From: an uncultured Bacteroidota bacterium
GTDB lineage: Bacteria > Bacteroidota > Bacteroidia > Chitinophagales > LD1
DNA: 64,000 nucleotides
Reading direction: 5' to 3'
Assembly (NCBI GenBank): GCA_903861145.1
Contig: CAIOTH010000046.1
Coordinates: 658-64,657, forward strand
The notes beneath the pieces are model-generated. The model was not told where the DNA came from, did not search any database, and was given only the letters and a program-made list of their open reading frames with translations. Positions within the stretch are counted from its first letter, which is position 1; every line of letters begins with the position of its first letter. Below are positions 1 through 64,000 of the stretch, in pieces. A program made the position numbers and the translations under genes.

Positions 1-511
1 CACTCGGACTGAAAAATAAAATGGCTTCATATGGTTGATTCACTTTCTTATTGGCAAGTACTTTCGTTTGATAAACCACGAGGTTGTTATAGTCAACACC
101 GGCCACTTTTAATTTGTTTTCAAGAACCGGTAACCTGAGATTTCCGCATATGTGCAAGACAGATTTAATAACCCTTCCACTCACAATTTCATCTGCAAGT
201 TCATTAGCCGATGAAGCATCTGTATTAGCTTTTATTCCTCTTGCTAAAAGTTCTTCACTTGTTTTTCCGCGCAGAGCAAAAACAGCTTTTCCATTTATCA
301 TGGAAGAGGCCAATTCATTTTCAAAAAAGAACTTTACCGCGTTGGCACTCGTAAAGGCAATTGCATCAAAGGTTTGAAGTCCGGTAGAATCAAGATTAAA
401 AGGTAAGGCGGTTGTTTCGATAAAATCGATGCACTGAACATCGAGGTTCAGGGTTTGGGCAAAGGCAAGCGTTTCGCCGTCAAGCGTTTTAGTTGACAGC
501 ACCGTCTTCAT
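1..511 (-). CDS. hemD: uroporphyrinogen-III synthase, 3' part cut off by the window edge
   Basis: Own minus-strand translation from the ATG at 511-509 gives MKTVLSTKTLDGETLAFAQTLNLDVQCIDFIETTALPF...AIAFTSANAV...AILFFSPS, open to position 1. It is absent from the ORF track because it is truncated. It overlaps the hemC 3' end by 23 nt and follows hemA-hemC. Confidence 0.6.
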   Translation of the reverse strand, partial: MKTVLSTKTLDGETLAFAQTLNLDVQCIDFIETTALPFNLDSTGLQTFDAIAFTSANAVKFFFENELASSMINGKAVFALRGKTSEELLARGIKANTDASSANELADEIVSGRVIKSVLHICGNLRLPVLENKLKVAGVDYNNLVVYQTKVLANKKVNQPYEAILFFSPS

Positions 512-1442
512 CCCACTTTTTATTTCGAATCTCTTCTATTAATTCACCGGCTCCGGGTTGTTGAAGCAACTTATCGGCACATACTTTTCCGGCATCGGCC
601 CATTCTGAAATAAGCATCATCCGGTGCACTTCAAATGCCCTTTTACCATCGTACGAATGCATGGCGCCTTTAAACTCCAGTTCACTTCCGCTTATTTCGG
701 CCAAGGCGCTGATTGGCACTGAGCAACCGCCCATCATGGTTCTCATAAATTGTCTTTCTACTGATGCAGCAATGAATGTTTCCTGGTGGTTGATAGTGGC
801 GAGTATTTCCTGTATTTCGGCATCTTCTTCCCTACACGCAATGCCAATTATACCCTGGGCCGGCGCCGGTAACATCCAATCTAACACAACGGCGTTATCG
901 GGTATAAGGCCTAATCTTTCTAAACCTGCTTTGGCAAATATTACGCCCTTCATCTCTTCCCCCTCAGCAAATTTTTTTAACCGGGTTTGCACGTTGCCAC
1001 GAATGCCCACCAACTTATGGTTAGGGTATTTCGCCAGCCATTGCCCGCGCCTTCTTAAACTGCCTGAGGCTATTACTGCTTCGGACAAAGGGTTATCCAA
1101 AATGCTTTTGTCTTTTAATATCACTAAGTCTTCCGATGGCCCGCGCTCTAAAACTGCCGAAATAACAAGGCCTTCGGCTAATTGTGTGGGCACATCTTTT
1201 AATGAGTGAACGGCAATGTCGGCTTGCTTATTTAGCAATGCTACATCTAACTGTTTTGTAAAAACCCCCGAAATGCCCAACGCATAAATGGGCTGGGTTA
1301 GCTGCATATCGCCGGTGCTTTCCATAGCAACTATTTCGCAGTGGTGGCCATATGCTTCAAGCCGGGCTTTAACCAATTCGGTTTGCCACATGGCAAGTTT
1401 GCTGGTGCGCGAGGCAATTTTTATGGTACGGATAGAACTCAC
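489..1442 (-). CDS. hemC: hydroxymethylbilane synthase (porphobilinogen deaminase)
   Basis: 317-aa ORF with a GTG start. Motifs IKIASRTSKLAMWQT, RGNVQTRLKK and GGCSVPI (cofactor cysteine) are typical of HemC. Confidence 0.9.
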   Translation of the reverse strand: MSSIRTIKIASRTSKLAMWQTELVKARLEAYGHHCEIVAMESTGDMQLTQPIYALGISGVFTKQLDVALLNKQADIAVHSLKDVPTQLAEGLVISAVLERGPSEDLVILKDKSILDNPLSEAVIASGSLRRRGQWLAKYPNHKLVGIRGNVQTRLKKFAEGEEMKGVIFAKAGLERLGLIPDNAVVLDWMLPAPAQGIIGIACREEDAEIQEILATINHQETFIAASVERQFMRTMMGGCSVPISALAEISGSELEFKGAMHSYDGKRAFEVHRMMLISEWADAGKVCADKLLQQPGAGELIEEIRNKKWDEDGAVN

Positions 1443-1485
1443 TTTAGGTTAGGGGCGTTGGCTAATGGATTAATGGCAAAGCTGT

Positions 1486-2544
1486 TTAAGCAACTTTCGA
1501 AATTGCTCTCACTTCGTTGTTAGTGGCATGAGATGTGTATTGTGCCCTGCGCAATTCCCATTTACGGAACTCATCAAAATGCTCAGCAATGATAGCCTCA
1601 GCAACAGGTATTTCGCTTCTGCGGGCTTCAATGGCCTGGTTAACTATTTGCGATAGCTCATCAATATTATAATGCAGCAGGCCGTCAATTTCTTTTACAT
1701 CAGGATGAACGTTTGACGGAACAGAAAGGTCAAATATCATTCTAAGCTTAGTCGATACCAGGTCTTTCTTAGAAATAAGAGCATGGTCAGCACCGGTAGC
1801 TACAATTAAAACATCGGCAGTTTCAAGCACGTCTTGCTGGTTTGCGAACGGAGCGTAGTCAACTTTATACTCACCTGCCGCTTCTTCGGCCTTTGATTCG
1901 TTTCTGTTTATCAGGGTTACTTTATGCTGAGGCAGGTAATGAGTCAGGTTCTTCAGCGTTAAAGTTCCAATTTTACCCAGGCCTATCAGGCAAACATTCA
2001 TCGGCGTTTGCGCCCCAATAGTTTCTTTCAATAACTGGATAACAGCATAAGAGACAGAAGTTGTTCCGTCAGACAAAGCTGTGCGGCTCTTTACTTGTCT
2101 TGACGATTGCAGCGAAGAATTGAAAAGCTTCTCCATATATCCACTGGCGCAGCCATTGGCCTTCGAAAAATTAAAGGCGTTCTTCATCTGACCTATAATT
2201 TCATAATCGCCTAAAATCTGCGAGTCCATACCGGCTGCTACTCGGAAAAGATGTTTAACCGCTTCGTCGCCTTCTTTTACAAAGGCATATTCACGAACTT
2301 CTTCGTAGGTTGCCGATGTGTTTTCTACCAACAGGTTCAATAGGGTTTCGTGGTCGGTGCCGGTGGCGTATATTTCAGTACGGTTACAGGTAGAAAGAAT
2401 AAAGAAATCTTTAGGATATTTGCCTGTGCCATCAGAGTATATTCTTTTTATACGCTCTGAAGTTAAAGCAAACTTATTTCTTATTTCCAGTGTGGTCTTC
2501 CGAAAGCTTACACCCGCTACAATCAAACTAATGTTACAGTCCAT
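1486..2544 (-). CDS. hemA: glutamyl-tRNA reductase
   Basis: STCNRTEIY catalytic-cysteine motif and a GLGKIG nucleotide-binding motif. Start set at the internal Met (MDCNISLIVAGVSFR), because the upstream part of the ORF is hydrophobic read-through. Confidence 0.8.
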   Translation of the reverse strand: MDCNISLIVAGVSFRKTTLEIRNKFALTSERIKRIYSDGTGKYPKDFFILSTCNRTEIYATGTDHETLLNLLVENTSATYEEVREYAFVKEGDEAVKHLFRVAAGMDSQILGDYEIIGQMKNAFNFSKANGCASGYMEKLFNSSLQSSRQVKSRTALSDGTTSVSYAVIQLLKETIGAQTPMNVCLIGLGKIGTLTLKNLTHYLPQHKVTLINRNESKAEEAAGEYKVDYAPFANQQDVLETADVLIVATGADHALISKKDLVSTKLRMIFDLSVPSNVHPDVKEIDGLLHYNIDELSQIVNQAIEARRSEIPVAEAIIAEHFDEFRKWELRRAQYTSHATNNEVRAISKVA

Positions 2545-2709
2545 GATATCTCGTTTCTTGTTGTCTATAATACAAACGCAAATATATTGGCATGGACTTT
2601 CCAAGAACATGAAAAATGTCATCCCTGCAAAAAATGACAAAACCATGACAATTCGTTTTTTTGATATTTCCTTAAATTTTTTATAATAAGATACATTTTA
2701 ACGCAAAAA

Positions 2710-3759
2710 ATGAGCAAAAAAGGACTGATAATTATCAATTTGGGATCGCCTGAGAGTTATTCCGTAAAAGACGTAAAGATTTACCTACGTGAATTTTTGA
2801 TGGATGAGAAGGTAATCGATGTTCCACCAATAATAAGATCAATCCTTGTAAAAGGCTTTATTATCCCTTTTAGGGCCAAAAACTCGGCGGAAGCGTACAA
2901 AACAGTATGGACCGATAAGGGCTCGCCACTAAAAGTTATTACCCAGGAGTTTAGTGAGCTGGTTCAAAAACAACTTGACATGCCCGTTGCAGTTGCCATG
3001 CGATATGGCCAACCAACGCCGGCGATGGCACTGGCAGATTTGGAAAAGAAAGCCGGTGGCCCGCTGGATGAAATACTACTGGCACCCATGTACCCGCACT
3101 ACGCAATGAGCTCAACCGAAACGGCTGTTGACCATGTTAAAGATTACATCGTTGCAAATAGAAAGAACGTAAAACTGAGAATACTCAAGCCTTTTTACAA
3201 CGAACCCGCCTATATAACTTCTCTGGCTGATAGCATAAGGCCCTATTTAGAGCAACAGAATTTTGATGCTTACTTGTTTAGCTACCATGGCCTGCCCATC
3301 AGGCATTTGAAGAAGGCGGACACTACAGGGAAGCACTGTTATATGTCAGGTGATTGCTGTGAGCTGAAATCTGTTGCCTGGGAGACCTGCTATAAGCATC
3401 AGGTTAAAGAAACTACCCGTTTGGTTACTGAAAAACTGCAACTGGATAAAAGTAAGGTTGTGCTAACCTTTCAATCAAGGTTAGAAGGCGATAAGTGGGT
3501 GCAACCTTATACCGATAAATATTTAGAGGAGTCGCCGAAACAAGGAGTTAAGAAGCTGTTAGTTTTATGCCCGGCATTTGTAGCCGATTGCCTTGAAACG
3601 CTTGAGGAAATAAATGTGCGGGGTAAGGAAAGCTTTTTAGAAAATGGTGGTGAACTACTGGTTAATGCGCCCTGCATGAATACCAGCCCAACATGGGTAA
3701 ATACCTTTGTTGCTTATTGCACTGAACACGAAGGAAAGTATGCCGCTTTGTGGAATTAA
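2710..3759 (+). CDS. hemH: ferrochelatase
   Basis: 349 aa. N-terminal LIINLGSPES, YPHY, FSYHGLP and CPAFVADCLETLEEI motifs are typical of HemH. Divergent from hemA. Confidence 0.85.
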   Translation: MSKKGLIIINLGSPESYSVKDVKIYLREFLMDEKVIDVPPIIRSILVKGFIIPFRAKNSAEAYKTVWTDKGSPLKVITQEFSELVQKQLDMPVAVAMRYGQPTPAMALADLEKKAGGPLDEILLAPMYPHYAMSSTETAVDHVKDYIVANRKNVKLRILKPFYNEPAYITSLADSIRPYLEQQNFDAYLFSYHGLPIRHLKKADTTGKHCYMSGDCCELKSVAWETCYKHQVKETTRLVTEKLQLDKSKVVLTFQSRLEGDKWVQPYTDKYLEESPKQGVKKLLVLCPAFVADCLETLEEINVRGKESFLENGGELLVNAPCMNTSPTWVNTFVAYCTEHEGKYAALWN

Positions 3760-3907
3760 AACCGCCGGTTCAATGGAGGGGGGGTATCACTTTTATTGCT
3801 AAATAATTGATAATCAATAATTTAATGTATTAGGGGGTATCAGTGGCAGCCCCTGGTTGAAATATGACATTTGGGTTTAAGGAAAACCAGGGATGTCAAA
3901 TAGCCGC

Positions 3908-4435
3908 TTATTTCTTCTCTCTTACCATATTGTAAATGCGGATAGCGCTCATTAATATGATAATGAACAACACTAAGCCTATAAGGCCCCAAACGGCGCT
4001 CAGGCTTTCTTTTACAACGGCCAGTAACACTATTGCCACTAAAAAGATAGTTGCTACCTCATTTAATATGCGAAGCTGTTGAGAGTTCCAGATAAATACA
4101 CCTGCCATTTGTTGTTTGAAAATACGATGCAGTAATAAATGGTAAGCATACAATCCTATTACAAAGCAAAGTTTCACCATTAACCAATCCGGTAAAGCAT
4201 AAAGCAGGTAAAACATCCATGGCCCGAAAATGAGTGTAAGAATGGCCGATGGCCATGTTATGCCATACCAAAGGCGCCTCGTCATCATGCCGAATTGTGC
4301 GCGTAAAATTGCCTTTTCAGGCTCCGGCTTTTCTCCGGCTTCGGCATTGTAAATAAACAAGCGAACTATATAAAACAGGCCGCTAAACCAGGTTACTATA
4401 AATATGATGTGTAAAGCCTTAACGTATAAATACAT
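3908..4435 (-). CDS. hemJ: protoporphyrinogen IX oxidase, HemJ family (membrane)
   Basis: 175-aa polytopic membrane protein. The N-terminus MYLYVKALHIIFIVTWFSGLFYIVRLF matches the HemJ/UPF0093 signature, and the gene sits next to hemH. Confidence 0.7.
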   Translation of the reverse strand: MYLYVKALHIIFIVTWFSGLFYIVRLFIYNAEAGEKPEPEKAILRAQFGMMTRRLWYGITWPSAILTLIFGPWMFYLLYALPDWLMVKLCFVIGLYAYHLLLHRIFKQQMAGVFIWNSQQLRILNEVATIFLVAIVLLAVVKESLSAVWGLIGLVLFIIILMSAIRIYNMVREKK

Positions 4436-4498
4436 GGTGCGTTATTAAAACAGGCGCAAGGTAGTAACTAATCTAAAATTGCAATTTGATACAAAAGC

Positions 4499-5074
4499 TT
4501 AAAATGTTTTTAACCGTTCCCTACCGGTTTGTAACATTTGAATAAGGCTGCCTAAATCAGATTTTTTTAAATGGACTGAACCCTGGTTAAGCTCACCTTC
4601 ATGTTCATTCACCACTATATTGATATCCCAATCAGCTTTTGCAAATAGAGTACCCGACTTGGGCACAAACGAAGCATAAATAACAAAAGTTGAATTTGTA
4701 AATCGCTTGGCAAAATGCATTTCATTTTCAGGCGAGCGGGTTAGCAAACTGTCGCTAATATATTTCAGCGCATTAATGGCTTCATCGGCCTCGCTTTCAT
4801 CAACAAATCCCTCGCAGGGGCCTTCGGCCGTAGTGCCGTTAAAGAATATTGTTTTTGAGATGTGATTGCTTGATAAATCGCGCTCTTTACGTATGCTGAT
4901 ATTTATATTGATATCGGAACTGTAAGTTATGCCGCCAATTTTTTTCTGTTCAGAAATATATGCCTTGCCCATCGGGCCTTGCTTTTCAGCTGGCCTTTCC
5001 TCAATGGGGGCAGGTATTTGCGTTTTTCCAACGGTTACAATAAGGCATAAAATTATCAGCAGTACATTTTTCAT
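4499..5074 (-). CDS. exported hypothetical protein
   Basis: 191-aa ORF with an N-terminal signal-like segment MKNVLLIILCLIVTVGKTQ. No recognisable catalytic motif. Confidence 0.5.
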   Translation of the reverse strand: MKNVLLIILCLIVTVGKTQIPAPIEERPAEKQGPMGKAYISEQKKIGGITYSSDININISIRKERDLSSNHISKTIFFNGTTAEGPCEGFVDESEADEAINALKYISDSLLTRSPENEMHFAKRFTNSTFVIYASFVPKSGTLFAKADWDINIVVNEHEGELNQGSVHLKKSDLGSLIQMLQTGRERLKTF

Positions 5075-5079
5075 GGCGA

Positions 5080-6093
5080 TTAATTTTTCTTGCTCGCTAT
5101 ATACTTAATACATAAATCTATAGTGGCCTCAATTCCTTTTTTGTGGGTTCGCTCAACACCATGCGATGCAGCAACACCGGGGCCGATAAGTGCTACTTTA
5201 TAATCTTTACCGGCACGTAATGCTGCACTGCCATCGCTGCCGTAATAAGGATAAACATCAATAGCAAAAGGTATTTTATTGGCCTCAGCCAACTGCACCA
5301 GCTTCTTTCTGAATTCGTAATCGTAAGGCCCTGATGAATCTTTTGCGCAGATAGAACATTTTACTTCATTACCCTGGCAGGCATCGCCCAAAACGCCCAT
5401 ATCAATTACCAGCAACTCGTTAACGGTATCGCTATAACCTACGGTGCCACCGTGGCCTACTTCTTCATAGTTACTAAAGAACAATTCAACCGGTGGGGCA
5501 ATTTTTTTTGCCTTGCAATAGCGCGCAATTTCAAACAGCACAAAGCAGCCGGCCTTGTTATCCATAAAGCGCGATTTAATAAAGCCGTTTTTGTATTCGC
5601 GGTAGCGCGGTTCAAAAGCAATTATGTCACCGGTGTTTATACCCAGTTTAGTTACATCGGCTTTGTTATATACTTCCTCGTCTAACCTGATGTGCATGTT
5701 ATCTAACGAGCGATTAGTTGTTTCGCGGTCTTTATTAGCGTGTGCCGATGGATTATTGAAAAGCAGGGTGCCGGTATATACCTTATCCTTTAATGTAATA
5801 ACGTTTACATACTCACCTTCGGCGCTTGTTAGTAGCAAACCACCCAGCGGGCTAAAGCTTAAAGTGCCATCGCCTTTAATGCCCGAAACAATAGCTCCTA
5901 GCGTGTCTACGTGCGCAGCTATAGCAAGTGTAGGGTTTTTGCCCAGGCTGCATTTAACGGTCCCTTTTTGGGTGTATTCGGGCTTATAACCAATGGCAGT
6001 AAGCTGGTCGAAAATATATTTACAAGCTTTAGCCGTATAGCCCGTAGGCGAATCAATATTTACTAATTCTTCAAGCGATTTATAGTTGAGCAT
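5080..6093 (-). CDS. M42 family metallopeptidase (glutamyl aminopeptidase / FrvX-like)
   Basis: 337 aa. AAHVDTLG, FMDNKAG, SNYEEVGHGG and IGPGVAASHGVERTH are the metal-ligand blocks of the M42 family. Confidence 0.75.
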   Translation of the reverse strand: MLNYKSLEELVNIDSPTGYTAKACKYIFDQLTAIGYKPEYTQKGTVKCSLGKNPTLAIAAHVDTLGAIVSGIKGDGTLSFSPLGGLLLTSAEGEYVNVITLKDKVYTGTLLFNNPSAHANKDRETTNRSLDNMHIRLDEEVYNKADVTKLGINTGDIIAFEPRYREYKNGFIKSRFMDNKAGCFVLFEIARYCKAKKIAPPVELFFSNYEEVGHGGTVGYSDTVNELLVIDMGVLGDACQGNEVKCSICAKDSSGPYDYEFRKKLVQLAEANKIPFAIDVYPYYGSDGSAALRAGKDYKVALIGPGVAASHGVERTHKKGIEATIDLCIKYIASKKN

Positions 6094-6171
6094 AGTGCGT
6101 TTTAGATTTGAATTTAAAGATAAACGAAGATGGCGTTTGTTTGGGGCAATTCAAATACCTATGGCACCACT

Positions 6172-6214
6172 TAAAAAAAGAAAAGCACCCCGAAACCGAA
6201 GTGCTTTTCTTTTA
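6172..6214 (-). terminator. intrinsic terminator downstream of the PorP/SprF gene
   Basis: GAAAAGCAC (6180-6188) pairs with GTGCTTTTC (6201-6209). It is flanked by an A-run and a T-run, so on the minus strand a U-tract follows the hairpin. Confidence 0.6.
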
Positions 6215-6240
6215 ATCCGCATTAAGCGGAGCAATATGTT

Positions 6241-7311
6241 TTAGAAGTGAGGGCAGTAAATAGTTTGTGGGCCTCTGCGTGTCCATCTGCCAACATAAGC
6301 AACACCTACTTCAAACGCACCACGCGAAGATGAAGCCTGGATTAACTGCGATACGTTGATATCGTAAGCAACGCTAAGTGTAACATGTTGCCATTCAACA
6401 CCGGCATCTAACACTACAGACTCAGGAACTAATCTTTTATCAGCCCATGGTGCGTTAGGATCGCCACCTACCATACGGAACATAGCGCCGAAGTGGAAGT
6501 TGCTTCCTTCAGGCTCTCTTTCTTCAAACAAAATTCTTATGTCGCTGGCCAATAACATTTCGATAGACTGGCCTTGAGATAATACAATAAACTTAGGCTG
6601 TAAAGAAAAACGATTATTGATTGGGAATTCAATACCACCGGTTGCGGTGTATTTAATATTCAACTTTACGTTGTTGTTACCCAGCATTGAAATACTAGGC
6701 ATGTTTACGTGGTAAGCCGACATACCCACGTAAATGTTGGTTCTGCGGGCTAATTTCATATACCAAAGTAAACCTGCGTTTACATCCCAGTAAAGCTTTT
6801 TGTTATCAACCAAAAACTCGTTGGTAGGTAATAACGGATTGTATGAAGCACCATCCCACTGGCTGCCAAATTGCAGGTTAGTGTAATCAATGGTTTGATC
6901 ATAAATCTGAGAAGAGAAACCTATTGCAAGGTAGTTAGTGTTTGTGCGGTTTAGCGATTTGTGGTAAGCAATACCTATACCTGCTACGTTGTAACCAAAC
7001 TTAGATTCGCCGGCCTGGTCGCCCAAAAAAGAAGCACCAAAACCGAAAGCATCGCCCGAAGCAAAACCCTTGTTGGTTCTGAACTCGGCAGAGGCTGTAT
7101 AAGTACGATACATAGGAGTTGACTCGTTTTGTAATACTGAACCCCACTGTCCGCGGAATAACCCTGATAAACGATAATTGCCATCAAAAGCACCCACCAT
7201 TGCAGGATTTAAATACATGGGGGTCATATAGAATTGCGAAAAATGCGGGTCTTGAGCAGATGCTCTAAACACCACTAAGGTCAGTACGAATAATTGTAAA
7301 ACTTTCTTCAT
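6241..7311 (-). CDS. type IX secretion system membrane protein, PorP/SprF family
   Basis: Signal peptide MKKVLQLFVLTLVVFRASAQ followed by DPHFSQFYMTPMYLNPAMVG, the PorP/SprF N-terminal signature. Start moved to the internal Met. Confidence 0.75.
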   Translation of the reverse strand: MKKVLQLFVLTLVVFRASAQDPHFSQFYMTPMYLNPAMVGAFDGNYRLSGLFRGQWGSVLQNESTPMYRTYTASAEFRTNKGFASGDAFGFGASFLGDQAGESKFGYNVAGIGIAYHKSLNRTNTNYLAIGFSSQIYDQTIDYTNLQFGSQWDGASYNPLLPTNEFLVDNKKLYWDVNAGLLWYMKLARRTNIYVGMSAYHVNMPSISMLGNNNVKLNIKYTATGGIEFPINNRFSLQPKFIVLSQGQSIEMLLASDIRILFEEREPEGSNFHFGAMFRMVGGDPNAPWADKRLVPESVVLDAGVEWQHVTLSVAYDINVSQLIQASSSRGAFEVGVAYVGRWTRRGPQTIYCPHF

Positions 7312-7673
7312 TATCTCAGGGTTTAAATAGTTATCTAAAATAGAAAAAATTTGGTTATGCAAACCTTTGCCACAAAAAAAAATCAGTTTTCCCTTTATTC
7401 TTTATCGAAAATGCCTGTTAAAAGTTACACTTTCAATCAATAAGGCTGAAATTAACCTGCAAAACCGCAATTTAACAATACCTATCTACTACTTTTTTAA
7501 AACGGAATAACACATTGTTTTGTTGTACCGGCAACTATTTCAAGACGTTATTACTATCGCTTTGGTTGGATGCTACTGAGAACAAAAAATATCCTGTAAT
7601 ACCTTCCAAAGCACTAAAGACGCAAGCTTTGCTTAAAAGGCTGCAAACTGCAAAATAATTAACTGCAAAAAGC

Positions 7674-7759
7674 AATAGAACGCTGATTTATTATGGTTTT
7701 TATGATTGCTTATGATCATTGTATTTATCATAACCATCATAATAAATCAGCGTTCTATT
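7674..7759. repeat. long imperfect inverted repeat (about 25-bp arms) in the aspS upstream region
   Basis: AATAGAACGCTGATTTATTATGGTT (7674-7698) pairs with AACCATCATAATAAATCAGCGTTCTATT (7732-7759), leaving a 3-nt bulge. ATGATCAT lies near the centre. Confidence 0.7.
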
Positions 7760-7834
7760 TGTATTTGTTTGGGCTGGGGTTAATTAAGTGTTTGTGGCGC
7801 AAATCACTATTTTAGCGCCCTCAAAAAATGAATT

Positions 7835-9598
7835 ATGTATAGAACGCATACTTGTGGCGAATTAAATATTTCGAAAGTAGGAGAGCAGGTTACTTTAAGT
7901 GGTTGGGTGCAGAAAACCCGCGCCCTGGGCGGTATGACCTTTGTTGATTTACGCGACCGTTACGGCATTACCCAGTTGGTGTTTAATAATGATACCGATG
8001 TTGCTTTGTGCGATAGAGCAAACAAACTAGGCCGCGAATTTGTAATACAGATAAAAGGCAAAGTAATTGAGCGCACCAGCAAAAATTTGAATATACCCAC
8101 GGGTGAAATTGAAATTGACGTTAAAGAGTTAAACATAATCAGCGAGTCGGAAACGCCGCCATTTTTGATTGAGAACGCTACAGACGGTAGTGAAGAGTTG
8201 AGATTAAAATACAGATACCTTGATATTAGAAGGCCGGAATTAAAAGATCGCCTTATTATGCGCGCGAAGTTTAATGCTGCGGTGCGCGAATACCTTGATG
8301 CCAGGGATTTTCTTGAAATTGAAACACCGAACCTTATTAAGTCGACACCCGAAGGTGCACGTGATTTTTTAGTGCCATCGCGCCTGATGCATGGTAGTTT
8401 TTATGCCTTACCTCAATCGCCGCAAATATTAAAGCAGTTATTGATGGTAGCCGGTATGGACCGCTATTACCAGATTGTAAGATGCTTTAGGGATGAGGAC
8501 TTTAGAGGCGACCGCCAACCCGAGTTTACGCAAGTAGACTGCGAGATGAGCTTTATGCACCAGGAAGATATTTTTGAAGTTTTCGGGGGTATGATGCAGC
8601 ATGTGTTTAAAAAAATCAAGAATTACGATTTACCCGAGCTACCGCGTATTAAGTATGATGATGCAATAAAGTATTACGGCTCTGACAAACCCGATTTGCG
8701 TTTTGATTGCAAAATAGTTGACCTGAATACAGTATTGCCTAAATCTGAATTTGGCGTGTTTAATAATGCGATTGAAAGCGGTGGATTAGTTGCAGGCATA
8801 AATGCAACAGGCTGTGCAGCTTATTCGCGCAAACAGTTTGATGAGTTGGTTGAGTTTGTAAAAGCCAGCCACCGTGGATTGAGTGGCTTAGTGAATATTC
8901 GTTTTAATGAAGATGGCACCGTTAAATCTTCGGTAGATAAATTCTTTAACGAAGAGCAATTACGCGAAATAGGTAAAGCCTTCAACGCACAAAAAGGCGA
9001 CTTGCTTTTAATTGCTGCCGATAAAACATCTAAAGTTCGTAAATCGTTAGGCGATTTACGTTTGGAATTGGGTAAGAAGAATAACTGGATGGACCCTAAT
9101 GCGTGGAGCGTTATATGGGTAGTTGATTTTCCTTTGTTCGAAAAAGATGAGGAGAGTGGCGAAATTACTTTTGCGCACCACCCATTCTGCTCACCACACC
9201 CTGATGACATGCAGTATTTTGATACCGACCCAACAAGGGTACGTGCTCAGACTTACGATATGGTAATGAATGGCAATGAAATCCTTTCGGGTTCAGTGCG
9301 TATCCACCAGCGCGATATACAGGAAAAAGTATTTAATAACCTAGGCTTAACCCCCGAGGACCGTGAGAAGAAATTTGGCTTTATGCTAAATGCCTTCCGT
9401 TTTGGCGCACCTCCGCACGGTGGTTGTGCTTTTGGTGTTGATAGGGTTATTATGTTACTCTCGGGTGGAGAAACCATTCGCGACGTAATAGCATTCCCTA
9501 AAACAGCCGGCGGCCGCGATTTAATGATGGATGCACCAACCATAGTAGATAAGAAACAGTTGGATGAGTTGGGGATTGCGGTGAAGGGAGGACTTTAA
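7835..9598 (+). CDS. aspS: aspartate--tRNA ligase
   Basis: 587 aa. N-terminal OB region (YRTHTCGEL...), class II motifs FYALPQSPQ and FRDEDFRGDRQPEFTQVD, and C-terminal GAPPHGGCAFGVDR. Confidence 0.95.
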   Translation: MYRTHTCGELNISKVGEQVTLSGWVQKTRALGGMTFVDLRDRYGITQLVFNNDTDVALCDRANKLGREFVIQIKGKVIERTSKNLNIPTGEIEIDVKELNIISESETPPFLIENATDGSEELRLKYRYLDIRRPELKDRLIMRAKFNAAVREYLDARDFLEIETPNLIKSTPEGARDFLVPSRLMHGSFYALPQSPQILKQLLMVAGMDRYYQIVRCFRDEDFRGDRQPEFTQVDCEMSFMHQEDIFEVFGGMMQHVFKKIKNYDLPELPRIKYDDAIKYYGSDKPDLRFDCKIVDLNTVLPKSEFGVFNNAIESGGLVAGINATGCAAYSRKQFDELVEFVKASHRGLSGLVNIRFNEDGTVKSSVDKFFNEEQLREIGKAFNAQKGDLLLIAADKTSKVRKSLGDLRLELGKKNNWMDPNAWSVIWVVDFPLFEKDEESGEITFAHHPFCSPHPDDMQYFDTDPTRVRAQTYDMVMNGNEILSGSVRIHQRDIQEKVFNNLGLTPEDREKKFGFMLNAFRFGAPPHGGCAFGVDRVIMLLSGGETIRDVIAFPKTAGGRDLMMDAPTIVDKKQLDELGIAVKGGL

Positions 9599-9626
9599 AA
9601 TATGATTGCCTTACTAGTCGTAACGG

Positions 9627-9989
9627 CTATATTTTTATTTCGATATCCTGATTTTGTGCTATTGTAAACGTTTGCTTTAGTTTTTTTAGCCAGCGTATTC
9701 GTCCTATAGTCTTACGCCAATAAAACCAGTCGAAGTATTTCTTCGTTTCGGGTTTATTCCAGTGTTTTTCTTTTGCCTCAATAGCTTCTTTACTATTACT
9801 AATTAGATAACTGAATAGATTTTCGTATCCAACATCGAGTGCTTCCGAACAGCACTCCGGGCAAATGTTTTTATAAAACTCATCAAGATTTGTTGGGTCG
9901 TAACTCTTAAAATCTCCCACGGTGCCGAAACAAGCCGGGCAAATACCAATGGTAGACAGTTTAGCCTTATGCCGAAAGAATAACATCAA
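9627..9989 (-). CDS. hypothetical cysteine-rich protein
   Basis: 120-aa ORF with CPAC...CPEC pairs (zinc-ribbon-like). No other signature. Confidence 0.4.
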   Translation of the reverse strand: MMLFFRHKAKLSTIGICPACFGTVGDFKSYDPTNLDEFYKNICPECCSEALDVGYENLFSYLISNSKEAIEAKEKHWNKPETKKYFDWFYWRKTIGRIRWLKKLKQTFTIAQNQDIEIKI

Positions 9990-10000
9990 ATAAGGTTTTT

Positions 10001-13000
10001 CTACAAATATTTAACCCAGGGTGCATACTTCTTTACCCGCGCGCGAACATTATGGCCTAGCATATACATACTTGGCACAACTAATAATGTAAGGAAGGTT
10101 GCCATCAATAAACCATAAATCATGGTCCATGCCAACGGGCCCCAGAACACTACGTTATCGCCACCCAAATAGAATTGTGGGTTGAGCCTTGAGAAGAGGC
10201 TTTCGAAATCCATATTAAGGCCTATCGCAAGAGGTATTAAACCTAATATGGCTGCCGATGCCGTTAATATAACGGGCGTCATACGCGTGGCACCGCCTTC
10301 AACTACGGCTTCGCTCACTTCAAGGCCGCGCTCTCGTAATTCGTCAATAAACTCAATCAACAAAATTCCGTTTCGGATAACAATTCCTGCCAGCGCAAAC
10401 AAACCTACCCCGGTCATAATGATTGACATGGTTTTGTGGGTGATTGTAAAACCAATGAAGATGCCGATTACTGAGAAAAGTACGGTAGTGGCAATAATCA
10501 TAGGTTTAACAACCGAGTTAAACTGGGTAACCAGGATAAGGAACATAAGCGCAAATGCACCGCCAAACGCTACTATAAGGAAGTTCATGGTATCGGCCAT
10601 TTGCTCCTCCTGCCCGGTCATTTTAATAGTATAACCTTCAGGTATATCCATGTTGGCAATAATCAATTCAATTTGCGGAATGATTTCGTTAGCCGTGTGG
10701 CCGGTTACCAAATCAGAAGCAAGCGTTACTACGCGCTTTTGGTTTTTGCGGTTAATTACGCTGATGGAGTTATCGTAATGAACGGTAGCAATAGCCGAAA
10801 CCGGCACCTGGCGGAAGGCGCCAATGCTCATATCCATAAACGAAATGTTTACGTTTAGCAATTGCTCAACCTGCTTTCTGTCTTCAGCCCTTAAGCGCAA
10901 TTGAATAGGGGCATCTTCATTTTTATCACGGAATTTTGAAACTTCTTTTCCGAATAAAGCGGTGCGCAACTCGGCACCCACCTGGCCAAGCGAAATGCCT
11001 TCGCGCTGCATTTTCTCTTTATCTATATCAATAATAATTTCGGGCTTGCTGATTTGTAAGTCACTCTTCAACTCCTCAATACCCGGAATGTTTTCTTTAT
11101 CGATTTGAGTTTTTAATTGGGCAGTAAGGCGCTGCATTACTGCAAAATCATCGCCACTTACTTCAATGTTAATAGGCTTGCCCACCGGTGGGCCGTTGGC
11201 TTCTTTTTCAACGCTTATTTCAGCACCAGCTACGCCTTCTTTTTGGAAAGTCTTCTGCAACGAATCGAGCCATATGGCTGTATGCTGGACTTTACGATAT
11301 GAATATTTTATGAACGCTACGGTTACTTTACTCTTATTAGGCGTGGCAACTTTATCGGGGTTTTGAGGGTCGCCGGCACCTAAGCCCACGTTCGAAATTA
11401 CAGAGGTTACGTCGGGATTATGGTCACCAATTATTTTGTAAACGCGTTTCTCTATTAAGCGTGTAACCGAATCGGTTACGTTCGCATCGGTACCCATGGG
11501 CAGCTTGCAGTAGACGTAAACAAAGTTAGGATCGCCGCTGGGGAAAAGTTCGACTTTGGGCTTGCTGGCAATAAAAATACCAATACTTGCAGCTAACAAA
11601 AGCAGCGTTACGCAAGGAACGATGATAGGCCCCCAGCCTTTAATGAATACACGAACAATTTTACGGTAAGCGTTGGTTACTTTTGGCCATATAGTTTCCT
11701 GCCATGCTTTTATTGCTCTTGACAAAGCAAAATGGTAAAGCACAATTAAAACGATAAACGTGACCGACAAATTGCCGATGCCATTATGTTTTGTGGCGTA
11801 GGCTATAATAGCTGCAACTGTAAAAAAGATAAACCCTTTTAAATAGTCGCGCAGTTTAGCCTTGCTGTTGTGATCGTCTTTGGTCATAAATGATACGGCA
11901 AAAACCGGGTTCATTACAAATGCCACAAATAGCGAAGCTCCCAAGGTTATGATAAGCGTAATAGGCAAATGCTTCATAAACTTGCCAATAACACCGGGCC
12001 AGAATAAAAGCGGGAAGAAAGGCGCCAGCGTTGTTAGCGTTCCGGCCAGCACAGGTATAAATACTTCGCCCGCAGCAAACTTAGCAGCCTGCGGCAAAGG
12101 GAAATCATACTTATTATAAATACGGTGTGTGTTTTCAATTACCACAATAGCATCATCAACCACAATTCCCAATGCCAACAGTAGCGAGAAGAGCACCATG
12201 ATATTCATGGTCATACCAAGGCTTGGCATAAATAAGAACGCTACTAAAGTTGCCAAAGGCACCGAGAGGCCAACGAAAAACGCGTTGGTAAAGCCCATAA
12301 AGAACATCAGGATAAACACCACAAAAATGAAACCGAGGATAACGGTGTTCAACAAATCGTGTAATTGTACTCTCGTCTGTTCTGACTGGTCACCGGTTAC
12401 TTTTACCTGCAGGCCTTGCGGGAATTTTGAAGTTTTATAATCATCGAGTATGGTGTAAATCTGGTCGGTGGCATTAATCAGGTTTTCGCCGCTTCGCTTA
12501 ACTACGTTTAGGGTAACAACCGGTTTGTGGTCCAGGTGGGCAAAGTCCTGCTTATCGGCGTAGGTATCGGTTATGCGGGCAATATCTTTCAAAAAAACGG
12601 TGGTACCCATAAACGAGCGCACCACAACATTTTCAATTTCTTTGGGGTCTTTAAACTGCCCTGTAACACGCAGGTTACGGCGCATTTCATCCACCCTTAC
12701 TTCACCTCCCGATATGTTCAGGTTTTCGCGTTGTATGGTGTTTTCAATATCCATAAACGAAATACCGGCGGCTGTCATTTTAAACAGGTCGACATCAATA
12801 TGTATTTCGCGATCAACACCACCCACAATATCAACGCGGGTAATTTCTTTCATGCTCTCAACACGGTCTTTCAGGTCTTTTGCATACTTCTTGATTTGAT
12901 CAAGAGGAAAATCGCCCGAAAGGTTGATGTTCATGATAGGCTGCTCGTTAATATCGAACTCCTGTATTTGCGGGTCGTTTTTTAAATCGCTAGGCAGGTC

Positions 13001-13375
13001 TTTCTTTCCTTTGGCAACAGCGTCGGTTACTTTTTGTTTACATACGGCGGGGTCGCGATCGGTGCCAAACTCAACCGTCATAATCGAAACATCGGATAGC
13101 GAATTGCTGGTTACTTTCTTTACACCATTTAAACCCTTTACCTGCTTTTCAATTGGCTTGGTAATAAGTGTTTCAACATCTTCAGGGCTTGCACCAGGGT
13201 AAATAGTAACGATAGAGATGGTTGGCACTACTACATCGGGGTACAACTCCTTGGGCAGGCTATTGTAAACCGTCATACCCGCAAAGATGATGATGACAGA
13301 AAAAACGTAAATGCTGGTGGCATTGTCAATGCACCAACGGGTAAGCCAAAACTCTTTTAATCTTTCAGTATTCAT
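10001..13375 (-). CDS. RND efflux transporter permease (AcrB/HAE1-like)
   Basis: About 1120 aa with 12 TM-type hydrophobic blocks and two large loops. Start set at MNTERLKEFWLTRW, because the 9 upstream codons are read-through of a REP-like repeat. Confidence 0.9.
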   Translation of the reverse strand: MNTERLKEFWLTRWCIDNATSIYVFSVIIIFAGMTVYNSLPKELYPDVVVPTISIVTIYPGASPEDVETLITKPIEKQVKGLNGVKKVTSNSLSDVSIMTVEFGTDRDPAVCKQKVTDAVAKGKKDLPSDLKNDPQIQEFDINEQPIMNINLSGDFPLDQIKKYAKDLKDRVESMKEITRVDIVGGVDREIHIDVDLFKMTAAGISFMDIENTIQRENLNISGGEVRVDEMRRNLRVTGQFKDPKEIENVVVRSFMGTTVFLKDIARITDTYADKQDFAHLDHKPVVTLNVVKRSGENLINATDQIYTILDDYKTSKFPQGLQVKVTGDQSEQTRVQLHDLLNTVILGFIFVVFILMFFMGFTNAFFVGLSVPLATLVAFLFMPSLGMTMNIMVLFSLLLALGIVVDDAIVVIENTHRIYNKYDFPLPQAAKFAAGEVFIPVLAGTLTTLAPFFPLLFWPGVIGKFMKHLPITLIITLGASLFVAFVMNPVFAVSFMTKDDHNSKAKLRDYLKGFIFFTVAAIIAYATKHNGIGNLSVTFIVLIVLYHFALSRAIKAWQETIWPKVTNAYRKIVRVFIKGWGPIIVPCVTLLLLAASIGIFIASKPKVELFPSGDPNFVYVYCKLPMGTDANVTDSVTRLIEKRVYKIIGDHNPDVTSVISNVGLGAGDPQNPDKVATPNKSKVTVAFIKYSYRKVQHTAIWLDSLQKTFQKEGVAGAEISVEKEANGPPVGKPINIEVSGDDFAVMQRLTAQLKTQIDKENIPGIEELKSDLQISKPEIIIDIDKEKMQREGISLGQVGAELRTALFGKEVSKFRDKNEDAPIQLRLRAEDRKQVEQLLNVNISFMDMSIGAFRQVPVSAIATVHYDNSISVINRKNQKRVVTLASDLVTGHTANEIIPQIELIIANMDIPEGYTIKMTGQEEQMADTMNFLIVAFGGAFALMFLILVTQFNSVVKPMIIATTVLFSVIGIFIGFTITHKTMSIIMTGVGLFALAGIVIRNGILLIEFIDELRERGLEVSEAVVEGGATRMTPVILTASAAILGLIPLAIGLNMDFESLFSRLNPQFYLGGDNVVFWGPLAWTMIYGLLMATFLTLLVVPSMYMLGHNVRARVKKYAPWVKYL

Positions 13376-13389
13376 CGTATGTATGTTTT

Positions 13390-13478
13390 GCCACAAAGGC
13401 ACAAAGACACTAAGAAATACAAAGTAGAAAAGCTGTCTCTACCCGTCAAAAAACTTTGTGTCTTAGTGCCTTCGTGGC
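13390..13478. repeat. REP-like intergenic hairpin built on the GCCACAAAGGCAC motif
   Basis: GCCACAAAGGCAC (13390-13402) pairs with GTGCCTTCGTGGC (13466-13478) at 12/13 positions. AGACAC/GTGTCT pairs further in. A third motif copy is at 24926-24942. Confidence 0.65.
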
Positions 13479-13496
13479 TATATTTATTTATCACCA

Positions 13497-14648
13497 CTAA
13501 TAATCAATTCTCTGTCCGTCTACTATTTCGCTATAACCAAAGGTTATAATCTTGTCACCCTCATTCAATCCGCTGGTAATTACGGTTTCGCCATTGTAAT
13601 CCACTCCCGGTGTAACCATACGCTTGTGAACAGTTTTAATGCCATTCTTCACTTCGGCAATTAAAACATAAGTGCCATCAGCCGACTTTTGAATTACGTT
13701 TGACGGGACTACCAAAACATTTTTCAGGGTTTCATCATTAATCTTCAACTTGGCAATCAGGTTGCTTGCGTATTCGTTGTGGTCGTTGTTCAGTTTAACT
13801 TCGATACTAAAAGTGCGCGAGCGTGGGTCAATCGTATTTGATACATAATTAACCGGTGCCTGAATGGTTTTATTGATATCAGGAAACTCGATAGAAACCA
13901 CATCGTCTTTTTTAATTTTTCCGAAATCGCTATCAGCAAGTTTGGCCTTTACTTTTAGTTTTTCGCCATTTACAATGCGAATGCCGGGCATCATTTGGCT
14001 AGGAGCAGCCATGTCGCCAATGCGTAGGTTAACCGCATCAACAGTACCATTAATCGGAGAAATTATTTTGGTCATCTCCAACTGATTTTTTAAGGCATCA
14101 ATATTTTTTTCTGCAGCTTCTTTTTGTGTTTTAGCCTGCAGAAATTGTATTTCGCTGCCTATTTTTTGGTCCCATAAAGTTTTCTGTTTGTCATATGCAG
14201 TAGTAGCAAGGTTTTGTTGCAATTGGGCAGCCGCAAGTTGGTCTGATACTGCTGCTGTGGTGGCGGTTAATCCCAATATTTCGCCTTTGGTAACCCTATC
14301 GCCTATTTTTACATTAATGGCGGTTACCAGGCCCGGTTGTTGAGGCAGGGCTGTAATATTTTCTTCCGCATCAACGTTGCCTTGTACTTCAATATAATGT
14401 TTGAAGTTCTCTTTCTTCAATTCATCTATCTGCACCAGTTTCGATTTCTGGTCAACTTTAAAAGAGGTATCGAGTTTGGCTATTTCCTTTTCAAGGGTTT
14501 CGATTTTACCGGTAATGTCTTTCAATTGGGCTTTGTCGTCGGCCAATTCTTTTTTCTTGCTTTCAAGGTCTTTCTTGTCGGTATCGCGGCAAGATGCAAG
14601 TAGTAATACAGCAGAGAAAACGATAAGTGAGAATTTGTGAAACTTCAT
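13497..14648 (-). CDS. RND efflux periplasmic adaptor (membrane fusion protein) lipoprotein
   Basis: Lipobox LLLASC, coiled-coil hairpin segments, and biotinyl-lipoyl-like and beta-barrel regions. Lies between the TolC-like and RND genes. Confidence 0.85.
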   Translation of the reverse strand: MKFHKFSLIVFSAVLLLASCRDTDKKDLESKKKELADDKAQLKDITGKIETLEKEIAKLDTSFKVDQKSKLVQIDELKKENFKHYIEVQGNVDAEENITALPQQPGLVTAINVKIGDRVTKGEILGLTATTAAVSDQLAAAQLQQNLATTAYDKQKTLWDQKIGSEIQFLQAKTQKEAAEKNIDALKNQLEMTKIISPINGTVDAVNLRIGDMAAPSQMMPGIRIVNGEKLKVKAKLADSDFGKIKKDDVVSIEFPDINKTIQAPVNYVSNTIDPRSRTFSIEVKLNNDHNEYASNLIAKLKINDETLKNVLVVPSNVIQKSADGTYVLIAEVKNGIKTVHKRMVTPGVDYNGETVITSGLNEGDKIITFGYSEIVDGQRIDY

Positions 14649-14683
14649 TTTATGATCTTTATGTTATAGGCTGTTTAAAATAT

Positions 14684-16093
14684 TTATTTTACTCCCATTG
14701 CTTTATCTAAATCTGCTTTGGCGTTAAGCAGGCTCATTACGCTTTGAACGTGCTTTAACTGGTTAGTTGTAAACTCCTGTTCGGTTTGTTGAAGCTCAAA
14801 ACTTGAGCCGGCACCGGCTTTAAATTTGATTTGGTTTTTATCAAAAATTTTCTTGCTTAGGTCTAAAGCTTTTTGTGCGTTTGCCTCATCGGCTAAAGCG
14901 GCACTGTAGGTTGATTGCGCCGATTGGTATTGAAGTTGTGCAGCATTTTTAAAGTTTTCGAAATCATTTTTAAGTTTCATCTGCTCAAGCTTTGTTTGCT
15001 TAACCTGCATCATCTTTAAACCCGAATCGAAAATGGGCACATTGAGCTTGAGGCCAATAATACCTTGTGGGTACCAGTTGCTGGCTTTAAACATATCGCC
15101 AAAAGCCTGGGTTTGTACGTTGCCCGAATAATTTAAAAAGCCTGCTAAGGTTGGATAATAGCCACTGCGTTTCTGTGCAACATCATACCCTTTTAAAGTA
15201 ATACCGGTAGTGAGCAACTGATATTCAACGCGGTTTTGCGCGTCGAATTTATTTTCCTGGGGCACTGCGTTGCTTTTTAAATCGTCTAACTTATCCTTTA
15301 AAATAATGACTGCATTTAAAGGAACCCCCATTTGAAATTTAAGATTGGCCAGCGCCACATCGCCCATATTATTTTGCATAGTAATCTGGCTTTGCAGATT
15401 GGCTTGAGCCAACTCCAAGCGGGTTACATCTAAATCTTCGGTTAAGCCCTGTGCGAATACTGCTCGTGTGTCGCTCAACAGTTTATCAATTATTTTCATG
15501 TTATCCTGCAACAGGCTTTTTGCCTCTTGTGCAGTTTCGGCCTGGTTGTATGCCTTTATGATGTTATAGCGAATTTCCTGGTCGGTTAGGTCCGATTGTA
15601 AGCGACTTGTGAGATATAATTCCTTGCGGGCCTGAATCCCAAACATGTAGCGAGCATCGAATAATAATTGAGTTACAGTAAGGCCGGTGCTGATATCATT
15701 AGGTAAAACAAAAGAGATGTTGCCAAACCCACTGCCAATACTATTTAAAGTATTTATAAGCGCCGGGTCATTACTGTTTTGGCGCAATTGCGACAATGAT
15801 TGGCCGAATGGGCTACTAGCGCTAAAAATGCCGCTTACGGCGGGAACCTGCGGTGTTTTAAAATAATAATCGTACTCAAAGCTCCCATTAACCTGTGGCA
15901 AACCCTGGGTCATAATTTCCCAGTTAAATGCTTTAGCCTTTTGCATATCAAGCTTGGCATTTTTGGCATCGTGATTATTCTTAAGGGCGTAATCAACCGC
16001 TTCTTTTTGCGTAAATGACTGAACTCCGCTTTCCTGCGCAAACAACGTAGCTGTGATAAGTAAGATAATACTGCCTATAATCGTCTTTTTCAT
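14684..16093 (-). CDS. TolC family outer-membrane efflux protein
   Basis: 469 aa with a signal peptide and two repeated helical/beta halves typical of the OEP/TolC family. Operon position supports the call. Confidence 0.85.
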   Translation of the reverse strand: MKKTIIGSIILLITATLFAQESGVQSFTQKEAVDYALKNNHDAKNAKLDMQKAKAFNWEIMTQGLPQVNGSFEYDYYFKTPQVPAVSGIFSASSPFGQSLSQLRQNSNDPALINTLNSIGSGFGNISFVLPNDISTGLTVTQLLFDARYMFGIQARKELYLTSRLQSDLTDQEIRYNIIKAYNQAETAQEAKSLLQDNMKIIDKLLSDTRAVFAQGLTEDLDVTRLELAQANLQSQITMQNNMGDVALANLKFQMGVPLNAVIILKDKLDDLKSNAVPQENKFDAQNRVEYQLLTTGITLKGYDVAQKRSGYYPTLAGFLNYSGNVQTQAFGDMFKASNWYPQGIIGLKLNVPIFDSGLKMMQVKQTKLEQMKLKNDFENFKNAAQLQYQSAQSTYSAALADEANAQKALDLSKKIFDKNQIKFKAGAGSSFELQQTEQEFTTNQLKHVQSVMSLLNAKADLDKAMGVK

Positions 16094-16114
16094 TCCACTT
16101 CTTTTTACTGTCGT

Positions 16115-16732
16115 TTAGTTCCTGAATAAATTGTGGCCTTCGAGGTATTTTAAACCTTCGGTAGATACAATGCCGCGTAAGTGATAACTTAAAAACTCGC
16201 GGTAAATATTGAGGTACGTATACTGTTTGGTCGGAAACAAAGCCTGGTTTAATAAAACTTCCACCGCCAAAATATATATTTTTGAAATAATGTCTGTGTC
16301 CAGATTGTCCCTGTAATAACCCTCTTTTACGCCGTGTTCTAAATTCCCTTTAATAAGGCCCAACATAAAGCTGAACCGGTACTCGTTATACAATTTCCAT
16401 GCCTCGGGATAATACTTTTGTATTTCGTTCAGCGTATTGGCATTAAACTCGCGCACTACCTGTAGCCAATATTCAATCATGCTAATCATTTCATCAACCG
16501 AGTTGGTTGAGTTTTTAAGAATGATTTCCATAAGCTGTCGTTCCTGGTTCAAAAAATCCTGCATGGTAAGATTTACCAGTTCTCCTTTATTTTCAACAAA
16601 CTGGTAAATGGTTTTTTTACTCATTCCCATCTCCTTCGCTATTTCATCCATGGTAAGGCTTTTAACACCATGTTTCAGAAACAGTTCACGGCTCTTCAAT
16701 AAAAGGGCTTTATATTGTTTTTCGTCCTTCAT
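16115..16732 (-). CDS. TetR/AcrR family transcriptional regulator
   Basis: N-terminal HTH LTMDEIAKEMGMSKKTIYQFVENKGEL. First gene of the efflux operon. The ATG at 16732 is preferred over the TTG at 16747. Confidence 0.85.
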   Translation of the reverse strand: MKDEKQYKALLLKSRELFLKHGVKSLTMDEIAKEMGMSKKTIYQFVENKGELVNLTMQDFLNQERQLMEIILKNSTNSVDEMISMIEYWLQVVREFNANTLNEIQKYYPEAWKLYNEYRFSFMLGLIKGNLEHGVKEGYYRDNLDTDIISKIYILAVEVLLNQALFPTKQYTYLNIYREFLSYHLRGIVSTEGLKYLEGHNLFRN

Positions 16733-16765
16733 AAAATCGGGCGGCAAATGTACGGGAAGAAAAGC

Positions 16766-16797
16766 ATGGAAACAAAAAAACGTCTCAGAGTTTCCAT
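16766..16797. promoter_or_regulatory. candidate TetR operator (8-bp inverted repeat)
   Basis: ATGGAAAC (16766-16773) and GTTTCCAT (16790-16797) are a perfect inverted repeat, about 35-65 nt upstream of the TetR gene start. Confidence 0.3.
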
Positions 16798-17099
16798 ATC
16801 TTTTTTTGCAGATAATTCGCTGTTTTTGAGCAAAACAACGCTAAAACGGGCCTTATTACTATGATTATGGTTTTAACCTGACATAATATAAATCATAATA
16901 AGCAGGCCAACTGAGAGTTTTATGAGCTAAATGTTACACGCCGATATGCGCGCCCTGCCAATCCCTTATATCTAATTTCTGCATAATCTCTATTTTTAAT
17001 TCTACGACAAAGTATAAAGCTAAAATTATAGCAAGCCAGCTATTTCCAGCAATAGAAATATTACTTATACATTCGCAAAGCTGAATCAAAAATTAACGT

Positions 17100-17852
17100 A
17101 TGTCGTTTCAAGACCATTTTTCGCGCCAGGCAGAAATGTATTTGAAAGCCCGGCCAACTTACCCCGACGAATTGTTTTCGTACCTGGCAAGCCTTGCACC
17201 ATCTAAGGATTTGTGCTGGGATTGTGCCACCGGTAATGGACAAGCTGCTATTTCAATAGCTGGTCATTTTAAACAGGTTATTGCTACAGATGGAAGCCCG
17301 CAACAAATTGAAAATGCCATGCAGCGGCCTAACATTGAATATAGAGTTGCAACGGCCGAACAAAGTGGGTTGCCCGACAACTCGGCAGACCTGATAACCG
17401 TAGCTACAGCTGCGCATTGGTTTGACCACGGCGCTTTTTATGCCGAAGCGCAACGGGTTGCCAAAGCGAATGGGGTACTTGCTGTATGGACATACTCGGA
17501 GGCTAACATTACGCCCGAAATTGATGTATTGATGGAATGGTTTATGTACGATTTATTGCTTGATTACTGGCCCAAGGGAAGGGGCTACGTTAGGAATGGC
17601 TATAATAATCTGCCATTTCCGTTTGCAGTGCTGCCAACGCGTCAGTTTTTTTGCAAGATGGATTGGGGCCTGCAACATTGGCTGGATTATATTAAAAGTT
17701 GGTCATCGTACAACAATTACATAGTAAAGCACAATAACGACCCTATTAGTATGCTGTTACCTGAGTTAAAGCCGCTATGGAAAGTTGATGAAGTGAAACA
17801 AGTAACCTGGAGGCTGCATTTAAAATGTGCGAAGCTGAATGTGGCAGTTTAA
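17100..17852 (+). CDS. class I SAM-dependent methyltransferase
   Basis: CWDCATGNGQAA (motif I, GxGxG-like) followed by ADLITVATAAHWF, typical of the Methyltransf_11 family. Confidence 0.8.
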   Translation: MSFQDHFSRQAEMYLKARPTYPDELFSYLASLAPSKDLCWDCATGNGQAAISIAGHFKQVIATDGSPQQIENAMQRPNIEYRVATAEQSGLPDNSADLITVATAAHWFDHGAFYAEAQRVAKANGVLAVWTYSEANITPEIDVLMEWFMYDLLLDYWPKGRGYVRNGYNNLPFPFAVLPTRQFFCKMDWGLQHWLDYIKSWSSYNNYIVKHNNDPISMLLPELKPLWKVDEVKQVTWRLHLKCAKLNVAV

Positions 17853-17988
17853 ATGAACAGTATATTACATTACCTCTAAAAAAACGTTAAACCATGGTAG
17901 GGTTGAACTATTAAAAGTGAAAAAAGGCATTACATTTGTTTATACCAGAAACGATAACCCAATTTTAAAACAATTAAAACAACGACTA

Positions 17989-18492
17989 ATGAAAAAATTA
18001 TTTCTGATGTTAAGTTTTGCCGGTGCAAGTATCTTTGCATTTGCACAAACTGCACCGCAGACCACCGCAACACCGGCTCCAGATCCTAATGCACCGGATT
18101 TTAAGTGGGAAACCGGAACTACAATTGACTACGGTACTGTGAAGAAAGGCGACGAAAGCAATGGCGTTCGCGAGTTTAAATTTACCAACGCCGGCAAATC
18201 TGCCTTGATTATATCAAGCTGCAGAGGAAGTTGTGGTTGCACTGTGCCTACATGCCCTACTGAGCCAATTTTGCCAGGTGCAAAAGGTACCATCAAAGTG
18301 CACTACGATATTAACCGCGTAGGTGAGTTTACTAAAACTGTAACTGTTACATCAAACGCTAAATCACCAAACGAAACTCTAAAAATTCGTGGTGTAGTGA
18401 ATGATCCTGATGCAGGCAAAACTACTCCGGCTACCGGCACTACTCCGGTTCAACCGACGCCAGTTCAACCGGCACCAACTTCTCCTCACTAA
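17989..18492 (+). CDS. DUF1573 domain protein
   Basis: Signal peptide, then FKFTNAGKSALIISSCRGSCGCTVP...PGAKGTIKVHYD, the DUF1573 signature. Pro/Thr-rich tail. Confidence 0.7.
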   Translation: MKKLFLMLSFAGASIFAFAQTAPQTTATPAPDPNAPDFKWETGTTIDYGTVKKGDESNGVREFKFTNAGKSALIISSCRGSCGCTVPTCPTEPILPGAKGTIKVHYDINRVGEFTKTVTVTSNAKSPNETLKIRGVVNDPDAGKTTPATGTTPVQPTPVQPAPTSPH

Positions 18493-18592
18493 GATTTGAG
18501 AAGAAATGACATAAAAAAAGGGTTTAACTTAGGTTGAACCCTTTTTTATTTTTAAAGCAGCCCGGATAATTGTTGCTTAAATTTGCAGTATA

Positions 18593-19642
18593 ATGAACGC
18601 GAAGAAGGATATACGGAAATTTAGTTTGGAAGAAATGATAACTGAGTTTGAGCAGCTGCAGGAACCTAAATTCAGGGCCAGGCAGGTGTACGAATGGCTA
18701 TGGAAAAAATCGGCCCGCAGCTTTGACGAAATGACCAGCCTGTCAAAAGAGTTGAGGATTAAAATGCAGGAGCGGTTTTTATTGCAGGCTGTGCAGGAGC
18801 ATATTGTGCAGAAAAGCAAAGATGGCACCGTAAAGCTGGGCATGAGCCTACACGACAAGCGTTTGATTGAAGGCGTTATGATACCTGATGATGACAGAAA
18901 TACGGCCTGTGTTTCCTCGCAAGTGGGTTGCTCGTTAAGTTGCAGTTTTTGTGCTACGGGATTTTTAAAGCGTGACCGAAACCTTGATTGGGGCGAGATA
19001 TATGACCAGGTGATTTTATTGAATAAGTACGCGCTTGAATACACCAATAAGCCGCTTACCAATATAGTGTATATGGGTATGGGCGAGCCTTTGCTTAACT
19101 ACGATAACGTAATGAAGAGCATACGAATCATTACCTCGCCGGAGGGATTGAACATGGCGCAAAAAAGAATTACGGTCTCTACATCCGGCATTGCAAAGGG
19201 TATTACGCGCTTAACCGATGAGGGAATGAAATTTAACCTGGCACTATCGCTGCATGCGGCAACCGATGAAAAGCGCGATAAGATTATGGAAATTAACCAC
19301 TCTAATAATCTTGAAACGGTAATGAATGCCCTTACTTACTTTCATCAAAAAACCGGTAATAAAGTAACGTTTGAATACATACTGTTTGACAAGTTTAACG
19401 ATACAATGGAGGACGCCGATAACCTGGTAAAGCTTTATAACAAGGTGCCATCATTTATTAATTTGATTGAGTACAACAATGTTGAAGGCGTTACTTTGAA
19501 AAAGGCAAAATCGGAAAAGCGCAATGAGTTTGTGGCCTACCTGCGCAATAGGGGTGTAAATGTTGCAGTAAGGCGTAGCCGGGGAAAGGACATAGATGCC
19601 GCCTGCGGACAATTAGCCAATAAGAACGAAACAGCGGCTTAA
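18593..19642 (+). CDS. rlmN: 23S rRNA (adenine2503-C2)-methyltransferase, radical SAM
   Basis: FRARQVYEWLW N-terminus, radical-SAM cluster CSLSCSFCATG, MGMGEPLLNY, and the C-terminal DIDAACGQL motif. Confidence 0.9.
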   Translation: MNAKKDIRKFSLEEMITEFEQLQEPKFRARQVYEWLWKKSARSFDEMTSLSKELRIKMQERFLLQAVQEHIVQKSKDGTVKLGMSLHDKRLIEGVMIPDDDRNTACVSSQVGCSLSCSFCATGFLKRDRNLDWGEIYDQVILLNKYALEYTNKPLTNIVYMGMGEPLLNYDNVMKSIRIITSPEGLNMAQKRITVSTSGIAKGITRLTDEGMKFNLALSLHAATDEKRDKIMEINHSNNLETVMNALTYFHQKTGNKVTFEYILFDKFNDTMEDADNLVKLYNKVPSFINLIEYNNVEGVTLKKAKSEKRNEFVAYLRNRGVNVAVRRSRGKDIDAACGQLANKNETAA

Positions 19643-19692
19643 ATAAGTTTAGTTACAAAACACTTTAATGGCAATTGCTATTTTTGGAGCAA

Positions 19693-20355
19693 ATGACAAA
19701 TAAAACAGCCTTAGTTATAGGCGCCACCGGTTTGGTTGGCGAAGAAACCCTGAAGCAATTACTTAAATGTGCCGACTACAATAAAGTGATTGCCCTACCC
19801 CGCAAACCTTTAAGCATAAAGAACGCAAAGCTGGAAAACCCCGTAGTTGATTTCGATAAGCCGGAACAATACAATAACATAAAGGCCGATGATGTGTTTT
19901 GTGCTATGGGCACCACCATTGGCAAAGCCGGCAGCCAGGCGGCATTTAAAAAAGTAGATTACGAAATACCGCTAAGCGTGGCGGGATTTGCTGTGAAAAA
20001 CGGGGCCACTAAATTTATTCTTGTGTCATCGATGGGTGCAAATGCAAGGTCGGGTATATTCTACTCAAGGACTAAGGGCGAGTTGGAGCAGGCTTTGGCA
20101 AAATTGAAATACAAAGCGGTTATTGTTGTGCGGCCTTCTATTTTGTTGGGCGATAGAAAGGAGCAAAGAACCGGTGAGGCTATCGGCAGATTTGCCGCTG
20201 AGAAGCTTTCGTTTTTATTTGCCGGCCCTTTAGCTAAGTATAAAGGAACGCCTGTTGATTTGCTGGCCGGTGTAATGATTAAGATGGCTAATGGAGACAA
20301 AGCAGGTGTACAAATTGTAGAGAACGATGAAATATTTGCGATAGCCGAAAAGTGA
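19693..20355 (+). CDS. NAD(P)H-binding oxidoreductase (atypical SDR)
   Basis: Rossmann motif ALVIGATGLVG at the N-terminus. About 220 aa. Start set at the ATG (MTNKTALV). Confidence 0.7.
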   Translation: MTNKTALVIGATGLVGEETLKQLLKCADYNKVIALPRKPLSIKNAKLENPVVDFDKPEQYNNIKADDVFCAMGTTIGKAGSQAAFKKVDYEIPLSVAGFAVKNGATKFILVSSMGANARSGIFYSRTKGELEQALAKLKYKAVIVVRPSILLGDRKEQRTGEAIGRFAAEKLSFLFAGPLAKYKGTPVDLLAGVMIKMANGDKAGVQIVENDEIFAIAEK

Positions 20356-20360
20356 ATTGA

Positions 20361-22223
20361 ATGAACAGAAAGGGACTGATATTTTTTTTGCTTTTGTTGA
20401 ATGCGCTGGTTTCTTTTTCGCAGGATAAGAAAAATGTAATTAACGTAAGGCAGCAGCTTTTGCAGCGCAAACCGCAGGAGTTGAAGGAGGTGGTAGATTC
20501 ATTTCACCAGTTGCACCTGATGATTGGCGGCAACGTTTATCAAACCGAAAAGCACGTAAATTATGCCTACGATGCACAAACCGGTAAGTACGATTTTACG
20601 CATGAGTTTAAATACGTGCAGCCACTTTTGAATTTGGGCGACATTAGTATTGTGAACTTAAAAACATCGTTTGGCGATAACAGCGGCGATATGTTTTCAT
20701 CGCCCGATGAATTTGCGCTTACACTTAAATATGCGGGTATTAATGCCGTAATGCACGCCAATATGCATACCGCCAACGTGGACAAGGCAACCCTAAAACG
20801 CACCCGGGATGTTTTGAACCAGTACGACATGTACCACACCGGTGCATTTATTGACCAAATGGAGCGCACAGGTAATTATCCGCTTATTATGGATAAGAAG
20901 GGGTTTAGAATAGCGATACTGAACTATACCAAATTGCCAAGCCGGCCCGAGAGTTCAAGGTCGTTTGTAATTAATGAGGTTGACAAAAGTGCTATTGATA
21001 AGGATATGCGGCTGGCACAGGCTTACAAGCCAGATTTTATTATTGTGTATTTTGACTGGAGCGATAATTTTAAGGATATTCCGAGCCCTACCCAACAAGA
21101 GCTTTCGAAGTACGTTTTTGAAAAGGGAGCCGACCTGGTGGTGGGGACTTGCCCTAACGTACCCATGCGTATTGACTACGTGAATTACTTCTATAAAGGT
21201 GTCGCCCGCGAGGGTGTGGTAGCCTATTCGTTGGGAAATTTACTGGCCAGCGACCAACAGGTTAAAAACCGCAATGGTTTTTTGATGGATATGGAGGTGA
21301 AGAAAAATATTTTTACCAATGAAACCCATATTACCGATTGGGGCATTATACCGGTTTATACCTATTACGATACCACCACTGTAAAGGGTAAAACCAATGT
21401 ATATTCAGTGCCGTGTTGGGCGATAGAAAACGGCGATATTTTTCCGAATATACCTTATATAGAAAAGCGCCGGGTGGTTAACGGAGCTTACCAGGTTAGG
21501 CAAATGCTGGGGGCCAATGCAGATGAAGTTCAATACAACCTGAATGAGCTGATTGTAAATAATATTAAGGAGACGATAGAAATTACCAGTGCATCATTAA
21601 ACAACAAATTTAGCGTAGTGCATAGTAGCGACTTAAAGCCAAGTGCCCCGCCTGCGGCACCATTAACCGCTACTGACCCTAAGAGTGCGGCTTCGCTTGA
21701 AAGGGTTTACGAGCAATCTGCAGGGCCCTCAGAAGCCCTGGTGCAAGAGGCTTCCACAGATAAGAAGAAGTCAAAGACTTACATAAAGGAAAAAGCGAAG
21801 GCTGAAGATATTTTTGTCAGCGCTCCTGCTAAACCGGCAACAAAACCTATAGATACTGTTGCTAAAAAGCCAGTTGTTGTTGCCCCGGTTGTTGCCCCAA
21901 AAACAACTGAGGTAAGTGCCACAAACAAGCCGGAGGTTCAACCAGTGCTGACGGAGGAAAAAGTGGAAGAGATACCCACTGTTTCGGACACTGTTTACCG
22001 GATTCAGTTTTATGCCCTTAAAGTTTATGAGCCGTTGGATACCACCTATTATACCCACTTAAAAGGTTACGAGGTTTACCAGGAAGGAGGCCTATACAAA
22101 TACGTAATAGGCAAGTTTAAAAGTATTGAGAAGTGTGCTGCTTTTTGGAAGGAACAAATACAACCCAGGTATAAGCAAAGCTTTATTGTTAAGTTTATTA
22201 ATGGAAAAAGGGCGCTGAAATAG
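20361..22223 (+). CDS. CapA-like (PGA_cap metallophosphatase-type) protein with C-terminal SPOR domain
   Basis: The N-terminal half has GDISIVNLKTSFGD...AGINAVMHANMHTAN (CapA-like). After a Pro/Ala/Lys-rich linker, YRIQFYALK...YKYVIGKF fits a SPOR peptidoglycan-binding domain. Confidence 0.6.
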   Translation: MNRKGLIFFLLLLNALVSFSQDKKNVINVRQQLLQRKPQELKEVVDSFHQLHLMIGGNVYQTEKHVNYAYDAQTGKYDFTHEFKYVQPLLNLGDISIVNLKTSFGDNSGDMFSSPDEFALTLKYAGINAVMHANMHTANVDKATLKRTRDVLNQYDMYHTGAFIDQMERTGNYPLIMDKKGFRIAILNYTKLPSRPESSRSFVINEVDKSAIDKDMRLAQAYKPDFIIVYFDWSDNFKDIPSPTQQELSKYVFEKGADLVVGTCPNVPMRIDYVNYFYKGVAREGVVAYSLGNLLASDQQVKNRNGFLMDMEVKKNIFTNETHITDWGIIPVYTYYDTTTVKGKTNVYSVPCWAIENGDIFPNIPYIEKRRVVNGAYQVRQMLGANADEVQYNLNELIVNNIKETIEITSASLNNKFSVVHSSDLKPSAPPAAPLTATDPKSAASLERVYEQSAGPSEALVQEASTDKKKSKTYIKEKAKAEDIFVSAPAKPATKPIDTVAKKPVVVAPVVAPKTTEVSATNKPEVQPVLTEEKVEEIPTVSDTVYRIQFYALKVYEPLDTTYYTHLKGYEVYQEGGLYKYVIGKFKSIEKCAAFWKEQIQPRYKQSFIVKFINGKRALK

Positions 22224-22254
22224 GGATACATCACTTTAATATTAACACACGGTT

Positions 22255-22968
22255 TTGAACTTAGCCATTGACATAGGAAATACCCAAATAAAATTCGGCT
22301 TGTTTGTAAAAGACGAGTTGAAGGAAGTGTTTACCCAACATGAGGGGATTGAGTTTGTTTTGGCTAACCGGAAAATCAAGCACGCCATTATTTCGAAAAC
22401 AGGAGTTAATGATGAGGTGGAATACTACCTAAAGGCCAACAAAATAAAAACGGTGGTTTTATCGCATCAGCTAAAACTTCCGATAGAGATATTATATAAA
22501 ACGCCTCAAACTTTGGGGGCCGATAGGATTGCGGGTTCGGTAGCGGCCAAGGCTCTTTTTGCTGATAAGAACGTTTTAAAGATTGATTTTGGCACCTGTG
22601 TTACCTACGATTTTGTTAATAATAAGCAACAATTTATGGGTGGGGCTATTTCGCCGGGTATGATAATGCGTTTTAAAGCATTGCATAACTACACCGCCAA
22701 GCTTCCATTAGTTGACCCCATGCAGCACCTAACTTACGAGCTGACAGGCACTGATACCGACACTTCTATACTCAGCGGAGTGGTAAATGGCATAAAAGAA
22801 GAGGTTACCGGGATAATAAAAGAATACGATACACGTTTTGGCAATCTGCAAGTGGTGGCAACGGGCGGCGATGCGGGTTTTTTTGTTACTCTGCTCAAAA
22901 ATGAGATATTTGCCCGCCCTTATCTGGTATTAGAAGGTTTAAACCGAATTCTGAATTATAACATATAG
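22255..22968 (+). CDS. coaX: type III pantothenate kinase
   Basis: TTG start. NLAIDIGNTQIKFG, GADRIA and ATGGDA motifs are typical of CoaX. Confidence 0.8.
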   Translation: MNLAIDIGNTQIKFGLFVKDELKEVFTQHEGIEFVLANRKIKHAIISKTGVNDEVEYYLKANKIKTVVLSHQLKLPIEILYKTPQTLGADRIAGSVAAKALFADKNVLKIDFGTCVTYDFVNNKQQFMGGAISPGMIMRFKALHNYTAKLPLVDPMQHLTYELTGTDTDTSILSGVVNGIKEEVTGIIKEYDTRFGNLQVVATGGDAGFFVTLLKNEIFARPYLVLEGLNRILNYNI

Positions 22969-22969
22969 C

Positions 22970-24304
22970 GTGAAAGCAAAGTCGAATTATAAAGTGAAGG
23001 TTACTGGTTTTGCACTGCAAATCATTTTTGCCTTCATCCTGCTGTGCGCAAGTGTAAATGGCTTTTCGCAGGCCGAATCGCCTTACTCAAGATATGGGTT
23101 AGGCTTAATTCGTAACCCGGTGTTTTCAGCAAATATGGGTATGGGTTATCTTGCAGCACCTTATGCAAGTGCCGTCAACATTAATTACGCCAACCCGGCT
23201 TCTTACGCATCATTAACCCGTACTACTATCGAAATTGGAGTGCTTATGGATGGCAATCATCTTACTTCGGGCGATTCAAGTTATCGTTCGGGAAGTGGTG
23301 GCGTTAATCATTTTGCTATTGCTTTGGTGCCTTCGGCCAAGCATAACGCATGGGCTATTTGCTTTGGCATGCTGCCTTACTCAAACGTTAACTATAACTT
23401 TGTTCAGAATTTCAACGACCCATCCATCGGTCAGTATTCTGAAAGTTACTTTGGTTCGGGTTCGCTGTACCAGGCTTATGTAGGCGGGGCTGTTAAAGTA
23501 AAAGGGTTTTCGATTGGCGCTAACCTTGGTTTTCTTTTTGGCAAACTTCAATATCAAAAGGCCATCAGCTTTCCTCAAGATAGTTTTGCTTCGTATACAA
23601 CAGAAAATGTTACTACGGTTAATGCAAAGGGCTTTACTTACAACGTAGGCATACAGTACCAAAAACTGATTTATCATAATCGTGATGACCCGGATGCAAG
23701 AAGGGATATTATGGCATTTTTCGGGGCCTATGGTTCAAGCGGTATGCAGATGAATACCAAGGTGAGCAACTATTGGTACCGTTCGGTTTTCAATACTTCT
23801 ACCAGTAGCCAGCAAATTATTGATACCCTTGAGCAACAAGTACCGCAGGTGGGCAAAATTACGCTTCCGTATAACGTGGGTGCCGGTTTAATGTTTGGTA
23901 ACGAAAGGTTTTGGATGGCTGGTGCCGATTTTAAATATACCGGTTGGGGAACTTACACAACCCCGCTGGATAATGGTGGCCTTGTAAATAGCTGGCAACT
24001 ATCGGTTGGTGGACAGATAACACCTAAGTACGATGACCGGAACTACTTTTTACATATGCAGTACCGCATGGGGATGTACTACGGCAAAAGCGAAATTTCA
24101 ATAGGTGGTAGCCAGCTTACACAGGCGGGTGCTACGTTGGGTGTGGGCTTTCCGTTTAAATCGGTTGCGCACTTAAATATTACCGGCGATTTTGGCTCGT
24201 TGGGCAGCCCCGGAAATGCAACAGCTTTACAAGAAACCTATTACCGCTTTACTATAGGTTTTGTGCTTAACGACATTTGGTTTATTAAGCGCAAATTTGA
24301 TTAA
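22970..24304 (+). CDS. uncharacterised outer-membrane beta-barrel protein
   Basis: Signal peptide, SPYSRYGLG motif, alternating beta-strand pattern and a C-terminal aromatic residue (KRKFD preceded by IWFI). Lies between coaX and lptC. Confidence 0.5.
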   Translation: MKAKSNYKVKVTGFALQIIFAFILLCASVNGFSQAESPYSRYGLGLIRNPVFSANMGMGYLAAPYASAVNINYANPASYASLTRTTIEIGVLMDGNHLTSGDSSYRSGSGGVNHFAIALVPSAKHNAWAICFGMLPYSNVNYNFVQNFNDPSIGQYSESYFGSGSLYQAYVGGAVKVKGFSIGANLGFLFGKLQYQKAISFPQDSFASYTTENVTTVNAKGFTYNVGIQYQKLIYHNRDDPDARRDIMAFFGAYGSSGMQMNTKVSNYWYRSVFNTSTSSQQIIDTLEQQVPQVGKITLPYNVGAGLMFGNERFWMAGADFKYTGWGTYTTPLDNGGLVNSWQLSVGGQITPKYDDRNYFLHMQYRMGMYYGKSEISIGGSQLTQAGATLGVGFPFKSVAHLNITGDFGSLGSPGNATALQETYYRFTIGFVLNDIWFIKRKFD

Positions 24305-24327
24305 TACCCTATTTCAAGCGCCAAACT

Positions 24328-24909
24328 ATGCTTAAACGAATTGGTTGCTTTTTTCTACGTTATAACTTATTGGTTTTAGCTGCCTGTGCTTTTTTTTCGC
24401 TGCAATTGGTTTCGTGCAAAAACGACCTTGACCAGGCAAGGCTGGTGTTTGCCCGCGCCAATGTAAATATTGAAAAGGGTAAACAGGTAGAGATTAATTA
24501 TTCGGATAAAGGAGTTGTACGCATCAAGGCTGTGGCTCCCACCGCAACCCGGTTTAACAACAACAGGCCTTATCTCGAATTTTCGGACGGCATTAAAATT
24601 CAGTTTTATAACGAGCAGCATAATATTGAAAGCACGCTTACCGCTAAGTACGCTACTGCGTATGAAAACAGCCACAGTATGACAGCGCGCGATAGTGTGG
24701 TAGTGGTTAATGATAAGGGCGAAATTTTGAATACCGACGAATTGATTTGGGACGAGGACAAGAAAATTATCTACTCAAATTCGTTTGTAAAGATTAGAAC
24801 CAAAGATGAAATTATTTATGGTAACGGTATGACGGCTAACGAGAATTTTACCGGTTACGTTATTAAAAACATTACCGGCACTATTAAAGTTAATTCGAGT
24901 AACATGTAA
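24328..24909 (+). CDS. lptC: LPS export periplasmic protein LptC (probable)
   Basis: 193 aa with an N-terminal membrane anchor and a beta-jellyroll-type sequence. The size fits LptC. Confidence 0.55.
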   Translation: MLKRIGCFFLRYNLLVLAACAFFSLQLVSCKNDLDQARLVFARANVNIEKGKQVEINYSDKGVVRIKAVAPTATRFNNNRPYLEFSDGIKIQFYNEQHNIESTLTAKYATAYENSHSMTARDSVVVVNDKGEILNTDELIWDEDKKIIYSNSFVKIRTKDEIIYGNGMTANENFTGYVIKNITGTIKVNSSNM

Positions 24910-24925
24910 AGCAAATGCATTTTTG

Positions 24926-24942
24926 GCCACAAAGGCACAGAG
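24926..24942. repeat. solo copy of the GCCACAAAGGCAC REP-like motif
   Basis: GCCACAAAGGCACAGAG lies directly after the lptC stop. The same 13-mer occurs at 13390. Confidence 0.5.
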
Positions 24943-24980
24943 AAAAATGCGAAGGAATACACAAGCATTAAATAAACAAC

Positions 24981-25205
24981 ATGGGTATACTTAAATATTT
25001 AGAAAAGGCCTGGATAGTAGCTGCGGTAAGCGCATTAGTGGTTATGCTTTATAACCTTATTACCCTAAGGGTTTTCGATAGCCATGTTTATTTTCCGCTT
25101 TTCTGCGCGGTGTTTTGTGTTTTAATATGGTATAACATTCGCGGGCAGAGGAGATTCAGGGAGAAGATATTTGGCGAGAAGAAGGAGAAAGACGCTAAAA
25201 AATAA
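24981..25205 (+). CDS. small membrane protein
   Basis: 74 aa with two hydrophobic helices and a basic tail. Confidence 0.4.
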   Translation: MGILKYLEKAWIVAAVSALVVMLYNLITLRVFDSHVYFPLFCAVFCVLIWYNIRGQRRFREKIFGEKKEKDAKK

Positions 25206-25207
25206 AC

Positions 25208-26476
25208 TTACTTATTGGCCCACAGCAGTGATCCATCGCCATAGCTTAAAAACCGGAATTGGTTTTGTAAAGCATACTCATAAATTCGTTTCCACCCCTC
25301 ACTATCGTTTCCAATTACAGCAGCAACTAATAGTAACAGTGTGGATGCGGGCTGATGAAAATTGGTGATAATAGCATTGGCCACGCGTAATTTATAACCA
25401 GGAGCAATCATAATTTGGGTTTTGCAAAGCAAGCGGTTAAGCTCTTGTTTGTTCATCCAATCAAGCAATGCCTGTAACACTAAACGAGTTTGTTCCTTTC
25501 CCGCGTTACCGGTAGGTAGCTCATAAGGGTCCCATTGCTTCACCTCAAGTTGGTTGATCGATGCATCAGTATTATGCTGCGCCTTAATCCCCATCCAAAA
25601 CAGCGACTCGATGGTGCGAAGTGAAGTAGTGCCTACGGCAATAATGTTGTTATTGAGCGATTGAATGAGCGATTGAATGGTGGCCACATCTATATCAATC
25701 ATTTCCGCATGCATTTCGTGGCCTTCCATTTTTTCGGCTTTTACCGGTTTAAAGGTACCGGCGCCAACGTGCAGGGTTACATACGCACTTTGGACATTCT
25801 TTGCTTTTAGAGTATTCATTACCTCTTCAGTAAAGTGGAGCCCGGCAGTGGGCGCGGCTACCGAGCCCTTTTGAGCTGCGTACACTGTTTGGTAGCGCAA
25901 TTGGTCAACCTCTTCCGATTCGCGCCTTAAGTAAGGCGGTATGGGCATCATGCCCGTTTTGTCAAGTATTTCGGCAAAGGTGTAGTGCGCGGGTTGCCAG
26001 GTAAACTCAACAACAAACGAATCTGCGGTTCGTGAAACTATTTCAGCGGTCAAAGTAAAGTCTCCAAGTGCTAAATTGAGCTGTTTTTCCTTCCATTTAT
26101 TGGCGCGTCCAATCAAACAGTTCCAACGCGCGCTTCCGGTTTGTGACATGGCACTGGCCATGTCCCGTGCCTTTTCGGCTTTGGTCTCCCCTTTAGAGGA
26201 CGGAATGGGTGCCGGGTCCAAACAAAATATCTCAATTTTAGCACCGGTAGCATTTTTGAAAAACAAACGCGCGGGTATTACCCGGGTATTATTAAAAACC
26301 AGCAACGAGTTTTGCGGTATGCGCTGAGCGAGGTTGCGGTAAATATCTTCCGATATTTGCCCATCCTTATAAATCAAAAGCTTTGAGAGGTCGCGTTCGG
26401 CCAAGGGGTATTTGGCAATTCGCTCATCGGGCAAAGGGTATATAAAATCTGCTATTGAAAGGTTTTTTGGATGCAT
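25208..26476 (-). CDS. queA: S-adenosylmethionine:tRNA ribosyltransferase-isomerase
   Basis: DFIYPLPDERIAKYPL, VFNNTRVIPARL, GSVAAPTAGLHFT, VTLHVGAGTFKPV, AVGTTSLRTIES and FRFLSYGD blocks. Start set at MHPKNLSIADF. Confidence 0.85.
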   Translation of the reverse strand: MHPKNLSIADFIYPLPDERIAKYPLAERDLSKLLIYKDGQISEDIYRNLAQRIPQNSLLVFNNTRVIPARLFFKNATGAKIEIFCLDPAPIPSSKGETKAEKARDMASAMSQTGSARWNCLIGRANKWKEKQLNLALGDFTLTAEIVSRTADSFVVEFTWQPAHYTFAEILDKTGMMPIPPYLRRESEEVDQLRYQTVYAAQKGSVAAPTAGLHFTEEVMNTLKAKNVQSAYVTLHVGAGTFKPVKAEKMEGHEMHAEMIDIDVATIQSLIQSLNNNIIAVGTTSLRTIESLFWMGIKAQHNTDASINQLEVKQWDPYELPTGNAGKEQTRLVLQALLDWMNKQELNRLLCKTQIMIAPGYKLRVANAIITNFHQPASTLLLLVAAVIGNDSEGWKRIYEYALQNQFRFLSYGDGSLLWANK

Positions 26477-26533
26477 AATACCGGCGCTAAAATAACAGGC
26501 TTTCGCTTTCGGCAATTGTAATAAATTCAATGC

Positions 26534-27121
26534 ATGAAAATACCTCCTTTGTATGCTGCACTTCATGCTGTTGTAAGCCGTATGGTTGAATTGACTGATG
26601 AAGAGTGGCAGGCTTTTTTTGATATGCTCATATATCGGGAAGTGCCTAAAAAATTCAGGTTAACAGATGTGGGTGAGATTGCCCGCGAGGCATATTTTAT
26701 TAATAAAGGGCTGGCACGATTGTATTTTTTAAAGGAGGGCGAAGAAATAAGCGCAAACTTTGTTTTTGAAAATGGTTTTATAGCATCGCTGGAAAGCGTT
26801 TTGCTAAAAACCAAAAGCCGGCAGGCTGTAGAAACCATAGAAGAGTGCGAATTGCTGGTGATTAACAAAGTAAAACTGGATGAATTAACTGCAACCTATC
26901 CGAGCTTCAATATCTTCTCGAAAGCCCTTGCCGAATTTGCTTTTATTACACTGCAACGCAGAGCGTCATCATTTATACTTGATTCGCCTGAGGAGCGATA
27001 CGTGAACATGTTGAATGAACGGCCCAATATGCTTGAGCGCGTTCCGCAACATATGATTGCCTCTTATTTAGGCGTAACACCGGTTTCGTTAAGCCGCATC
27101 AGGGGCAGAATATCGCCGTAG
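26534..27121 (+). CDS. Crp/Fnr family transcriptional regulator
   Basis: cNMP-binding beta-roll (AYFINKGLARLYF) and a C-terminal HTH (IASYLGVTPVSLSRIR). Confidence 0.8.
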   Translation: MKIPPLYAALHAVVSRMVELTDEEWQAFFDMLIYREVPKKFRLTDVGEIAREAYFINKGLARLYFLKEGEEISANFVFENGFIASLESVLLKTKSRQAVETIEECELLVINKVKLDELTATYPSFNIFSKALAEFAFITLQRRASSFILDSPEERYVNMLNERPNMLERVPQHMIASYLGVTPVSLSRIRGRISP

Positions 27122-27191
27122 GTGATTTGTTATCTTTAGATAATGCTTTGGGCCTAGCGCAGACAGTATGTTTGTATAAAATATAAAGAAC

Positions 27192-27623
27192 ATGAAAGCA
27201 CTACAAACAAAAATAGTAATTAATGCTACGGCAGAAAAAGTTTGGTCTATTTTAACCGACTTTGAAAAATTCCCACAATGGAATCCTTTTATAGTTAAGC
27301 TTGAAGGGAAGCCTGAGGTGAATACCCGCTTACGGGCTGAACTGAAAAACGGCAATGGCGTTAGCGTTTTTAAACCCAACGTACTTGTGGTCGAGAAAAG
27401 CACCGCTTTTGAGTGGCTGGGCAGCCTGCCCATACCGGGTTTGTTTAACGGTCATCATTATTTCAGGATAGAGGCAATAAGCAATGCGCAGGTTAAGTTT
27501 ATACATGGCGAAGAATTTACCGGCTTGTTGGCGGGCTTAATTATGAGCAAAATTGGCGAGCAAACGCGCAATGGATTTATTGCTATGAACAAGGCTTTAA
27601 AAGAAAGAGCAGAGAGGGCTTAG
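27192..27623 (+). CDS. SRPBCC (polyketide cyclase/START-like) domain protein
   Basis: INATAEKVWSILTDFEKFPQWNPFI is the typical SRPBCC N-terminal block. 143 aa. Confidence 0.7.
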   Translation: MKALQTKIVINATAEKVWSILTDFEKFPQWNPFIVKLEGKPEVNTRLRAELKNGNGVSVFKPNVLVVEKSTAFEWLGSLPIPGLFNGHHYFRIEAISNAQVKFIHGEEFTGLLAGLIMSKIGEQTRNGFIAMNKALKERAERA

Positions 27624-27706
27624 GTTTGAGGTACAATGGGTTATAACCCCCTTTTGCATGGTATTGCTTTTTTTTGTTTATTGCATTCAATTAAACAGCA
27701 ATATAT

Positions 27707-28384
27707 ATGAAAAAAATATTTAATACTACACTTGGCTTAACTTTACTAACAACCATGTTATTGATTGGCGGATGCAAGAAAGCCGCCACCATAGATGGCC
27801 ACGTTGCTTCTTCAACAGAAAACTATACTACACCAACCGGAACCACCACAACGGTTACTACCAGTACCTATGATTCCCAAGGCCGTTTGGTTTTACAACA
27901 GGTTACAGGCAAATCACCAGTGTCTTTAAGTTATAGCAACGGCCAGGTGACAGCAACCTCGGGCACTTCCACTCCAACAGTATTTACGCTTAATAGCGCA
28001 GGATATGCAACATCTGATGGTTCGAGTACCTATGTTTATGATAACAACGGTTATAATACCGTCGTTTCCAACTCTTCTCCAGGTGCTACCTCGGTGGTAA
28101 ACACTATCAATAGCGGTAACGTGGCCTCAAGCACGCAAACAACAAACGGGGTAGCTTCAACTTATAGCTACACTTATCTTTCAACCAAAGACTACAGAGA
28201 ATACGGCCTGGATTTTTTGGGTAAAAACAGCGTTGACCTAATCAACGCAGAAACCGTCAGCAACCCTACAAGCTCAACTTACACTTTTTCGTATACCTTT
28301 GATGGTAAAGGAAGAGTGCAAACTCAAATGTGGACATCGGGAACTACGAGCGACGTTACTTCATACACTTACACTACCAACTAA
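27707..28384 (+). CDS. Thr/Ser-rich lipoprotein with YD-repeat-like motifs
   Basis: Lipobox LIGGC. YDSQGRLV, YVYDNNGYN and YTFDGKGRV resemble YD/RHS repeat units. Confidence 0.5.
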   Translation: MKKIFNTTLGLTLLTTMLLIGGCKKAATIDGHVASSTENYTTPTGTTTTVTTSTYDSQGRLVLQQVTGKSPVSLSYSNGQVTATSGTSTPTVFTLNSAGYATSDGSSTYVYDNNGYNTVVSNSSPGATSVVNTINSGNVASSTQTTNGVASTYSYTYLSTKDYREYGLDFLGKNSVDLINAETVSNPTSSTYTFSYTFDGKGRVQTQMWTSGTTSDVTSYTYTTN

Positions 28385-28413
28385 AAACATTAAGCAGCGA
28401 TGCTGCAGTATTT

Positions 28414-28446
28414 AAAAAAGCAAGCCCGAACGGCTTGCTTTTTTTA
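28414..28446. terminator. bidirectional intrinsic terminator
   Basis: An A-run, then GCAAGCC (28420-28426), a 5-nt loop, GGCTTGC (28432-38), and a T-run. Confidence 0.7.
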
Positions 28447-29170
28447 TTTACCCGAAACGGTATTGTTAAACTACTTATCCCCACCCCTTGTTTTTAAATT
28501 TTCGTTACCGTAATTTCGTATTATAATACTAAATGGTGGTATTGTGATTTTTGCAGTTTGACAGTTCATTGACATAATAGCAAATGTTTGAACCTTGATT
28601 GAAGGATTAAAAGAAGACTTGAGTGGATTGCGATTTCATTGCATGTTGAGTGCAAGTAAAACGCAGTCTGGCAAAAAAGGTTACAAAGGGTTACAAAAGG
28701 TTACAAATTCTGTGCGCGGAGAGCAAGTGTGCTATGCCGGTTGGCGTCCCCGCCAACCGGGAGGAAACGTTTGCTCAAAACTAACCCTCACCAAAATGCA
28801 CGTTAATATCAGTTGCCCTAATGTGCGCTAAATTACCTAGTGATTCTTTCATTGCGGTTTTCATTGTTCCTAAATTATCCGACGGTACTCTCATCCAGTT
28901 TTTCAGGAAGGTGTTCCATATATTCTTAGTAGTTTTCATAGCGCTGATTTTAGTATCCTGTTTAACGACACTACAAAGGTATTGCCTGCGCTATGGCCGC
29001 GGTTACACAATTAAATAAATAAGTTGTAGAATTTAGGAGTTGGCTTTTGTGCGCGTATTGCGAAAGTTATGTTGAGCGAAGCTATCTAACCTGGCTCAGG
29101 CCGTGGTTTTATGCTACGCTCAAACGCAAATAATTTTTTATAGCTTTACAACTACTGAAACAAAAAATAT

Positions 29171-29821
29171 ATGAAAAGCAAGACTTTTTTCCCTTTCGTT
29201 ATTTCTGCTATTGTTTTGATGTTTATGTTTTCAACCATGGCTTGTGTTGCACAAGTAGGTATCTATCAAACCATCGAAGAATATAAAAGGGGTACGCCAT
29301 CAAAAACCGGTGATTGGATAAATTCAGAAATGGTTTTTGGTAAGTGGTCGTTTACATTGCATAATGGTAAAGACAAACAGAAGTTTGACGCAAAAAGCAT
29401 TTGGGGTTATAAAAAAGGCAATAGAGATTACAGGATCATTGACGGAGAACCTTATTTCATAGCTACGAAGGGAGCACTGTATATCTACTCAGGTATTAAG
29501 GATTCAATTCAAATTAAGGGCAACGAAATTATTTATCATAAAATTGATAATCGATATCCATATCTCTCAAAGGGTATAAATGGCGAATTAGTCAAAATTC
29601 ATAACTACAAGGATATTTTAAAGCAAATGGAACCCAAAAAGGCGGCCGAGATAGAAGCAATTATTCAAAATGAAAAGAAGCATCCAAAACAATCAATAAC
29701 TGTAACTTCTTTTTCCGAAGACATTGCCGATTATTATAACTCTCTTCAACCGGGATATGTTGGTCCGCGATTTACTTCATTCGAATATGTATACAATCGT
29801 GCCGATTATGGATTTAAATAA
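29171..29821 (+). CDS. exported hypothetical protein
   Basis: 216-aa ORF with an N-terminal signal-like segment. No recognisable motif. Confidence 0.45.
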   Translation: MKSKTFFPFVISAIVLMFMFSTMACVAQVGIYQTIEEYKRGTPSKTGDWINSEMVFGKWSFTLHNGKDKQKFDAKSIWGYKKGNRDYRIIDGEPYFIATKGALYIYSGIKDSIQIKGNEIIYHKIDNRYPYLSKGINGELVKIHNYKDILKQMEPKKAAEIEAIIQNEKKHPKQSITVTSFSEDIADYYNSLQPGYVGPRFTSFEYVYNRADYGFK

Positions 29822-29893
29822 TTCATTACTGACCGAGTTTTAGGCGCAACTTCGACCCCAAATGCAGCAAGATTTCCGATTGCATATCCGGCA

Positions 29894-30850
29894 CTAAATA
29901 ATTTCCACCTGCCTGGCCACCTTCTGCAAAATTTCAAATACGGTTTCCGCCATAACGTTTTCGCTATCGAGGGTGGGGTTTATTTCGGTAAACTCGAGGC
30001 AGCAAACTTTTTCGTTTTGTACAAACTCGAGGATAATATCGGCGGCTTCGCGTTCGTTCAAACCGCCTTTAACAGGGGTGCCCGTTCCGCGGCTGATAGA
30101 TGGGTCGAGCGAGTCAACATCGAAGGTGATGTAGATTTTATCGCATTGGGATAGGTACTTTAGGGCCTCGCGGCATATTTTGGTTACGCCGGTTTTGCGG
30201 ATTTCGGCGGTGCTGTAGTTTTTAACGCGGTGTTGTTTTATAAGATATCCTTCCTGCTCCTCAAAGTCGCGGAGGGTCATAAAAAGCAGGTCGGGGTACT
30301 CCACTTTGGGGGTAATATCGCCTACGTTTTTAAGGCGCTCCCAAAGTTCAATCGTCTCATAATCAAGGTTATTTACCTTGTTTTCAATATTATCTTCGGC
30401 CAAAGCGGTGGCTAAAGGCATGCCGTGCATGTTGCCGGATGGAGAAGTATAGGGAGAGTGCAAATCGGCATGGGCATCAATCCAGATAACGCCGAGGCGT
30501 GAGTCGGGGTAGGCCATTTTAACCCCGGCAATACTACCGCCGGAGGTGCTATGGTCGCCGGATAAGATGATAGGGAACTTGCCGTCTTTTAGAGTATCGC
30601 GCACTGCCGCACCTACGCGTTCGTACATCTTTAATACGCTACGTATACGCTTGGCGTAGCGGCTTTCAATCATGCCAAAAAGGGCAGCGTTATCGTCGGG
30701 TATGTTAATGCTCCGGTGGGTCTTAAAAAAATCGCTTCTAAAATCCAGGGCGGCAATTTTAATGGCATCAATGCCCAAGCTGGCCCCGCGGGTGCCGGCA
30801 CCCACTTCACTCTTCACTTCTAATAGGCGTATTTGTTTACCTTTTCGCAT
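29894..30850 (-). CDS. arginase-family hydrolase (arginase / formimidoylglutamase)
   Basis: Mn-ligand blocks SGDHSTSGG, IWIDAHADLHSP and ITFDVDSLDPS. Confidence 0.8.
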   Translation of the reverse strand: MRKGKQIRLLEVKSEVGAGTRGASLGIDAIKIAALDFRSDFFKTHRSINIPDDNAALFGMIESRYAKRIRSVLKMYERVGAAVRDTLKDGKFPIILSGDHSTSGGSIAGVKMAYPDSRLGVIWIDAHADLHSPYTSPSGNMHGMPLATALAEDNIENKVNNLDYETIELWERLKNVGDITPKVEYPDLLFMTLRDFEEQEGYLIKQHRVKNYSTAEIRKTGVTKICREALKYLSQCDKIYITFDVDSLDPSISRGTGTPVKGGLNEREAADIILEFVQNEKVCCLEFTEINPTLDSENVMAETVFEILQKVARQVEII

Positions 30851-31021
30851 AAATAATTGATTATCAATAAACAGGGGATGTTTTCAAGCTCTAAACAACA
30901 ACAAGAAAGGCAAACCGCCAAAAAAAGCTCCTTCTGTTTCTATAAAAAAAGTTCATAAGTCACTATACGGGTTATTAGTTCTTTCTATATTAGTTTCGCT
31001 AAATTATTAACAAACCCCTAA

Positions 31022-32536
<1,515 letters not shown>

Positions 32537-32580
32537 TTTGCCCAATTACAAGCTAAAGGCGAAGCGATAATTTAAAATTT

Positions 32581-32632
32581 GAGCAGCGGGAGGCGAACCC
32601 CCCGGTTGCAAATAATACCCTCCCAACTGCTC
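32581..32632. terminator. stem-loop between convergent glpK and the YHYH gene
   Basis: GAGCAGCGGGAGG (32581-32593) pairs imperfectly with CCCTCCCAACTGCTC (32618-32632). There is no clear U-tract, so function is uncertain. Confidence 0.35.
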
Positions 32633-32659
32633 AGTATTAAAAGTTTAATCAGTGGTTAA

Positions 32660-33907
32660 TTACTGCTTTACAATACGCTTAACAACACTATTTGTGCCAT
32701 CGGTTAATCGCATCAGGTAAACACCCGATGAGTATTTTGTAAGGTCTACAGTGTAAGCAATTGTCGGTTGCATATATCCAAGGTCTTGCAACATGGCACC
32801 TTTCAAATCGTACAACTTAGCGGTAACATTGTTAATGCTGTTGTTGCCCATGTATATATAAACATAAGCCTCGGTTGGGTTTGGTACTACTTTAAAATCT
32901 ATTTCCTGGCCCAGCCCGGTAACACCGGTTGTAACCGAATCAACATAAACGGTAGTGGATACGGTTATAGTATTATGGCCGCCGCTGTTTGGGCCACCAC
33001 CGGTGTTGCCAGCCTGCACCACACCGTAATAAGAACCTGCACTGGTGTATGGGTAGGCGGGTGCAAGTGTGCTATCAAGCGTCATAAAGTAGGCATAAGT
33101 ACCTTGAGGATACTCAGGCGTAACACACCACCTTCCGTTAATCGAATCCAAATCACCTAATCCGGGTACATATTCCCAATCCCAAAGCAAGCAGCCCATA
33201 GCGTATTGGGTGCTAACTGCAGGCCCTGCGCTCGATGCTGTATTGCCCCAAGGGTCTTTAGTTCTTGATTGGTCAGCGCGTAAGCGGTATGACGATCTCA
33301 TTCTTTTTATACCACCGGTTCCATTGGTATCAGCATAACCATACGCGCCGTAAACCGGGTAACCATCAAACATGTAACCTATAATAGGCGAGTGGTGGGT
33401 ACTATCGGTTTGGTCGTACAAACATTTTGGGCTTACGTGATGGTGGTACTCGCCCTGTTGCTGCGGGTGGCCAATGCAATTGTCGAAGCTTGGGAATTCA
33501 AAAAAGTAACCATTGCGCGACCATACAGTATTTACAAACTGTGCATCATTAGCATTAAAAATGCTAACGCCATTGGTTAGCACCCCGATATGCCCCAACC
33601 CTATAGCGGTAGGGTTGCCCGTGTTTTTTTGAGGGGTAAGGGTTATTTTGTAAACAAAGTTTTGGTTCTCCGCTACGTTAGGGTTGCTCCATGGCCCAAT
33701 GCTGTAACCGGGTATGCAAAAGCAACTAACATACACATCGGTAGTTGAGTATTGAATTTTGATACAGTTAGATGGAATGTTGCCATAACCTCTATTGGCT
33801 GCTAAAGTGGTATCGGGGTTTTGAATCCACGATGTGATTGTTGGGCTAAGCTGCGCTTTACCAAAAAGGGCGCAAAACAGTAGTAATCCTAATAGTGCTT
33901 TTCTCAT
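32660..33907 (-). CDS. YHYH-domain secreted protein with T9SS C-terminal sorting domain
   Basis: Signal peptide, GEYHHHVSP (YHYH motif), and a C-terminal about 80 aa (VVPNPTEAYVYIYM...GVYLMRLTDGTNSVVKRIVKQ) typical of a Por secretion tail. Confidence 0.7.
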   Translation of the reverse strand: MRKALLGLLLFCALFGKAQLSPTITSWIQNPDTTLAANRGYGNIPSNCIKIQYSTTDVYVSCFCIPGYSIGPWSNPNVAENQNFVYKITLTPQKNTGNPTAIGLGHIGVLTNGVSIFNANDAQFVNTVWSRNGYFFEFPSFDNCIGHPQQQGEYHHHVSPKCLYDQTDSTHHSPIIGYMFDGYPVYGAYGYADTNGTGGIKRMRSSYRLRADQSRTKDPWGNTASSAGPAVSTQYAMGCLLWDWEYVPGLGDLDSINGRWCVTPEYPQGTYAYFMTLDSTLAPAYPYTSAGSYYGVVQAGNTGGGPNSGGHNTITVSTTVYVDSVTTGVTGLGQEIDFKVVPNPTEAYVYIYMGNNSINNVTAKLYDLKGAMLQDLGYMQPTIAYTVDLTKYSSGVYLMRLTDGTNSVVKRIVKQ

Positions 33908-34034
33908 ATCAAATGATTGGGTTTAATCGCTTTAAAGATGCGTAATTAAAGGTTAGACGCTGTAATCACTCTCAAACTTGCGCTCTACGGTAAAAAGCTT
34001 TGAGAGTTGGGGAAATCGGGAAAAGAAAATTAAT

Positions 34035-34055
34035 TTTCAATTTATTTTGAAAGTT
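34035..34055. promoter_or_regulatory. candidate operator, site 1: TTTCAA-N8-GAAAGTT
   Basis: TTTCAATTTATTTTGAAAGTT lies 42 nt upstream of the GbsR/MarR-like gene. A related site is at 34636-34656 (18/21 identical). Confidence 0.4.
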
Positions 34056-34096
34056 CGAAAACTGCTGCTTACCTTTACACTGTAATTGATGACACA

Positions 34097-34609
34097 ATGA
34101 AATTAGAAGAAGCCAAAAGAAACTTTGTTGAAGCCTGGGGCACCTTAGGCACCAACTGGGGCATTAATCGCACCATGGCTCAAATACATGCTTTGTTAAT
34201 GGTAAGCGAACAGCCTTTAAGCACCGATGAAATAATGGAGATTCTCGACATAAGCCGCGGCAACGCCAATATGAATACCCGCGCATTGATTGATTGGGGC
34301 TTAGCCGAGCGCAAAATAAAGTTGGGTGAAAGAATGGAGTTCTTCGTGGGCGAAAAGGACATTTGGAAGGTAGCCGTAAAAATAATACGCGAACGGCGTA
34401 AACGCGAAATTGATCCCCTGCGCGCAACCCTCCGCGATTTGAAAATGATTGACGATAAAGAAGACAAGAAAGAGGAGTATCAAAAGTTTATGAAGTTGCT
34501 GGATGACATTGATGGCTTTGCCGATTCAGCCGATAAGATTACCGACAAAATGGTGCTGGCAGACAAGAACTGGTTTTTTGGAACGATGATGAAATTGATG
34601 ATAAAGTAG
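34097..34609 (+). CDS. GbsR/MarR family transcriptional regulator
   Basis: FVEAWGTLGTNWGINRTMAQIHALLMVSEQPLSTDEIMEILDISRGNANMNTRALIDWGL is the GbsR-type winged-helix N-terminus. Confidence 0.7.
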   Translation: MKLEEAKRNFVEAWGTLGTNWGINRTMAQIHALLMVSEQPLSTDEIMEILDISRGNANMNTRALIDWGLAERKIKLGERMEFFVGEKDIWKVAVKIIRERRKREIDPLRATLRDLKMIDDKEDKKEEYQKFMKLLDDIDGFADSADKITDKMVLADKNWFFGTMMKLMIK

Positions 34610-34635
34610 CGCGAGCTATTTTTTTGCCAATATAG

Positions 34636-34656
34636 TTTCAATATTTTCTGAAAGTT
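34636..34656. promoter_or_regulatory. candidate operator, site 2: TTTCAA-N8-GAAAGTT
   Basis: TTTCAATATTTTCTGAAAGTT lies 14 nt upstream of the 34670 ORF. Confidence 0.4.
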
Positions 34657-34669
34657 AAATAAGAGAGGT

Positions 34670-35068
34670 ATGAAAACGAAAATCTTAAAATGGGATGTGA
34701 TGTTCCAGGAATTTATGATTGCGGCCAATATATTGTTTGTGGTGCTGGCCTTTCTGATTACTAAAGGCTTTTTCTTTTACATCCTCATAATGCAGTTTAT
34801 AGGTGGCGCCGCACAATTAACCGGTAGCGGTATACACCTGCGGCTACAACATAAAAGCCTCGGGTTTGCTTTTTGGAGAAGGCTACATTTTTATGGTTCA
34901 TTGATTTATTTGGCTACTGTGTTCATACTTTTCAGCAAATACAACGATGGCATGGTTTGGTTTATCATGTTTTTCCTTATCCCTCAAGTTATCTTTTACG
35001 CATATTTTTTTCTCTGCTTTAAGGAATTGCGCTTTTTACAAAGCCGCGAGTTCCATATTCTTCGCTAG
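34670..35068 (+). CDS. small polytopic membrane protein
   Basis: 132 aa with four hydrophobic segments. Confidence 0.4.
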   Translation: MKTKILKWDVMFQEFMIAANILFVVLAFLITKGFFFYILIMQFIGGAAQLTGSGIHLRLQHKSLGFAFWRRLHFYGSLIYLATVFILFSKYNDGMVWFIMFFLIPQVIFYAYFFLCFKELRFLQSREFHILR

Positions 35069-35102
35069 TGAAATTATTGCCGCATAGTTTAAAACATATA
35101 GT

Positions 35103-35936
35103 ATGGAAACCCTCAAAACAAAAACACTGGTTTACGATGAAAATTGCCCCATGTGCACCTGGTATATCAGCAAAATGGTAAACACAGGAATGATTGAAAA
35201 AAACGGACGCGTGCCATTTGAGCAATTGGATATAGATAATCAATGCCGGCTTGATTTAAAACGTGCACGCCATGAAATACCGATGATAGACCAAACCACC
35301 GGTGTAGTGCTTTATGGTTTAGACGCCCTTACCGTAGTTTTCGCAAACAGTTATCCCGTTTTAAAACCTCTTATTAACCGCAATTGGTTCAAAGCAGTGT
35401 TGAAACCACTCTATTATTTTATCAGTTATAATCGCCGCATTATTGCCGGTGGTGCACCGGAACGGCCCGGCACTTTTAGCTTTGCACCCGATTTTAATTT
35501 GGGTTGGCGCCTGGCCTTAATTGCCGTAGGTTTCGGCTACACGGCCCTCTGTATTTATGTTTTTGCCCTGCTCATGGCGCTTAGCCCGGTATTGTTACTT
35601 AGTTGTGTAACACTTTATTTTTTATTGCTGCTTGGTTTTGATTTGAACGGCAATAAAACCCGCGAAAGCCAATGGGATTACCTGGCGCATCTCGCAGTAC
35701 TTGGTTTTATTGAAGGAACTTTATTTGTAATAACTGCATTGTTGGCCAGGTTAACCGGCCTTACCGGTTTAATGTTTGCAGGCCAGGGTGCCGGTCGCTT
35801 GTTCGCCATTTGGCTTCACGCTAAAAGGGTAAAGAATAACCGTTATGCGAAAAGCTTAAATTACGCCTTTGCATTTGGGGCTATTGCTTTGGTGGTGTTA
35901 ATCGCCGTTTTTAAAAATCAAAATTTGCATGTATGA
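35103..35936 (+). CDS. DCC1-like thiol-disulfide oxidoreductase (DUF393) fused to a membrane domain
   Basis: N-terminal VYDENCPMCTWY (CxxC of the DCC family). The C-terminal half is hydrophobic. Confidence 0.7.
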   Translation: METLKTKTLVYDENCPMCTWYISKMVNTGMIEKNGRVPFEQLDIDNQCRLDLKRARHEIPMIDQTTGVVLYGLDALTVVFANSYPVLKPLINRNWFKAVLKPLYYFISYNRRIIAGGAPERPGTFSFAPDFNLGWRLALIAVGFGYTALCIYVFALLMALSPVLLLSCVTLYFLLLLGFDLNGNKTRESQWDYLAHLAVLGFIEGTLFVITALLARLTGLTGLMFAGQGAGRLFAIWLHAKRVKNNRYAKSLNYAFAFGAIALVVLIAVFKNQNLHV

Positions 35937-36850
35937 AAAAGAAAATAGTGTTAGCAGGTGGCACCGGTTTTATCGGAAGAGGCATTATCCAATACTTCGG
36001 GCAAGCAGATTTTGATTTTGTAATACTAACCCGCAACCCCCAAAAGCGTGATGATGGCGTGAAGGAAGTGCTTTGGGATGCAAAAACCCTCGGCCCATGG
36101 ACCAACGAACTTGAAGGCGCCGAAGCACTGATAAACCTGACCGGAAAAAGCGTAAACTGTCGCTATACCGAAGCCAACAAACACGAAATAATTGAGTCGA
36201 GAACACATAGCACCGGTATATTAGGTACTGCGTTACTGCAACTTAAACAAGCACCAAAGGTCTGGCTTAATTCATCATCAGCCACAGTTTATCGTTATTC
36301 CGAGGATAGAAATATGGACGAATTAACCGGTGAGTTGGGTAATGATTTTTCGCCCGGTGTTGTTAAGGCCTGGGAAAAATCTTTTAACGATGTTCCGCTA
36401 CCGGCTACAAGTAAATTTGCTTTGCGCATATCTATTGTACTTGGCAAAGGTGATGGCGTAATGCCCCGCTTAATTAACCTGGTTCGTTTTGGTTTGGGTG
36501 GCAAGCAAGGTAATGGGGCGCAATTTTTTAGTTGGATACATGAAGATGACTTGTATCGCATAATGTTATGGTGTATCAACAATCCCGATAAACAAGGAGT
36601 TTATAATTGCTGTGTTCCTAATCCTGTCACTAACTCATATTTAATGCGCAGTATGCGCCGGGTTATGGGCATGCCTTTTGGCCTGCCGGCTTCGGAATCG
36701 ATGCTGTTTGTTGGAGCTATGATAATTGGTACCGAAACAGAATTGATTTTAAAAAGCCGAAGAGTAGTTCCCACCAATTTGCTTCGCCAGGGATTTGTTT
36801 TCACTTACCCCGAAATTAATTCTGCCCTTAAAAACCTGTTTTCTGCCTGA
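35933..36850 (+). CDS. TIGR01777/YfcH-type SDR epimerase-family protein (DUF1731 C-terminus)
   Basis: VLAGGTGFIGR Rossmann motif and C-terminal RRVVPTNLLRQGFVFTYPEINSALKNL. ATGA overlap with the upstream gene. Confidence 0.8.
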   Translation: MKKKIVLAGGTGFIGRGIIQYFGQADFDFVILTRNPQKRDDGVKEVLWDAKTLGPWTNELEGAEALINLTGKSVNCRYTEANKHEIIESRTHSTGILGTALLQLKQAPKVWLNSSSATVYRYSEDRNMDELTGELGNDFSPGVVKAWEKSFNDVPLPATSKFALRISIVLGKGDGVMPRLINLVRFGLGGKQGNGAQFFSWIHEDDLYRIMLWCINNPDKQGVYNCCVPNPVTNSYLMRSMRRVMGMPFGLPASESMLFVGAMIIGTETELILKSRRVVPTNLLRQGFVFTYPEINSALKNLFSA

Positions 36851-36894
36851 GTTTTTGGTAGTGGCATTTAACATGGTTAACTTTAAGGAGTATT

Positions 36895-37668
36895 ATGGTA
36901 AATCCGTTCCTGCTTTCGGCGCTTTGTATTTTTTGCTTTATGTGTTGCATGTTTGTTATTGCGCAGGTAAAAAGGGATAACAGCATTGTTGATATAGGCT
37001 GGGGTATCGGCTTCATTATTGTGGCACTGGTTACTTTTTTTTATTTTGGTTACGACAGGCGTTCGCAAAAGCTGGTAACTTTTATAACCTGTATTTGGGG
37101 TACGCGTCTTGCTGCTTATATTTTAATTAGAAATTGGGGTAAGCCCGAAGATTTCAGGTACGCCCAATGGCGAAAAGATTGGGGTAAAAATGTAATCGTC
37201 CGCTCTTTCTTCCAGGTGTTTATGCTGCAGGGGGTAATTATGTTTATCAATACTCTGCCCATCGTAATTGTTAACTCTTCACCCCATTTGCTTTATCCTC
37301 ATTTACGCTGGTTATATCCTGTGGGCGCCGCATTAGGCCTGGTTGGTTTTTTATTTGAAGCCATTGGCGATTGGCAGATGTTTATGTTTAAAACCGATAG
37401 GCATAAACATGGTATTATGAATACCGGCTTATGGAGATATACCCGTCACCCCAACTATTTTGGCGAGGCGGTGCAGTGGTGGGCTATGTTTGCTTTGGCT
37501 ATTCCTTCGGGCTTGTGGTATGAATCAATCCTTGCACCGGTTGTAATAACTTTTCTGCTTCTCCGCGTATCGGGGGTAACTTTACTGGAAAAGAAATATG
37601 ACGGGAATGATGCGTACACCATCTACAAGCGAAATACCAGTTCATTTATACCTTGGTTTCCGAAGTAG
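36895..37668 (+). CDS. DUF1295 membrane protein (steroid 5-alpha-reductase / ICMT-like fold)
   Basis: Polytopic, with TGLWRYTRHPNYFGEAVQWW, the DUF1295 signature. Confidence 0.75.
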   Translation: MVNPFLLSALCIFCFMCCMFVIAQVKRDNSIVDIGWGIGFIIVALVTFFYFGYDRRSQKLVTFITCIWGTRLAAYILIRNWGKPEDFRYAQWRKDWGKNVIVRSFFQVFMLQGVIMFINTLPIVIVNSSPHLLYPHLRWLYPVGAALGLVGFLFEAIGDWQMFMFKTDRHKHGIMNTGLWRYTRHPNYFGEAVQWWAMFALAIPSGLWYESILAPVVITFLLLRVSGVTLLEKKYDGNDAYTIYKRNTSSFIPWFPK

Positions 37669-38184
37669 TGAGCGATGCTTGTCCTAACGTTCTTACCTAC
37701 AGCTGACACTGCCTGCAAGGTCGTAACTGAAGTTACAACTTCAAAAATTAAAGTGCCTATTTAGGTTGCACTTTTTGTTGGTACTCAACCTGCTTTTTAT
37801 TCATCGCTTCGCACATTCTGCCGTTTAGCAATACGAAACCGATTAAAATAACGCAGAAAACTACCAGCATCAAATTCATACTTGTGTCAGTTTTCATCTG
37901 GGGGAGGTTTTAAATAAATAACAATCTCTTTTTTCTTTAACGCAGCGGATAAAACAATGTTGTCTTTTTTGGTTGTTTTAACCCCTCCATTATCACTAAA
38001 TTATTAACGATAATGGTGCCAACTATTAATGTAATATCAACAGCATGTTTCCTTAACATTGCAACTGACAATAAAGCATTGTTTTTCAATAGCTTAGGGC
38101 AAAAAAGTTACCCACATCAATTTTTTGTAATAAAATTGAAATTCAGGCTATTGTAGAGTATTATTTACAACTGGCTTTTAAATA

Positions 38185-39450
38185 CTATACAATTTTAACA
38201 TAGCCCGTATAGGGCTGTAGTGCGGTCGGTATATTAATTCCATCATTGGTTTGATGATTTTCAAGTAATGAAGCAACAATACGTGGTAGGGCCAAAGCGC
38301 TTCCGTTTAAAGTATGCACGAGGCGTGTTTTCTTCTGTTCATCACGGAACCTTACTTTCATTCGGTTGCTCTGAAAGGTCTCAAAATTAGATACTGAACT
38401 TACTTCCAGCCAGCGTTTTTGTGCGGCACTGTACACCTCAAAATCATAGGTAAGCGCAGAACCAAAACTCATATCTCCACCACATAATCTAAGTATTCGA
38501 TAGGGCAATTCAAGTTTTTGAAGTAACCCTTCAACATGTTTAACCATTTCATCTAAAACATCATAGCTCTTTTCGGGATGTGCTATTTGAACTATTTCCA
38601 CCTTTTCAAACTGGTGTACCCGGTTTAAACCCCTAACATCTTTACCATAACTACCGGCTTCCCTTCTAAAGCATGGCGAGTGTGCAACAAATTTTTTGGG
38701 CAAGGCATCTACTATTTCATCGCGCACTATATTGGTAACCGGTACCTCGGCAGTGGGTATCATATAAAACTGGTCGAGGCCGATGTAGTACATTTGCCCT
38801 TCTTTATCAGGCAATTGCCCGGTACCAAAAGCAGATTCAGCATTAACCATGTGGGGTGGAATTACTTCCAGGTAACCCGCGCCAATGGCGTGGTCTAAAA
38901 AGAATGCAACCAAAGCACGTTGTAACTTGGCTCCCTTACCCTTATACACCGGGAAACCGGCACCGGTTATTTTAACTCCCAACTCAAGGTCGAACAGGTC
39001 GTATTTTTTTGCCAAATCCCAATGCGGCACAGCGGTTTCAGGTAAGGTAGGTATTTCACCAACCTGTTTTACTACCACGTTATCTTCGGGTGTTTTACCG
39101 GCCGGCACCAATTTGCTTGGCGTATTTGGTATACGAACCAAAATATCTTTCAGTTCTTCTTCACATTTTGCCAATTCGGCCTCCAGTTCTTTACTTTTTT
39201 CTTTTAACGAAGCACTGTCATTTTTACGGCTTTCGGCTTCTGCCTTTTTGCCCTGCTTAAACAACTCACCAATCTCTTTGGCAATAATGTTTTGCTTATT
39301 CAGATTATCATCTAAAGTTAGTTGTATTGAGCGGCGCTTACCATCTACTGTTATAGCGTCATCCACAAGGTGTAAATCCTTAAAGTTTTTTACCGCCAGC
39401 CGGCTTTTTACTTCTTCCGCATTATTTCTAATAGTCGCAATTTCAAGCAT
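38185..39450 (-). CDS. serS: serine--tRNA ligase
   Basis: N-terminal coiled-coil arm, FRREAGSYGKDVRGLNRVHQFEKVE (motif 2) and HTLNGSALALPR (motif 3). Confidence 0.95.
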   Translation of the reverse strand: MLEIATIRNNAEEVKSRLAVKNFKDLHLVDDAITVDGKRRSIQLTLDDNLNKQNIIAKEIGELFKQGKKAEAESRKNDSASLKEKSKELEAELAKCEEELKDILVRIPNTPSKLVPAGKTPEDNVVVKQVGEIPTLPETAVPHWDLAKKYDLFDLELGVKITGAGFPVYKGKGAKLQRALVAFFLDHAIGAGYLEVIPPHMVNAESAFGTGQLPDKEGQMYYIGLDQFYMIPTAEVPVTNIVRDEIVDALPKKFVAHSPCFRREAGSYGKDVRGLNRVHQFEKVEIVQIAHPEKSYDVLDEMVKHVEGLLQKLELPYRILRLCGGDMSFGSALTYDFEVYSAAQKRWLEVSSVSNFETFQSNRMKVRFRDEQKKTRLVHTLNGSALALPRIVASLLENHQTNDGINIPTALQPYTGYVKIV

Positions 39451-39720
39451 CTTATCTTAATTTAAGACTGCGAAGATAAAATTTGGCTTTAACAGATTAA
39501 CCGAAAAAAATTTGGTGATTCAGAAACTTTACCTAACATTGCAACGTTATCTGTTGTAATTCCCACAGTAGTTAGTTATATCCAACTGGCGCATACTGTT
39601 CAAAAAATCCCGAATCGCAAATAAGTTTTCCCGAAGAACACCCAACGTGTTTTTTAGCTATACATGAATTTTTTTCGAAAACATACTATCTAATTTAAAC
39701 TTACGCAAATCATTTAAAGC

Positions 39721-41430
39721 ATGTACGATATTCTCCAACTGAACGACATGATCGTTCCCGAATTAAGGGAAATTGCTGAAAAGCTAAAAGTCAAGGCTTC
39801 CGAAAAAATGGAAAAGCAGGATTTAATCCTAAAAATTCTCGATGCCCAGGCCCTCAACCCAGCGGTGCAAGAAGAAGCCCACAAAGCAAAAGACAAGGCT
39901 AAAAAACCAAGAACACGCAAACCCATCGACCCTGAATTGAAGACTAAAAAAGATGGGGACGAAGAGGAAACAACTCCTCCGGCGGAAGGTGAAGAGGAAG
40001 TGCAAAAATCGGCCGTTGAGTTGAGGCAAGGCAAACCAGAGGACAGGACAGAAGAACGTCGCCAAGGGCCGCAGCACGAAGAACGTAGGCAACCACAAAA
40101 TGAAGAGCGCCGTCAACCGCAAAATGAAGAACGCCGCCAACATAATAATCCCCGTCATCAACAAACCGATCATAACAGGGCCGACCAAATAACTCAGCCG
40201 GTGGCTGATGGCGAAGGAAACGGGAACGGAAATGGTGGTAATGAAGAGACCCCAAGAGATGAAAATCAGGCTAGAGAAGACCAGTACCGCAGAGGCAATA
40301 TTTTTAGTGTAGAATCTGACGCCATTATTGAAGGCGAAGGTGTACTTGAAATGATGCCCGATGGCTATGGTTTCTTGCGCTCGTCTGATTACAGTTATCT
40401 ATCATCACCCGATGATATTTACGTTTCGCCATCGCAAATAAAACTTTTTGGTTTAAAAACAGGCGATACTGTAAAAGGGTACATCCGCCCTCCAAAGTCG
40501 GGCGAAAAATATTTTGCCTTACTGAAGGTTGATACTCTAAATGGCCGTTCGCCAGAAGAGGTGCGTGACCGCGTATCTTTTGATTATTTGACTCCGCTTT
40601 TCCCACACGAGAAGTTGAATCTTTTTACACACCCAAGCAATTTAACTACCCGTATTATAGATTTGTTTACCCCCATCGGTAAAGGCCAAAGAGGTATGAT
40701 TGTATCTCAGCCTAAAACCGGGAAAACAACTATTCTTAAGGAAATAGCGAATGCGATTGCCAAGAATCACCCGGAGGTTTACCTAATCGTTTTACTGATT
40801 GATGAGCGCCCTGAGGAAGTAACAGATATGGAAAGAAGCGTGAATGGGGAAGTAATTGCCTCAACCTTCGATGAGCCGGCCGAAAAACACGTAAAGGTTA
40901 CCAATATAGTTTTACAGAAAGCCAAGAGATTGGTTGAATGTGGACACGATGTTGTGATACTATTAGATTCTATTACTCGTTTAGCACGTGCATACAACAC
41001 CGTAGCACCGTCTTCAGGTAAGGTATTATCAGGTGGTGTTGAGGCTAACGCTATGCAAAAACCTAAACAGTTCTTTGGTGCTGCACGTAAAATTGAAAAC
41101 GGTGGTTCATTAACTATTCTTGCCACTGCATTGATTGACACGGGTTCTAAAATGGACGAAGTTATCTTTGAAGAATTCAAAGGTACCGGTAACATGGAGT
41201 TACAATTGGACCGTAAATTGTCTAACCGCCGTATTTATCCGGCTATCGATATCGTATCATCATCGACCCGTCGCGATGACCTGTTATTGGATAAGGATGT
41301 TTTACAGCGTATGTGGATTTTAAGAAACCACACCGCTGATATGACTTCGGAAGAAGCCATGAACTTCCTGATTGGCCAAATGAAAGGCACTAAGACCAAC
41401 GAAGAGTTTTTAGTGGCTATGAATAGCTAA
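39721..41430 (+). CDS. rho: transcription termination factor Rho with long N-terminal insertion domain
   Basis: Rho_N ([18 protein letters not shown]), an insertion of about 160 aa rich in K/E/R/Q/N, a CSD-like domain ([15 protein letters not shown]), Walker A (SQPKTGKTT), and the C-terminal RRIYPAIDI motif. Confidence 0.95.
40051..40149 (+). repeat. four tandem 24-27-nt repeats encoding EERRQ(P/G)(P)Q(N/H) inside the rho insertion
   Basis: GAAGAACGTCGCCAAGGGCCGCAGCAC, GAAGAACGTAGGCAACCACAAAAT, GAAGAGCGCCGTCAACCGCAAAAT and GAAGAACGCCGCCAACATAATAAT. Confidence 0.85.
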
Positions 41431-41515
41431 CATAGGGCAAGAACCAGTTAATACATCATCACGCGAATTATTATCTTGCTGTCCCCCGCTTGTATCATCA
41501 GCGCGACCGTAAATC

Positions 41516-42448
41516 ATGAAGCGTCCAAAAGTCAGTGTTAGCTTAATTACTTACAATCACGAAAAGTATATTTCTGCTTGTCTCGACTCAGTAGTTAATC
41601 AAATTGTTGGTTTTGACTTAGAAATAGTAGTATCAGACGACTGCTCCACCGATGGCACCGCCGAAATAGTTTCGGATTATGCAGTTAGATACCCCGGGCT
41701 TATAAGGCCAATTTTAAGAAAACAGAATCTGGGACTGGTAAAAAATGCTGTTAGCACCATTGAGTCGTGTACGGGCGAATACATTGCGCTTATGGAGGGC
41801 GATGATTTTTGGATTGATAGCAATAAACTACAGGTACAGGCTGATTATTTAGATAATAATGCCGATTGCGCATTTTGCTTTACAAATAATTATACCTTTT
41901 TAGAGGAAGATCCGGGCACAATGAAGCTCTTTTTTACCGACCAGAATAAGCCCCCTCAAAAATTTGACCTCGATTTTTTTATTGAGCACAACACCATTAT
42001 TCCAAACAACACCAAGATGTTTCGCCGTGAAGTTCAACAGGCCACTTTTCCCGATTGGTATTATAGTTGCCTTAACTGGGATTGGGTACTACACATTATG
42101 CAATCCTTGCACGGCAAAATGGGTTATATTGACATCGTAACGCTGGCATATCGCCGTCATCCTGGAGCCGTTTTTATGTCTAAAGACAGGATAAGGGTTT
42201 TATTAAATGGCATTAATACGGCCATGGCAATAAATAAACACCTTGATTTTAAATACAACAACCGGTTTGGAAATTTATGGTGGGAGTATCGTGAACTGGC
42301 ATTTGTATATTTGGAAAATGGAGAGGTGAGAAATTTTGTAAAATATTATTTGAAGCATATCGCCTCAATAAAAAAATTCGAACAATTCAAATTGAAAGAC
42401 GACTTTTGGCTGTTAAGGAAAAATCTTTTTGGGGGAAGGAATAAGTAA
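41516..42448 (+). CDS. family 2 glycosyltransferase
   Basis: VSVSLITYNHEKYI...SDDCSTDGT...GDDFW (the DxD-like block of GT2). Confidence 0.8.
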   Translation: MKRPKVSVSLITYNHEKYISACLDSVVNQIVGFDLEIVVSDDCSTDGTAEIVSDYAVRYPGLIRPILRKQNLGLVKNAVSTIESCTGEYIALMEGDDFWIDSNKLQVQADYLDNNADCAFCFTNNYTFLEEDPGTMKLFFTDQNKPPQKFDLDFFIEHNTIIPNNTKMFRREVQQATFPDWYYSCLNWDWVLHIMQSLHGKMGYIDIVTLAYRRHPGAVFMSKDRIRVLLNGINTAMAINKHLDFKYNNRFGNLWWEYRELAFVYLENGEVRNFVKYYLKHIASIKKFEQFKLKDDFWLLRKNLFGGRNK

Positions 42449-42528
42449 TAAAGCCGAAGATTGCAAATGTGAACACAGAATGATAACAATTTTGACGCGG
42501 AAAAGTCGAAGCAAACAAGAGCTCTGTT

Positions 42529-43350
42529 ATGAAGTGTAGCGTAATTATTCCTTGTTATAACCAGGCAGCCTATTTAACTGTTGCTGTGGAAAGTGTAATT
42601 AATCAAACTTATAAAAACTATGAGATTATTATAGTTATTGATGGTTCACCCGATAATGCGTTTGAAGTGGCATCGGCACTGGCACAGAAGAGTGACTTAA
42701 TTAAAGTTTATAAAAAGGAAAACGGTGGCCTGGCATCTGCAAGAAACTATGGTGTTGAACGGTCAACCGGCGAGGTAATTTTGCCCCTTGATGCGGATGA
42801 TAAGATTGCCCCAACCTACCTTGAAAAGGGAATGCGATATTTTGAAGGAAACAAAAATGATTTCATTGTTTATTGCAATGCCGAGTACTTTGGCTTTCAA
42901 ACCGGGCCCTGGAAATTGGACCCCTTTAATGTAAGTGAGCTGTGTTTGTATAATATGATATTTTGCTCGGCATTTTATCGCAAATCTACCTGGTTAAAGG
43001 TGGGTGGCTATGATTCTAACGTTAAATCCGCATGGTCTGACTGGGAATTTTGGTTGTCGCTGGTTCAGCATGGCTGCGAAGTTGTGAAAATAGAGGAGGT
43101 TCTGTTTTATTATCACATAAAGCCCAACTCAATGCTTACAAGCATGACAAAAGATGAGGAATATAAGGGTTTCGATTATATATGGCAGAAGCATAAATTC
43201 TTTATTGCCAACCATATTCACAACCCTCTGATTATCAATTATGAAAGTTATGTTTTACGCGAAGAGTTGAACGACTTGCGTAGGTCAAAAGCACTGCGAA
43301 TTGTGGCAGGAATAAAAAAGCTTGCTAGTGCGCTGGGCTTTAAGAAATAG
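42529..43350 (+). CDS. family 2 glycosyltransferase
   Basis: CSVIIPCYNQAAYL...IDGSPDN...LDADD block typical of GT2. Confidence 0.8.
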   Translation: MKCSVIIPCYNQAAYLTVAVESVINQTYKNYEIIIVIDGSPDNAFEVASALAQKSDLIKVYKKENGGLASARNYGVERSTGEVILPLDADDKIAPTYLEKGMRYFEGNKNDFIVYCNAEYFGFQTGPWKLDPFNVSELCLYNMIFCSAFYRKSTWLKVGGYDSNVKSAWSDWEFWLSLVQHGCEVVKIEEVLFYYHIKPNSMLTSMTKDEEYKGFDYIWQKHKFFIANHIHNPLIINYESYVLREELNDLRRSKALRIVAGIKKLASALGFKK

Positions 43351-43505
43351 GTAAAACTAATTCAACCCATCGGTTGCGATAACGTTTATACTTCTTTTGT
43401 GGTAAATTAAGCATTGCAAGACAGGTAATTTTTGAAATTATCTAAAAATCGGCATGAAAAGGGCGAAATGCAAAAGATAATCCAGCTAATTAGGGTGTTT
43501 AGAAG

Positions 43506-43535
43506 TTGCTTTTCTCAAAGTAATAATTAATTTTG
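43506..43535 (+). promoter_or_regulatory. Bacteroidota-type promoter for rpmH-rnpA-yidD
   Basis: TTG (43506-08), a 19-nt spacer, then TAATTTTG (43528-35), which matches the TAnnTTTG -7 consensus. Lies 34 nt before the rpmH ATG. Confidence 0.55.
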
Positions 43536-43568
43536 CCGTCCCTTAAACGAAATATAAATTAGTACGAA

Positions 43569-43724
43569 ATGAAACGGACATTCCAGCCAAGCCGCAAGAA
43601 AAGAATTAACAAACACGGCTTTAGAGAAAGAATGAGCACAAAAAATGGAAGAAAAGTTCTTACAAGAAGAAGAGCACGGGGCAGAAAAAAGCTCACGGTT
43701 TCTGACGAAAAGAGACTTAAATAG
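43569..43724 (+). CDS. rpmH: 50S ribosomal protein L34
   Basis: Own translation: [51 protein letters not shown] (51 aa). It is below the size cut-off of the ORF track. Confidence 0.9.
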
Positions 43725-44142
43725 ATCTCTTGCCGGTAAGGCTTTTGCCGATTTTGACCTTGCCAAAAGTGCAGGTAACAAATTTGGCGCACTAGAAAAG
43801 CTCAAGAGCAAAAAGATTATCGATAAACTTTTTAACGAGGGTAAATCTGTTTCACAAAACGGGTTTACCCTCGTTTATTTGATTGGGGAGCTCAACTCAT
43901 TTTATCCTGTCCAGGCAGGGTTTACAGTTCCCAAAAAATACTTTAAACACGCAGTTGACCGCAATCGTATTAAGCGGTTAATGCGTGAAGCTTATCGACT
44001 TAACAAATTGGTGGTTTACCAAAAATTGACTTCAAGCAAACAACAAATGGCCGCTATGTTCGTCTTTAAAGGAAAAGTAATTCCCGATTATAAAGCAGTG
44101 ACAGAATCTGTGGTGGCTTGTCTTAATAAATTGAAAGTATGA
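43645..44142 (+). CDS. rnpA: ribonuclease P protein component (start uncertain)
   Basis: The conserved core starts near [16 protein letters not shown] and includes [13 protein letters not shown]. The only ATG/GTG/TTG in frame is at 43645, 80 nt inside rpmH. Confidence 0.75.
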
Positions 44143-44363
44143 TTTCGAAGGTTGTGAGCTTTTTGCTGCTTCTTTTTATCAAGGCGTATAAAACCTTGCT
44201 CTCACCAATATTGCCTCCTAGTTGTCGCTATTTGCCAACGTGCTCTGATTATGGCATACAGGCCATTCAAAAGTACGGCCCTTTTAAAGGCGGGTGGTTA
44301 GCTCTAAAGCGTGTTTTGCGTTGTCACCCCTGGGGTGGCCATGGCTATGACCCTGTACCGTAA
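44139..44363 (+). CDS. yidD: membrane protein insertion efficiency factor YidD
   Basis: [31 protein letters not shown]...[18 protein letters not shown] overlap with rnpA. Confidence 0.85.
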
Positions 44364-44369
44364 CCCGCA

Positions 44370-45356
44370 TTACAAAACCTGATCTTTTAGCCCCGGGAAC
44401 ACCTTCCCGACTTTGTTCAACAAATATTCACCGTACGTACCACCAAATTGATGCGGGTTGGCGTTGTCCCACCGTGGCGCTTCGTCGCCGGTACTTGTTT
44501 GCGGGATATTTTCAATGCGCTCTATCACCGTATCAAAACCAGGATCGAAAAATAAAGGGAATGATAAACGGCTTTTACCCGAAACATTCAAAACCCTATG
44601 TGGAGTTGATCTATATACTCCGCCCGTCATTTTATCAAGCATATCGCCAATGTTGCAGATAAAGGTATTTTCAATAGGTGGTGCGGCTATCCATTCACCA
44701 CGGCTTTTAACCTGCAAACCACCCACCGAATCCTGCAACAGAATGGTAAGCAATCCATAATCGGTATGTTCACCAACACCCCAACTATTAGTGTTAATGG
44801 GCTGGGGCGGATAATGAAAAATACGAAACAGAATCAGCGGATCGCGGTTATATTTTTGGTAAAAATAATCTGCCGGCAAATTCAGGCTTAACGAAACTCC
44901 TTGCATAACAGTATGTCCTACTTCGGTAACCACATCTATATATTCTAAAACTGTTTCTTTAAAACCAATGGGACTTTGGGGAAATAAATTAGAGCCGTGA
45001 AGCGGTAGTTGGGCTTTTACGCGGGCATCATTGGCGCTCAACTCCGTACCAAAATAAATGCCCTCTTTCTTATCGGGTTTACCACTTGTTAGCTCGTCAT
45101 TTACGGCAAAGTAACCACGCCATGCCCTGCCACCTTTTGTCATGGCTATTTGTAGTTTATCTTCTTCGGGTAGGGCAAAAAATTCATGACTAAGTTTTGC
45201 AATACGCTTTTGTAACTCTAAACTAACGCCGTGTCCGGCCACATAAAAAAAGCCGTTTTCACGACAGGCGCTTGAAATTTCTTGCGCAACTTCGGCACGC
45301 CCCAAGTCGTTTTTTATCTTTCCAAAATCAATTATAGGGATTTGAGAATTGCTCAT
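44370..45356 (-). CDS. 2OG-Fe(II) oxygenase (isopenicillin N synthase family)
   Basis: IPIIDFGK N-terminus, HTDYGLLTILLQDSVGGLQV and STPHRV (HxD...H, RxS). Start set at MSNSQIP. Confidence 0.8.
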   Translation of the reverse strand: MSNSQIPIIDFGKIKNDLGRAEVAQEISSACRENGFFYVAGHGVSLELQKRIAKLSHEFFALPEEDKLQIAMTKGGRAWRGYFAVNDELTSGKPDKKEGIYFGTELSANDARVKAQLPLHGSNLFPQSPIGFKETVLEYIDVVTEVGHTVMQGVSLSLNLPADYFYQKYNRDPLILFRIFHYPPQPINTNSWGVGEHTDYGLLTILLQDSVGGLQVKSRGEWIAAPPIENTFICNIGDMLDKMTGGVYRSTPHRVLNVSGKSRLSFPLFFDPGFDTVIERIENIPQTSTGDEAPRWDNANPHQFGGTYGEYLLNKVGKVFPGLKDQVL

Positions 45357-45636
45357 CGTAGTATGAATTAAGGATGCATATCTGCGCGTTGATTTTAACT
45401 TCGTTTTAACTCCAGCGGTTATTGCGCCCGCAAATATTGTCAAAATGCCAATCATAGAGAGGCCGATTTCCTAAAATCATCTAAATACAACCGGCGTGTC
45501 GGCAACAATTTCAATATCTCGGCGTTAAAAATTATGTTTACAAACATAAAGGGTTGCTAAAGGGTAAAGGACATTATAGTTGTCAGAACCAACTTTCCCC
45601 GCAATGTGTTTTAATTCGGTTCATGAACAATACGCG

Positions 45637-47298
45637 ATGAAGAGATTTAAAAAGTTTTTGTTTATAGGTTGTTTGCTGGCAATGGCATTTGTGCCTTTGG
45701 CTTTTACAAATAGTTCGTATTTCGAGATTACAAAGAACCTCGACATTTTCACTACGCTCTATAAAGAGCTGAATACCTATTATGTTGATACCCTAAATCC
45801 CCAAAAATTGATGCACGCCGGCATCAACCAAATGCTGGATGGCCTTGATCCTTACACAGATTTCATACCTGAAGAAGAAATGGACGACTACCGTACCCAA
45901 ACAACAGGGCAATATGGTGGCATTGGCGCGGTGATTGGTACCCGGGGCGATTGGGTAATAGTGAGTGAGCCTTATGAAGGCTTTCCGGCTGATAAGGCCG
46001 GATTGAGAGCAGGCGATCAGATTTTATCGATTGACGGTAAAGACGCTAAAAACTATAAAACCGACCAGGTAAGTGCCATGCTTAAGGGCAAACCCGGAAC
46101 CGAGGTACAGGTAAAACTTAGAAGAAAAAATAAAGAAGGAAAGGAAGAAGACTTTACGGTTAAAATGGTGCGCGAAGAAATTAAGATTAAAAACGTGCCC
46201 TATTTTGGCTTGTTGAACGACCATATTGGATATATACGTTTGGGTGGATTTACTGAACGCGCTGGAGCCGAAGTAAAGAATGCACTGGAGTCGCTGGAAA
46301 CCAACCATCATATTACCGGTCTTGTGTTTGATTTAAGAGGCAATCCCGGTGGGCTACTAAACGAGGCAATTAATGTAGCCAATGTTTTTGTTGACAAGAA
46401 CCTGCAAATTGTAGCAACCAAAGGCAAAATTCAGGAGTGGAATAAGGCCTTCTTCTCGTTAAATGAACCGGTTGATTTACGGTTGCCAATGGTAGTGTTA
46501 GCGGATGGCGGCTCAGCATCAGCAGCCGAAATTGTTTCGGGCTCACTACAGGATTTAGACCGCGCGGTTATTGTGGGGCAAAGAACTTTTGGCAAAGGGC
46601 TTGTTCAATCAACCCGCTCATTGCCTTTTAATGCCAAGCTTAAAATAACAACGGCAAAATATTATATCCCATCAGGCCGGTGTATACAAGCGCTTAATTA
46701 TGCGGAGCGCAATGCCGATGGCAGCGCAGTACGCACTCCCGATTCTTTAAAAGTGGCTTTCAAAACCAAAAATGGCCGTAAGGTTATGGACGGTGGCGGT
46801 ATTGACCCTGATATTACAATTGAACCGGAGAAATATGCCCGCATAACCATTAGCCTGATTACCAAAAGCCTGATTTCGGATTACGCTACTGAGTATCGTA
46901 TGAACCACGATAAAATAAGTGATGCTGCTACTTTTACCTTAACCGATGCTGAGTATAATGACTTTGTAACCTGGGTTTCGAAAAAGGATTACGACTATAC
47001 TACTAAAAGCGAAAAGCTATTGGATGAGTTTAAAGCGGCAGCCGAGAAGGAGAAATATTACGATGTTGTGAAGGATGATTATGATGGTATGAAAAAAACC
47101 ATGATGCATGATAAAGCCAACGACTTACAAAAAGAAAAAGTACAGATTAAGAGCATTTTGGAAGAGGAAATTGCCGCCCGTTATTATTTGAATGGCGGTA
47201 GAATTCAAGCCTCATTCAAAAACGACCTTGAAATCAAAAAGGCTATTGACGTGCTAAGCGATACCAGGAAGATGAACGAGATATTAGCTAAGAAATAA
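45637..47298 (+). CDS. S41 family C-terminal processing peptidase
   Basis: PDZ region (GLRAGDQILSIDG), DLRGNPGG, GGSASAAEI (Ser) and TFGKGLVQ (Lys). Start set at MKRFKKFLF. Confidence 0.85.
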   Translation: MKRFKKFLFIGCLLAMAFVPLAFTNSSYFEITKNLDIFTTLYKELNTYYVDTLNPQKLMHAGINQMLDGLDPYTDFIPEEEMDDYRTQTTGQYGGIGAVIGTRGDWVIVSEPYEGFPADKAGLRAGDQILSIDGKDAKNYKTDQVSAMLKGKPGTEVQVKLRRKNKEGKEEDFTVKMVREEIKIKNVPYFGLLNDHIGYIRLGGFTERAGAEVKNALESLETNHHITGLVFDLRGNPGGLLNEAINVANVFVDKNLQIVATKGKIQEWNKAFFSLNEPVDLRLPMVVLADGGSASAAEIVSGSLQDLDRAVIVGQRTFGKGLVQSTRSLPFNAKLKITTAKYYIPSGRCIQALNYAERNADGSAVRTPDSLKVAFKTKNGRKVMDGGGIDPDITIEPEKYARITISLITKSLISDYATEYRMNHDKISDAATFTLTDAEYNDFVTWVSKKDYDYTTKSEKLLDEFKAAAEKEKYYDVVKDDYDGMKKTMMHDKANDLQKEKVQIKSILEEEIAARYYLNGGRIQASFKNDLEIKKAIDVLSDTRKMNEILAKK

Positions 47299-47354
47299 TT
47301 AGTGAATTAAAAGTTTGAACAAATCTCTGCCGGCGGCAGAATCAACTGAAAGAA

Positions 47355-49055
47355 ATGAGTCCATCTAAAAATAAATCATCGTTGGTTTTATCCTTTTTAA
47401 AAAGAGGGCGCACATGGATATTGCTTGTGGTAATTGCTGTAGGCTCTATGTCGTTTGCCGATTACTATTTCGAAATTTCGAAGAACATCGATATTTTCTC
47501 GTCACTTTTTAAAGAGGTAAATACATTTTATGTAGATGATGTTGAGCCTTCAAAACTAATGCGCACCTGCATTGACGGGATGCTGAAGACACTGGACCCC
47601 TTTACCAATTACTTTTCCGAATCGCAGATTGAGAATGCCAGGATACAACAGGGAGGCAAGTTTGGTGGCCTCGGTATTGAAATTGAAATTATGAACGGAT
47701 ACCCGGTTATTACTTCAGTAACCCAAAACCAGCCGGCCGATAAAAGTGGTTTAAAGGTGGGTGATGTTATTAAAGGTATTGACGGTAACCCCACTGAAAA
47801 GCGGACCAAGGAAGAAGTAAATAAAATATTGATTGGCGAACCCAAAACAAAGGTTACACTGCAGATAGAAAGGAAGACATCGTTGTTTGATACCAAACAG
47901 CAAAGTTTTTTGATTGCGCGTGAAGAAATACAGGAAACAAATGTTCCGTTTTACGGTATGGTTTCGCCGGAGGTGGGTTGTATTAAGCTAAAGATATTTA
48001 ATGAGCATGCAGGCCGTGATGTAAAACAGGCTTTTGATAGTTTAAAACGTGCCACTCCTAATATGAAAGGGATTATTCTCGACCTACGTGGCAACCCCGG
48101 TGGCTTGTTGAATGAGGCAGTTAATATTGTAAATATATTCGTCAGCAAAAATCAACTGGTAGTAAACACGCGTGGTAAGGTAGATGAGTGGAACAATACT
48201 TTTAAAACGGTTGACGAACCAAGCGATACAGCCATCCCTATCGTTATTATAGCAAATTCGGGTTCGGCATCAGCTTCCGAAATTGTATCAGGCACCATTC
48301 AGGATTATGACCGCGGCGTTATTATTGGGCAAAGAACTTACGGCAAAGGCCTGGTGCAGATTACGCGTAACCTTAGCTACAACACCATGCTTAAGGTTAC
48401 TACAGCCAAATATTATATACCTACCGGCCGCTGCATACAAGCCATTAATTACGCCGAAAGAAATGCAGACGGAAGTGTTAAGCATATTCCCGATTCATTG
48501 AAGGTCGCCTTCAAAACTATTAATAAGGGTAGGACAGTTTATGATGGCGGGGGTATTGACCCCGACCTGCAACTGACCTTGCCCGAGGCAAGTAAACTGG
48601 TTGACAAACTGATTTCACAAAACTACATTTTCGAATTTGCTACCACCTACAGCATATTACATACAAGCATTGACGATCCGGCAAAATTCAGGTTGAGCGA
48701 TAAGGACTTTGATGATTTTGTAGCCTACGTAAAATCGAAAGACCTTTCGTACAAAACAGAAAGCGAAGAAAAATTGGATGCACTTAAAGATGCTTCGACC
48801 GAAGAGAAATATTTTGATGCTTTAAAGGAGCAGTACGAAACCATTAAAAAGAAACTGGCCCATGATAAAGGGCAGGATATCATCAAAAACAAAAGTGAGA
48901 TTGTTACCCTGCTTGAAAATGAAATTGCCGGCCGTTACTATTATGCTTATGGCCGTGTAAAAAAGGGCAATCAAAACGATATAGAGGTAGCCAAAGCGAT
49001 TGAACTGATTAACAACCCCACTAAGTATAACGAGTTGTTGACCGCTAAAAAATAA
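47355..49055 (+). CDS. S41 family C-terminal processing peptidase (tandem paralogue)
   Basis: Same block order as the upstream gene (DLRGNPGGLLNEA, SGSASASEIVSG, TYGKGLVQ, TTAKYYIPTGRCIQAINYAERNADGS). Confidence 0.85.
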   Translation: MSPSKNKSSLVLSFLKRGRTWILLVVIAVGSMSFADYYFEISKNIDIFSSLFKEVNTFYVDDVEPSKLMRTCIDGMLKTLDPFTNYFSESQIENARIQQGGKFGGLGIEIEIMNGYPVITSVTQNQPADKSGLKVGDVIKGIDGNPTEKRTKEEVNKILIGEPKTKVTLQIERKTSLFDTKQQSFLIAREEIQETNVPFYGMVSPEVGCIKLKIFNEHAGRDVKQAFDSLKRATPNMKGIILDLRGNPGGLLNEAVNIVNIFVSKNQLVVNTRGKVDEWNNTFKTVDEPSDTAIPIVIIANSGSASASEIVSGTIQDYDRGVIIGQRTYGKGLVQITRNLSYNTMLKVTTAKYYIPTGRCIQAINYAERNADGSVKHIPDSLKVAFKTINKGRTVYDGGGIDPDLQLTLPEASKLVDKLISQNYIFEFATTYSILHTSIDDPAKFRLSDKDFDDFVAYVKSKDLSYKTESEEKLDALKDASTEEKYFDALKEQYETIKKKLAHDKGQDIIKNKSEIVTLLENEIAGRYYYAYGRVKKGNQNDIEVAKAIELINNPTKYNELLTAKK

Positions 49056-49127
49056 GCCTTCCCTTAATCCATACAATTACAACTGCGTATTTAGCGGTAA
49101 AGAACCTATTTGTATTAATTTTCAGCC

Positions 49128-50525
49128 ATGATTACCAGCGATACTATTGTTGCGCTTGCTACGGCACCCGGTGTGGGGGCTATTGGCGTTATCCGCTTAT
49201 CGGGCCCACAGGCAATTGAAATAGTTGAAAAGGTTTTTAAAGGGAAAAACCTTACGCAACAAAAATCGCATACCATTCATTACGGCCATATTATTGATGA
49301 TGAAAAGATATTGGATGAGGTAATGGTAAGCCTGTTCCGTGCGCCCAAAAGTTTTACTACCGAAGATGTGGTTGAAATATCTTGCCATGGCTCTCCGTTT
49401 GTGGCCGAGCAAATTATCAGGTTGTTGATTCAAAAAGGTGCCAGGTCAGCTAAGCCCGGTGAGTTTACTTTGCGCGCTTTTATGCATGGCCGTATCGACC
49501 TTTCGCAGGCCGAAGCTGTGGCTGATTTAATAGCTTCTTCATCCTCAGCATCTCAACAATTGGCCCTGCAACAAATGCGCGGTGGTTTCTCTAACCAAAT
49601 AAAAGACCTACGCACCCAGCTACTCAACTTTGCTTCGCTGATTGAATTGGAGCTTGATTTTTCGGAAGAGGATGTGGAGTTTGCAAACCGCGAACAGTTA
49701 ATTGCACTAATAGACAGGATACAGCACCTACTTAAACCTTTAGCTGAATCTTTTAAGCTGGGTAATGTTATTAAGAATGGCGTTAACACTGTAATTGCCG
49801 GCAAACCCAATGCGGGTAAATCAACCTTGCTGAATGCACTACTGAACGAAGAGCGTGCTATTGTTTCTGAAATTCCTGGCACCACGCGTGATACGATTGA
49901 AGAGGTGATGAACATTAACGGTATCCAGTTTCGGTTTATTGATACTGCGGGTATAAGGGTTACAACAGATGCAATAGAACAGCAAGGAGTTGAACGTACG
50001 ATGGAAAAGCTACGGCAAAGTGCAGTTTACATTTATTTGTTTGATGTAAACAAAACTACGCCGCAAGAACTGCTACAAGAGCTTAAAGAATTGGAGCTAC
50101 TAGGCTTTAGCGGCCTTATTGTGGGCAACAAAATAGATAAGGCCAACTGGAAAACCACGGCGCCGTTTTACAGCGCCATTGAATTTTCAAAAGGCAAGCA
50201 TCATTTTCCCGAAATCATGTTTGTTTCAGCCAACACACATTACAACCTGCCATTGTTTAAAGAGAAGCTTTATCAACTGGTAACCAGTTCGGCGAAAGTA
50301 GGTTCGCAGGATACGATTATAACTAACCTGAGGCATTATGAAGCTTTAGTTAAAGCCAGCGAGGCTTTAAGCCTCGTTAAAACCGGCATCGAAAATCAAA
50401 ATACCGGCGAGCTGGTAGCATTTGATATTAAACGGGCGCTTGAATACCTGGGTGAGATATCGGGCGAGGTTACTAATGATGAAATATTGGGAAACATATT
50501 TTCGAAGTTTTGTATCGGCAAATAA
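49128..50525 (+). CDS. mnmE: tRNA uridine-5-carboxymethylaminomethyl modification GTPase
   Basis: DTIVALATAPGVGAIGVIRLSG, G1 GKPNAGKSTLLNAL, DTAGIR, NKID and the invariant C-terminus FCIGK. Confidence 0.95.
   Translation: MITSDTIVALATAPGVGAIGVIRLSGPQAIEIVEKVFKGKNLTQQKSHTIHYGHIIDDEKILDEVMVSLFRAPKSFTTEDVVEISCHGSPFVAEQIIRLLIQKGARSAKPGEFTLRAFMHGRIDLSQAEAVADLIASSSSASQQLALQQMRGGFSNQIKDLRTQLLNFASLIELELDFSEEDVEFANREQLIALIDRIQHLLKPLAESFKLGNVIKNGVNTVIAGKPNAGKSTLLNALLNEERAIVSEIPGTTRDTIEEVMNINGIQFRFIDTAGIRVTTDAIEQQGVERTMEKLRQSAVYIYLFDVNKTTPQELLQELKELELLGFSGLIVGNKIDKANWKTTAPFYSAIEFSKGKHHFPEIMFVSANTHYNLPLFKEKLYQLVTSSAKVGSQDTIITNLRHYEALVKASEALSLVKTGIENQNTGELVAFDIKRALEYLGEISGEVTNDEILGNIFSKFCIGK
50508..50525 (+). 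repeat. attL core (last 5 codons plus stop of mnmE, preceded by Phe codon)
   Basis: TTT TGT ATC GGC AAA TAA. Partner at 59940-59957. Confidence 0.7.
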
Positions 50526-50692
50526 TTTCTTACATTTTCCGTAATTTTACGTCATTTTCCATCATTTAACACAAAAAACATTCATTTTTTGTTGTTTTTG
50601 GTCAATTTTTATTTTTAGATTTGTTACGATTTGTTGCTCGCGGCTGATGCAATGTTGCTCAAATGTGGTCAAATAAATTTTAACAATAATAA

Positions 50693-50719
50693 TGCACCAT
50701 TCTGCACCAATATGCACCA
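50693..50719 (+). promoter_or_regulatory. three exact TGCACCA heptamers at 10-bp spacing (candidate arm-type or operator sites)
   Basis: TGCACCA at 50693, 50703 and 50713, which is 21-47 nt upstream of the first element gene (ATG 50740). Confidence 0.5.
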
Positions 50720-50739
50720 ACTAACCACATCAAGCTACA

Positions 50740-51111
50740 ATGAGCAGTAATCTAAGCCTTCCCAAAACCTGTCAGCATTGTGGCAAAGCCTTTATTGCAC
50801 AGAAATTTTCAACTAAATATTGTGGGCATCCTTGCGCGGCTCGCGCTTATAAACTCCGAATGAGGCAGGATAAAATTAAGGATGCCGTAAAAATGCAACA
50901 TTATGTTTTGCAGGACAGCACATCCAACATAGGTGCTTCTTCAACGAGCGTGTATAACAAGGAGTTTTTGAGTTTAAAAGAGGTCGCCCTACTGTTGGGG
51001 GCAAGCCGTTGGACAATTCAGCGCTTAATAAAAGCTAAAAAACTGACTGTTGGAAAAGTCGGGAGAAGGACAATAATTAAACGTTCAGAGATTGATAACC
51101 TATTTAAATAA
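50740..51111 (+). CDS. zinc-ribbon plus excisionase-type helix-turn-helix DNA-binding protein
   Basis: N-terminal CQHCGKAF...YCGHPC (C-x2-C...C-x3-C). C-terminal LSLKEVALLLGASRWTIQRLIKAKKLTVGKVGRRTIIKRSEIDNLF fits the excisionase/MerR-like HTH_17 type. Immediately upstream of int. Confidence 0.65.
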   Translation: MSSNLSLPKTCQHCGKAFIAQKFSTKYCGHPCAARAYKLRMRQDKIKDAVKMQHYVLQDSTSNIGASSTSVYNKEFLSLKEVALLLGASRWTIQRLIKAKKLTVGKVGRRTIIKRSEIDNLFK

Positions 51112-51118
51112 ATATTAT

Positions 51119-52225
51119 ATGACAATCACATTAAGACAAAGAATTAGACCAAAAAGAATTAGTCTCTACCTTGAATACTACGAAAACGGCAAGCGCACTT
51201 ACGAAAACTTGCCTATTCATTTGATTGCAGGCGACAACTTAACAGCCGAGCAAAAGGAAAGAAATAAGCAGGAACTTGAAACGGCAGAATCTATTGCGAC
51301 AATCAGAAAAGGAGACATGCTTAAAGGCAGGTTCGGCATAAAGGATACCAAAAAGCTGAAAGGAAGTTTTATAAAGTATGCTGAAATGCTTGCTGAGAAA
51401 AGAAGAAGAAATAAGAATAACTACCAAAATTGGTTGAGCGCCCTGCGGCATCTCAAAGCATTTTGTAAGGAAATTACTTTCGCCGATATAAACAAAAAAT
51501 GGCTTGAAGACTTTCGCGCTTACTTGCAAGAGGAAGCAGTAAAGCCAAATGGCGAACCGTTAGCGCCAAATTCTCAATCGTCATATTTTAATAAGGTTCG
51601 GGCGGCTATTAAAGAAGCCTTTATGGATGAAATTCTGCTACACAACCCCGCCGAGAAGGTTGAACCTATTAAGGGAGAACAATCGGAGATGTGCTATCTT
51701 ACCGAAGAGGAGGCACAAAAGATGGCGGATGCAGAATGCGTCTCGCCTGTTTTAAAACGAGCATTTATGTTTGCTTGTGTAACAGGGTTAAGATATTGCG
51801 ATATTGAAAAGTTAACTTGGTCGGAATTGCATATACATGAAGAAGGCTGCAACATTCACTTCCGCCAAAAGAAAGTTCAAGAGCAGTTTCTGATTCATCC
51901 ATTTAAAATTGACTTCATACACCTCTTAGGTGAAAGGGGCAACCCTGACGACCGCGTCTTTCAAGGACTTTATTATGGACTTACAAGGAGTCCGAAATTT
52001 GATAATTGGGTCAAAAAATCGGGGATTAATAAATCGCCCACGTTCCATTCGTCAAGGCACACCTATACCTGTATCCTTCTTAACAAGGGAGTGGGTATTT
52101 ATGTGGTATCTAAAATGTTGGGACATAAAAATGTTGCCACAACGGAGCGAACTTATGCTCATATAATACCTAAGACGAAGCAAGACGCTGCCAATCAGAT
52201 TGACCTTAAATTTGGGACACGGTGA
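51119..52225 (+). CDS. int: tyrosine-type site-specific integrase
   Basis: N-terminal ITLRQRIRPKRISLYLEYYENGKRTYE (Bacteroidota integrase arm-binding type). Catalytic blocks GLRYCDIEKLTW (R), HSSRHTY (H-x-x-R) and LGHKNVATTERTYAHI (H...Y). Confidence 0.9.
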   Translation: MTITLRQRIRPKRISLYLEYYENGKRTYENLPIHLIAGDNLTAEQKERNKQELETAESIATIRKGDMLKGRFGIKDTKKLKGSFIKYAEMLAEKRRRNKNNYQNWLSALRHLKAFCKEITFADINKKWLEDFRAYLQEEAVKPNGEPLAPNSQSSYFNKVRAAIKEAFMDEILLHNPAEKVEPIKGEQSEMCYLTEEEAQKMADAECVSPVLKRAFMFACVTGLRYCDIEKLTWSELHIHEEGCNIHFRQKKVQEQFLIHPFKIDFIHLLGERGNPDDRVFQGLYYGLTRSPKFDNWVKKSGINKSPTFHSSRHTYTCILLNKGVGIYVVSKMLGHKNVATTERTYAHIIPKTKQDAANQIDLKFGTR

Positions 52226-53133
52226 TTAAGGATATGCGATTTTGGCAACGCCATTACGCACAACAATTTAAATATATAGTCGAAATTTACTTCAAAGATG
52301 AGGACGAGCTCTTCCTTCGGTTTATCAAAGGGCTTGCTGATGTCCATGCCCAATACGCTTTTGCTAAGAGCCAAGTAATATCGGATGAAGGCGAAGTCAA
52401 GATTGACAATAATTTTCTGTATGAAGTATCTGCAATTGTAGGGGAATATATTTTGGAGTTTCTCCAACAAAATCCATCTTTTGATACTCCACTGAACGGG
52501 AGAAAACTTGCAAAATTTCAGAGAGCAATAATCCATGAATATTATGCGGATGAGAAGATGCCCGCAACAAAAAGGTTGCAAATACTTGAAAGTTCCCAAA
52601 CGGCACTGTCTGATTATTGGTCAATAGAAATGGGTAGCATCCCATTTGGTATTGCGGAGCAATTTGATTTTATGCAGGCTAAGATAGATTCGCTCGGACG
52701 GAATGCGGAACAGATTGCTTCCGAACCTGATTTAATGTTTTGGGAATTCGGTTTTCAAAATCTTAGGCTGCTTGAGCAGAAATTGAAAGGTCTTCCCGCC
52801 CCTTTATTGGAAATAAATTCCAATTTGATTCCATTGTTCTCCAATCATATTGTGAATGATGCTCAAAAGGCAAATTGGAAAGGAGACCAAGTAGCCTTGA
52901 TATATATGTTATATAAAATTGCAGGAACAAAAATGAAAATCAACAATCAAAGCATCTATGAATTTGTTAGTGGACGCTTTACAGTCAAAGGCAAAACCGT
53001 TACCGCTAAAAATTTATCCTCCTCCTTAAACATGTTAATTAATGATTTCCTTTTGAAGAAAAATCGAGCCGATATACTGCCTCCGTCAATTATAACGATT
53101 GACCAAATTTTAGCATATCTCGATATTAAATAA
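52222..53133 (+). CDS. hypothetical protein of the element
   Basis: 303-aa ORF overlapping the int stop (GTG at 52222; alternative ATG at 52234). No firm motif. Confidence 0.5.
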   Translation: MIKDMRFWQRHYAQQFKYIVEIYFKDEDELFLRFIKGLADVHAQYAFAKSQVISDEGEVKIDNNFLYEVSAIVGEYILEFLQQNPSFDTPLNGRKLAKFQRAIIHEYYADEKMPATKRLQILESSQTALSDYWSIEMGSIPFGIAEQFDFMQAKIDSLGRNAEQIASEPDLMFWEFGFQNLRLLEQKLKGLPAPLLEINSNLIPLFSNHIVNDAQKANWKGDQVALIYMLYKIAGTKMKINNQSIYEFVSGRFTVKGKTVTAKNLSSSLNMLINDFLLKKNRADILPPSIITIDQILAYLDIK

Positions 53134-53281
53134 CAGGCGCGTCTCTTTCCAATATAATTCCAATATAATTCCAACTGCAACACCCCCTTCCGATTGGGCG
53201 TGATTTATTTTCGTGGCAGGTTTTAGCACATTCAGTAATTGCTTCAACCATATTACAAATACGCTTAAATATATCACCGCC

Positions 53282-53656
53282 ATGAAGAAGGAAAAGGCTT
53301 TTAACCACGAAGACAAAGAGGAAAGCTTGATTGCAGTGTTGAACCGAGTTGAACAAAAAATAGACCTGCAAAATATCCTCTTAAAAAATGTCTATGACAT
53401 AAAGCGAGCCGCCTCTTATTGCAATATAGCTGTAACCACATTGCATAAATTAAAGGACAATAAAAAAATTAAATATTCGCAACCAAACGGCAAAGGCACT
53501 ATGTGTTTTTTCAAGAGAGAGGATTTAGATAGTTACATGTTATCTAACCCAATTGAAACTTCCGAGGACATTACGAACAAAATAGCTGAAAGTGAGAGAC
53601 GCGCGGCGGATTATGTGAACCTGAACCCCGCTAAATATATGCGCGGGAAGAAATAG
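53282..53656 (+). CDS. excisionase-type helix-turn-helix DNA-binding protein
   Basis: VYDIKRAASYCNIAVTTLHKLKDNKKIKYSQPNGKGTMCFFKREDLDSYM fits the HTH_17/excisionase pattern. Start set at MKKEKAF. Confidence 0.6.
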   Translation: MKKEKAFNHEDKEESLIAVLNRVEQKIDLQNILLKNVYDIKRAASYCNIAVTTLHKLKDNKKIKYSQPNGKGTMCFFKREDLDSYMLSNPIETSEDITNKIAESERRAADYVNLNPAKYMRGKK

Positions 53657-53762
53657 GAGAGGTATTCGTAGAAGAAACAAAATGTGAAGTTGGGAAATTC
53701 GAAGCTTTTTCCTTGAATCTCAGTGTGCCCGCTCGAACCCCGAAATTCAAAAATAAATTATC

Positions 53763-54539
53763 ATGGAAATTCCTGTTCAATTAGAAACACAATACGAGAA
53801 CGGTGTCAGATACTTTCATTACGAACGGATTTCAATTGCTATATACGATGGTGGTTTGGTCGTTGTGATAATTGATGACTTTAAGCATCCTGATGGAAGG
53901 CGATTCGAAAAACTTATTGTGCTCTTCCAAGAAAGCCCGCCGCAAAAGGGACGACCCAAAAAGAAACTGATAACAAAATGCCCTGTAAACGAAGGTCGCG
54001 ACTATTTAATCTGCACTGTTCCGAACATTACTGCAAAGGAAATATCATCAGGTAACACTTGTGTCCCTGCCATTGAAGTGCTTGCAGCTTACGAAGAGTT
54101 TATCAACCATGCCTCTCGGTTCGATTGGGATTTCTTTATAGTTTTTACGTCGCATAAGTATCTCTCAGTTAGCAGATGCATATGGATTATGGAAAGGATG
54201 CGGAAGTCGCTGAGGGCAGCAGGCTCGCAAAATATGTATTGGGTAGCCGAACGATTCAACGGTAAAGAAGGTAGACATATTCACCTGTTGCTTGACATGA
54301 AAGGTCAAGGCGCAGATAAGTATGTCTTCGATTTGTGGCAAGGCTTGTCGGGCGCGAAAAAGGATAAAACGTCTGCTGTGGTTTATATACAGCCATACAA
54401 AAAAGAATTAAATGCAGGACACTACTTGACGAAGGAAATATTTACTATGAGCGATTATTATGATTTTGATTTTGCCGAAGTGGGGGAACAAATTAATGGA
54501 GGTCAAGAAAACCTGTGTTCGGCTTTGCCGAAGGAATAG
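53763..54539 (+). CDS. candidate HUH-superfamily rolling-circle replication initiator (Rep)
   Basis: Three blocks in Rep order and spacing: FFIVFT (aa 124-129), RHIHLLLD (aa 171-178, His-hydrophobic-His) and GHYLTKE (Y221-x-x-K224). Confidence 0.5.
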   Translation: MEIPVQLETQYENGVRYFHYERISIAIYDGGLVVVIIDDFKHPDGRRFEKLIVLFQESPPQKGRPKKKLITKCPVNEGRDYLICTVPNITAKEISSGNTCVPAIEVLAAYEEFINHASRFDWDFFIVFTSHKYLSVSRCIWIMERMRKSLRAAGSQNMYWVAERFNGKEGRHIHLLLDMKGQGADKYVFDLWQGLSGAKKDKTSAVVYIQPYKKELNAGHYLTKEIFTMSDYYDFDFAEVGEQINGGQENLCSALPKE

Positions 54540-54880
54540 AAGCAGAAGTAGCGCAATTGTAAATTAATTAGGAGGGAAATTCTTTCAATAAAAAAGGTCG
54601 AATAAAATGGATGAATTAGAGTCCAACGGAAACATGGTCGCCATCATGGCGCAATTAGCCTTAGTAGCAATGGCAATAGGCATAGCATCGCTGTATATCG
54701 AAAGCGGAAATGCGAAGCGGAAGTGATGACGCGCGGGCGGAATTACCGAAGGATTGCCGAAGAAATGGAATTAGCATCTGAATTTAATATCCTTCGGCAA
54801 ATTAATTAGCAGGAAATAAAGAGCCGAGTAAAAACCTTGTTTGTGTAAAGAGCGTTTGCCGAACAAATACCGAAGGAATC
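54525..54880. repeat. iteron/hairpin region downstream of the Rep-like gene (candidate ori or res site)
   Basis: TTGCCGAAGGAAT at 54525, CCGAAGGAT+TTGCCGAAG at 54746-54762, inverted ATCCTTCGGCAA at 54789-54800, TTGCCGAAC at 54856 and ACCGAAGGAATC at 54869. Confidence 0.55.
54607..54726 (+). CDS. possible 39-aa hydrophobic peptide
   Basis: Own translation: MDELESNGNMVAIMAQLALVAMAIGIASLYIESGNAKRK. One TM segment. Coding status unproven. Confidence 0.25.
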   Translation: MDELESNGNMVAIMAQLALVAMAIGIASLYIESGNAKRK

Positions 54881-54883
54881 AAA

Positions 54884-54894
54884 GGGGGGGGGGG
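54884..54894. repeat. G11 homopolymer tract
   Basis: Eleven consecutive G residues, 45 nt upstream of the 54939 ORF and 261 nt upstream of the serine recombinase gene. Confidence 0.9.
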
Positions 54895-54938
54895 TGGAAT
54901 TCAAAATCAATTATGCAAAAAATTAAAACCTAATTAAA

Positions 54939-55136
54939 ATGGACGACAAAGAAAATGAAGGCTTAAAAGATGTTCTCCTTGAGTTCTACGACTCGCACAA
55001 GAGGCTAATACTTACCGTTGGGACAATTATAGGAACGATTGGTCTTGTGTATGTTTCGGGCAAGATTTTCAAAGTCGTTGCAAAAACGGCGAATGATTTT
55101 AAAGACATGCGCTCAGCGTTGAAGCGTAAAGTATAA
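54939..55136 (+). CDS. small single-pass membrane protein
   Basis: 65 aa with an acidic N-terminus, one TM segment (LILTVGTIIGTIGLVYV) and a basic tail. Lies 18 nt upstream of the recombinase gene. Confidence 0.4.
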   Translation: MDDKENEGLKDVLLEFYDSHKRLILTVGTIIGTIGLVYVSGKIFKVVAKTANDFKDMRSALKRKV

Positions 55137-55154
55137 ACGGAAAAATTTTTACCG

Positions 55155-55805
55155 ATGAAAAACTCAGTGATATATATACGGACTTCCACAGATAAGCAGA
55201 CTCCCGAATTGCAATTGCGGGACATATCTTCTCTTGAGCCGCCCAACGATGCAATCATTTTAGAAGAAACGTTGTCCGCTTGGAAGGAAAACGTTGTCCG
55301 ACCTGCAATTATTAATCTGAGGGATATGATTAAAGTGGGCAACGTCAGCACACTCTACGTTTGGCATTTGGACAGACTTTATCGCAATAGGAAACGGCTA
55401 ATTGAGTTTTTATCACTTTGTAAAGTTCAGGGTGTAAAAATTTGCAGTTTCAATCAAAAGTGGCTCGATGCCATACAAAGAATGCCTGAGCCGTTCAATG
55501 AAGCCATGTTTGATTTTATGCTGCAAATTTTGGGATGGATGGCAGAAGATGAGTCGAAGACCAAATCGGAAAGAGTGAAGATGTCTGTGCGAGAAACTGA
55601 AAAAGGAACATTCTCATACAAGGGAAACAAATGGGGACGGAAGGCGTTACCGAAGCAAACAGAAAACCGAGTGCTTGAACTTTATGCTGAGGGTAAATCT
55701 ATTCGTGCAATAGCCGCGCAAGTGCAAATTTACGATGGCAACAAAAATGGTCGCCCCATATCTAAAAGCGCTGTCCACAAAATCATAGCAGCAAATCGGG
55801 CTTAA
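55155..55805 (+). CDS. small serine recombinase (resolvase/invertase family)
   Basis: VIYIRTSTDKQ (catalytic Ser11), LYVWHLDRLYRN (the DRLxR block) and a C-terminal HTH (LELYAEGKSIRAIAAQV). Confidence 0.9.
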   Translation: MKNSVIYIRTSTDKQTPELQLRDISSLEPPNDAIILEETLSAWKENVVRPAIINLRDMIKVGNVSTLYVWHLDRLYRNRKRLIEFLSLCKVQGVKICSFNQKWLDAIQRMPEPFNEAMFDFMLQILGWMAEDESKTKSERVKMSVRETEKGTFSYKGNKWGRKALPKQTENRVLELYAEGKSIRAIAAQVQIYDGNKNGRPISKSAVHKIIAANRA

Positions 55806-55904
55806 AAAGGTAGTAAATTATCAAGTCCAGGAATTAGTCAATTAAAGGACAGGAGAAATAGGTCAGTCGAAATATTTTTAAATTCATCACTTAAAACACA
55901 TCAA

Positions 55905-56111
55905 ATGAAAACTAAAGAGGAAAATCTGAAATGCACCAAATGCGGGTATGAAGACAATATAAGCTCATGGCACGAGAGGCAGCAATATGATAGCGACGGG
56001 CATTACCCGCCAAGTATTCAAGGCGTGAGTCCTGAATACACTCTTTGCCCTGAATGCGGCAGCTTCCTACATGTAGATTATGACTTAGACGAAGTGGGTG
56101 AAGGCGAATAA
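55905..56111 (+). CDS. small zinc-ribbon protein
   Basis: 68 aa with CTKCG ... CPECG pairs and an acidic tail. Confidence 0.45.
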   Translation: MKTKEENLKCTKCGYEDNISSWHERQQYDSDGHYPPSIQGVSPEYTLCPECGSFLHVDYDLDEVGEGE

Positions 56112-56155
56112 TCCCGATAAGGTTTAGCACAGCCTATGAAAGTTACGCATAGGCA

Positions 56156-56362
56156 TTATTTTCCGAATAATCTCTTTAGCATACCGAGCAGACTAAAAGA
56201 AGTTCGGTCATACACTCGGTTGTATGCGGCTTTATTCGGATTCGTTAACCAACCCCATCCCCTCGGCGCTCGAATGCCCAACGCGTTTTTTATAATTCGC
56301 TTTGGCGAGGTGCGGGCGCCAATCATTCGGCTAAGTGAGGGCTGACGGAAACCAAATTTCAT
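56156..56362 (-). CDS. small basic protein
   Basis: 68 aa. The block SRMIGARTSPKRIIKNALGIRAPRGWGWLTNPNKAAYNRVYDRTSF resembles, from memory only, a small basic protein family I associate with phages and mobile elements. Preferred over the overlapping plus-strand ORF. Confidence 0.45.
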   Translation of the reverse strand: MKFGFRQPSLSRMIGARTSPKRIIKNALGIRAPRGWGWLTNPNKAAYNRVYDRTSFSLLGMLKRLFGK

Positions 56363-56505
56363 ATTAACGTAGTTTTTTAATTGCCAATTAATTCGACCTG
56401 AATTTTTTCAAAAATTAAATAAAATTAAATCGGAATTTATTTCTTGCTATTCTGATTATTGATTTCCTATTTCGTCCTTTTAATCTGACATAAATATAAA
56501 AGGAC

Positions 56506-56943
56506 ATGCGGAAGAACAGTATAATTTTGAAGCCCACGTATAAGTATAAGCTCGCGGATAGAATCGAAATATCCATGATTGAGTTCGAAGCAGAGCAATT
56601 GCGAATTGATTTTATAGCTAAGCCCGATTTGCTGTATGACTACGCATGGTGGATTAATATTGAATACCGAACGTTCATTCAAGTAACGGGCACTAAAATA
56701 AGATTGCCAATGTGCGAAGTCGCAAATATTCCTCTCGCGCCGAATAAATACTACTTCGAGACCAAAGATTCCGAGCTTAAATATTCCCTATATTTTATCC
56801 TTCCGCCATCAAGCGCAAAGCGAATTGACATTATCGAAAAAGAATGGGGAGGTAATAACTCTTTTAATTTCTACGGCGTTGCATTGTCGGACAGTCTTCC
56901 GCATCCTTTATTCGAAGGCGGCGTTAAGCTTGAGCTAAACTAA
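56506..56943 (+). CDS. hypothetical protein of the element
   Basis: 145-aa ORF with no recognisable motif. Confidence 0.45.
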   Translation: MRKNSIILKPTYKYKLADRIEISMIEFEAEQLRIDFIAKPDLLYDYAWWINIEYRTFIQVTGTKIRLPMCEVANIPLAPNKYYFETKDSELKYSLYFILPPSSAKRIDIIEKEWGGNNSFNFYGVALSDSLPHPLFEGGVKLELN

Positions 56944-56986
56944 ACATCCATTGCGGATTTGTAAATATTCTAAATAAAAGGAGTGT

Positions 56987-57364
56987 TTAAATATCTCCAA
57001 ATTTTTCTTGATAGCGAAGCAAAGCTTCTTCCTTGTCCTTGAGCAGTTTTTCAAGAAGAAAAACCTTGTCTTCGTATAGCTTCTTCATTTCCTTCGACAT
57101 GTCGGTTATAATTATGCCATTATTGTTGCCTTTAATATTAGTTTGACTATTGAAGAGCTTCTGTTGGTCAAAGGCTATCAACTCTTCAACGCTAACACCT
57201 AAAACCTTTGCAATCTCTTCAAGCTTTGCGAACGTTACATCAGTTTCTCCGCCCTCAATTTTACTGTAACCCGCTTGAGTTATATGCAGCTTCTTCGCCA
57301 TGAACTCTTGAGTATAGTTTCTAAGCTCACGGATGTTCTTGATTTTGGTTCCTAACTTATTCAT
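56987..57364 (-). CDS. XRE (Cro/CI) family transcriptional regulator with C-terminal coiled coil
   Basis: IKNIRELRNYTQEFMAKKLHITQAGYSKIEGGETDVTFAKLEEIAKVLGVSVEELI is a canonical HTH_3 domain. Confidence 0.85.
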   Translation of the reverse strand: MNKLGTKIKNIRELRNYTQEFMAKKLHITQAGYSKIEGGETDVTFAKLEEIAKVLGVSVEELIAFDQQKLFNSQTNIKGNNNGIIITDMSKEMKKLYEDKVFLLEKLLKDKEEALLRYQEKFGDI

Positions 57365-57487
57365 GGGACATGTATTGGTTTATAAAATATAACGCATGCG
57401 ACTAAACAACAACTAAGTAAAGGATTTTTCAAACACTAAAGATGTTGCTTTGCGAAAATATTTTTCAAACCCCATAAAAAATTTAGT

Positions 57488-58015
57488 ATGAAAAAAATGT
57501 CCTCCTTGTTTTTGCTGTTAATGAGCGTATTGCTAATGACAGTTTCTTCGTGTTCTAAAAACGATAGCTGTCCAAACGGATTTACAGGCTCTAATTGCTC
57601 CCAACAAAAAAACCCTGTTCAAATTCAGGTTACTAAAGTAACTGTTACAAATTTTCCCTCAACAAGACTTGATGGCACTGATTGGAATTTGACTGAGTCT
57701 GCGGGACATGCCGACATCTATCCTACAATTGCGGATTCAAGTGGTAACGTGGTTTTTACCTTCCGCTCGGTATATCTATCGAATGCAAGCAACGCAAATA
57801 ATAATATTTTTACTCTAAGCACTCCTATCATTCTTTCAAATCCGTTGAGTTCTTACACGTTTACTTTATTTAATTGGAATAGCGTAGCCGCCGATGACAA
57901 CATGGGTTCAATTACAAAAATAATTTACAACAGTTCCAATAATTTCCCTACAACCATAAACCTTGATAATGGCGCAGGGCTTACCTTTCAGTTAACTGTT
58001 CAATACGTTTATTAA
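57488..58015 (+). CDS. lipoprotein of unknown function
   Basis: Lipobox VSSC followed by CPNGFTGSNC (a short EGF-like loop). The rest is beta-rich. Confidence 0.55.
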   Translation: MKKMSSLFLLLMSVLLMTVSSCSKNDSCPNGFTGSNCSQQKNPVQIQVTKVTVTNFPSTRLDGTDWNLTESAGHADIYPTIADSSGNVVFTFRSVYLSNASNANNNIFTLSTPIILSNPLSSYTFTLFNWNSVAADDNMGSITKIIYNSSNNFPTTINLDNGAGLTFQLTVQYVY

Positions 58016-58091
58016 AGAAATATTCTCTAAGCATAATGGGCAACGGTAAGAAAGCAAAATCGCTTTCAATAGCCGTTGCCCATTTTTATTT

Positions 58092-58487
58092 CTATAAGCA
58101 ACGCCTCAATTCGGCTGCTTTGATAAATTCAATCAGGCTGTTATCTACATCAAATGGCAACTCCCCTCGGTCATAGTAAGTTTTTATGATGGTGTATTTG
58201 CATGGTTTATCATAGTCCTCCATATGCTCCGATAATGGTCTCGGCTTTCTTTGTCTGCTTTCCGCATAGACAAGTATTTTACTCATTCGCACATCTTCGG
58301 ATAAAAAAGCTACAACAGCTTCCTCCCATTTGCTCAGAAGCAATTGGCGTTCTTTTATTGGGTTTGACTCTACGAATTGTTTGTATTCAAGTATCTTTTT
58401 TAGAGACCTTTCTTGCTTAGGAAAAAGATGGTAAAGGTCAAAAAAATCCAAGCCTAAGTTGTATAGGAATTTCTTAATTATCATCAT
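58092..58487 (-). CDS. hypothetical protein, divergent partner of the HEPN-motif gene
   Basis: 131-aa ORF with no recognisable motif. Shares a 154-bp intergenic region with the 58642 gene. Confidence 0.45.
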   Translation of the reverse strand: MMIIKKFLYNLGLDFFDLYHLFPKQERSLKKILEYKQFVESNPIKERQLLLSKWEEAVVAFLSEDVRMSKILVYAESRQRKPRPLSEHMEDYDKPCKYTIIKTYYDRGELPFDVDNSLIEFIKAAELRRCL

Positions 58488-58641
58488 GCGTCTAATTTGT
58501 TATCCAATATATTCCATAAAACCGAAGAAGCCCAATTCAGCTAAAAAAATTATGATAAATTATTTTTTACTCGAATTAGCTATTAAATTTCGCACGAAAT
58601 TCAAATCGCAAAAAATTATCTAATTACCAAAAAAAACCATA

Positions 58642-59571
58642 ATGTATATAGACTTTCATAAGTATAACTACGACCTTGTATCAGCCACCGATAAGCAGGG
58701 CTATATTGACCGTGACAAAGAATCTTACAAGTCCGTGCTTCGAAAATGGCTTGAAGATAATTTAAATGACATCGTTAATAGGAAATGGGAAGTGGAGGAG
58801 ATATATTTCCTTAAAGACGTTAGCGATTTTATTAAACTATTGCGCGAAGCTGAAACGATTTATGAATTAGGCTTTTATACGAGTTGCATTGCACTTATTG
58901 GAGTATCAGCGGAAGATTTTAGCAAATTTTTATCCATTAAAGTTGGGCAGGCGGCGTATGCTGAGGAGAAGCAGTGGCGAAGATTGAAATTGCTATTGGA
59001 TAATGGATATATCACACAAGCGATATTTGACCTTTTAGATAATATAAGGGAGGTTAGAAACGATTGTTTACACTATGACCAAGATTTTAAGCAAAAGACC
59101 GATGCCGAATTGAAACAGGACAGTTTAACTGTGCTCAACAACCTGAAAAATGTCCTGAAAATAACAATCGGGCTGACGGGCTCTTTTGACAAAGAAGGTC
59201 TTTTAGAAATTATTGAGGAAATCAGTTCGACAACTACGGATGCGCGAAATTTCGATGAGGTTCAGGTTAAAATTAAAAATGCTGTATCCCATCTCTTAAA
59301 GTTTCCTATTGCATTTAACCCGCAGGAAAAATTTCAGGTTCGGTTTAAGTCCTTTGAAGTGGTAGGGATTGACGATGATGAAATTACTTTGAAAGAACTG
59401 CCCTCTCAACTTCGCGTTTTTGTGGAACTTCCGCAAGCAGCTAAAGACTTAATTGACGCTAAAGGCATAGCGGCTGGCGATGTTGTATTCGCTTCTATTT
59501 ATTCAATTGTAGATGCTAATGGTATGACCGCTGAATGGAATTTGCTTGACATTCAGAAAACCGCTGCGTAA
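58642..59571 (+). CDS. HEPN-motif protein (DUF4145/Abi-like helical domain plus unknown C-terminal domain)
   Basis: Helical block LLREAETIYELGFYTSCIALIGVSAEDFSKFL, then DNIREVRNDCLHYD with R139-N-D-C-L-H144 (the R-x4-H HEPN motif; nt 59056-59073). C-terminal about 130 aa unassigned. Confidence 0.5.
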   Translation: MYIDFHKYNYDLVSATDKQGYIDRDKESYKSVLRKWLEDNLNDIVNRKWEVEEIYFLKDVSDFIKLLREAETIYELGFYTSCIALIGVSAEDFSKFLSIKVGQAAYAEEKQWRRLKLLLDNGYITQAIFDLLDNIREVRNDCLHYDQDFKQKTDAELKQDSLTVLNNLKNVLKITIGLTGSFDKEGLLEIIEEISSTTTDARNFDEVQVKIKNAVSHLLKFPIAFNPQEKFQVRFKSFEVVGIDDDEITLKELPSQLRVFVELPQAAKDLIDAKGIAAGDVVFASIYSIVDANGMTAEWNLLDIQKTAA

Positions 59572-59939
59572 AATCAATGGAAGTTCGGGTTTAGTCAGTT
59601 TATTTATTAAGCCTCAAAATCTAATTTAACACCGTTAAGCTCCCTTGCATCATGTTAGTGTGTAATTGAGCTAAAAATGGCTTCAAAATCGTTTTGGCAA
59701 TTGATTTGAGCTTAGGTTGGGGTTTACATTCCAACAAATCTTCTAAACATAGCATTTGGTTGAGGATAAAGTTATGGTGCGCCTGCACAATGAATCAGCG
59801 CAATGCTTGGCTTTTACTATGCTCCGCAAATTTGCTGAACATCACTTTTTATTGGTGTGGGATTACTTTTTATCGCGGATTTTGTTGCTCATTTGTTGCC
59901 CGAAACGCTGAAACCCTTGATAATACAGGGGTCTTCACT

Positions 59940-59957
59940 TTCTGTATCGGGAAATAG
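59940..59957 (+). repeat. attR core (orphan copy of the mnmE terminal 18-mer)
   Basis: TTC TGT ATC GGG AAA TAG encodes F-C-I-G-K-stop. It differs from 50508-50525 only at three codon third positions. Confidence 0.7.
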
Positions 59958-60192
59958 CGCCTATTAATCAACCAATCCACTCACGTCATATTGAATGGCT
60001 TACTGCAGCATAATGATGAAGAGCCTCGCTTTCTATTCTGCCAACTATAAATGGTTCAATTGTAATTCATGGCAAATAGCTGCTAGTGCATGGCTTCGAA
60101 AATTGATGCCATTTATCATGTTCTGTGCTGACCATATTCATGACCAGGGATTTACGGAGCATTTATTTTTGCTTCATTAAAATCAAAATAAT

Positions 60193-60609
60193 ATGAGTAA
60201 AAAAATATCGGTTTCAGGCGTGATGACTCCGCATGTTATTGTAGCCAACGTAAACACCAGGTTTGCCGAGATAGAGGAGTTTTTTGATAATTATAATATC
60301 CAACACTTGCCTGTGGCCGAGGGGGATCGTTTAATTGGCATTGTAAGTATAAACGACATGATGAAGTATATATTTAAAAAGCTGAAAAGCGGAACGGCAT
60401 TTAATCAGGCTTCGCTTGCCGCAACTTTTGATTTGAAAGAGATAATGACCACAAACCCTGTTTGCGTAAATCCGGATGATGATTTTTCGAAAGTGGTTGA
60501 TATTTTAGCACAGGGCAAATTTCAGTCGGTGCCTGTTGTTAAGGATGGCCTAATTGTGGGTATCATTACCAATAAAGATGTGGTAAGGGCTTATCAACAG
60601 CTCATGTAA
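60193..60609 (+). CDS. CBS-pair domain protein
   Basis: Two CBS repeats (MTPHVIV...HLPVAEGDRLIGIVSINDM and MTTNPVCV...SVPVVKDGLIVGIITNKDV). Confidence 0.85.
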   Translation: MSKKISVSGVMTPHVIVANVNTRFAEIEEFFDNYNIQHLPVAEGDRLIGIVSINDMMKYIFKKLKSGTAFNQASLAATFDLKEIMTTNPVCVNPDDDFSKVVDILAQGKFQSVPVVKDGLIVGIITNKDVVRAYQQLM

Positions 60610-60699
60610 AGCCAGTCAGTTTTACATATCTGAAATGTGCGAGAAGATATTCATGTTTTTTTCACAACTTCGTGAAAGTATTGTGTAAAATATAACTTC

Positions 60700-60897
60700 A
60701 TGAAAAAACTTCTTACCATAATTATTCTGACGGCAATGATTGGGCTTTCCTCGTGTAAACAGGATTGGGTGTGCCAATGTATGGACAATAATGGCAACGT
60801 TACCAATACGCCCATTAACGGCGGAACTTTTATTCATGCCGAGCATGCTTGCCACGGAATGGGTAACAAATGCGATTTACTAACTGAGGGACGCTAA
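60700..60897 (+). CDS. small cysteine-rich lipoprotein
   Basis: Lipobox GLSSC. Five further Cys residues in 45 aa. Confidence 0.4.
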   Translation: MKKLLTIIILTAMIGLSSCKQDWVCQCMDNNGNVTNTPINGGTFIHAEHACHGMGNKCDLLTEGR

Positions 60898-61177
60898 TTT
60901 GCACATTGCGGGGCTGAAGGACACGAAGCTTACCCTGGCGGGAATTCTGGAAAGATATTCGAAGCTTTATAAAAGTAATTGGCCTGCTTAATTCTCTTTC
61001 GGGGTTTGCAGTAAAATCCTTATCCCGCAGCTTTGGTTTTTATAAGGTTATGGCTTGTAGTAATTTCCGCTACATATATTTCATCATTGCTACTACATTT
61101 TATGGTAAACCTATGGTGCAATTTTGTCCTTGTGTCAGCAAAGGAACTTTCTCTCATCCCTGAGAGAGGTGCCAAGT

Positions 61178-61209
61178 CCCTAAACACTTAGGTGTTTGGG
61201 GTTTTTTTT
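61178..61209 (+). terminator. intrinsic terminator with no upstream ORF
   Basis: CCCTAAACAC (61178-87), loop TTAG, GTGTTTGGGG (61192-201), then T8 (61202-09). Confidence 0.65.
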
Positions 61210-61462
61210 GCCCTTTATTTCCGGGTAATGATAAATTTCATAACTCTTTTTTACAGGTATATCTATGTTCGCTTTTTGGTTATCGCCTAAGGTATCGGGG
61301 CAATTAACGCATTTCAATGCAGTGCCACGGTAACATAAGGCGGTAAGCATTAGCTAAATAGCAAATAGACCTGGTTATTGAATCACTTTATAATTATTTT
61401 AATATTCAGGAGAATAACATAACTTCACACAGGTGCAAAATTATAAAGATAAATATTGGAAT

Positions 61463-64000
61463 ATGAAAAAGGGACTAATAGGTTTAATTCTTGCATTTTG
61501 CGGATTCAATACCTGTATGGCACAGGCGCCACAGGACATGAACTACCAGGCAATTGTGAGAAATGCTTCGGGACAGGTTTTACCCGGCGGCCAAACGGTT
61601 TCATTGCGCTTTCAAATTCATGACGGCTCACCCACGGGTACAGTTGTTTTTCAGGAAGTCGCTTCTGCGGTAACTAATCAGTTCGGACTTGTGACCCACA
61701 TAATAGGCAGTGGCTCAAACCTGGCCACTGTAAACTGGGGTACTGGCCCTAAATATCTTCAGATTGAATTAGACCCTGCCGGAGGAGTTAGTTACGCAGA
61801 TATGGGTACTTCGCAATTGATAAGCGTTCCTTATGCGTTGTTTGCTGCCAATAGTGAGCCCGGACCCTCAGGTCCAACAGGTAGCAATGGAAGCAATGGA
61901 TTAAACGGGGCAACCGGGATAGCCGGAGCGGCCGGTCTTAACGGGGCTACAGGAGCAACGGGGGCTACAGGAAGTAACGGCGTAATTGGCCCAATAGGGG
62001 CAACCGGGGCAATTGGTGCTACAGGTAATGCCGGCGCGGTGGGAGCTACAGGACCAGCAGGAAATAATGGATTAAACGGAGCCACCGGAGCTCCGGGTTA
62101 AACGGCAATCGCGGTTTTACGGGTGCCACAGGTGCAACCGGAGGTAATGGAATAGATGGTGAAACGGGTGTTACAGGTGCAACCGGGAGTGCCGGAAACA
62201 GGGGCGCCACAGGCGCATCGGGCATAGATGGAGATATTGGCCCAACCGGAAGGGCCGGAACAACCGGCGCAACAGGAAATGTTGGGGCCATCGGAGCTAC
62301 GGGTTTTACCGGTAATGTTGGAGCAACGGGCGCAACCGGCATTACGGGTGCCACAGGATTTACAGGTGATGTTGGGGTTACGGGGGCGATTGGTGCCACC
62401 GGAGCTACGGGCTTTACCGGTAATGTTGGGGCAACGGGCGCAACCGGCATTACAGGTGCCACAGGATTTACAGGTGATGTTGGGGCTACGGGGGCTATTG
62501 GTGCCACCGGAGCTACGGGCTTTACGGGTAATGTTGGAGCTACCGGCCTTTTATCGGCGGGAACAGCAATAGGGAATACAACGTATTGGGATGGTACTCA
62601 GTGGGTGTTGAGTAGTAATAATATATACAACGACAATGCCAATGTTGGTATTGGTACAGCATCGCCGGGAGAGAAACTTACGGTGGTTGATCCGGCTAAC
62701 TTAAATCAATACAATGGCACGTTGGGTATATATGCTAATAATCTTACTGAAGGTATAGGTATAGGCTACATGGGAATTCAGGCAGTGGGTTCTAATGCCA
62801 GCCAGGACCTTTCATTTAACGCAAAGGGCACGGGTAATATCACAATGCAGGTTAGCAGAACTACAGGAAATGTGGGTATTGCAACGGGAAACCCGCTTAC
62901 ACCACTTGATGAAAATGGAGTAATTAATTCGGCAACCGGCTATGAGATTGCCAATGGCGCAGCGGCTGGAAACTACCTAAGGGGTAATGGAACTAACTTC
63001 GTTTCATCGGCAATTCAGGCGGCCGACCTACCCAGTGGTAACGGGAATTATATTCAAAACAGAACCTCTATTCAGCCCACCTCAAATTTTAATATCAGCG
63101 GAATAGGGTATGCACAAGGTAGCTTGCAGGCACCTGTATTTTATGATCTTAGCAATACAGCATACTATGTGCAGCCTTCATCAACAAGTATATTAAACAA
63201 CGTGCGTTTTAATAGTGCCGATTGTTTGAATGGCAACTGCCCCACTAACGGGGCCATACGTTACACACCCAACTTTTATCTTAATGCTGTTAACGGAAGC
63301 GCGGTTTTGATTAACTGGGATAATGGAACAACTGCGGGTGCCAATACCAAGCAACTACGTGTTGGAACCGGGCAAGCCGCTGACGCTTTTTATGTTACTT
63401 CGGCGGGTAATACGTTTGCCAGTTATTTTAACTCAACTGATAACACAGTTAGCAGTGGTGTAACCGGTGTAATGGTTAAACAAGGCGATAATTATATAAG
63501 GACCGCTAATGCCTCGGCTTTGGCCAGTTTTGTTGTTCCAGGTGCTTCGTCTAATGTTAGTAAAGTAGGATATAGCGCTGGCCCTACGGTGTATCAGTAT
63601 ATTCCTTATAATGCTTCGGCCCAAACGCCTATAAGTGGTTCAACAAATACTGTGGCGATGGCCGCAAGTGGCAATATATTGCTTGTTGCTAATGTTACCA
63701 TTACTGCTGGTGATGGAACTAACGATATTATTTATTCCGGTCCGGAAGACTTTGGAAATGGTAACACTGCACTTGCCGGAGATGCCTCGTATAGAATTGA
63801 AGTACAAAGGTCTCCAAATAATTCAAGCTGGACTACTGTTATGACAAGTTCAGCACACTGCGGAATGCAGGTACCGGATGCTAATAATTTTTATGCAACA
63901 ACTGGCTCGGGTTCGCAAAATGATGCAGGCGTTTTTGGTGACAGGTATAGTTTTCCGGGAAATGTTTCGATTAATTATATTGACCCTGTAACCACTGGAA
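61463..64000 (+). pseudogene. collagen-like (G-X-Y) tail-fibre-like surface protein, split by a 1-nt frameshift at about 62095-62101; 3' end beyond the window
   Basis: Signal peptide MKKGLIGLILAFCGFNTCMAQA. G-X-Y triplets run from about 61860 to the TAA at 62099-62101. They continue without interruption in the -1 frame from 62101 to about 62545. A non-collagen domain ([16 protein letters not shown]...) is then open to position 64000. Confidence 0.7.
62296..62547 (+). repeat. 108-bp tandem repeat (about 2.3 copies) inside the collagen-like region
   Basis: Units start at 62296, 62404 and 62512 (GCTACGGG(T/C)TTTAC(C/G)GGTAATGTTGG...). Each encodes 12 G-X-Y triplets. Confidence 0.85.

Follow-up and report, generated by a model that had tools for sequence, protein, structure and literature searches.

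The 3′ end of mnmE in a freshwater Bacteroidota bacterium, known from a metagenome population, raises the question of whether the DNA that follows it is ancestral chromosome or was inserted there and, if inserted, by what kind of element. The window, the whole stretch of 64 kb that we analysed, contains mnmE (tRNA modification GTPase; Pfam TrmE_N, MnmE_helical, and MMR_HSR1), an essential tRNA-modification gene, at 49128–50525 on the plus strand. Its last 18 bases, TTTTGTATCGGCAAATAA (50508–50525), recur on the same strand as TTCTGTATCGGGAAATAG at 59940–59957. The initial annotation took this pair for the attL and attR cores of an integrative element. We found both 18-mers at these positions, 15/18 identical and each reading F-C-I-G-K-stop; the mismatches fall at positions 3, 12, and 18, that is, at two third-codon positions and in the stop codon. 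The translation upstream of the right core (...NAETLDNTGVFT) is unlike that of MnmE (...TNDEILGNIFSK), as had been described. A search of the 64 kb allowing up to three mismatches returned these two core sites and no others; in shuffled versions of the 64 kb, 0.28 core sites are expected, and two or more occurred in 2 of 100 shuffles. The 18-mer repeat by itself is only modest evidence for an insertion, and its marginal significance would be compatible with an ancestral region in which the second 18-mer is a chance match.

Empty sites from the same metagenome series bear directly on this alternative. Two contigs, L084 and L092, found by exact-sequence look-up, encode an MnmE protein 100% identical to that of the window. 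In both, mnmE ends with a single 18-mer, TTTTGTATCGGGAAATAG (attB), followed by a 235-nt spacer and a CBS gene, the arrangement that the initial annotation had predicted for an unoccupied site. The DNA past this 18-mer is 100% identical to the host spacer (59958–60192) and the CBS-domain gene (60193–60609, plus strand, Pfam 1.2e-26) of the window, and two more contigs, compared by gene layout only, have the same mnmE-CBS arrangement. The boundary between presence and absence lies exactly at the 18-mers within one population, which establishes them as attL and attR and refutes an ancestral region without insertion. Other taxa have dozens of homologous integrase genes at this core, which also speaks against an ancestral origin, as does the composition of the intervening DNA. 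The AT-richness previously judged by eye is real and moderate, with 38.6% GC in the element versus 42.1% in the rest of the window. This value is below that of all 83 same-size host windows (minimum 40.6%), and the tetranucleotide distance, another check that had been proposed, is 0.25 versus 0.08–0.11 for host windows; the composition of the element is foreign to its host. We thus leave practically no room for the ancestral reading. Occupied and empty sites coexist at present in the host population, the former with a site-specific integrative element of 9,432 bp in the last 18 bases of mnmE. The insertion at the 18-bp core almost certainly took place by site-specific recombination, and for the locus as a whole, such an element is, in our judgement with good confidence, the best explanation.

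The core comprises the last five codons and the stop codon of mnmE, and the element splits the mnmE-CBS interval exactly there. Compared with attB, attL differs only at positions 12 and 18, and attR only at position 3. Accordingly chimeric cores would be composed of a left part from attB and a right part from attP in attL, and of a left part from attP and a right part from attB in attR. The comparison of attB with attL and attR suggests TTCTGTATCGGCAAATAA as attP and would confine both strand exchanges to TGTATCGG, core positions 4–11. A TTTC/GAAA dyad is located on either side of this stretch in attR. Tyrosine recombinases use an overlap region of 6–8 bp, and both the putative crossover stretch and the dyad are as expected for them. 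The repeats of every other integrase-bearing element in which both are present differ only at positions ≤3 or ≥12: at positions 2, 3, 12, and 18 in L064, 12 and 17 in L179/L181, and 3, 17, and 18 in L184/L186, and likewise outside positions 4–11 in L040. The last 7 bases of the occupied mnmE are now derived from the element. The MnmE protein is unchanged because the core copy supplied by the element completes the gene in frame, with GGC AAA TAA as the synonymous replacement for GGG AAA TAG.

The site had been equated with that of SGI1, the drug-resistance islands of Salmonella-type bacteria. The target of SGI1 is the last 18 bp of thdF/trmE (PMC2297512). At the level of the site, the equivalence holds: mnmE of E. 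coli K-12 ends with TTCTGTATTGGTAAGTAA, which is 14/18 identical to attB and consists of the same six codons, F-C-I-G-K-stop. The integrase of the present element has N-terminal domains of Bacteroidota type (Arm-DNA-bind_5 and Phage_int_SAM_5), and convergence on the mnmE target would presuppose a specificity that arose independently of Int_SGI1.

This tyrosine integrase (51119–52225, plus strand, 368 aa), which also contains the Phage_integrase domain, is very probably the enzyme responsible for the insertion. R225, K252, H310xxR313, H336, and Y346 are invariant in 12 mnmE-linked homologues, and its sequence indicates that it is a catalytically complete integrase of Bacteroidota type. An alternative start at 51092 is possible for the ORF. 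Candidate arm-type sites are found on the plus strand near attL (TTTGTTGTT, ATTTGTTAC, TTTGTTGCTC, and AATGTTGCTC, 50586–50662) and near attR (TTTGTTGCTC and TTTGTTGCCC, 59878–59901); this assignment is suggested by the positions of the repeats and the Arm-DNA-bind_5 domain of the integrase. Exact copies of TTTGTTGCTC in the 64 kb are found only at 50630, 105 bp inside attL, and at 59881, 59 bp inside attR. Next to the integrase gene, a 123-aa protein with a Zn-ribbon (CxxC...CxxxC) and HTH_17 (50740–51111, plus strand; Pfam HTH_17 2.6e-10, TIGR01764 'excise' 2.4e-9, phrog_66) is a candidate excisionase/RDF or regulator, and its place beside int is kept in 10 loci from genomes and in many from metagenomes. 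A second HTH_17 protein (53213–53656, plus strand; HTH_17 6.2e-6, phrog_25262 2.2e-11), homologues of which are placed alike in at least nine related elements, is likewise a candidate excisionase or regulator; gene callers place its start at 53282, giving 124 aa. Judged by homology, the integrase would perform both integration and excision. Arm sites of the TTTGTTGC type, present within each end, would aid it, and either or both of the HTH_17 proteins would serve as directionality factors. The unassigned orf299/303 (52234–53133, plus strand) matched nothing in Pfam, PHROGs, NCBIfam, or PADLOC, and its sole match among 5.8 billion proteins was itself. Its positional counterparts in relatives are DUF6617 or orphan genes of ~270–366 aa; in L049 the counterpart is DUF6617, and similarity between the two was undetectable.

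A homologous integrase directly follows mnmE in 12–17 of 80 Bacteroidota genome loci chosen by mnmE. Among 80 metagenome loci chosen by the integrase, 15 had too little upstream sequence to judge, and mnmE is directly upstream in 51 of the 65 informative ones; nine of the other 14 have a bare FCIGK-stop core 170–590 bp upstream and are probably tandem arrays. Sequence comparison places the element in a broad clade of Bacteroidota integrases that are almost always found at the mnmE core, and this group of mnmE-targeting islands is apparently large, phylum-wide, and undescribed. The class to which the element belongs is very widespread, a breadth that the initial annotation did not contain. Replication modules vary across the clade (HUH Rep, primase-helicase, or DnaB-like helicase) and defence cargo is frequent; in a census of 149 ORFs of family gene content, primase and helicase modules dominate, with a relaxase in only two. 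Near relatives include other elements of ~6.8–8.8 kb at the mnmE site, and a related host has a sister element, L174, there.

Such comparisons also bear on the idea of an immobile relic, in which one old insertion was inherited vertically and the polymorphism reflects lineage sorting or rare deletion. All occupied contigs are ~100% identical to one another, which fits a single insertion with clonal spread, and a circular attP junction was found in neither the JGI metagenome contigs nor IMG/VR. L174 and the window share 75% identity in the int region, 77% in the central block, and 77% in the host flanks, and such similar values are compatible with co-divergence. A relic would nevertheless be at odds with recombination genes that are all intact and keep their catalytic residues, and with a 0.3-kb block 94–99.5% identical between the window element and L174 amid 63–77% elsewhere, which points to recent exchange. 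The empty sites are free of scars, since each has exactly one core and the flanks are 100% identical, and hence reflect either precise integrase-mediated excision or a site never occupied, rather than random deletion; they could be naive in this latter sense. In addition, tandem arrays are common among relatives, and contig ENliefLS, which encodes the identical MnmE protein, has a different element at the mnmE site. We regard an immobile relic as improbable.

How might the element replicate and move? Domain searches supported the genes that the initial annotation had listed: Zn-ribbon/HTH_17, tyrosine integrase, second HTH_17, serine recombinase, and XRE. Its Rep-like call for orf258 (53763–54539, plus strand, 258 aa) stands on remote homology and fold, while Pfam gives no direct match to the protein. 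The C-terminal domain (aa ~110–237) corresponds to an HUH rolling-circle Rep domain. The alignment of its 124 remote homologues displays FxTFTT, HxHxL, and YxxK motifs with E163, H172, and Y221 invariant; 40 of 53 homologues match PF23343 REP_ORF2-G2P, and the orf258 profile matches the SIRV1 ORF119 Rep (E 1.2e-4). The AF2 model of this domain (pLDDT >90) has a fold resembling microvirus VP4 and ORF2/G2P Reps. The HUH motif is N-terminal to the Tyr motif; among HUH endonucleases, this is the order of Reps and not of relaxases. Over its full length orf258 is an orphan, and its N-terminal 100 residues have no assignment. Homology and the model together favour, with some reservation, rolling-circle replication of the excised circle by orf258.

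A cluster of six TRCCGAAGRA repeats (54526–54877), of which one is inverted and the other five are direct, adjoins the Rep gene; all five exact copies of the 64-kb window are in this cluster, together with one copy with one mismatch. The iterons described earlier are real and strongly clustered, and their assignment to the Rep is doubtful because the cluster is kept in L174, whose Rep is only 30% identical to orf258 and has no DNA similarity to it. The cluster is a candidate origin or, alternatively, a binding array for a recombinase or regulator; with the neighbouring hairpin region, it would be the best origin candidate. Farther downstream, a G11 homopolymer tract (54883–54893, plus strand) varies in length in the population (G9 in L090), and contigs L091 and L082 end on either side of it.

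Pfam, PHROGs, and NCBIfam agree with the earlier statement that the element has no recognisable relaxase, T4SS, capsid, or terminase genes; about nine of its genes are unassigned, and one of these could have a mobilisation or packaging role that went unrecognised. As no recognisable transfer or packaging machinery is encoded, the element would depend for its movement either on hitch-hiking, with a phage or a conjugative element as carrier, or on transformation, and hitch-hiking is the mode that we moderately favour. Reading it as a hitch-hiker, either an IME or a satellite, fits the data.

As a conjugatively mobilised IME, it would use the HUH protein as a non-canonical relaxase, like the MobT/Rep_trans-type or 'Viral_Rep'-type of streptococcal IMEs, with the repeat and hairpin region at 54.74–54.88 kb as oriT and a T4SS supplied by a co-resident Bacteroidota conjugative element. 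RteC, a regulator family of CTnDOT-type conjugative transposons, occurs in related elements at the mnmE site, two related elements have a canonical Relaxase domain, and the integrase is of Bacteroidota MGE type. RCR-initiator-type proteins act, or are proposed to act, as relaxases in IMEs and ICEs (PMC5704250). The nearest counterparts of the HUH domain are nevertheless the initiators VP4 of microviruses and G2P of inoviruses, not known MOB families; searches for a relaxase, coupling protein, or Mob family in the window element gave no match, and a conjugative element is not seen in the 64-kb window, which is too small to judge. We consider this version unlikely.

The same resemblance of the Rep fold to microvirus and inovirus initiators suits a phage satellite, or the remnant of a small ssDNA-phage-like replicon, which would be induced by a helper, replicate by RCR, and travel in helper-encoded particles. 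The layout (int, regulators, rep-ori, accessory genes) and small size are like those of PICI, P4, and RS1-type satellites. Two small proteins encoded downstream of the Rep, orf39 (54607–54726, 39 aa, from a gene caller) and orf65 (54939–55136, 65 aa), both on the plus strand, would then be coat-like or morphogenesis factors. In each, a TM segment separates an acidic N-terminus from a basic C-terminus, and both are kept in L174, orf39 with 87.5% nucleotide identity and mostly conservative changes, orf65 as an equally placed homologue of 59% identity. The elements that carry more distant members of the integrase clade contain RecT, YqaJ, and helicase modules, as temperate phages typically do, and integrase homologues of 40% identity are encoded by unannotated 'Bacteriophage sp.' contigs from human faeces. 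Set against this, no PHROG or Pfam match was obtained for a capsid, terminase small subunit, Zot-type assembly ATPase, or any morphogenesis gene, a tblastn search of 50,697 phage records gave no match to the Rep or to orf303, the element is absent from IMG/VR, and there is no known helper. A satellite origin appears about as doubtful to us as conjugative mobilisation.

The remaining genes of the element follow the Rep region. A small serine recombinase of resolvase/invertase type (55155–55805, plus strand, 216 aa; Pfam Resolvase 2.1e-22, HTH_7), with a weak NCBIfam match to the Mpi master invertase, might resolve multimers or flip the adjacent 0.8-kb segment. This segment (55789–56634) lies between perfect 16-nt inverted repeats, CAGCAAATCGGGCTTA, at 55789–55804 and 56619–56634, and is a possible invertible switch. 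Inverting it in silico spares the recombinase and deprives orf145 of its start; no inverted variant of the segment was observed. Within the segment, a 68-aa Zn-ribbon protein (55905–56111, plus strand; two CxxC pairs, weak Zn-ribbon Pfam matches) is encoded by a gene 99.5% identical in nucleotides to that of L174, with neighbours at 63–74%. A basic protein of 68 aa follows on the minus strand (56156–56362), overlapped by a plus-strand ORF (56136–56345); its differences from L174 are concentrated at one codon position (2/2/20). Two plus- and minus-strand ORFs, orf145 (56506–56943, plus), of which L174 has only remnants, and orf131 (58092–58487, minus), have no family matches in Pfam, PHROGs, NCBIfam, or PADLOC.

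The variable right half may, as a weak inference from its genes, have a role in defence or exclusion. An XRE-family HTH regulator (56987–57364, minus strand, 125 aa; HTH_3 6.7e-15) also matches PADLOC control-protein and capH-like HTH models. A predicted lipoprotein of 175 aa (57488–58015, plus strand), with a signal peptide ending ...VSSC as read from the sequence, resembles a fimbrial family only weakly and at its N-terminus. The last gene encodes a DUF4145/HEPN-like protein (58642–59571, plus strand, 309 aa; DUF4145 1.1e-4) with an Rx4H motif (RNDCLH); it is a candidate defence or abortive-infection cargo, with weak matches to AbiV, Csx1/Csm6-HEPN, and phrog_2158 Abi, all below curated cut-offs.

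The mnmE gene at 49128-50525 encodes three MnmE Pfam domains and ends in the 18-mer TTTTGTATCGGCAAATAA (50508-50525), and a second 18-mer, TTCTGTATCGGGAAATAG, lies at 59940-59957. The two copies mismatch at positions 3, 12 and 18, both encode F-C-I-G-K-stop, and the residues preceding the right copy have no relation to MnmE; the sequence is thus as the initial annotation had described it, with only the core duplicated. In shuffled sequences, 0.28 matches would be expected at three or fewer mismatches, and two matches occurred in 2 of 100 shuffles; taken alone, the repeat is only modest evidence for insertion. We hunted for empty sites with exact-sequence look-ups of the CBS and MnmE proteins across public assemblies, and both occupied and empty states were found among contigs of the same freshwater metagenome series. 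In two of them (L084 and L092), mnmE runs into one 18-mer, TTTTGTATCGGGAAATAG, followed by a 100% match to window positions 59958-60192 and the CBS gene, precisely the order that the annotation had foreseen for an unoccupied site, and two more contigs, compared by gene layout and not by DNA, have the same order. Having repeats at both ends and a single repeat in the empty site, the segment (50526-59939; 9,432 bp core to core) is a site-specific integrative element, which has inserted precisely into the core, leaves chimeric cores and a preserved mnmE, carries an intact recombinase and is polymorphic in the population. Because the exact-sequence look-ups return both states, the MnmE protein is unaltered by the insertion. 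Its GC content of 38.6%, versus 42.1% in the rest of the window, is below that of all 83 equal-size host windows, bearing out an AT-richness previously judged by eye, and its tetranucleotide distance is 0.25 versus 0.08–0.11 in host windows; the composition supports a foreign origin.

The core sequences also indicate where recombination might occur. The attB core of the empty contigs starts with TTT and ends with GGG AAA TAG, attL (50508-50525) starts with TTT and ends with GGC AAA TAA, and attR (59940-59957) starts with TTC and ends with GGG AAA TAG, with TGT ATC between in all three. Because the comparison indicates that TTC and GGC AAA TAA came in with the element, we infer TTCTGTATCGGCAAATAA as the attP core, and strand exchange would be placed between positions 3 and 12, within TGTATCGG. 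The attB junction reads ...TCGAAGTTTTGTATCGGGAAATAGCGCCTATT..., and the predicted attP junction ...CAGGGGTCTTCACTTTCTGTATCGGCAAATAATTTCTTACATTTTCC.... In all other integrase-bearing elements for which both repeats were available (L040, L064, L179/L181 and L184/L186), the repeats differ solely at positions ≤3 or ≥12. The predicted attP junction gave no match in JGI metagenome contigs and the right end of the element none in IMG/VR, but the source samples belong to ENA/Logan assemblies, so these searches have no bearing on excision.

The left module encodes, in this order, a Zn-ribbon protein with an HTH_17/'excise' domain, a tyrosine integrase of 368 aa (Arm-DNA-bind_5, Phage_int_SAM_5 and Phage_integrase), the orphan orf303 of about 300 aa (52234-53133) and a second HTH_17 protein, HTH147 (53213-53656). 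The integrase belongs to the tyrosine recombinases (PF00589; Pfam Phage_integrase 5.9e-19), and its residues R225, K252, H310, R313, H336 and Y346 are unchanged throughout an alignment with 12 mnmE-linked homologues. With the integrase and two HTH_17 proteins, the element has the integration and excision module of its own that is expected of an integrative and mobilisable element (IME). The decamer TTTGTTGCTC has two exact copies in the whole 64 kb, 105 bp inside attL and 59 bp inside attR, both adjoined by degenerate copies, and the TTTGTTGCTC and TTTGTTGC motifs are candidate arm sites of the integrase. Integration and excision would be carried out by the integrase, the arm sites and one or both HTH_17 proteins as directionality factors. 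For orf303, a word-indexed homologue search returned the query alone, and kinship with its positional counterparts in other elements, including a DUF6617 protein, was rejected for lack of significant mutual similarity.

Tyrosine integrases that insert into the 3' ends of conserved genes are well known, and the last 18 bp of thdF/trmE, which is mnmE, are the target of SGI1 (PMC2297512). The window element occupies the same last 18 bp. The end of E. coli K-12 mnmE, TTCTGTATTGGTAAGTAA, encodes F-C-I-G-K-stop as well and is identical to attB at 14 of 18 positions, with mismatches confined to third codon positions and the stop codon, so the proposal of a target shared with SGI1-family islands holds at the level of the site. 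The likeness extends further: SGI1/MGIVchHai6 and the window element leave the gene intact, and all have a tyrosine integrase with an HTH_17-type Xis (the Xis of MGIVchHai6 is HTH_17; PMC7449626), a replication initiator and a serine recombinase of the resolvase type. At mnmE, tandem arrays are found among SGI1/MGIVchHai6 islands and, probably, among Bacteroidota relatives too. Most trmE-specific MGIVchHai6-like islands carry a type I restriction-modification (R-M) system (PMC7449626), and, in parallel, relatives of the window element carry R-M, AbiE and DpnII genes as defence cargo.

The gene content and the host are different. The window element resides in a Bacteroidota host, its Arm-DNA-bind_5/Phage_int_SAM_5 integrase has its nearest found relatives behind Bacteroidota-type mnmE genes, and it contains no mpsAB, traNGH, sgaCD, mobI or Rep_3 RepA, unlike SGI1/MGIVchHai6. 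Its initiator is of the HUH rolling-circle type as opposed to the theta-type Rep_3 of SGI1, its size is 9.4 kb versus about 20–43 kb for SGI1/MGIVchHai6, and it is without resistance genes, unlike SGI1. The conserved SGI1 backbone consists of Rep_3 RepA/oriV, mpsA/mpsB/oriT, traN/traG/traH and sgaCD; no such Pfam, NCBIfam or PHROG match was found in any ORF of the element, which by its backbone content falls outside the SGI1 family. The MGIVchHai6 integrase is 67% identical to Int_SGI1, and IncA/C plasmids are not expected in Bacteroidota. The E. coli collection was discarded as a source of an SGI1-type integrase, as the mnmE insertions inspected there represent an integrase-less ShET2/EspL2 islet. 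About 800 of 5,425 complete E. coli genomes match the K-12 mnmE-tnaC interval over <80% of the query, and among such matches listed, all six end at the mnmE stop codon. In NZ_CP017251.1 (L178) and NZ_CP074749.1 (L189), mnmE is directly followed by an islet of about 2.5 kb that encodes a type III effector of the ShET2/EspL2 family and lacks an integrase, and the mnmE 3' end is therefore an insertion point in E. coli, too.

The window element is one member of an apparently undescribed, phylum-wide class of Bacteroidota elements aimed at the mnmE terminus. Among 80 Bacteroidota genomes fetched by mnmE alone, a homologous integrase directly follows mnmE in 12–17, often together with a Zn-ribbon/HTH gene; among the carriers are Mucilaginibacter (with the isolate genomes L018 and L037), Saprospiraceae, Cyclobacteriaceae and unclassified lineages. 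We also fetched 80 metagenome loci by the integrase profile (integrases 36–49% identical to the query; freshwater, marine (TARA), wastewater, soil and human gut). The integrase has mnmE directly upstream in 51 of the 80, and the upstream sequence is too short to judge in 15, four of which begin with the MnmE C-terminus. Nine of the remaining 14 loci have a bare FCIGK-stop core 170–590 bp upstream, with no mnmE coding sequence before it, the signature expected of a second element in a tandem array at mnmE (loci with a bare F/x-C-I-G-K-stop core are L094, L095, L114, L135, L140, L144, L146 and L153, and also L148 and L166). The genes around these integrases vary and include DUF6617, RteC, BT4734-type primases with DUF3987/PriCT_2, Toprim primases, AAA_25/DnaB-like helicases, G2P-type Rep proteins, YqaJ/RecT modules, R-M systems, AbiE and DpnII; a canonical relaxase was encoded by 2 of the 149 ORFs sampled in relatives. 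A literature search, with subscription journals and island atlases outside its scope, returned mnmE/trmE-targeting elements in Gammaproteobacteria only and none reported in Bacteroidota.

Three islets without an integrase (L043, L047 and L075) are flanked by the mnmE 18-mer repeat with 0–1 mismatch. One of them (L043, 11357-21176; 9.8 kb) carries AbiEi/AbiEii and a complete type I R-M system, and another (L047, 1901-3245; 1.3 kb) an HNH endonuclease. Such islets may be cis-mobilisable remnants that need an integrase in trans. Two candidates were set aside: a downstream '18-mer' with two mismatches in L010 is a chance match separated from mnmE by housekeeping genes, and MT836017, a faecal virome contig whose integrase is 40% identical, stops short of the att site and has no mnmE core.

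The site is also variably occupied over short evolutionary distances. In near relatives with MnmE at least 90% identical, different elements of 6.8–8.8 kb are found at the site; those of L179, L181 and L184-L188, with a different upstream synteny, encode an integrase, an orphan of about 365 aa, RteC, an HTH_17 protein, a 140-aa protein and an AAA_25/DnaB_C helicase, with an additional DpnII-family restriction gene in L179 and L181. RteC, a regulator family known from CTnDOT-type conjugative transposons, hints at control of the L179-type elements by conjugative elements. Even closer to the window, the contig 'ENliefLS' (ERZ1426601) has an identical MnmE and a flank variant of the L092 type, and it carries another element at the site, with a 72-aa HTH_17 gene followed by a gene cut at 289 aa. 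Together with the window and the empty contigs, this contig implies that very close relatives have the site in three states: vacant, filled by the window element or filled by a different one. The contigs occupied by the window element are ~100% identical to one another, which one insertion followed by clonal expansion might explain. For the family as a whole, the scar-free empty sites, the tandem arrays and the differing occupants in near relatives speak for an active system.

Many contigs, both of genomes (L002, L003, L032, L042, L055, L058 and L066) and of metagenomes (L129, L145, L147 and L154), break off inside mnmE, on its stop codon or within a few bases after it. These breaks are as expected if assemblers fail at an insertion-polymorphic junction, and such a junction would explain why several contigs of metagenome-assembled genomes (MAGs) stop exactly at the mnmE 3' end.

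A sister element, at positions 6882-15497 of contig L174, is inserted at mnmE in a related host, which shares the upstream synteny of the window host and encodes an MnmE 92% identical to that of the window. Compared with window positions 50508-58606, it has the same backbone in mosaic form, with similarities of 78% for the Zn-ribbon/HTH protein, 68% for the integrase, 57% for HTH147, about 80% for the 39-aa ORF, 59% for the 65-aa ORF and 63% for the serine recombinase. The Rep proteins share only 30%, an unrelated gene of 274 aa stands at the position of orf303, the block of Rep, orf303 and HTH genes has no DNA similarity between the two elements, and orf145 is represented in L174 by remnants only. 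This mosaic structure implies modular exchange between elements. In addition, a block of 0.3 kb (55806-56111), comprising zn68 (55905-56111) and its upstream spacer, has a nucleotide identity of 94–99.5% amid neighbours at 63–77%, which argues for a recent exchange.

The gene orf258 (53763-54539) had been annotated as HUH Rep-like. A word-indexed search again returned the query alone, and an exhaustive HMMER search found 124 relatives, mostly proteins of ~140 aa, aligned to residues 110-237. The family alignment contains the motifs FxTFTT, HxHxL and YxxK(Y)xxK, with E163, H172 and Y221 invariant among 53 homologues, 40 of which match PF23343 (REP_ORF2-G2P), the window protein itself falling under Pfam detection. 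The profile matches the Rep protein ORF119 of SIRV1. An AlphaFold2 model built from the alignment has pLDDT >90 over the C-terminal domain, as opposed to an unusable model (pLDDT 42) from the single sequence. In the PDB, the alignment-based model has weak matches to SIRV1 Rep, AAV Rep and RAYT, and in BFVD it matches microvirus VP4 and ORF2/G2P initiators (28 matches at E ≤ 1e-3); a PDB search with the orf258 sequence alone gave noise. In the window protein, motifs I, II and III read FFIVFTS, RHIHLLL and HYLTKE, in the order uuTu, HUH and YxxK that, on a beta-alpha-beta-beta-alpha-beta fold, marks the Rep branch of the HUH superfamily, to which the protein belongs; motifs, PF23343 relatives, profile match and predicted fold all agree with the annotation. 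By tblastn, Rep had no match among plasmids, and neither Rep nor orf303 had any among phage records. The HUH protein would drive rolling-circle replication of the excised circle.

Directly 3' of orf258, the motif TRCCGAAGRA is repeated six times at 54526-54877, and the window has no exact copy elsewhere; one copy is inverted, permitting a short hairpin. The predicted DNA fold of the region is no firmer than that of shuffled sequences (z = 0.66), and its centroid structure contains solely a local 9–10-bp hairpin between an iteron and the inverted copy. The iterons proposed beside Rep are thus present as repeats, but their specificity for Rep is uncertain: L174 keeps them with a Rep that has effectively been replaced, and they are therefore perhaps not Rep-specific iterons. 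As an alternative to Rep iterons, the array might be res-like or bind a regulator. In a 796-kb contig (L176, 8001-10072), a stand-alone Rep-domain homologue of 146 aa lies beside an HTH_17 gene and the gene of a SAM_5-type tyrosine integrase (436 aa), preceded by about ten small same-strand orphan ORFs; Rep, HTH and integrase are therefore found together in another kind of integrated element as well.

Two small membrane-type ORFs of 39 aa (54607-54726) and 65 aa (54939-55136), both downstream of Rep, and a serine recombinase of 216 aa come next. The two small proteins are kept in L174 and have an acidic N-terminus, one transmembrane segment and a basic C-terminus, an arrangement reminiscent of filamentous-phage major coat proteins, but the element has no Zot-type assembly ATPase. 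A G11 homopolymer at 54883-54893, 45 bp 5' of the 65-aa ORF, is G9 in L090, a contig of the same population; this tract and an SNP at 54859 are the sole differences between the two in 11.4 kb, and contigs L091 and L082 break on opposite sides of the tract. The variation may reflect slipped-strand phase variation or a sequencing or assembly artefact. The 216-aa protein is a small serine recombinase, with the N-terminal Resolvase catalytic domain (2.1e-22), the C-terminal HTH (HTH_7, 1.2e-3) and the length (about 180–220 aa) typical of resolvases and invertases, and has a weak NCBIfam match to the Mpi master invertase, and it would resolve multimers or invert a segment. A perfect 16-nt inverted repeat, CAGCAAATCGGGCTTA, at 55789-55804 and 56619-56634 (about 22 nt with one indel) overlaps the recombinase stop codon with its left arm and lies within orf145 with its right arm. 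Flipping 55805-56618 in silico leaves the recombinase intact and severs orf145 from its start, and this segment could be an invertible ON/OFF switch; the inverted repeat is absent from L174, and no inverted variant was observed. The right half contains small orphan genes, an XRE regulator, a lipoprotein and a HEPN/DUF4145-like protein. The latter has the Rx4H motif RNDCLH, a sub-threshold DUF4145 score (22.7 bits versus a cut-off of 23.1) and weak matches to AbiV and Csx1/Csm6.

Which kind of element might this be? Relaxase, T4SS, capsid, portal, terminase and Zot-type genes were undetectable in it with Pfam, PHROGs and NCBIfam, in agreement with the initial annotation, which had recognised none of the first three classes and no terminase, and the element contains no tRNA and no Rfam match. 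With no T4SS, coupling protein or relaxase, and at 9.4 kb too small, it is not an ICE, and without capsid, portal, terminase, tail or lysis genes (PHROG and Pfam) it is not a prophage. Considered as an IME as defined by Guedon et al. 2017 (PMC5704250), it has no canonical relaxase, and an oriT is not recognisable from sequence. The HUH Rep-domain protein could serve as a relaxase of a non-canonical type; the families closest to it are replication initiators. The layout of integrase, regulators, initiator with origin, and accessory genes in a small element devoid of structural genes resembles PICIs, P4-like elements and RS1 of CTX-phi. It differs from them in that terS, cpm, ppi and sid/psu had no matches, although one of its roughly nine orphan genes could encode a novel hijacking function, and in having no known helper.

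Within the phylum, NBU1/NBU2 and Tn4555 are likewise small (about 10–12 kb) integrative elements with the integrase near one end, accessory small HTH/Xis-like proteins and insertion into a conserved gene's 3' end, and mnmE-site relatives carry, like NBUs, a primase or replication-type gene (BT4734-like primase, DUF3987). NBU1 and NBU2 target the 3' ends of tRNA-Leu and tRNA-Ser, whereas the window element targets a protein-coding gene, has an HUH Rep in place of the primase, and lacks the Mob relaxase of NBU-type elements and a recognised oriT. The nearest conceptual parallel is an integrase clade dedicated to one conserved gene, as for dusA (PMC4482086). The clades specific for dusA, yicC, guaA and prfC are similarly bound to one short, highly conserved coding target in a tRNA-modification or housekeeping gene, with varied cargo around the integrase of the dusA type (prophages, islands and IMEs). 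The dusA clade targets the 5' end, unlike the window element, which targets and restores the 3' end, and both phylum and integrase clade differ.

The observation in the initial annotation is thus confirmed and its interpretation supported. The window copy is a minimal member, with Rep present and no intercellular transfer machinery of its own detected, and it would be transferred by hitch-hiking. Tentatively, and as a possibility rather than a probability, the mnmE-site elements might constitute an undescribed phylum-wide family of minimal islands with a dedicated integrase, one or two HTH_17 proteins, an exchangeable replication module (HUH Rep, primase-helicase or DnaB-like), defence cargo and no known transfer genes. 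The integrase would then have acquired its specificity for the same mnmE 18-mer independently of SGI1/MGIVchHai6, and the window element would be a new type of rolling-circle hitch-hiker, a satellite of a phage or ssDNA replicon. If true, the F-C-I-G-K-stop 18-mer would be a cross-phylum 'universal safe harbour'.

In two anciently diverged phyla, the last 18 bp of mnmE are an integration hot spot, which allows a 'safe harbour' preference, and the cross-reaction of integrases on each other's cores, to be tested. An integrase about 0.2–0.6 kb after mnmE could serve as a marker that flags islands and defence systems in Bacteroidota genomes and MAGs; this arrangement was observed in human-gut, marine, freshwater and wastewater metagenome loci. 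The integrase and the 18-bp core, which is in essentially every Bacteroidota genome examined, could provide an integration tool where tools are limited. In the host flank, 0.8 kb 3' of the CBS gene, a gene with collagen triple-helix repeats (61433-62101) forms a GC peak of 0.52–0.55 versus ~0.42, and its product varies between 212 and 222 aa among contigs of one population.

Follow-up and report, generated by a model that had tools for sequence, protein, structure and literature searches.

Immunity conferred by a single HEPN protein has experimental precedents (PMC13017515; 10.64898/2026.02.22.705581; 10.64898/2026.07.06.735840), and three such systems, RAZR, DARNA and Ishtar, have been worked out recently, each recognising infection with a different accessory domain. 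RAZR (PD-T7-4) is a single-protein abortive-infection system that combines a DUF4145-type HEPN RNase effector with a small sensor domain for phage proteins, a zinc ribbon that binds phage rings (PMC13017515). In DARNA (PD-T7-3), the active sites are built by HEPN dimers, and the system responds by cleaving tRNA (bioRxiv 10.64898/2026.02.22.705581). The shown activity of Ishtar (ist1/ist2) of Acinetobacter baumannii is loss of plasmid RP4, and its C-terminal domain is beta-rich, with 5 or 7 strands and 3 helices, and of unknown function (bioRxiv 10.64898/2026.07.06.735840). The BREX-associated protein BxaP also confers phage defence (PMC10799925). The fusion partners of DUF4145 given by Anantharaman et al. 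2013 (PMC3710099) comprise REase, SF2 helicase and Sel1 domains as well as zinc ribbon, TM and SH3 domains, together with UvrD, TIR, sigma-HTH, DpnII-NTD and AbiJ-NTD1.

Here we describe a gene for a 309-aa protein found in a window of 64,000 nucleotides, the whole stretch of DNA that was analysed (Table 1). We consider it probable that this is a stand-alone, single-gene immunity system in which an HEPN RNase effector is coupled to an OB-like sensor. The closest known systems are Ishtar, RAZR and DARNA, and the likeness is one of architecture, not of detectable sequence. The gene is carried on a 9.4-kb integrative element at the 3' end of mnmE, the bounds of which were fixed exactly by a contig containing the empty site. 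The element is mobile: some contigs carry it and it is missing from otherwise 99.9%-identical ones. A generic direct-repeat search missed the att sites because the two cores are mismatched at 2 of their 17 positions. No further convincing gene was found between 59571 and attR, in agreement with the description of the HEPN gene, in a first-pass annotation of this DNA, as the last cargo gene before attR.

Table 1. Features of the integrative element and of the gene for the 309-aa protein, in window coordinates.
Feature	Position	Strand	Basis
attL core TTTTGTATCGGCAAATA, overlaps last mnmE codons	50508..50524	.	empty-site comparison
HTH_17 excisionase-like gene, precedes integrase	50740-51111		
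Tyrosine integrase of the element	51092..52225	+	family match
131-aa gene, helical N-terminal half	58092..58487	-	relatives, structure model
Divergent intergenic region between the 131-aa and 309-aa genes, 154 bp, AT-rich, promoters presumed	58488..58641	.	lies between the two genes
309-aa HEPN(DUF4145)-OB protein gene	58642..59571	+	ORF, homologue N-termini, AlphaFold, Pfam
Residues 1-58, N-terminal segment, long helix 15-50	58642..58815	+	alignment, AlphaFold
Residues 59-176, HEPN/DUF4145 helical domain	58816..59169	+	Pfam, AlphaFold, Foldseek
R139-N-D-C-L-H144 codons, Rx4H catalytic signature	59056..59073	+	motif and alignment of 71 sequences
Residues 177-221, low-confidence loop and two linker helices (184-196, 204-219)	59170..59304	+	AlphaFold, alignment
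Residues 222-309, predicted OB-like five-stranded barrel (b1-b2-b3-helix-b4-b5)	59305..59568	+	AlphaFold, Foldseek
attR core TTCTGTATCGGGAAATA, 368 bp downstream of HEPN stop codon	59940..59956	.	empty-site comparison

Sequence places the 309-aa protein among DUF4145-type HEPN proteins, and its Rx4H motif is invariant. Both open reading frames lie divergently where the first-pass annotation had placed them, and the peptides that it quoted, including R139-N-D-C-L-H144, are present; the start codon of the 309-aa gene is backed by the near-invariant N-terminus of its homologues, MYIDFHKYNY. The DUF4145 likeness proposed there is borderline when this protein is taken alone, scoring 22.7 bits against PF13643, 0.4 bits under the gathering score of 23.1 (E=1.1e-4; residues 69-156 aligned on model positions 2-81 of 88). 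It is clear across the family, in which 54 of the 71 aligned relatives match PF13643 at E<=1e-3 (best E 5.6e-9) and many were already annotated with this domain and named 'DUF4145 domain-containing protein'. The family, HEPN-OB, comprises at least 207 protein clusters conserved over their full length at 40-56% identity, with a patchy spread through Bacteroidota, Cyanobacteria, Paenibacillus, Proteobacteria and others. R136, R139, N140, C142, L143 and H144 are invariant in the alignment of 71 sequences, and R139, N140, C142, L143 and H144 are invariant in a set of 29 sequences as well. N213 and S216, in the linker region, are also invariant in the family alignment, and a natural tandem-HEPN fusion (P0118) retains both motifs.

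Searches of reference collections returned little else. At E<=1, the 309-aa protein matched neither the PD-T7-4 (RAZR) nor the PD-T7-3 model of PADLOC, and the 71 relatives matched neither at E<=1e-3. The candidate PADLOC model PDC-M16A was matched weakly by 15/71 relatives (best 2.2e-7); we took these matches as shared HEPN signal and set membership aside. Matches in NCBIfam and PHROGs were sub-threshold only (the HEPN region of DS11_antiphage, the HsdR N-terminus, AbiV and an 'abortive infection resistance' PHROG). PDB chains, searched by sequence with the family profile, yielded nothing, and tblastn of the family against collections of sequenced plasmids and phages gave 0 matches. The earlier suggestion that this protein may correspond to no named defence family stands in that no named defence model covers it, and needs qualifying in that Ishtar, RAZR and DARNA share the logic of a single HEPN protein. 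The whole window was also scanned with Rfam for RNAs close to the HEPN gene, such as an RNA antitoxin, with 0 matches, and a scan of 57900-60200 for sigma-70 promoters and terminators did no better than on shuffled sequences, the consensus being unsuited to Bacteroidota promoters.

The AlphaFold model of the 309-aa protein (pLDDT 87.7) runs from an N-terminal helix through an HEPN bundle and a pair of linker helices to an OB-like barrel of five strands at the C-terminus. The HEPN helices (62-75, 79-100, 126-143 and 154-175) are predicted with pLDDT >90, in keeping with the helical stretch of about residues 60-175 noticed from the sequence. The ends of the protein had been recorded as unrecognised; the C-terminal ∼130 residues are not featureless, the model having there the linker helices and the barrel. 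The barrel is built from strands 231-243, 247-253 and 258-262, helix 265-273, and strands 281-290 and 296-306, so that in the predicted model a five-stranded barrel has its helix between strands 3 and 4, as an OB fold should. Foldseek returned OB folds and HEPN domains only. The top matches were OB folds (eIF5A C-terminus, LysRS N-terminus, Rim1 SSB, cold-shock domains and Stn1/Ten1), whose target TM reached at most 0.60-0.68, and the HEPN matches were 2hsb (TM 0.57 on target), 1ylm and 3c18, at E about 0.03-0.08. Because none of the matches reached E<=1e-3, the fold assignments are based on topology and on weak matches that agree with one another. Conservation is uneven along the chain. Residues 1-58 are the most conserved part (61% mean identity), and presumably serve in dimerisation or regulation; the N-terminal helix and HEPN domain together stand at 59-61%, compared with 40% for the OB-like barrel, the most variable domain of the family. 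The barrel is acidic, with a net charge of -6 here and a family mean of -8.6 (range -15 to -1), and judged by charge, in this protein and in the family, it lacks basic/aromatic nucleic-acid-binding character. This acidity makes a DARNA-like role in sensing ssDNA or RNA doubtful.

The HEPN-OB gene is monogenic: across 23 genome loci of its relatives we found no conserved neighbour gene. Relatives lie among defence genes; in raw counts, known defence genes occur in 6/7 other annotated contexts. These include a type I R-M locus (hsdM-hsdS-[gene]-hsdR) and CBASS genes; one context has AbiE, a Gabija-like pair and YaaC, and other relatives lie near PIN_12, DUF4238 and AIPR, or near an MmeI-type R-M system and Piwi (pAgo). 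The neighbour census adds MkoA/C, SIR2-HerA, DRT UG14, a ThsB-like TIR, DUF3800 and ParE to this defence-island setting.

The intact, invariant Rx4H site in a DUF4145-type HEPN domain makes metal-independent RNA cleavage by an HEPN dimer the most likely effector activity. Sensing or regulation would most likely fall to the fast-evolving acidic barrel, perhaps with help from the conserved N-terminal helix, and may consist in holding the RNase inactive until a cue from the invader binds. The acidity of the barrel leads us to favour as this cue a protein of a phage or plasmid, or a complex of protein and nucleic acid, over naked nucleic acid. Once active, the RNase would cleave RNA of the cell and/or the invader and halt translation; the cell might abort the infection, cease growing or shed the invading element, effects demonstrated for RAZR, DARNA and Ishtar. 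We put forward only tentatively, and think it rather unlikely, that the barrel is a decoy or sensor that unleashes the HEPN RNase on binding and so defines an uncharacterised class of single-protein immunity. In one form of this idea the barrel would imitate nucleic acid, and ssDNA-binding, replication or transfer proteins of a phage or plasmid would dock onto it; in another it would be a plug within the same molecule, covering the RNA groove of the HEPN domain. Given its place as cargo of a small integrative element, the gene might in addition serve in conflict between mobile elements, for anti-plasmid or anti-phage exclusion.

The first-pass annotation had left a choice between a single-protein sensor-effector and a two-gene HEPN system, and the former fits the results. 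The 131-aa open reading frame is a real, lineage-restricted gene; it is the divergent neighbour that it was said to be, although not a strict orphan, as it has two distant relatives at 48-50% identity. It adjoins the HEPN gene at one end of a mobile element, with 154 bp between them, and HEPN toxins are common in TA systems (PMC3710099), which would suit an addiction module in which a HEPN toxin and a 131-aa antitoxin or regulator stabilise the integrative element. However, a relative of the 131-aa protein was found beside a HEPN-OB homologue in 0/23 genome loci and 0/7 annotated contigs, both of its relatives adjoin PEMT-like and p145-like genes (p145 being window ORF 56506-56943) with no HEPN gene nearby, and a divergent, non-operonic layout is atypical for type II TA pairs. 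The relatives of the 131-aa protein accompany p145, in no case the HEPN gene, which leaves a two-gene or addiction module unsupported; with co-occurrence absent in both directions we dropped the 131-aa protein as a partner or antitoxin, and regard such a module as extremely improbable. On this comparative evidence the 131-aa gene appears to be an unrelated neighbour with no functional link to the HEPN gene. Its structure model is of moderate quality (pLDDT 69) and Foldseek found nothing with it. A 175-aa ORF was likewise dropped as its conserved partner (BLASTP E=3), the conserved neighbour being the p145 family. As noted earlier, no MNT antitoxin gene adjoins the HEPN gene, the neighbours being the 131-aa helical protein, which has no family match, and a CBS-pair protein beyond attR; this sets the locus apart from HEPN-MNT type II TA systems, in which the MNT antitoxin gene is adjacent.

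In the proposed single-gene immunity system the RNase would be held in check by its own barrel, and other forms of control or use have to be weighed against this. As a PrrC-like guard, a latent HEPN RNase could instead be restrained by an enzyme of a type I R-M system and set free once a phage blocks restriction. A homologue at a Cryomorphaceae locus (L027) does sit between hsdS and hsdR (hsdM-hsdS-[gene]-hsdR), DUF4145 repeatedly occurs fused to R-M genes or encoded alongside them (PMC3710099), and both the sub-threshold match to the HsdR N-terminus and the presence of the LysRS anticodon-binding OB domain among the top Foldseek matches fit this reading. Yet such embedding occurs in 1 of ∼30 contexts, the LysRS matches are weak (E about 1e-2) and generic to the OB fold, and, in contrast to PrrC, which has an N-terminal ABC-ATPase and is embedded in type I R-M, the 309-aa protein has no ATPase domain and the window's element no R-M gene; we judge this guard role highly improbable. 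A non-immune role, as an RNA-processing or regulatory factor for the element or the host, or with the HEPN domain used for binding only, also seems improbable to us, if less strikingly so. The defence reading draws on sequence, models and context, HEPN domains also serve RNA maturation (PMC3710099), and the context of one homologue (L037) has no recognisable defence gene; against this stand the patchy distribution across phyla at 40-55% identity, contexts that differ between loci, the heavy representation of defence neighbours and the invariance of the catalytic R and H. We would give more weight, while still thinking it unlikely, to the possibility that the protein is a distant member of Ishtar, acting mainly on conjugative plasmids or competing elements and causing element loss rather than abortive phage infection. 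The two share a layout, in that one gene encodes a HEPN domain (DUF4145 or DUF3644) at the N-terminus followed by a beta-rich domain at the C-terminus; residues 184-306 hold 5 strands and 3 helices, the Ishtar C-terminus being compared by description only. Both are patchily distributed, near defence genes and on mobile elements (integrons and satellites for Ishtar, the integrative element here), and an element with HEPN-OB cargo could gain by excluding rivals. In hhalign, however, the HEPN-OB family aligned with 19 Ishtar homologues over 24-28 columns around the catalytic helix only, at a probability of 2-8%; the comparison made before division into domains gave 28 columns at 2%, and the domain-wise one gave E 0.3-0.9 for the C-terminal domain and E 0.004 over 24 columns for HEPN. 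The Ishtar authors define homology by E<1e-5 and coverage >70%, which this profile-profile comparison did not reach, and we did not assign the family to Ishtar. None of the HEPN-OB signature strings occurs in the Ishtar homologue table (Table S3), the Ishtar motif is RNxxEH whereas that of the HEPN-OB protein is RNDCLH, and Ishtar proteins (164-263 aa) lack the conserved 58-residue N-terminal segment.

The single-gene immunity candidate can be compared with systems that it resembles in plan. Like RAZR, it joins a DUF4145-type HEPN to a separate small domain in one polypeptide, but RAZR senses with a Cys4 zinc ribbon at its N-terminus, whereas the 309-aa protein has two cysteines only (C82 and C142), a long N-terminal helix and a C-terminal OB-like barrel; the catalytic spacing also differs, R146..H154 in RAZR against R139..H144 here. 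DARNA likewise begins with a HEPN carrying Rx4H and ends in a domain that is its sensor, as we propose for HEPN-OB, but the DARNA domain (∼300 residues, all-alpha, Pds5-like) binds ssDNA and that of HEPN-OB is an acidic beta-barrel of ∼88 residues, and the two proteins have no sequence match. BxaP similarly combines an N-terminal DUF4145 with a different C-terminal domain and is linked to other defence systems; its C-terminus, however, is HEAT-like and helical and it is tied to BREX loci, while the HEPN-OB family has no fixed partner system. HsdR subunits of type I R-M enzymes share with HEPN-OB the Pfam domain DUF4145 and the link to R-M loci. The OB-like partner of HEPN-OB is missing from the DUF4145 fusion list of PMC3710099.

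The HEPN-OB family adds to RAZR, DARNA and Ishtar a compact, well-conserved and widely scattered architecture, N-terminal helix, DUF4145 HEPN and predicted acidic OB-like barrel, that is named in no defence catalogue, and the same chromosome with and without the 9.4-kb element offers a natural experiment. If the OB-like domain is not a sensor, the gene is one more DUF4145 accessory gene. If it is, its trigger would reveal another way of coupling recognition of an invader to RNA cleavage, and a decoy or plug would follow a trigger logic different from that of the RAZR zinc ribbon, which responds to phage rings, and of the DARNA helical domain, which responds to ssDNA.

The divergent gene pair near attR lies exactly where the first-pass annotation had placed it, with 154 bp between the two reading frames, and the peptides quoted there, including R139-N-D-C-L-H144, are present as stated. 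Taken alone, the 309-aa protein matches DUF4145 (PF13643) over residues 69–156 with 22.7 bits, 0.4 bits below the gathering score; AbiV-HEPN is also matched weakly in Pfam, and in PADLOC the protein gives only weak HEPN-type matches to Csx1/Csm6 and Cas13a. At least 207 related clusters were retrieved from 5.8 billion proteins, nearly all full length (98–100% coverage, 305–340 aa, 44–56% identity). The protein is a member of a genuine, well-populated family, for which NCBIfam has no model and whose members, where named at all, are called 'DUF4145 domain-containing protein' or 'hypothetical protein'. PF13643 was matched by 54 of 71 family sequences scanned singly (best E 5.6e-9), and the HEPN/DUF4145 assignment proposed earlier therefore stands at the family level, the window protein alone being borderline. 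Across the 71-sequence alignment R136, R139, N140, C142, L143 and H144 are invariant, so that both putative catalytic residues, R139 and H144, pass unchanged through the homologues. Invariance or near-invariance extends to many of the first 58 residues, including the extreme N-terminus MYIDFHKYNY, and the C-terminal part contributes the invariant N213, S216, D244, E247, S288, G294 and W299.

The AlphaFold2 model built from this alignment is confident (mean pLDDT 87.7, pTM 0.75), and its C-terminal elements follow the order b1-b2-b3-helix-b4-b5, which is the canonical order of the OB fold. With Foldseek, neither the PDB nor viral models yielded a match to this model at E<=1e-3. Despite the sub-threshold E-values, the tops of both lists were consistent, comprising OB folds with target-normalised TM up to 0.60–0.68 (eIF5A C-terminal domain, LysRS anticodon-binding domain, TM0957, mitochondrial SSB Rim1, cold-shock domains, Stn1/Ten1, phage SSB and tRNA_anti-like proteins) and HEPN proteins (2hsb, TM 0.57; 1ylm; 3c18). 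PDB chains searched with the sequence profile gave no match. What had been recorded as an unknown C-terminal domain is best described, from the modelled order and the Foldseek matches, as two helices and a predicted OB-like barrel. The barrel has a net charge of -6 in the window protein (family mean -8.6, range -15 to -1), an acidity untypical of classical OB domains that bind ssDNA or RNA. It is also the most variable domain, with a mean identity to the window protein of 40%; the linker (43%), HEPN (59%) and the N-terminal segment (61%) are all better conserved. Sensor-effector immunity proteins usually pair a conserved effector with a fast-evolving accessory domain. One homologue, P0118 (492 aa, from a JGI contig of 5036 bp), is a natural variant with a tandem duplication of the N-terminal segment plus HEPN domain, RNxC(L/F)H being kept in both copies and a single OB-like domain following them; the arrangement recalls two-HEPN enzymes such as Cas13.

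The HEPN gene is cargo of an integrative element of ∼9.43 kb (50508–59956), inserted in the final codons of mnmE. An exact look-up of the CBS-pair protein found its gene directly after mnmE in three contigs. In the one with available DNA, L035, identity to the window is 99.95% over 48579–50524 and 99.9% over 59940–60919, and 17 bases are used twice in the empty-site alignment, the length of the att cores. The element contains a tyrosine integrase, two HTH_17 excisionase-like genes and a serine resolvase, with no conjugation or phage structural genes; neither a tRNA gene nor an Rfam family was found. It is carried by metagenome contigs L024 and L025 and missing from the otherwise 99.9%-identical L035 and two further contigs, and is thus present in part of the population and absent from the rest. 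The empty-site comparison also bears out the placing of the HEPN gene as the last cargo gene, its stop codon being 368 bp from attR. The intervening stretch lacks a convincing gene and may hold arm-type integrase binding sites.

Features of the window (nucleotide positions; gene order from precomputed annotation of the same contig, plus Pfam) and of the 309-aa protein (residues, AlphaFold2)
Feature	Position	Remarks
mnmE	49128-50525	
attL	50508-50524	TTTTGTATCGGCAAATA; three-way alignment
HTH_17 excisionase-like gene	50740-51111	
Tyrosine integrase	51092-52225	several genes of no assigned function downstream
Serine resolvase	55155-55805	
68-aa ORF	55905-56111	directly past resolvase gene; two CxxC pairs (double zinc ribbon); numerous weak Pfam zinc-ribbon matches
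p145	56506-56943	145-aa ORF; follows resolvase in annotated gene order
XRE regulator		follows p145
175-aa lipoprotein-like ORF		follows XRE regulator
Hairpin	58038-58090	GGGCAACGG...CCGTTGCCC, then T-run; terminator-like; between convergent 175-aa and 131-aa genes
131-aa gene	58092..58487 (-)	
HEPN gene (309 aa)	58642..59571 (+)	R139–H144 codons at 59056-59073
Stretch before attR	59572-59939	only short overlapping ORFs, 55 and 87 aa; no Rfam match
attR	59940-59956	TTCTGTATCGGGAAATA; three-way alignment
attB		TTTTGTATCGGGAAATA; three-way alignment
CBS-pair gene	60193-60609	
Gene with collagen-like Gly-X-Y repeats	61433-62600	long mirror ORFs on opposite strand; local GC jump to 0.52
Long N-terminal helix	residues 15-50	
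Helical HEPN domain	residues 62-175	Rx4H motif at end of helix 126-143
Loop	residues 178-181	low confidence
Linker helices	residues 184-196, 204-219	
C-terminal strands	residues 231-243, 247-253, 258-262, 281-290, 296-306	
C-terminal helix	residues 265-273	between third and fourth strands

The first-pass annotation had left two options, a single-protein sensor-effector and a two-gene HEPN or addiction module formed with the divergent 131-aa 'orphan'. A word-indexed search with the 131-aa protein retrieved only itself; exhaustive phmmer against 1.84 billion representatives found two full-length relatives (P0122 and P0123, 48–50% identity), and the gene is therefore real and not a strict orphan. 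The contigs of both relatives lack any HEPN gene. At two loci, L031 and L033, the relative of the 131-aa gene is instead convergent with a p145 homologue (51% identical to the window ORF), accompanied in L031 (1728–4882) by an XRE regulator and a second p145 paralogue. The 131-aa gene is therefore linked to the p145/XRE neighbourhood rather than to the HEPN gene, and as it recurs beside p145 in an unrelated contig family, the two may form a small conserved cassette. All-against-all clustering of every ORF from 23 loci carrying a HEPN homologue revealed no shared neighbour family beyond closely related cyanobacteria. Co-occurrence thus leaves the two-gene module unsupported, and it is the single-protein option that survives. 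The 131-aa model, whose C-terminus is poorly predicted, has a helical bundle of moderate confidence at residues 1–80; a search for similar structures found none. The hairpin beyond this gene was missing from the consensus-scan list because its loop is long.

The 23 loci come from a GTDB scan of one genome per species (40–53% identity) and span Bacteroidota, Cyanobacteria (Nostoc, Okeania, Microcoleaceae), Paenibacillus, Cohnella, Methylomonas, Cellvibrionaceae, Desulfovibrio and an Akkermansia MAG; such a patchy distribution points to horizontal transfer. Searches of the plasmid and phage collections found no family member. Outside the window, seven annotated contexts were inspected. In Ekhidna, a resolvase and a CD-NTase + patatin CBASS pair lie within 2 kb of the homologue. 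In a Cryomorphaceae MAG (L027:3634-11953, the same as L003), it is embedded in a type I R-M operon that reads hsdM, DUF4268, hsdS, homologue, hsdR; in the E. coli prr locus prrC sits likewise between hsdS and hsdR. DUF3800 adjoins the homologue in Flavobacterium caseinilyticum, with a SMODS/E2/NUDIX CBASS 5 kb off, and in Fodinibius YaaC adjoins it, followed by AbiEii/DUF6088 and an OLD-TOPRIM + UvrD (Gabija-like) pair. PIN_12 adjoins it in L036, where DUF4238 and AIPR are also present; an XRE regulator, two MmeI-type enzymes and a Piwi protein are near it in L038; and L037 is uninformative, with no recognisable defence gene nearby. A census of 118 neighbours at the 23 loci, a raw tally, also found MkoA/MkoC, SIR2-HerA, type I methylase and specificity subunits, a reverse transcriptase of DRT UG14 and a ThsB-like TIR. 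DUF3800 turned up three times, and ParE, nSTAND NTPases, resolvases and integrases were present as well; the most frequent neighbour family occurs in at most four members.

We consider it fairly probable that the 309-aa protein, which stands alone in a context of defence genes and mobile elements, is a single-gene immunity protein. RNase activity would be supplied by a HEPN dimer, and the tandem HEPN of P0118 is consistent with such HEPN–HEPN pairing. Sensing of an invader-derived cue, or gating of the active site, would fall to the variable acidic barrel, perhaps assisted by the conserved N-terminal helix. Given the acidity of the barrel, a protein or protein–nucleic-acid complex would be favoured over naked nucleic acid as the trigger; any specific trigger is far less probable than the overall reading. 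The target may be phage, against which RAZR and DARNA act, or, as with Ishtar, plasmids and competing mobile elements.

DUF4145 has been known as a HEPN family since 2013, with many fusion partners, among those listed no OB-like domain, and with links to R-M loci (PMC3710099). RAZR (PD-T7-4) joins a zinc ribbon, which binds ring-shaped phage proteins, to a DUF4145 HEPN that cleaves ssRNA (PMC13017515); the 309-aa protein lacks this ribbon, since C82 and C142 are its only cysteines. It also lacks the helical sensor of DARNA (PD-T7-3), in which an N-terminal Rx4H HEPN precedes an all-alpha C-terminal domain that binds phage SSB-presented ssDNA, leading to tRNA anticodon-loop cleavage (10.64898/2026.02.22.705581). 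In BxaP, DUF4145 is joined to a HEAT-like domain (PMC10799925). PADLOC models of named systems matched none of the 71 family members, and a candidate model, PDC-M16A, was matched weakly by 15. The closest layout is that of Ishtar (ist1/ist2), a monogenic anti-plasmid system found near defence genes and within integrons and satellites, with HEPN (DUF4145 or DUF3644) at the N-terminus and, in its C-terminal domain, five or seven strands plus three helices (10.64898/2026.07.06.735840), because residues 184–306 of the 309-aa protein have five strands and three helices. Membership of Ishtar fails at the sequence level: no signature string of the family occurs in the Ishtar homologue table, hhalign against the Ishtar profile aligned only 24–28 columns at the catalytic helix with a probability of 2–8%, and the C-terminal domains gave E 0.3–0.9. 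Single-protein HEPN immunity is already known, and one more HEPN defence candidate would not surprise specialists; to these systems the 309-aa family would add a clean, testable variant.
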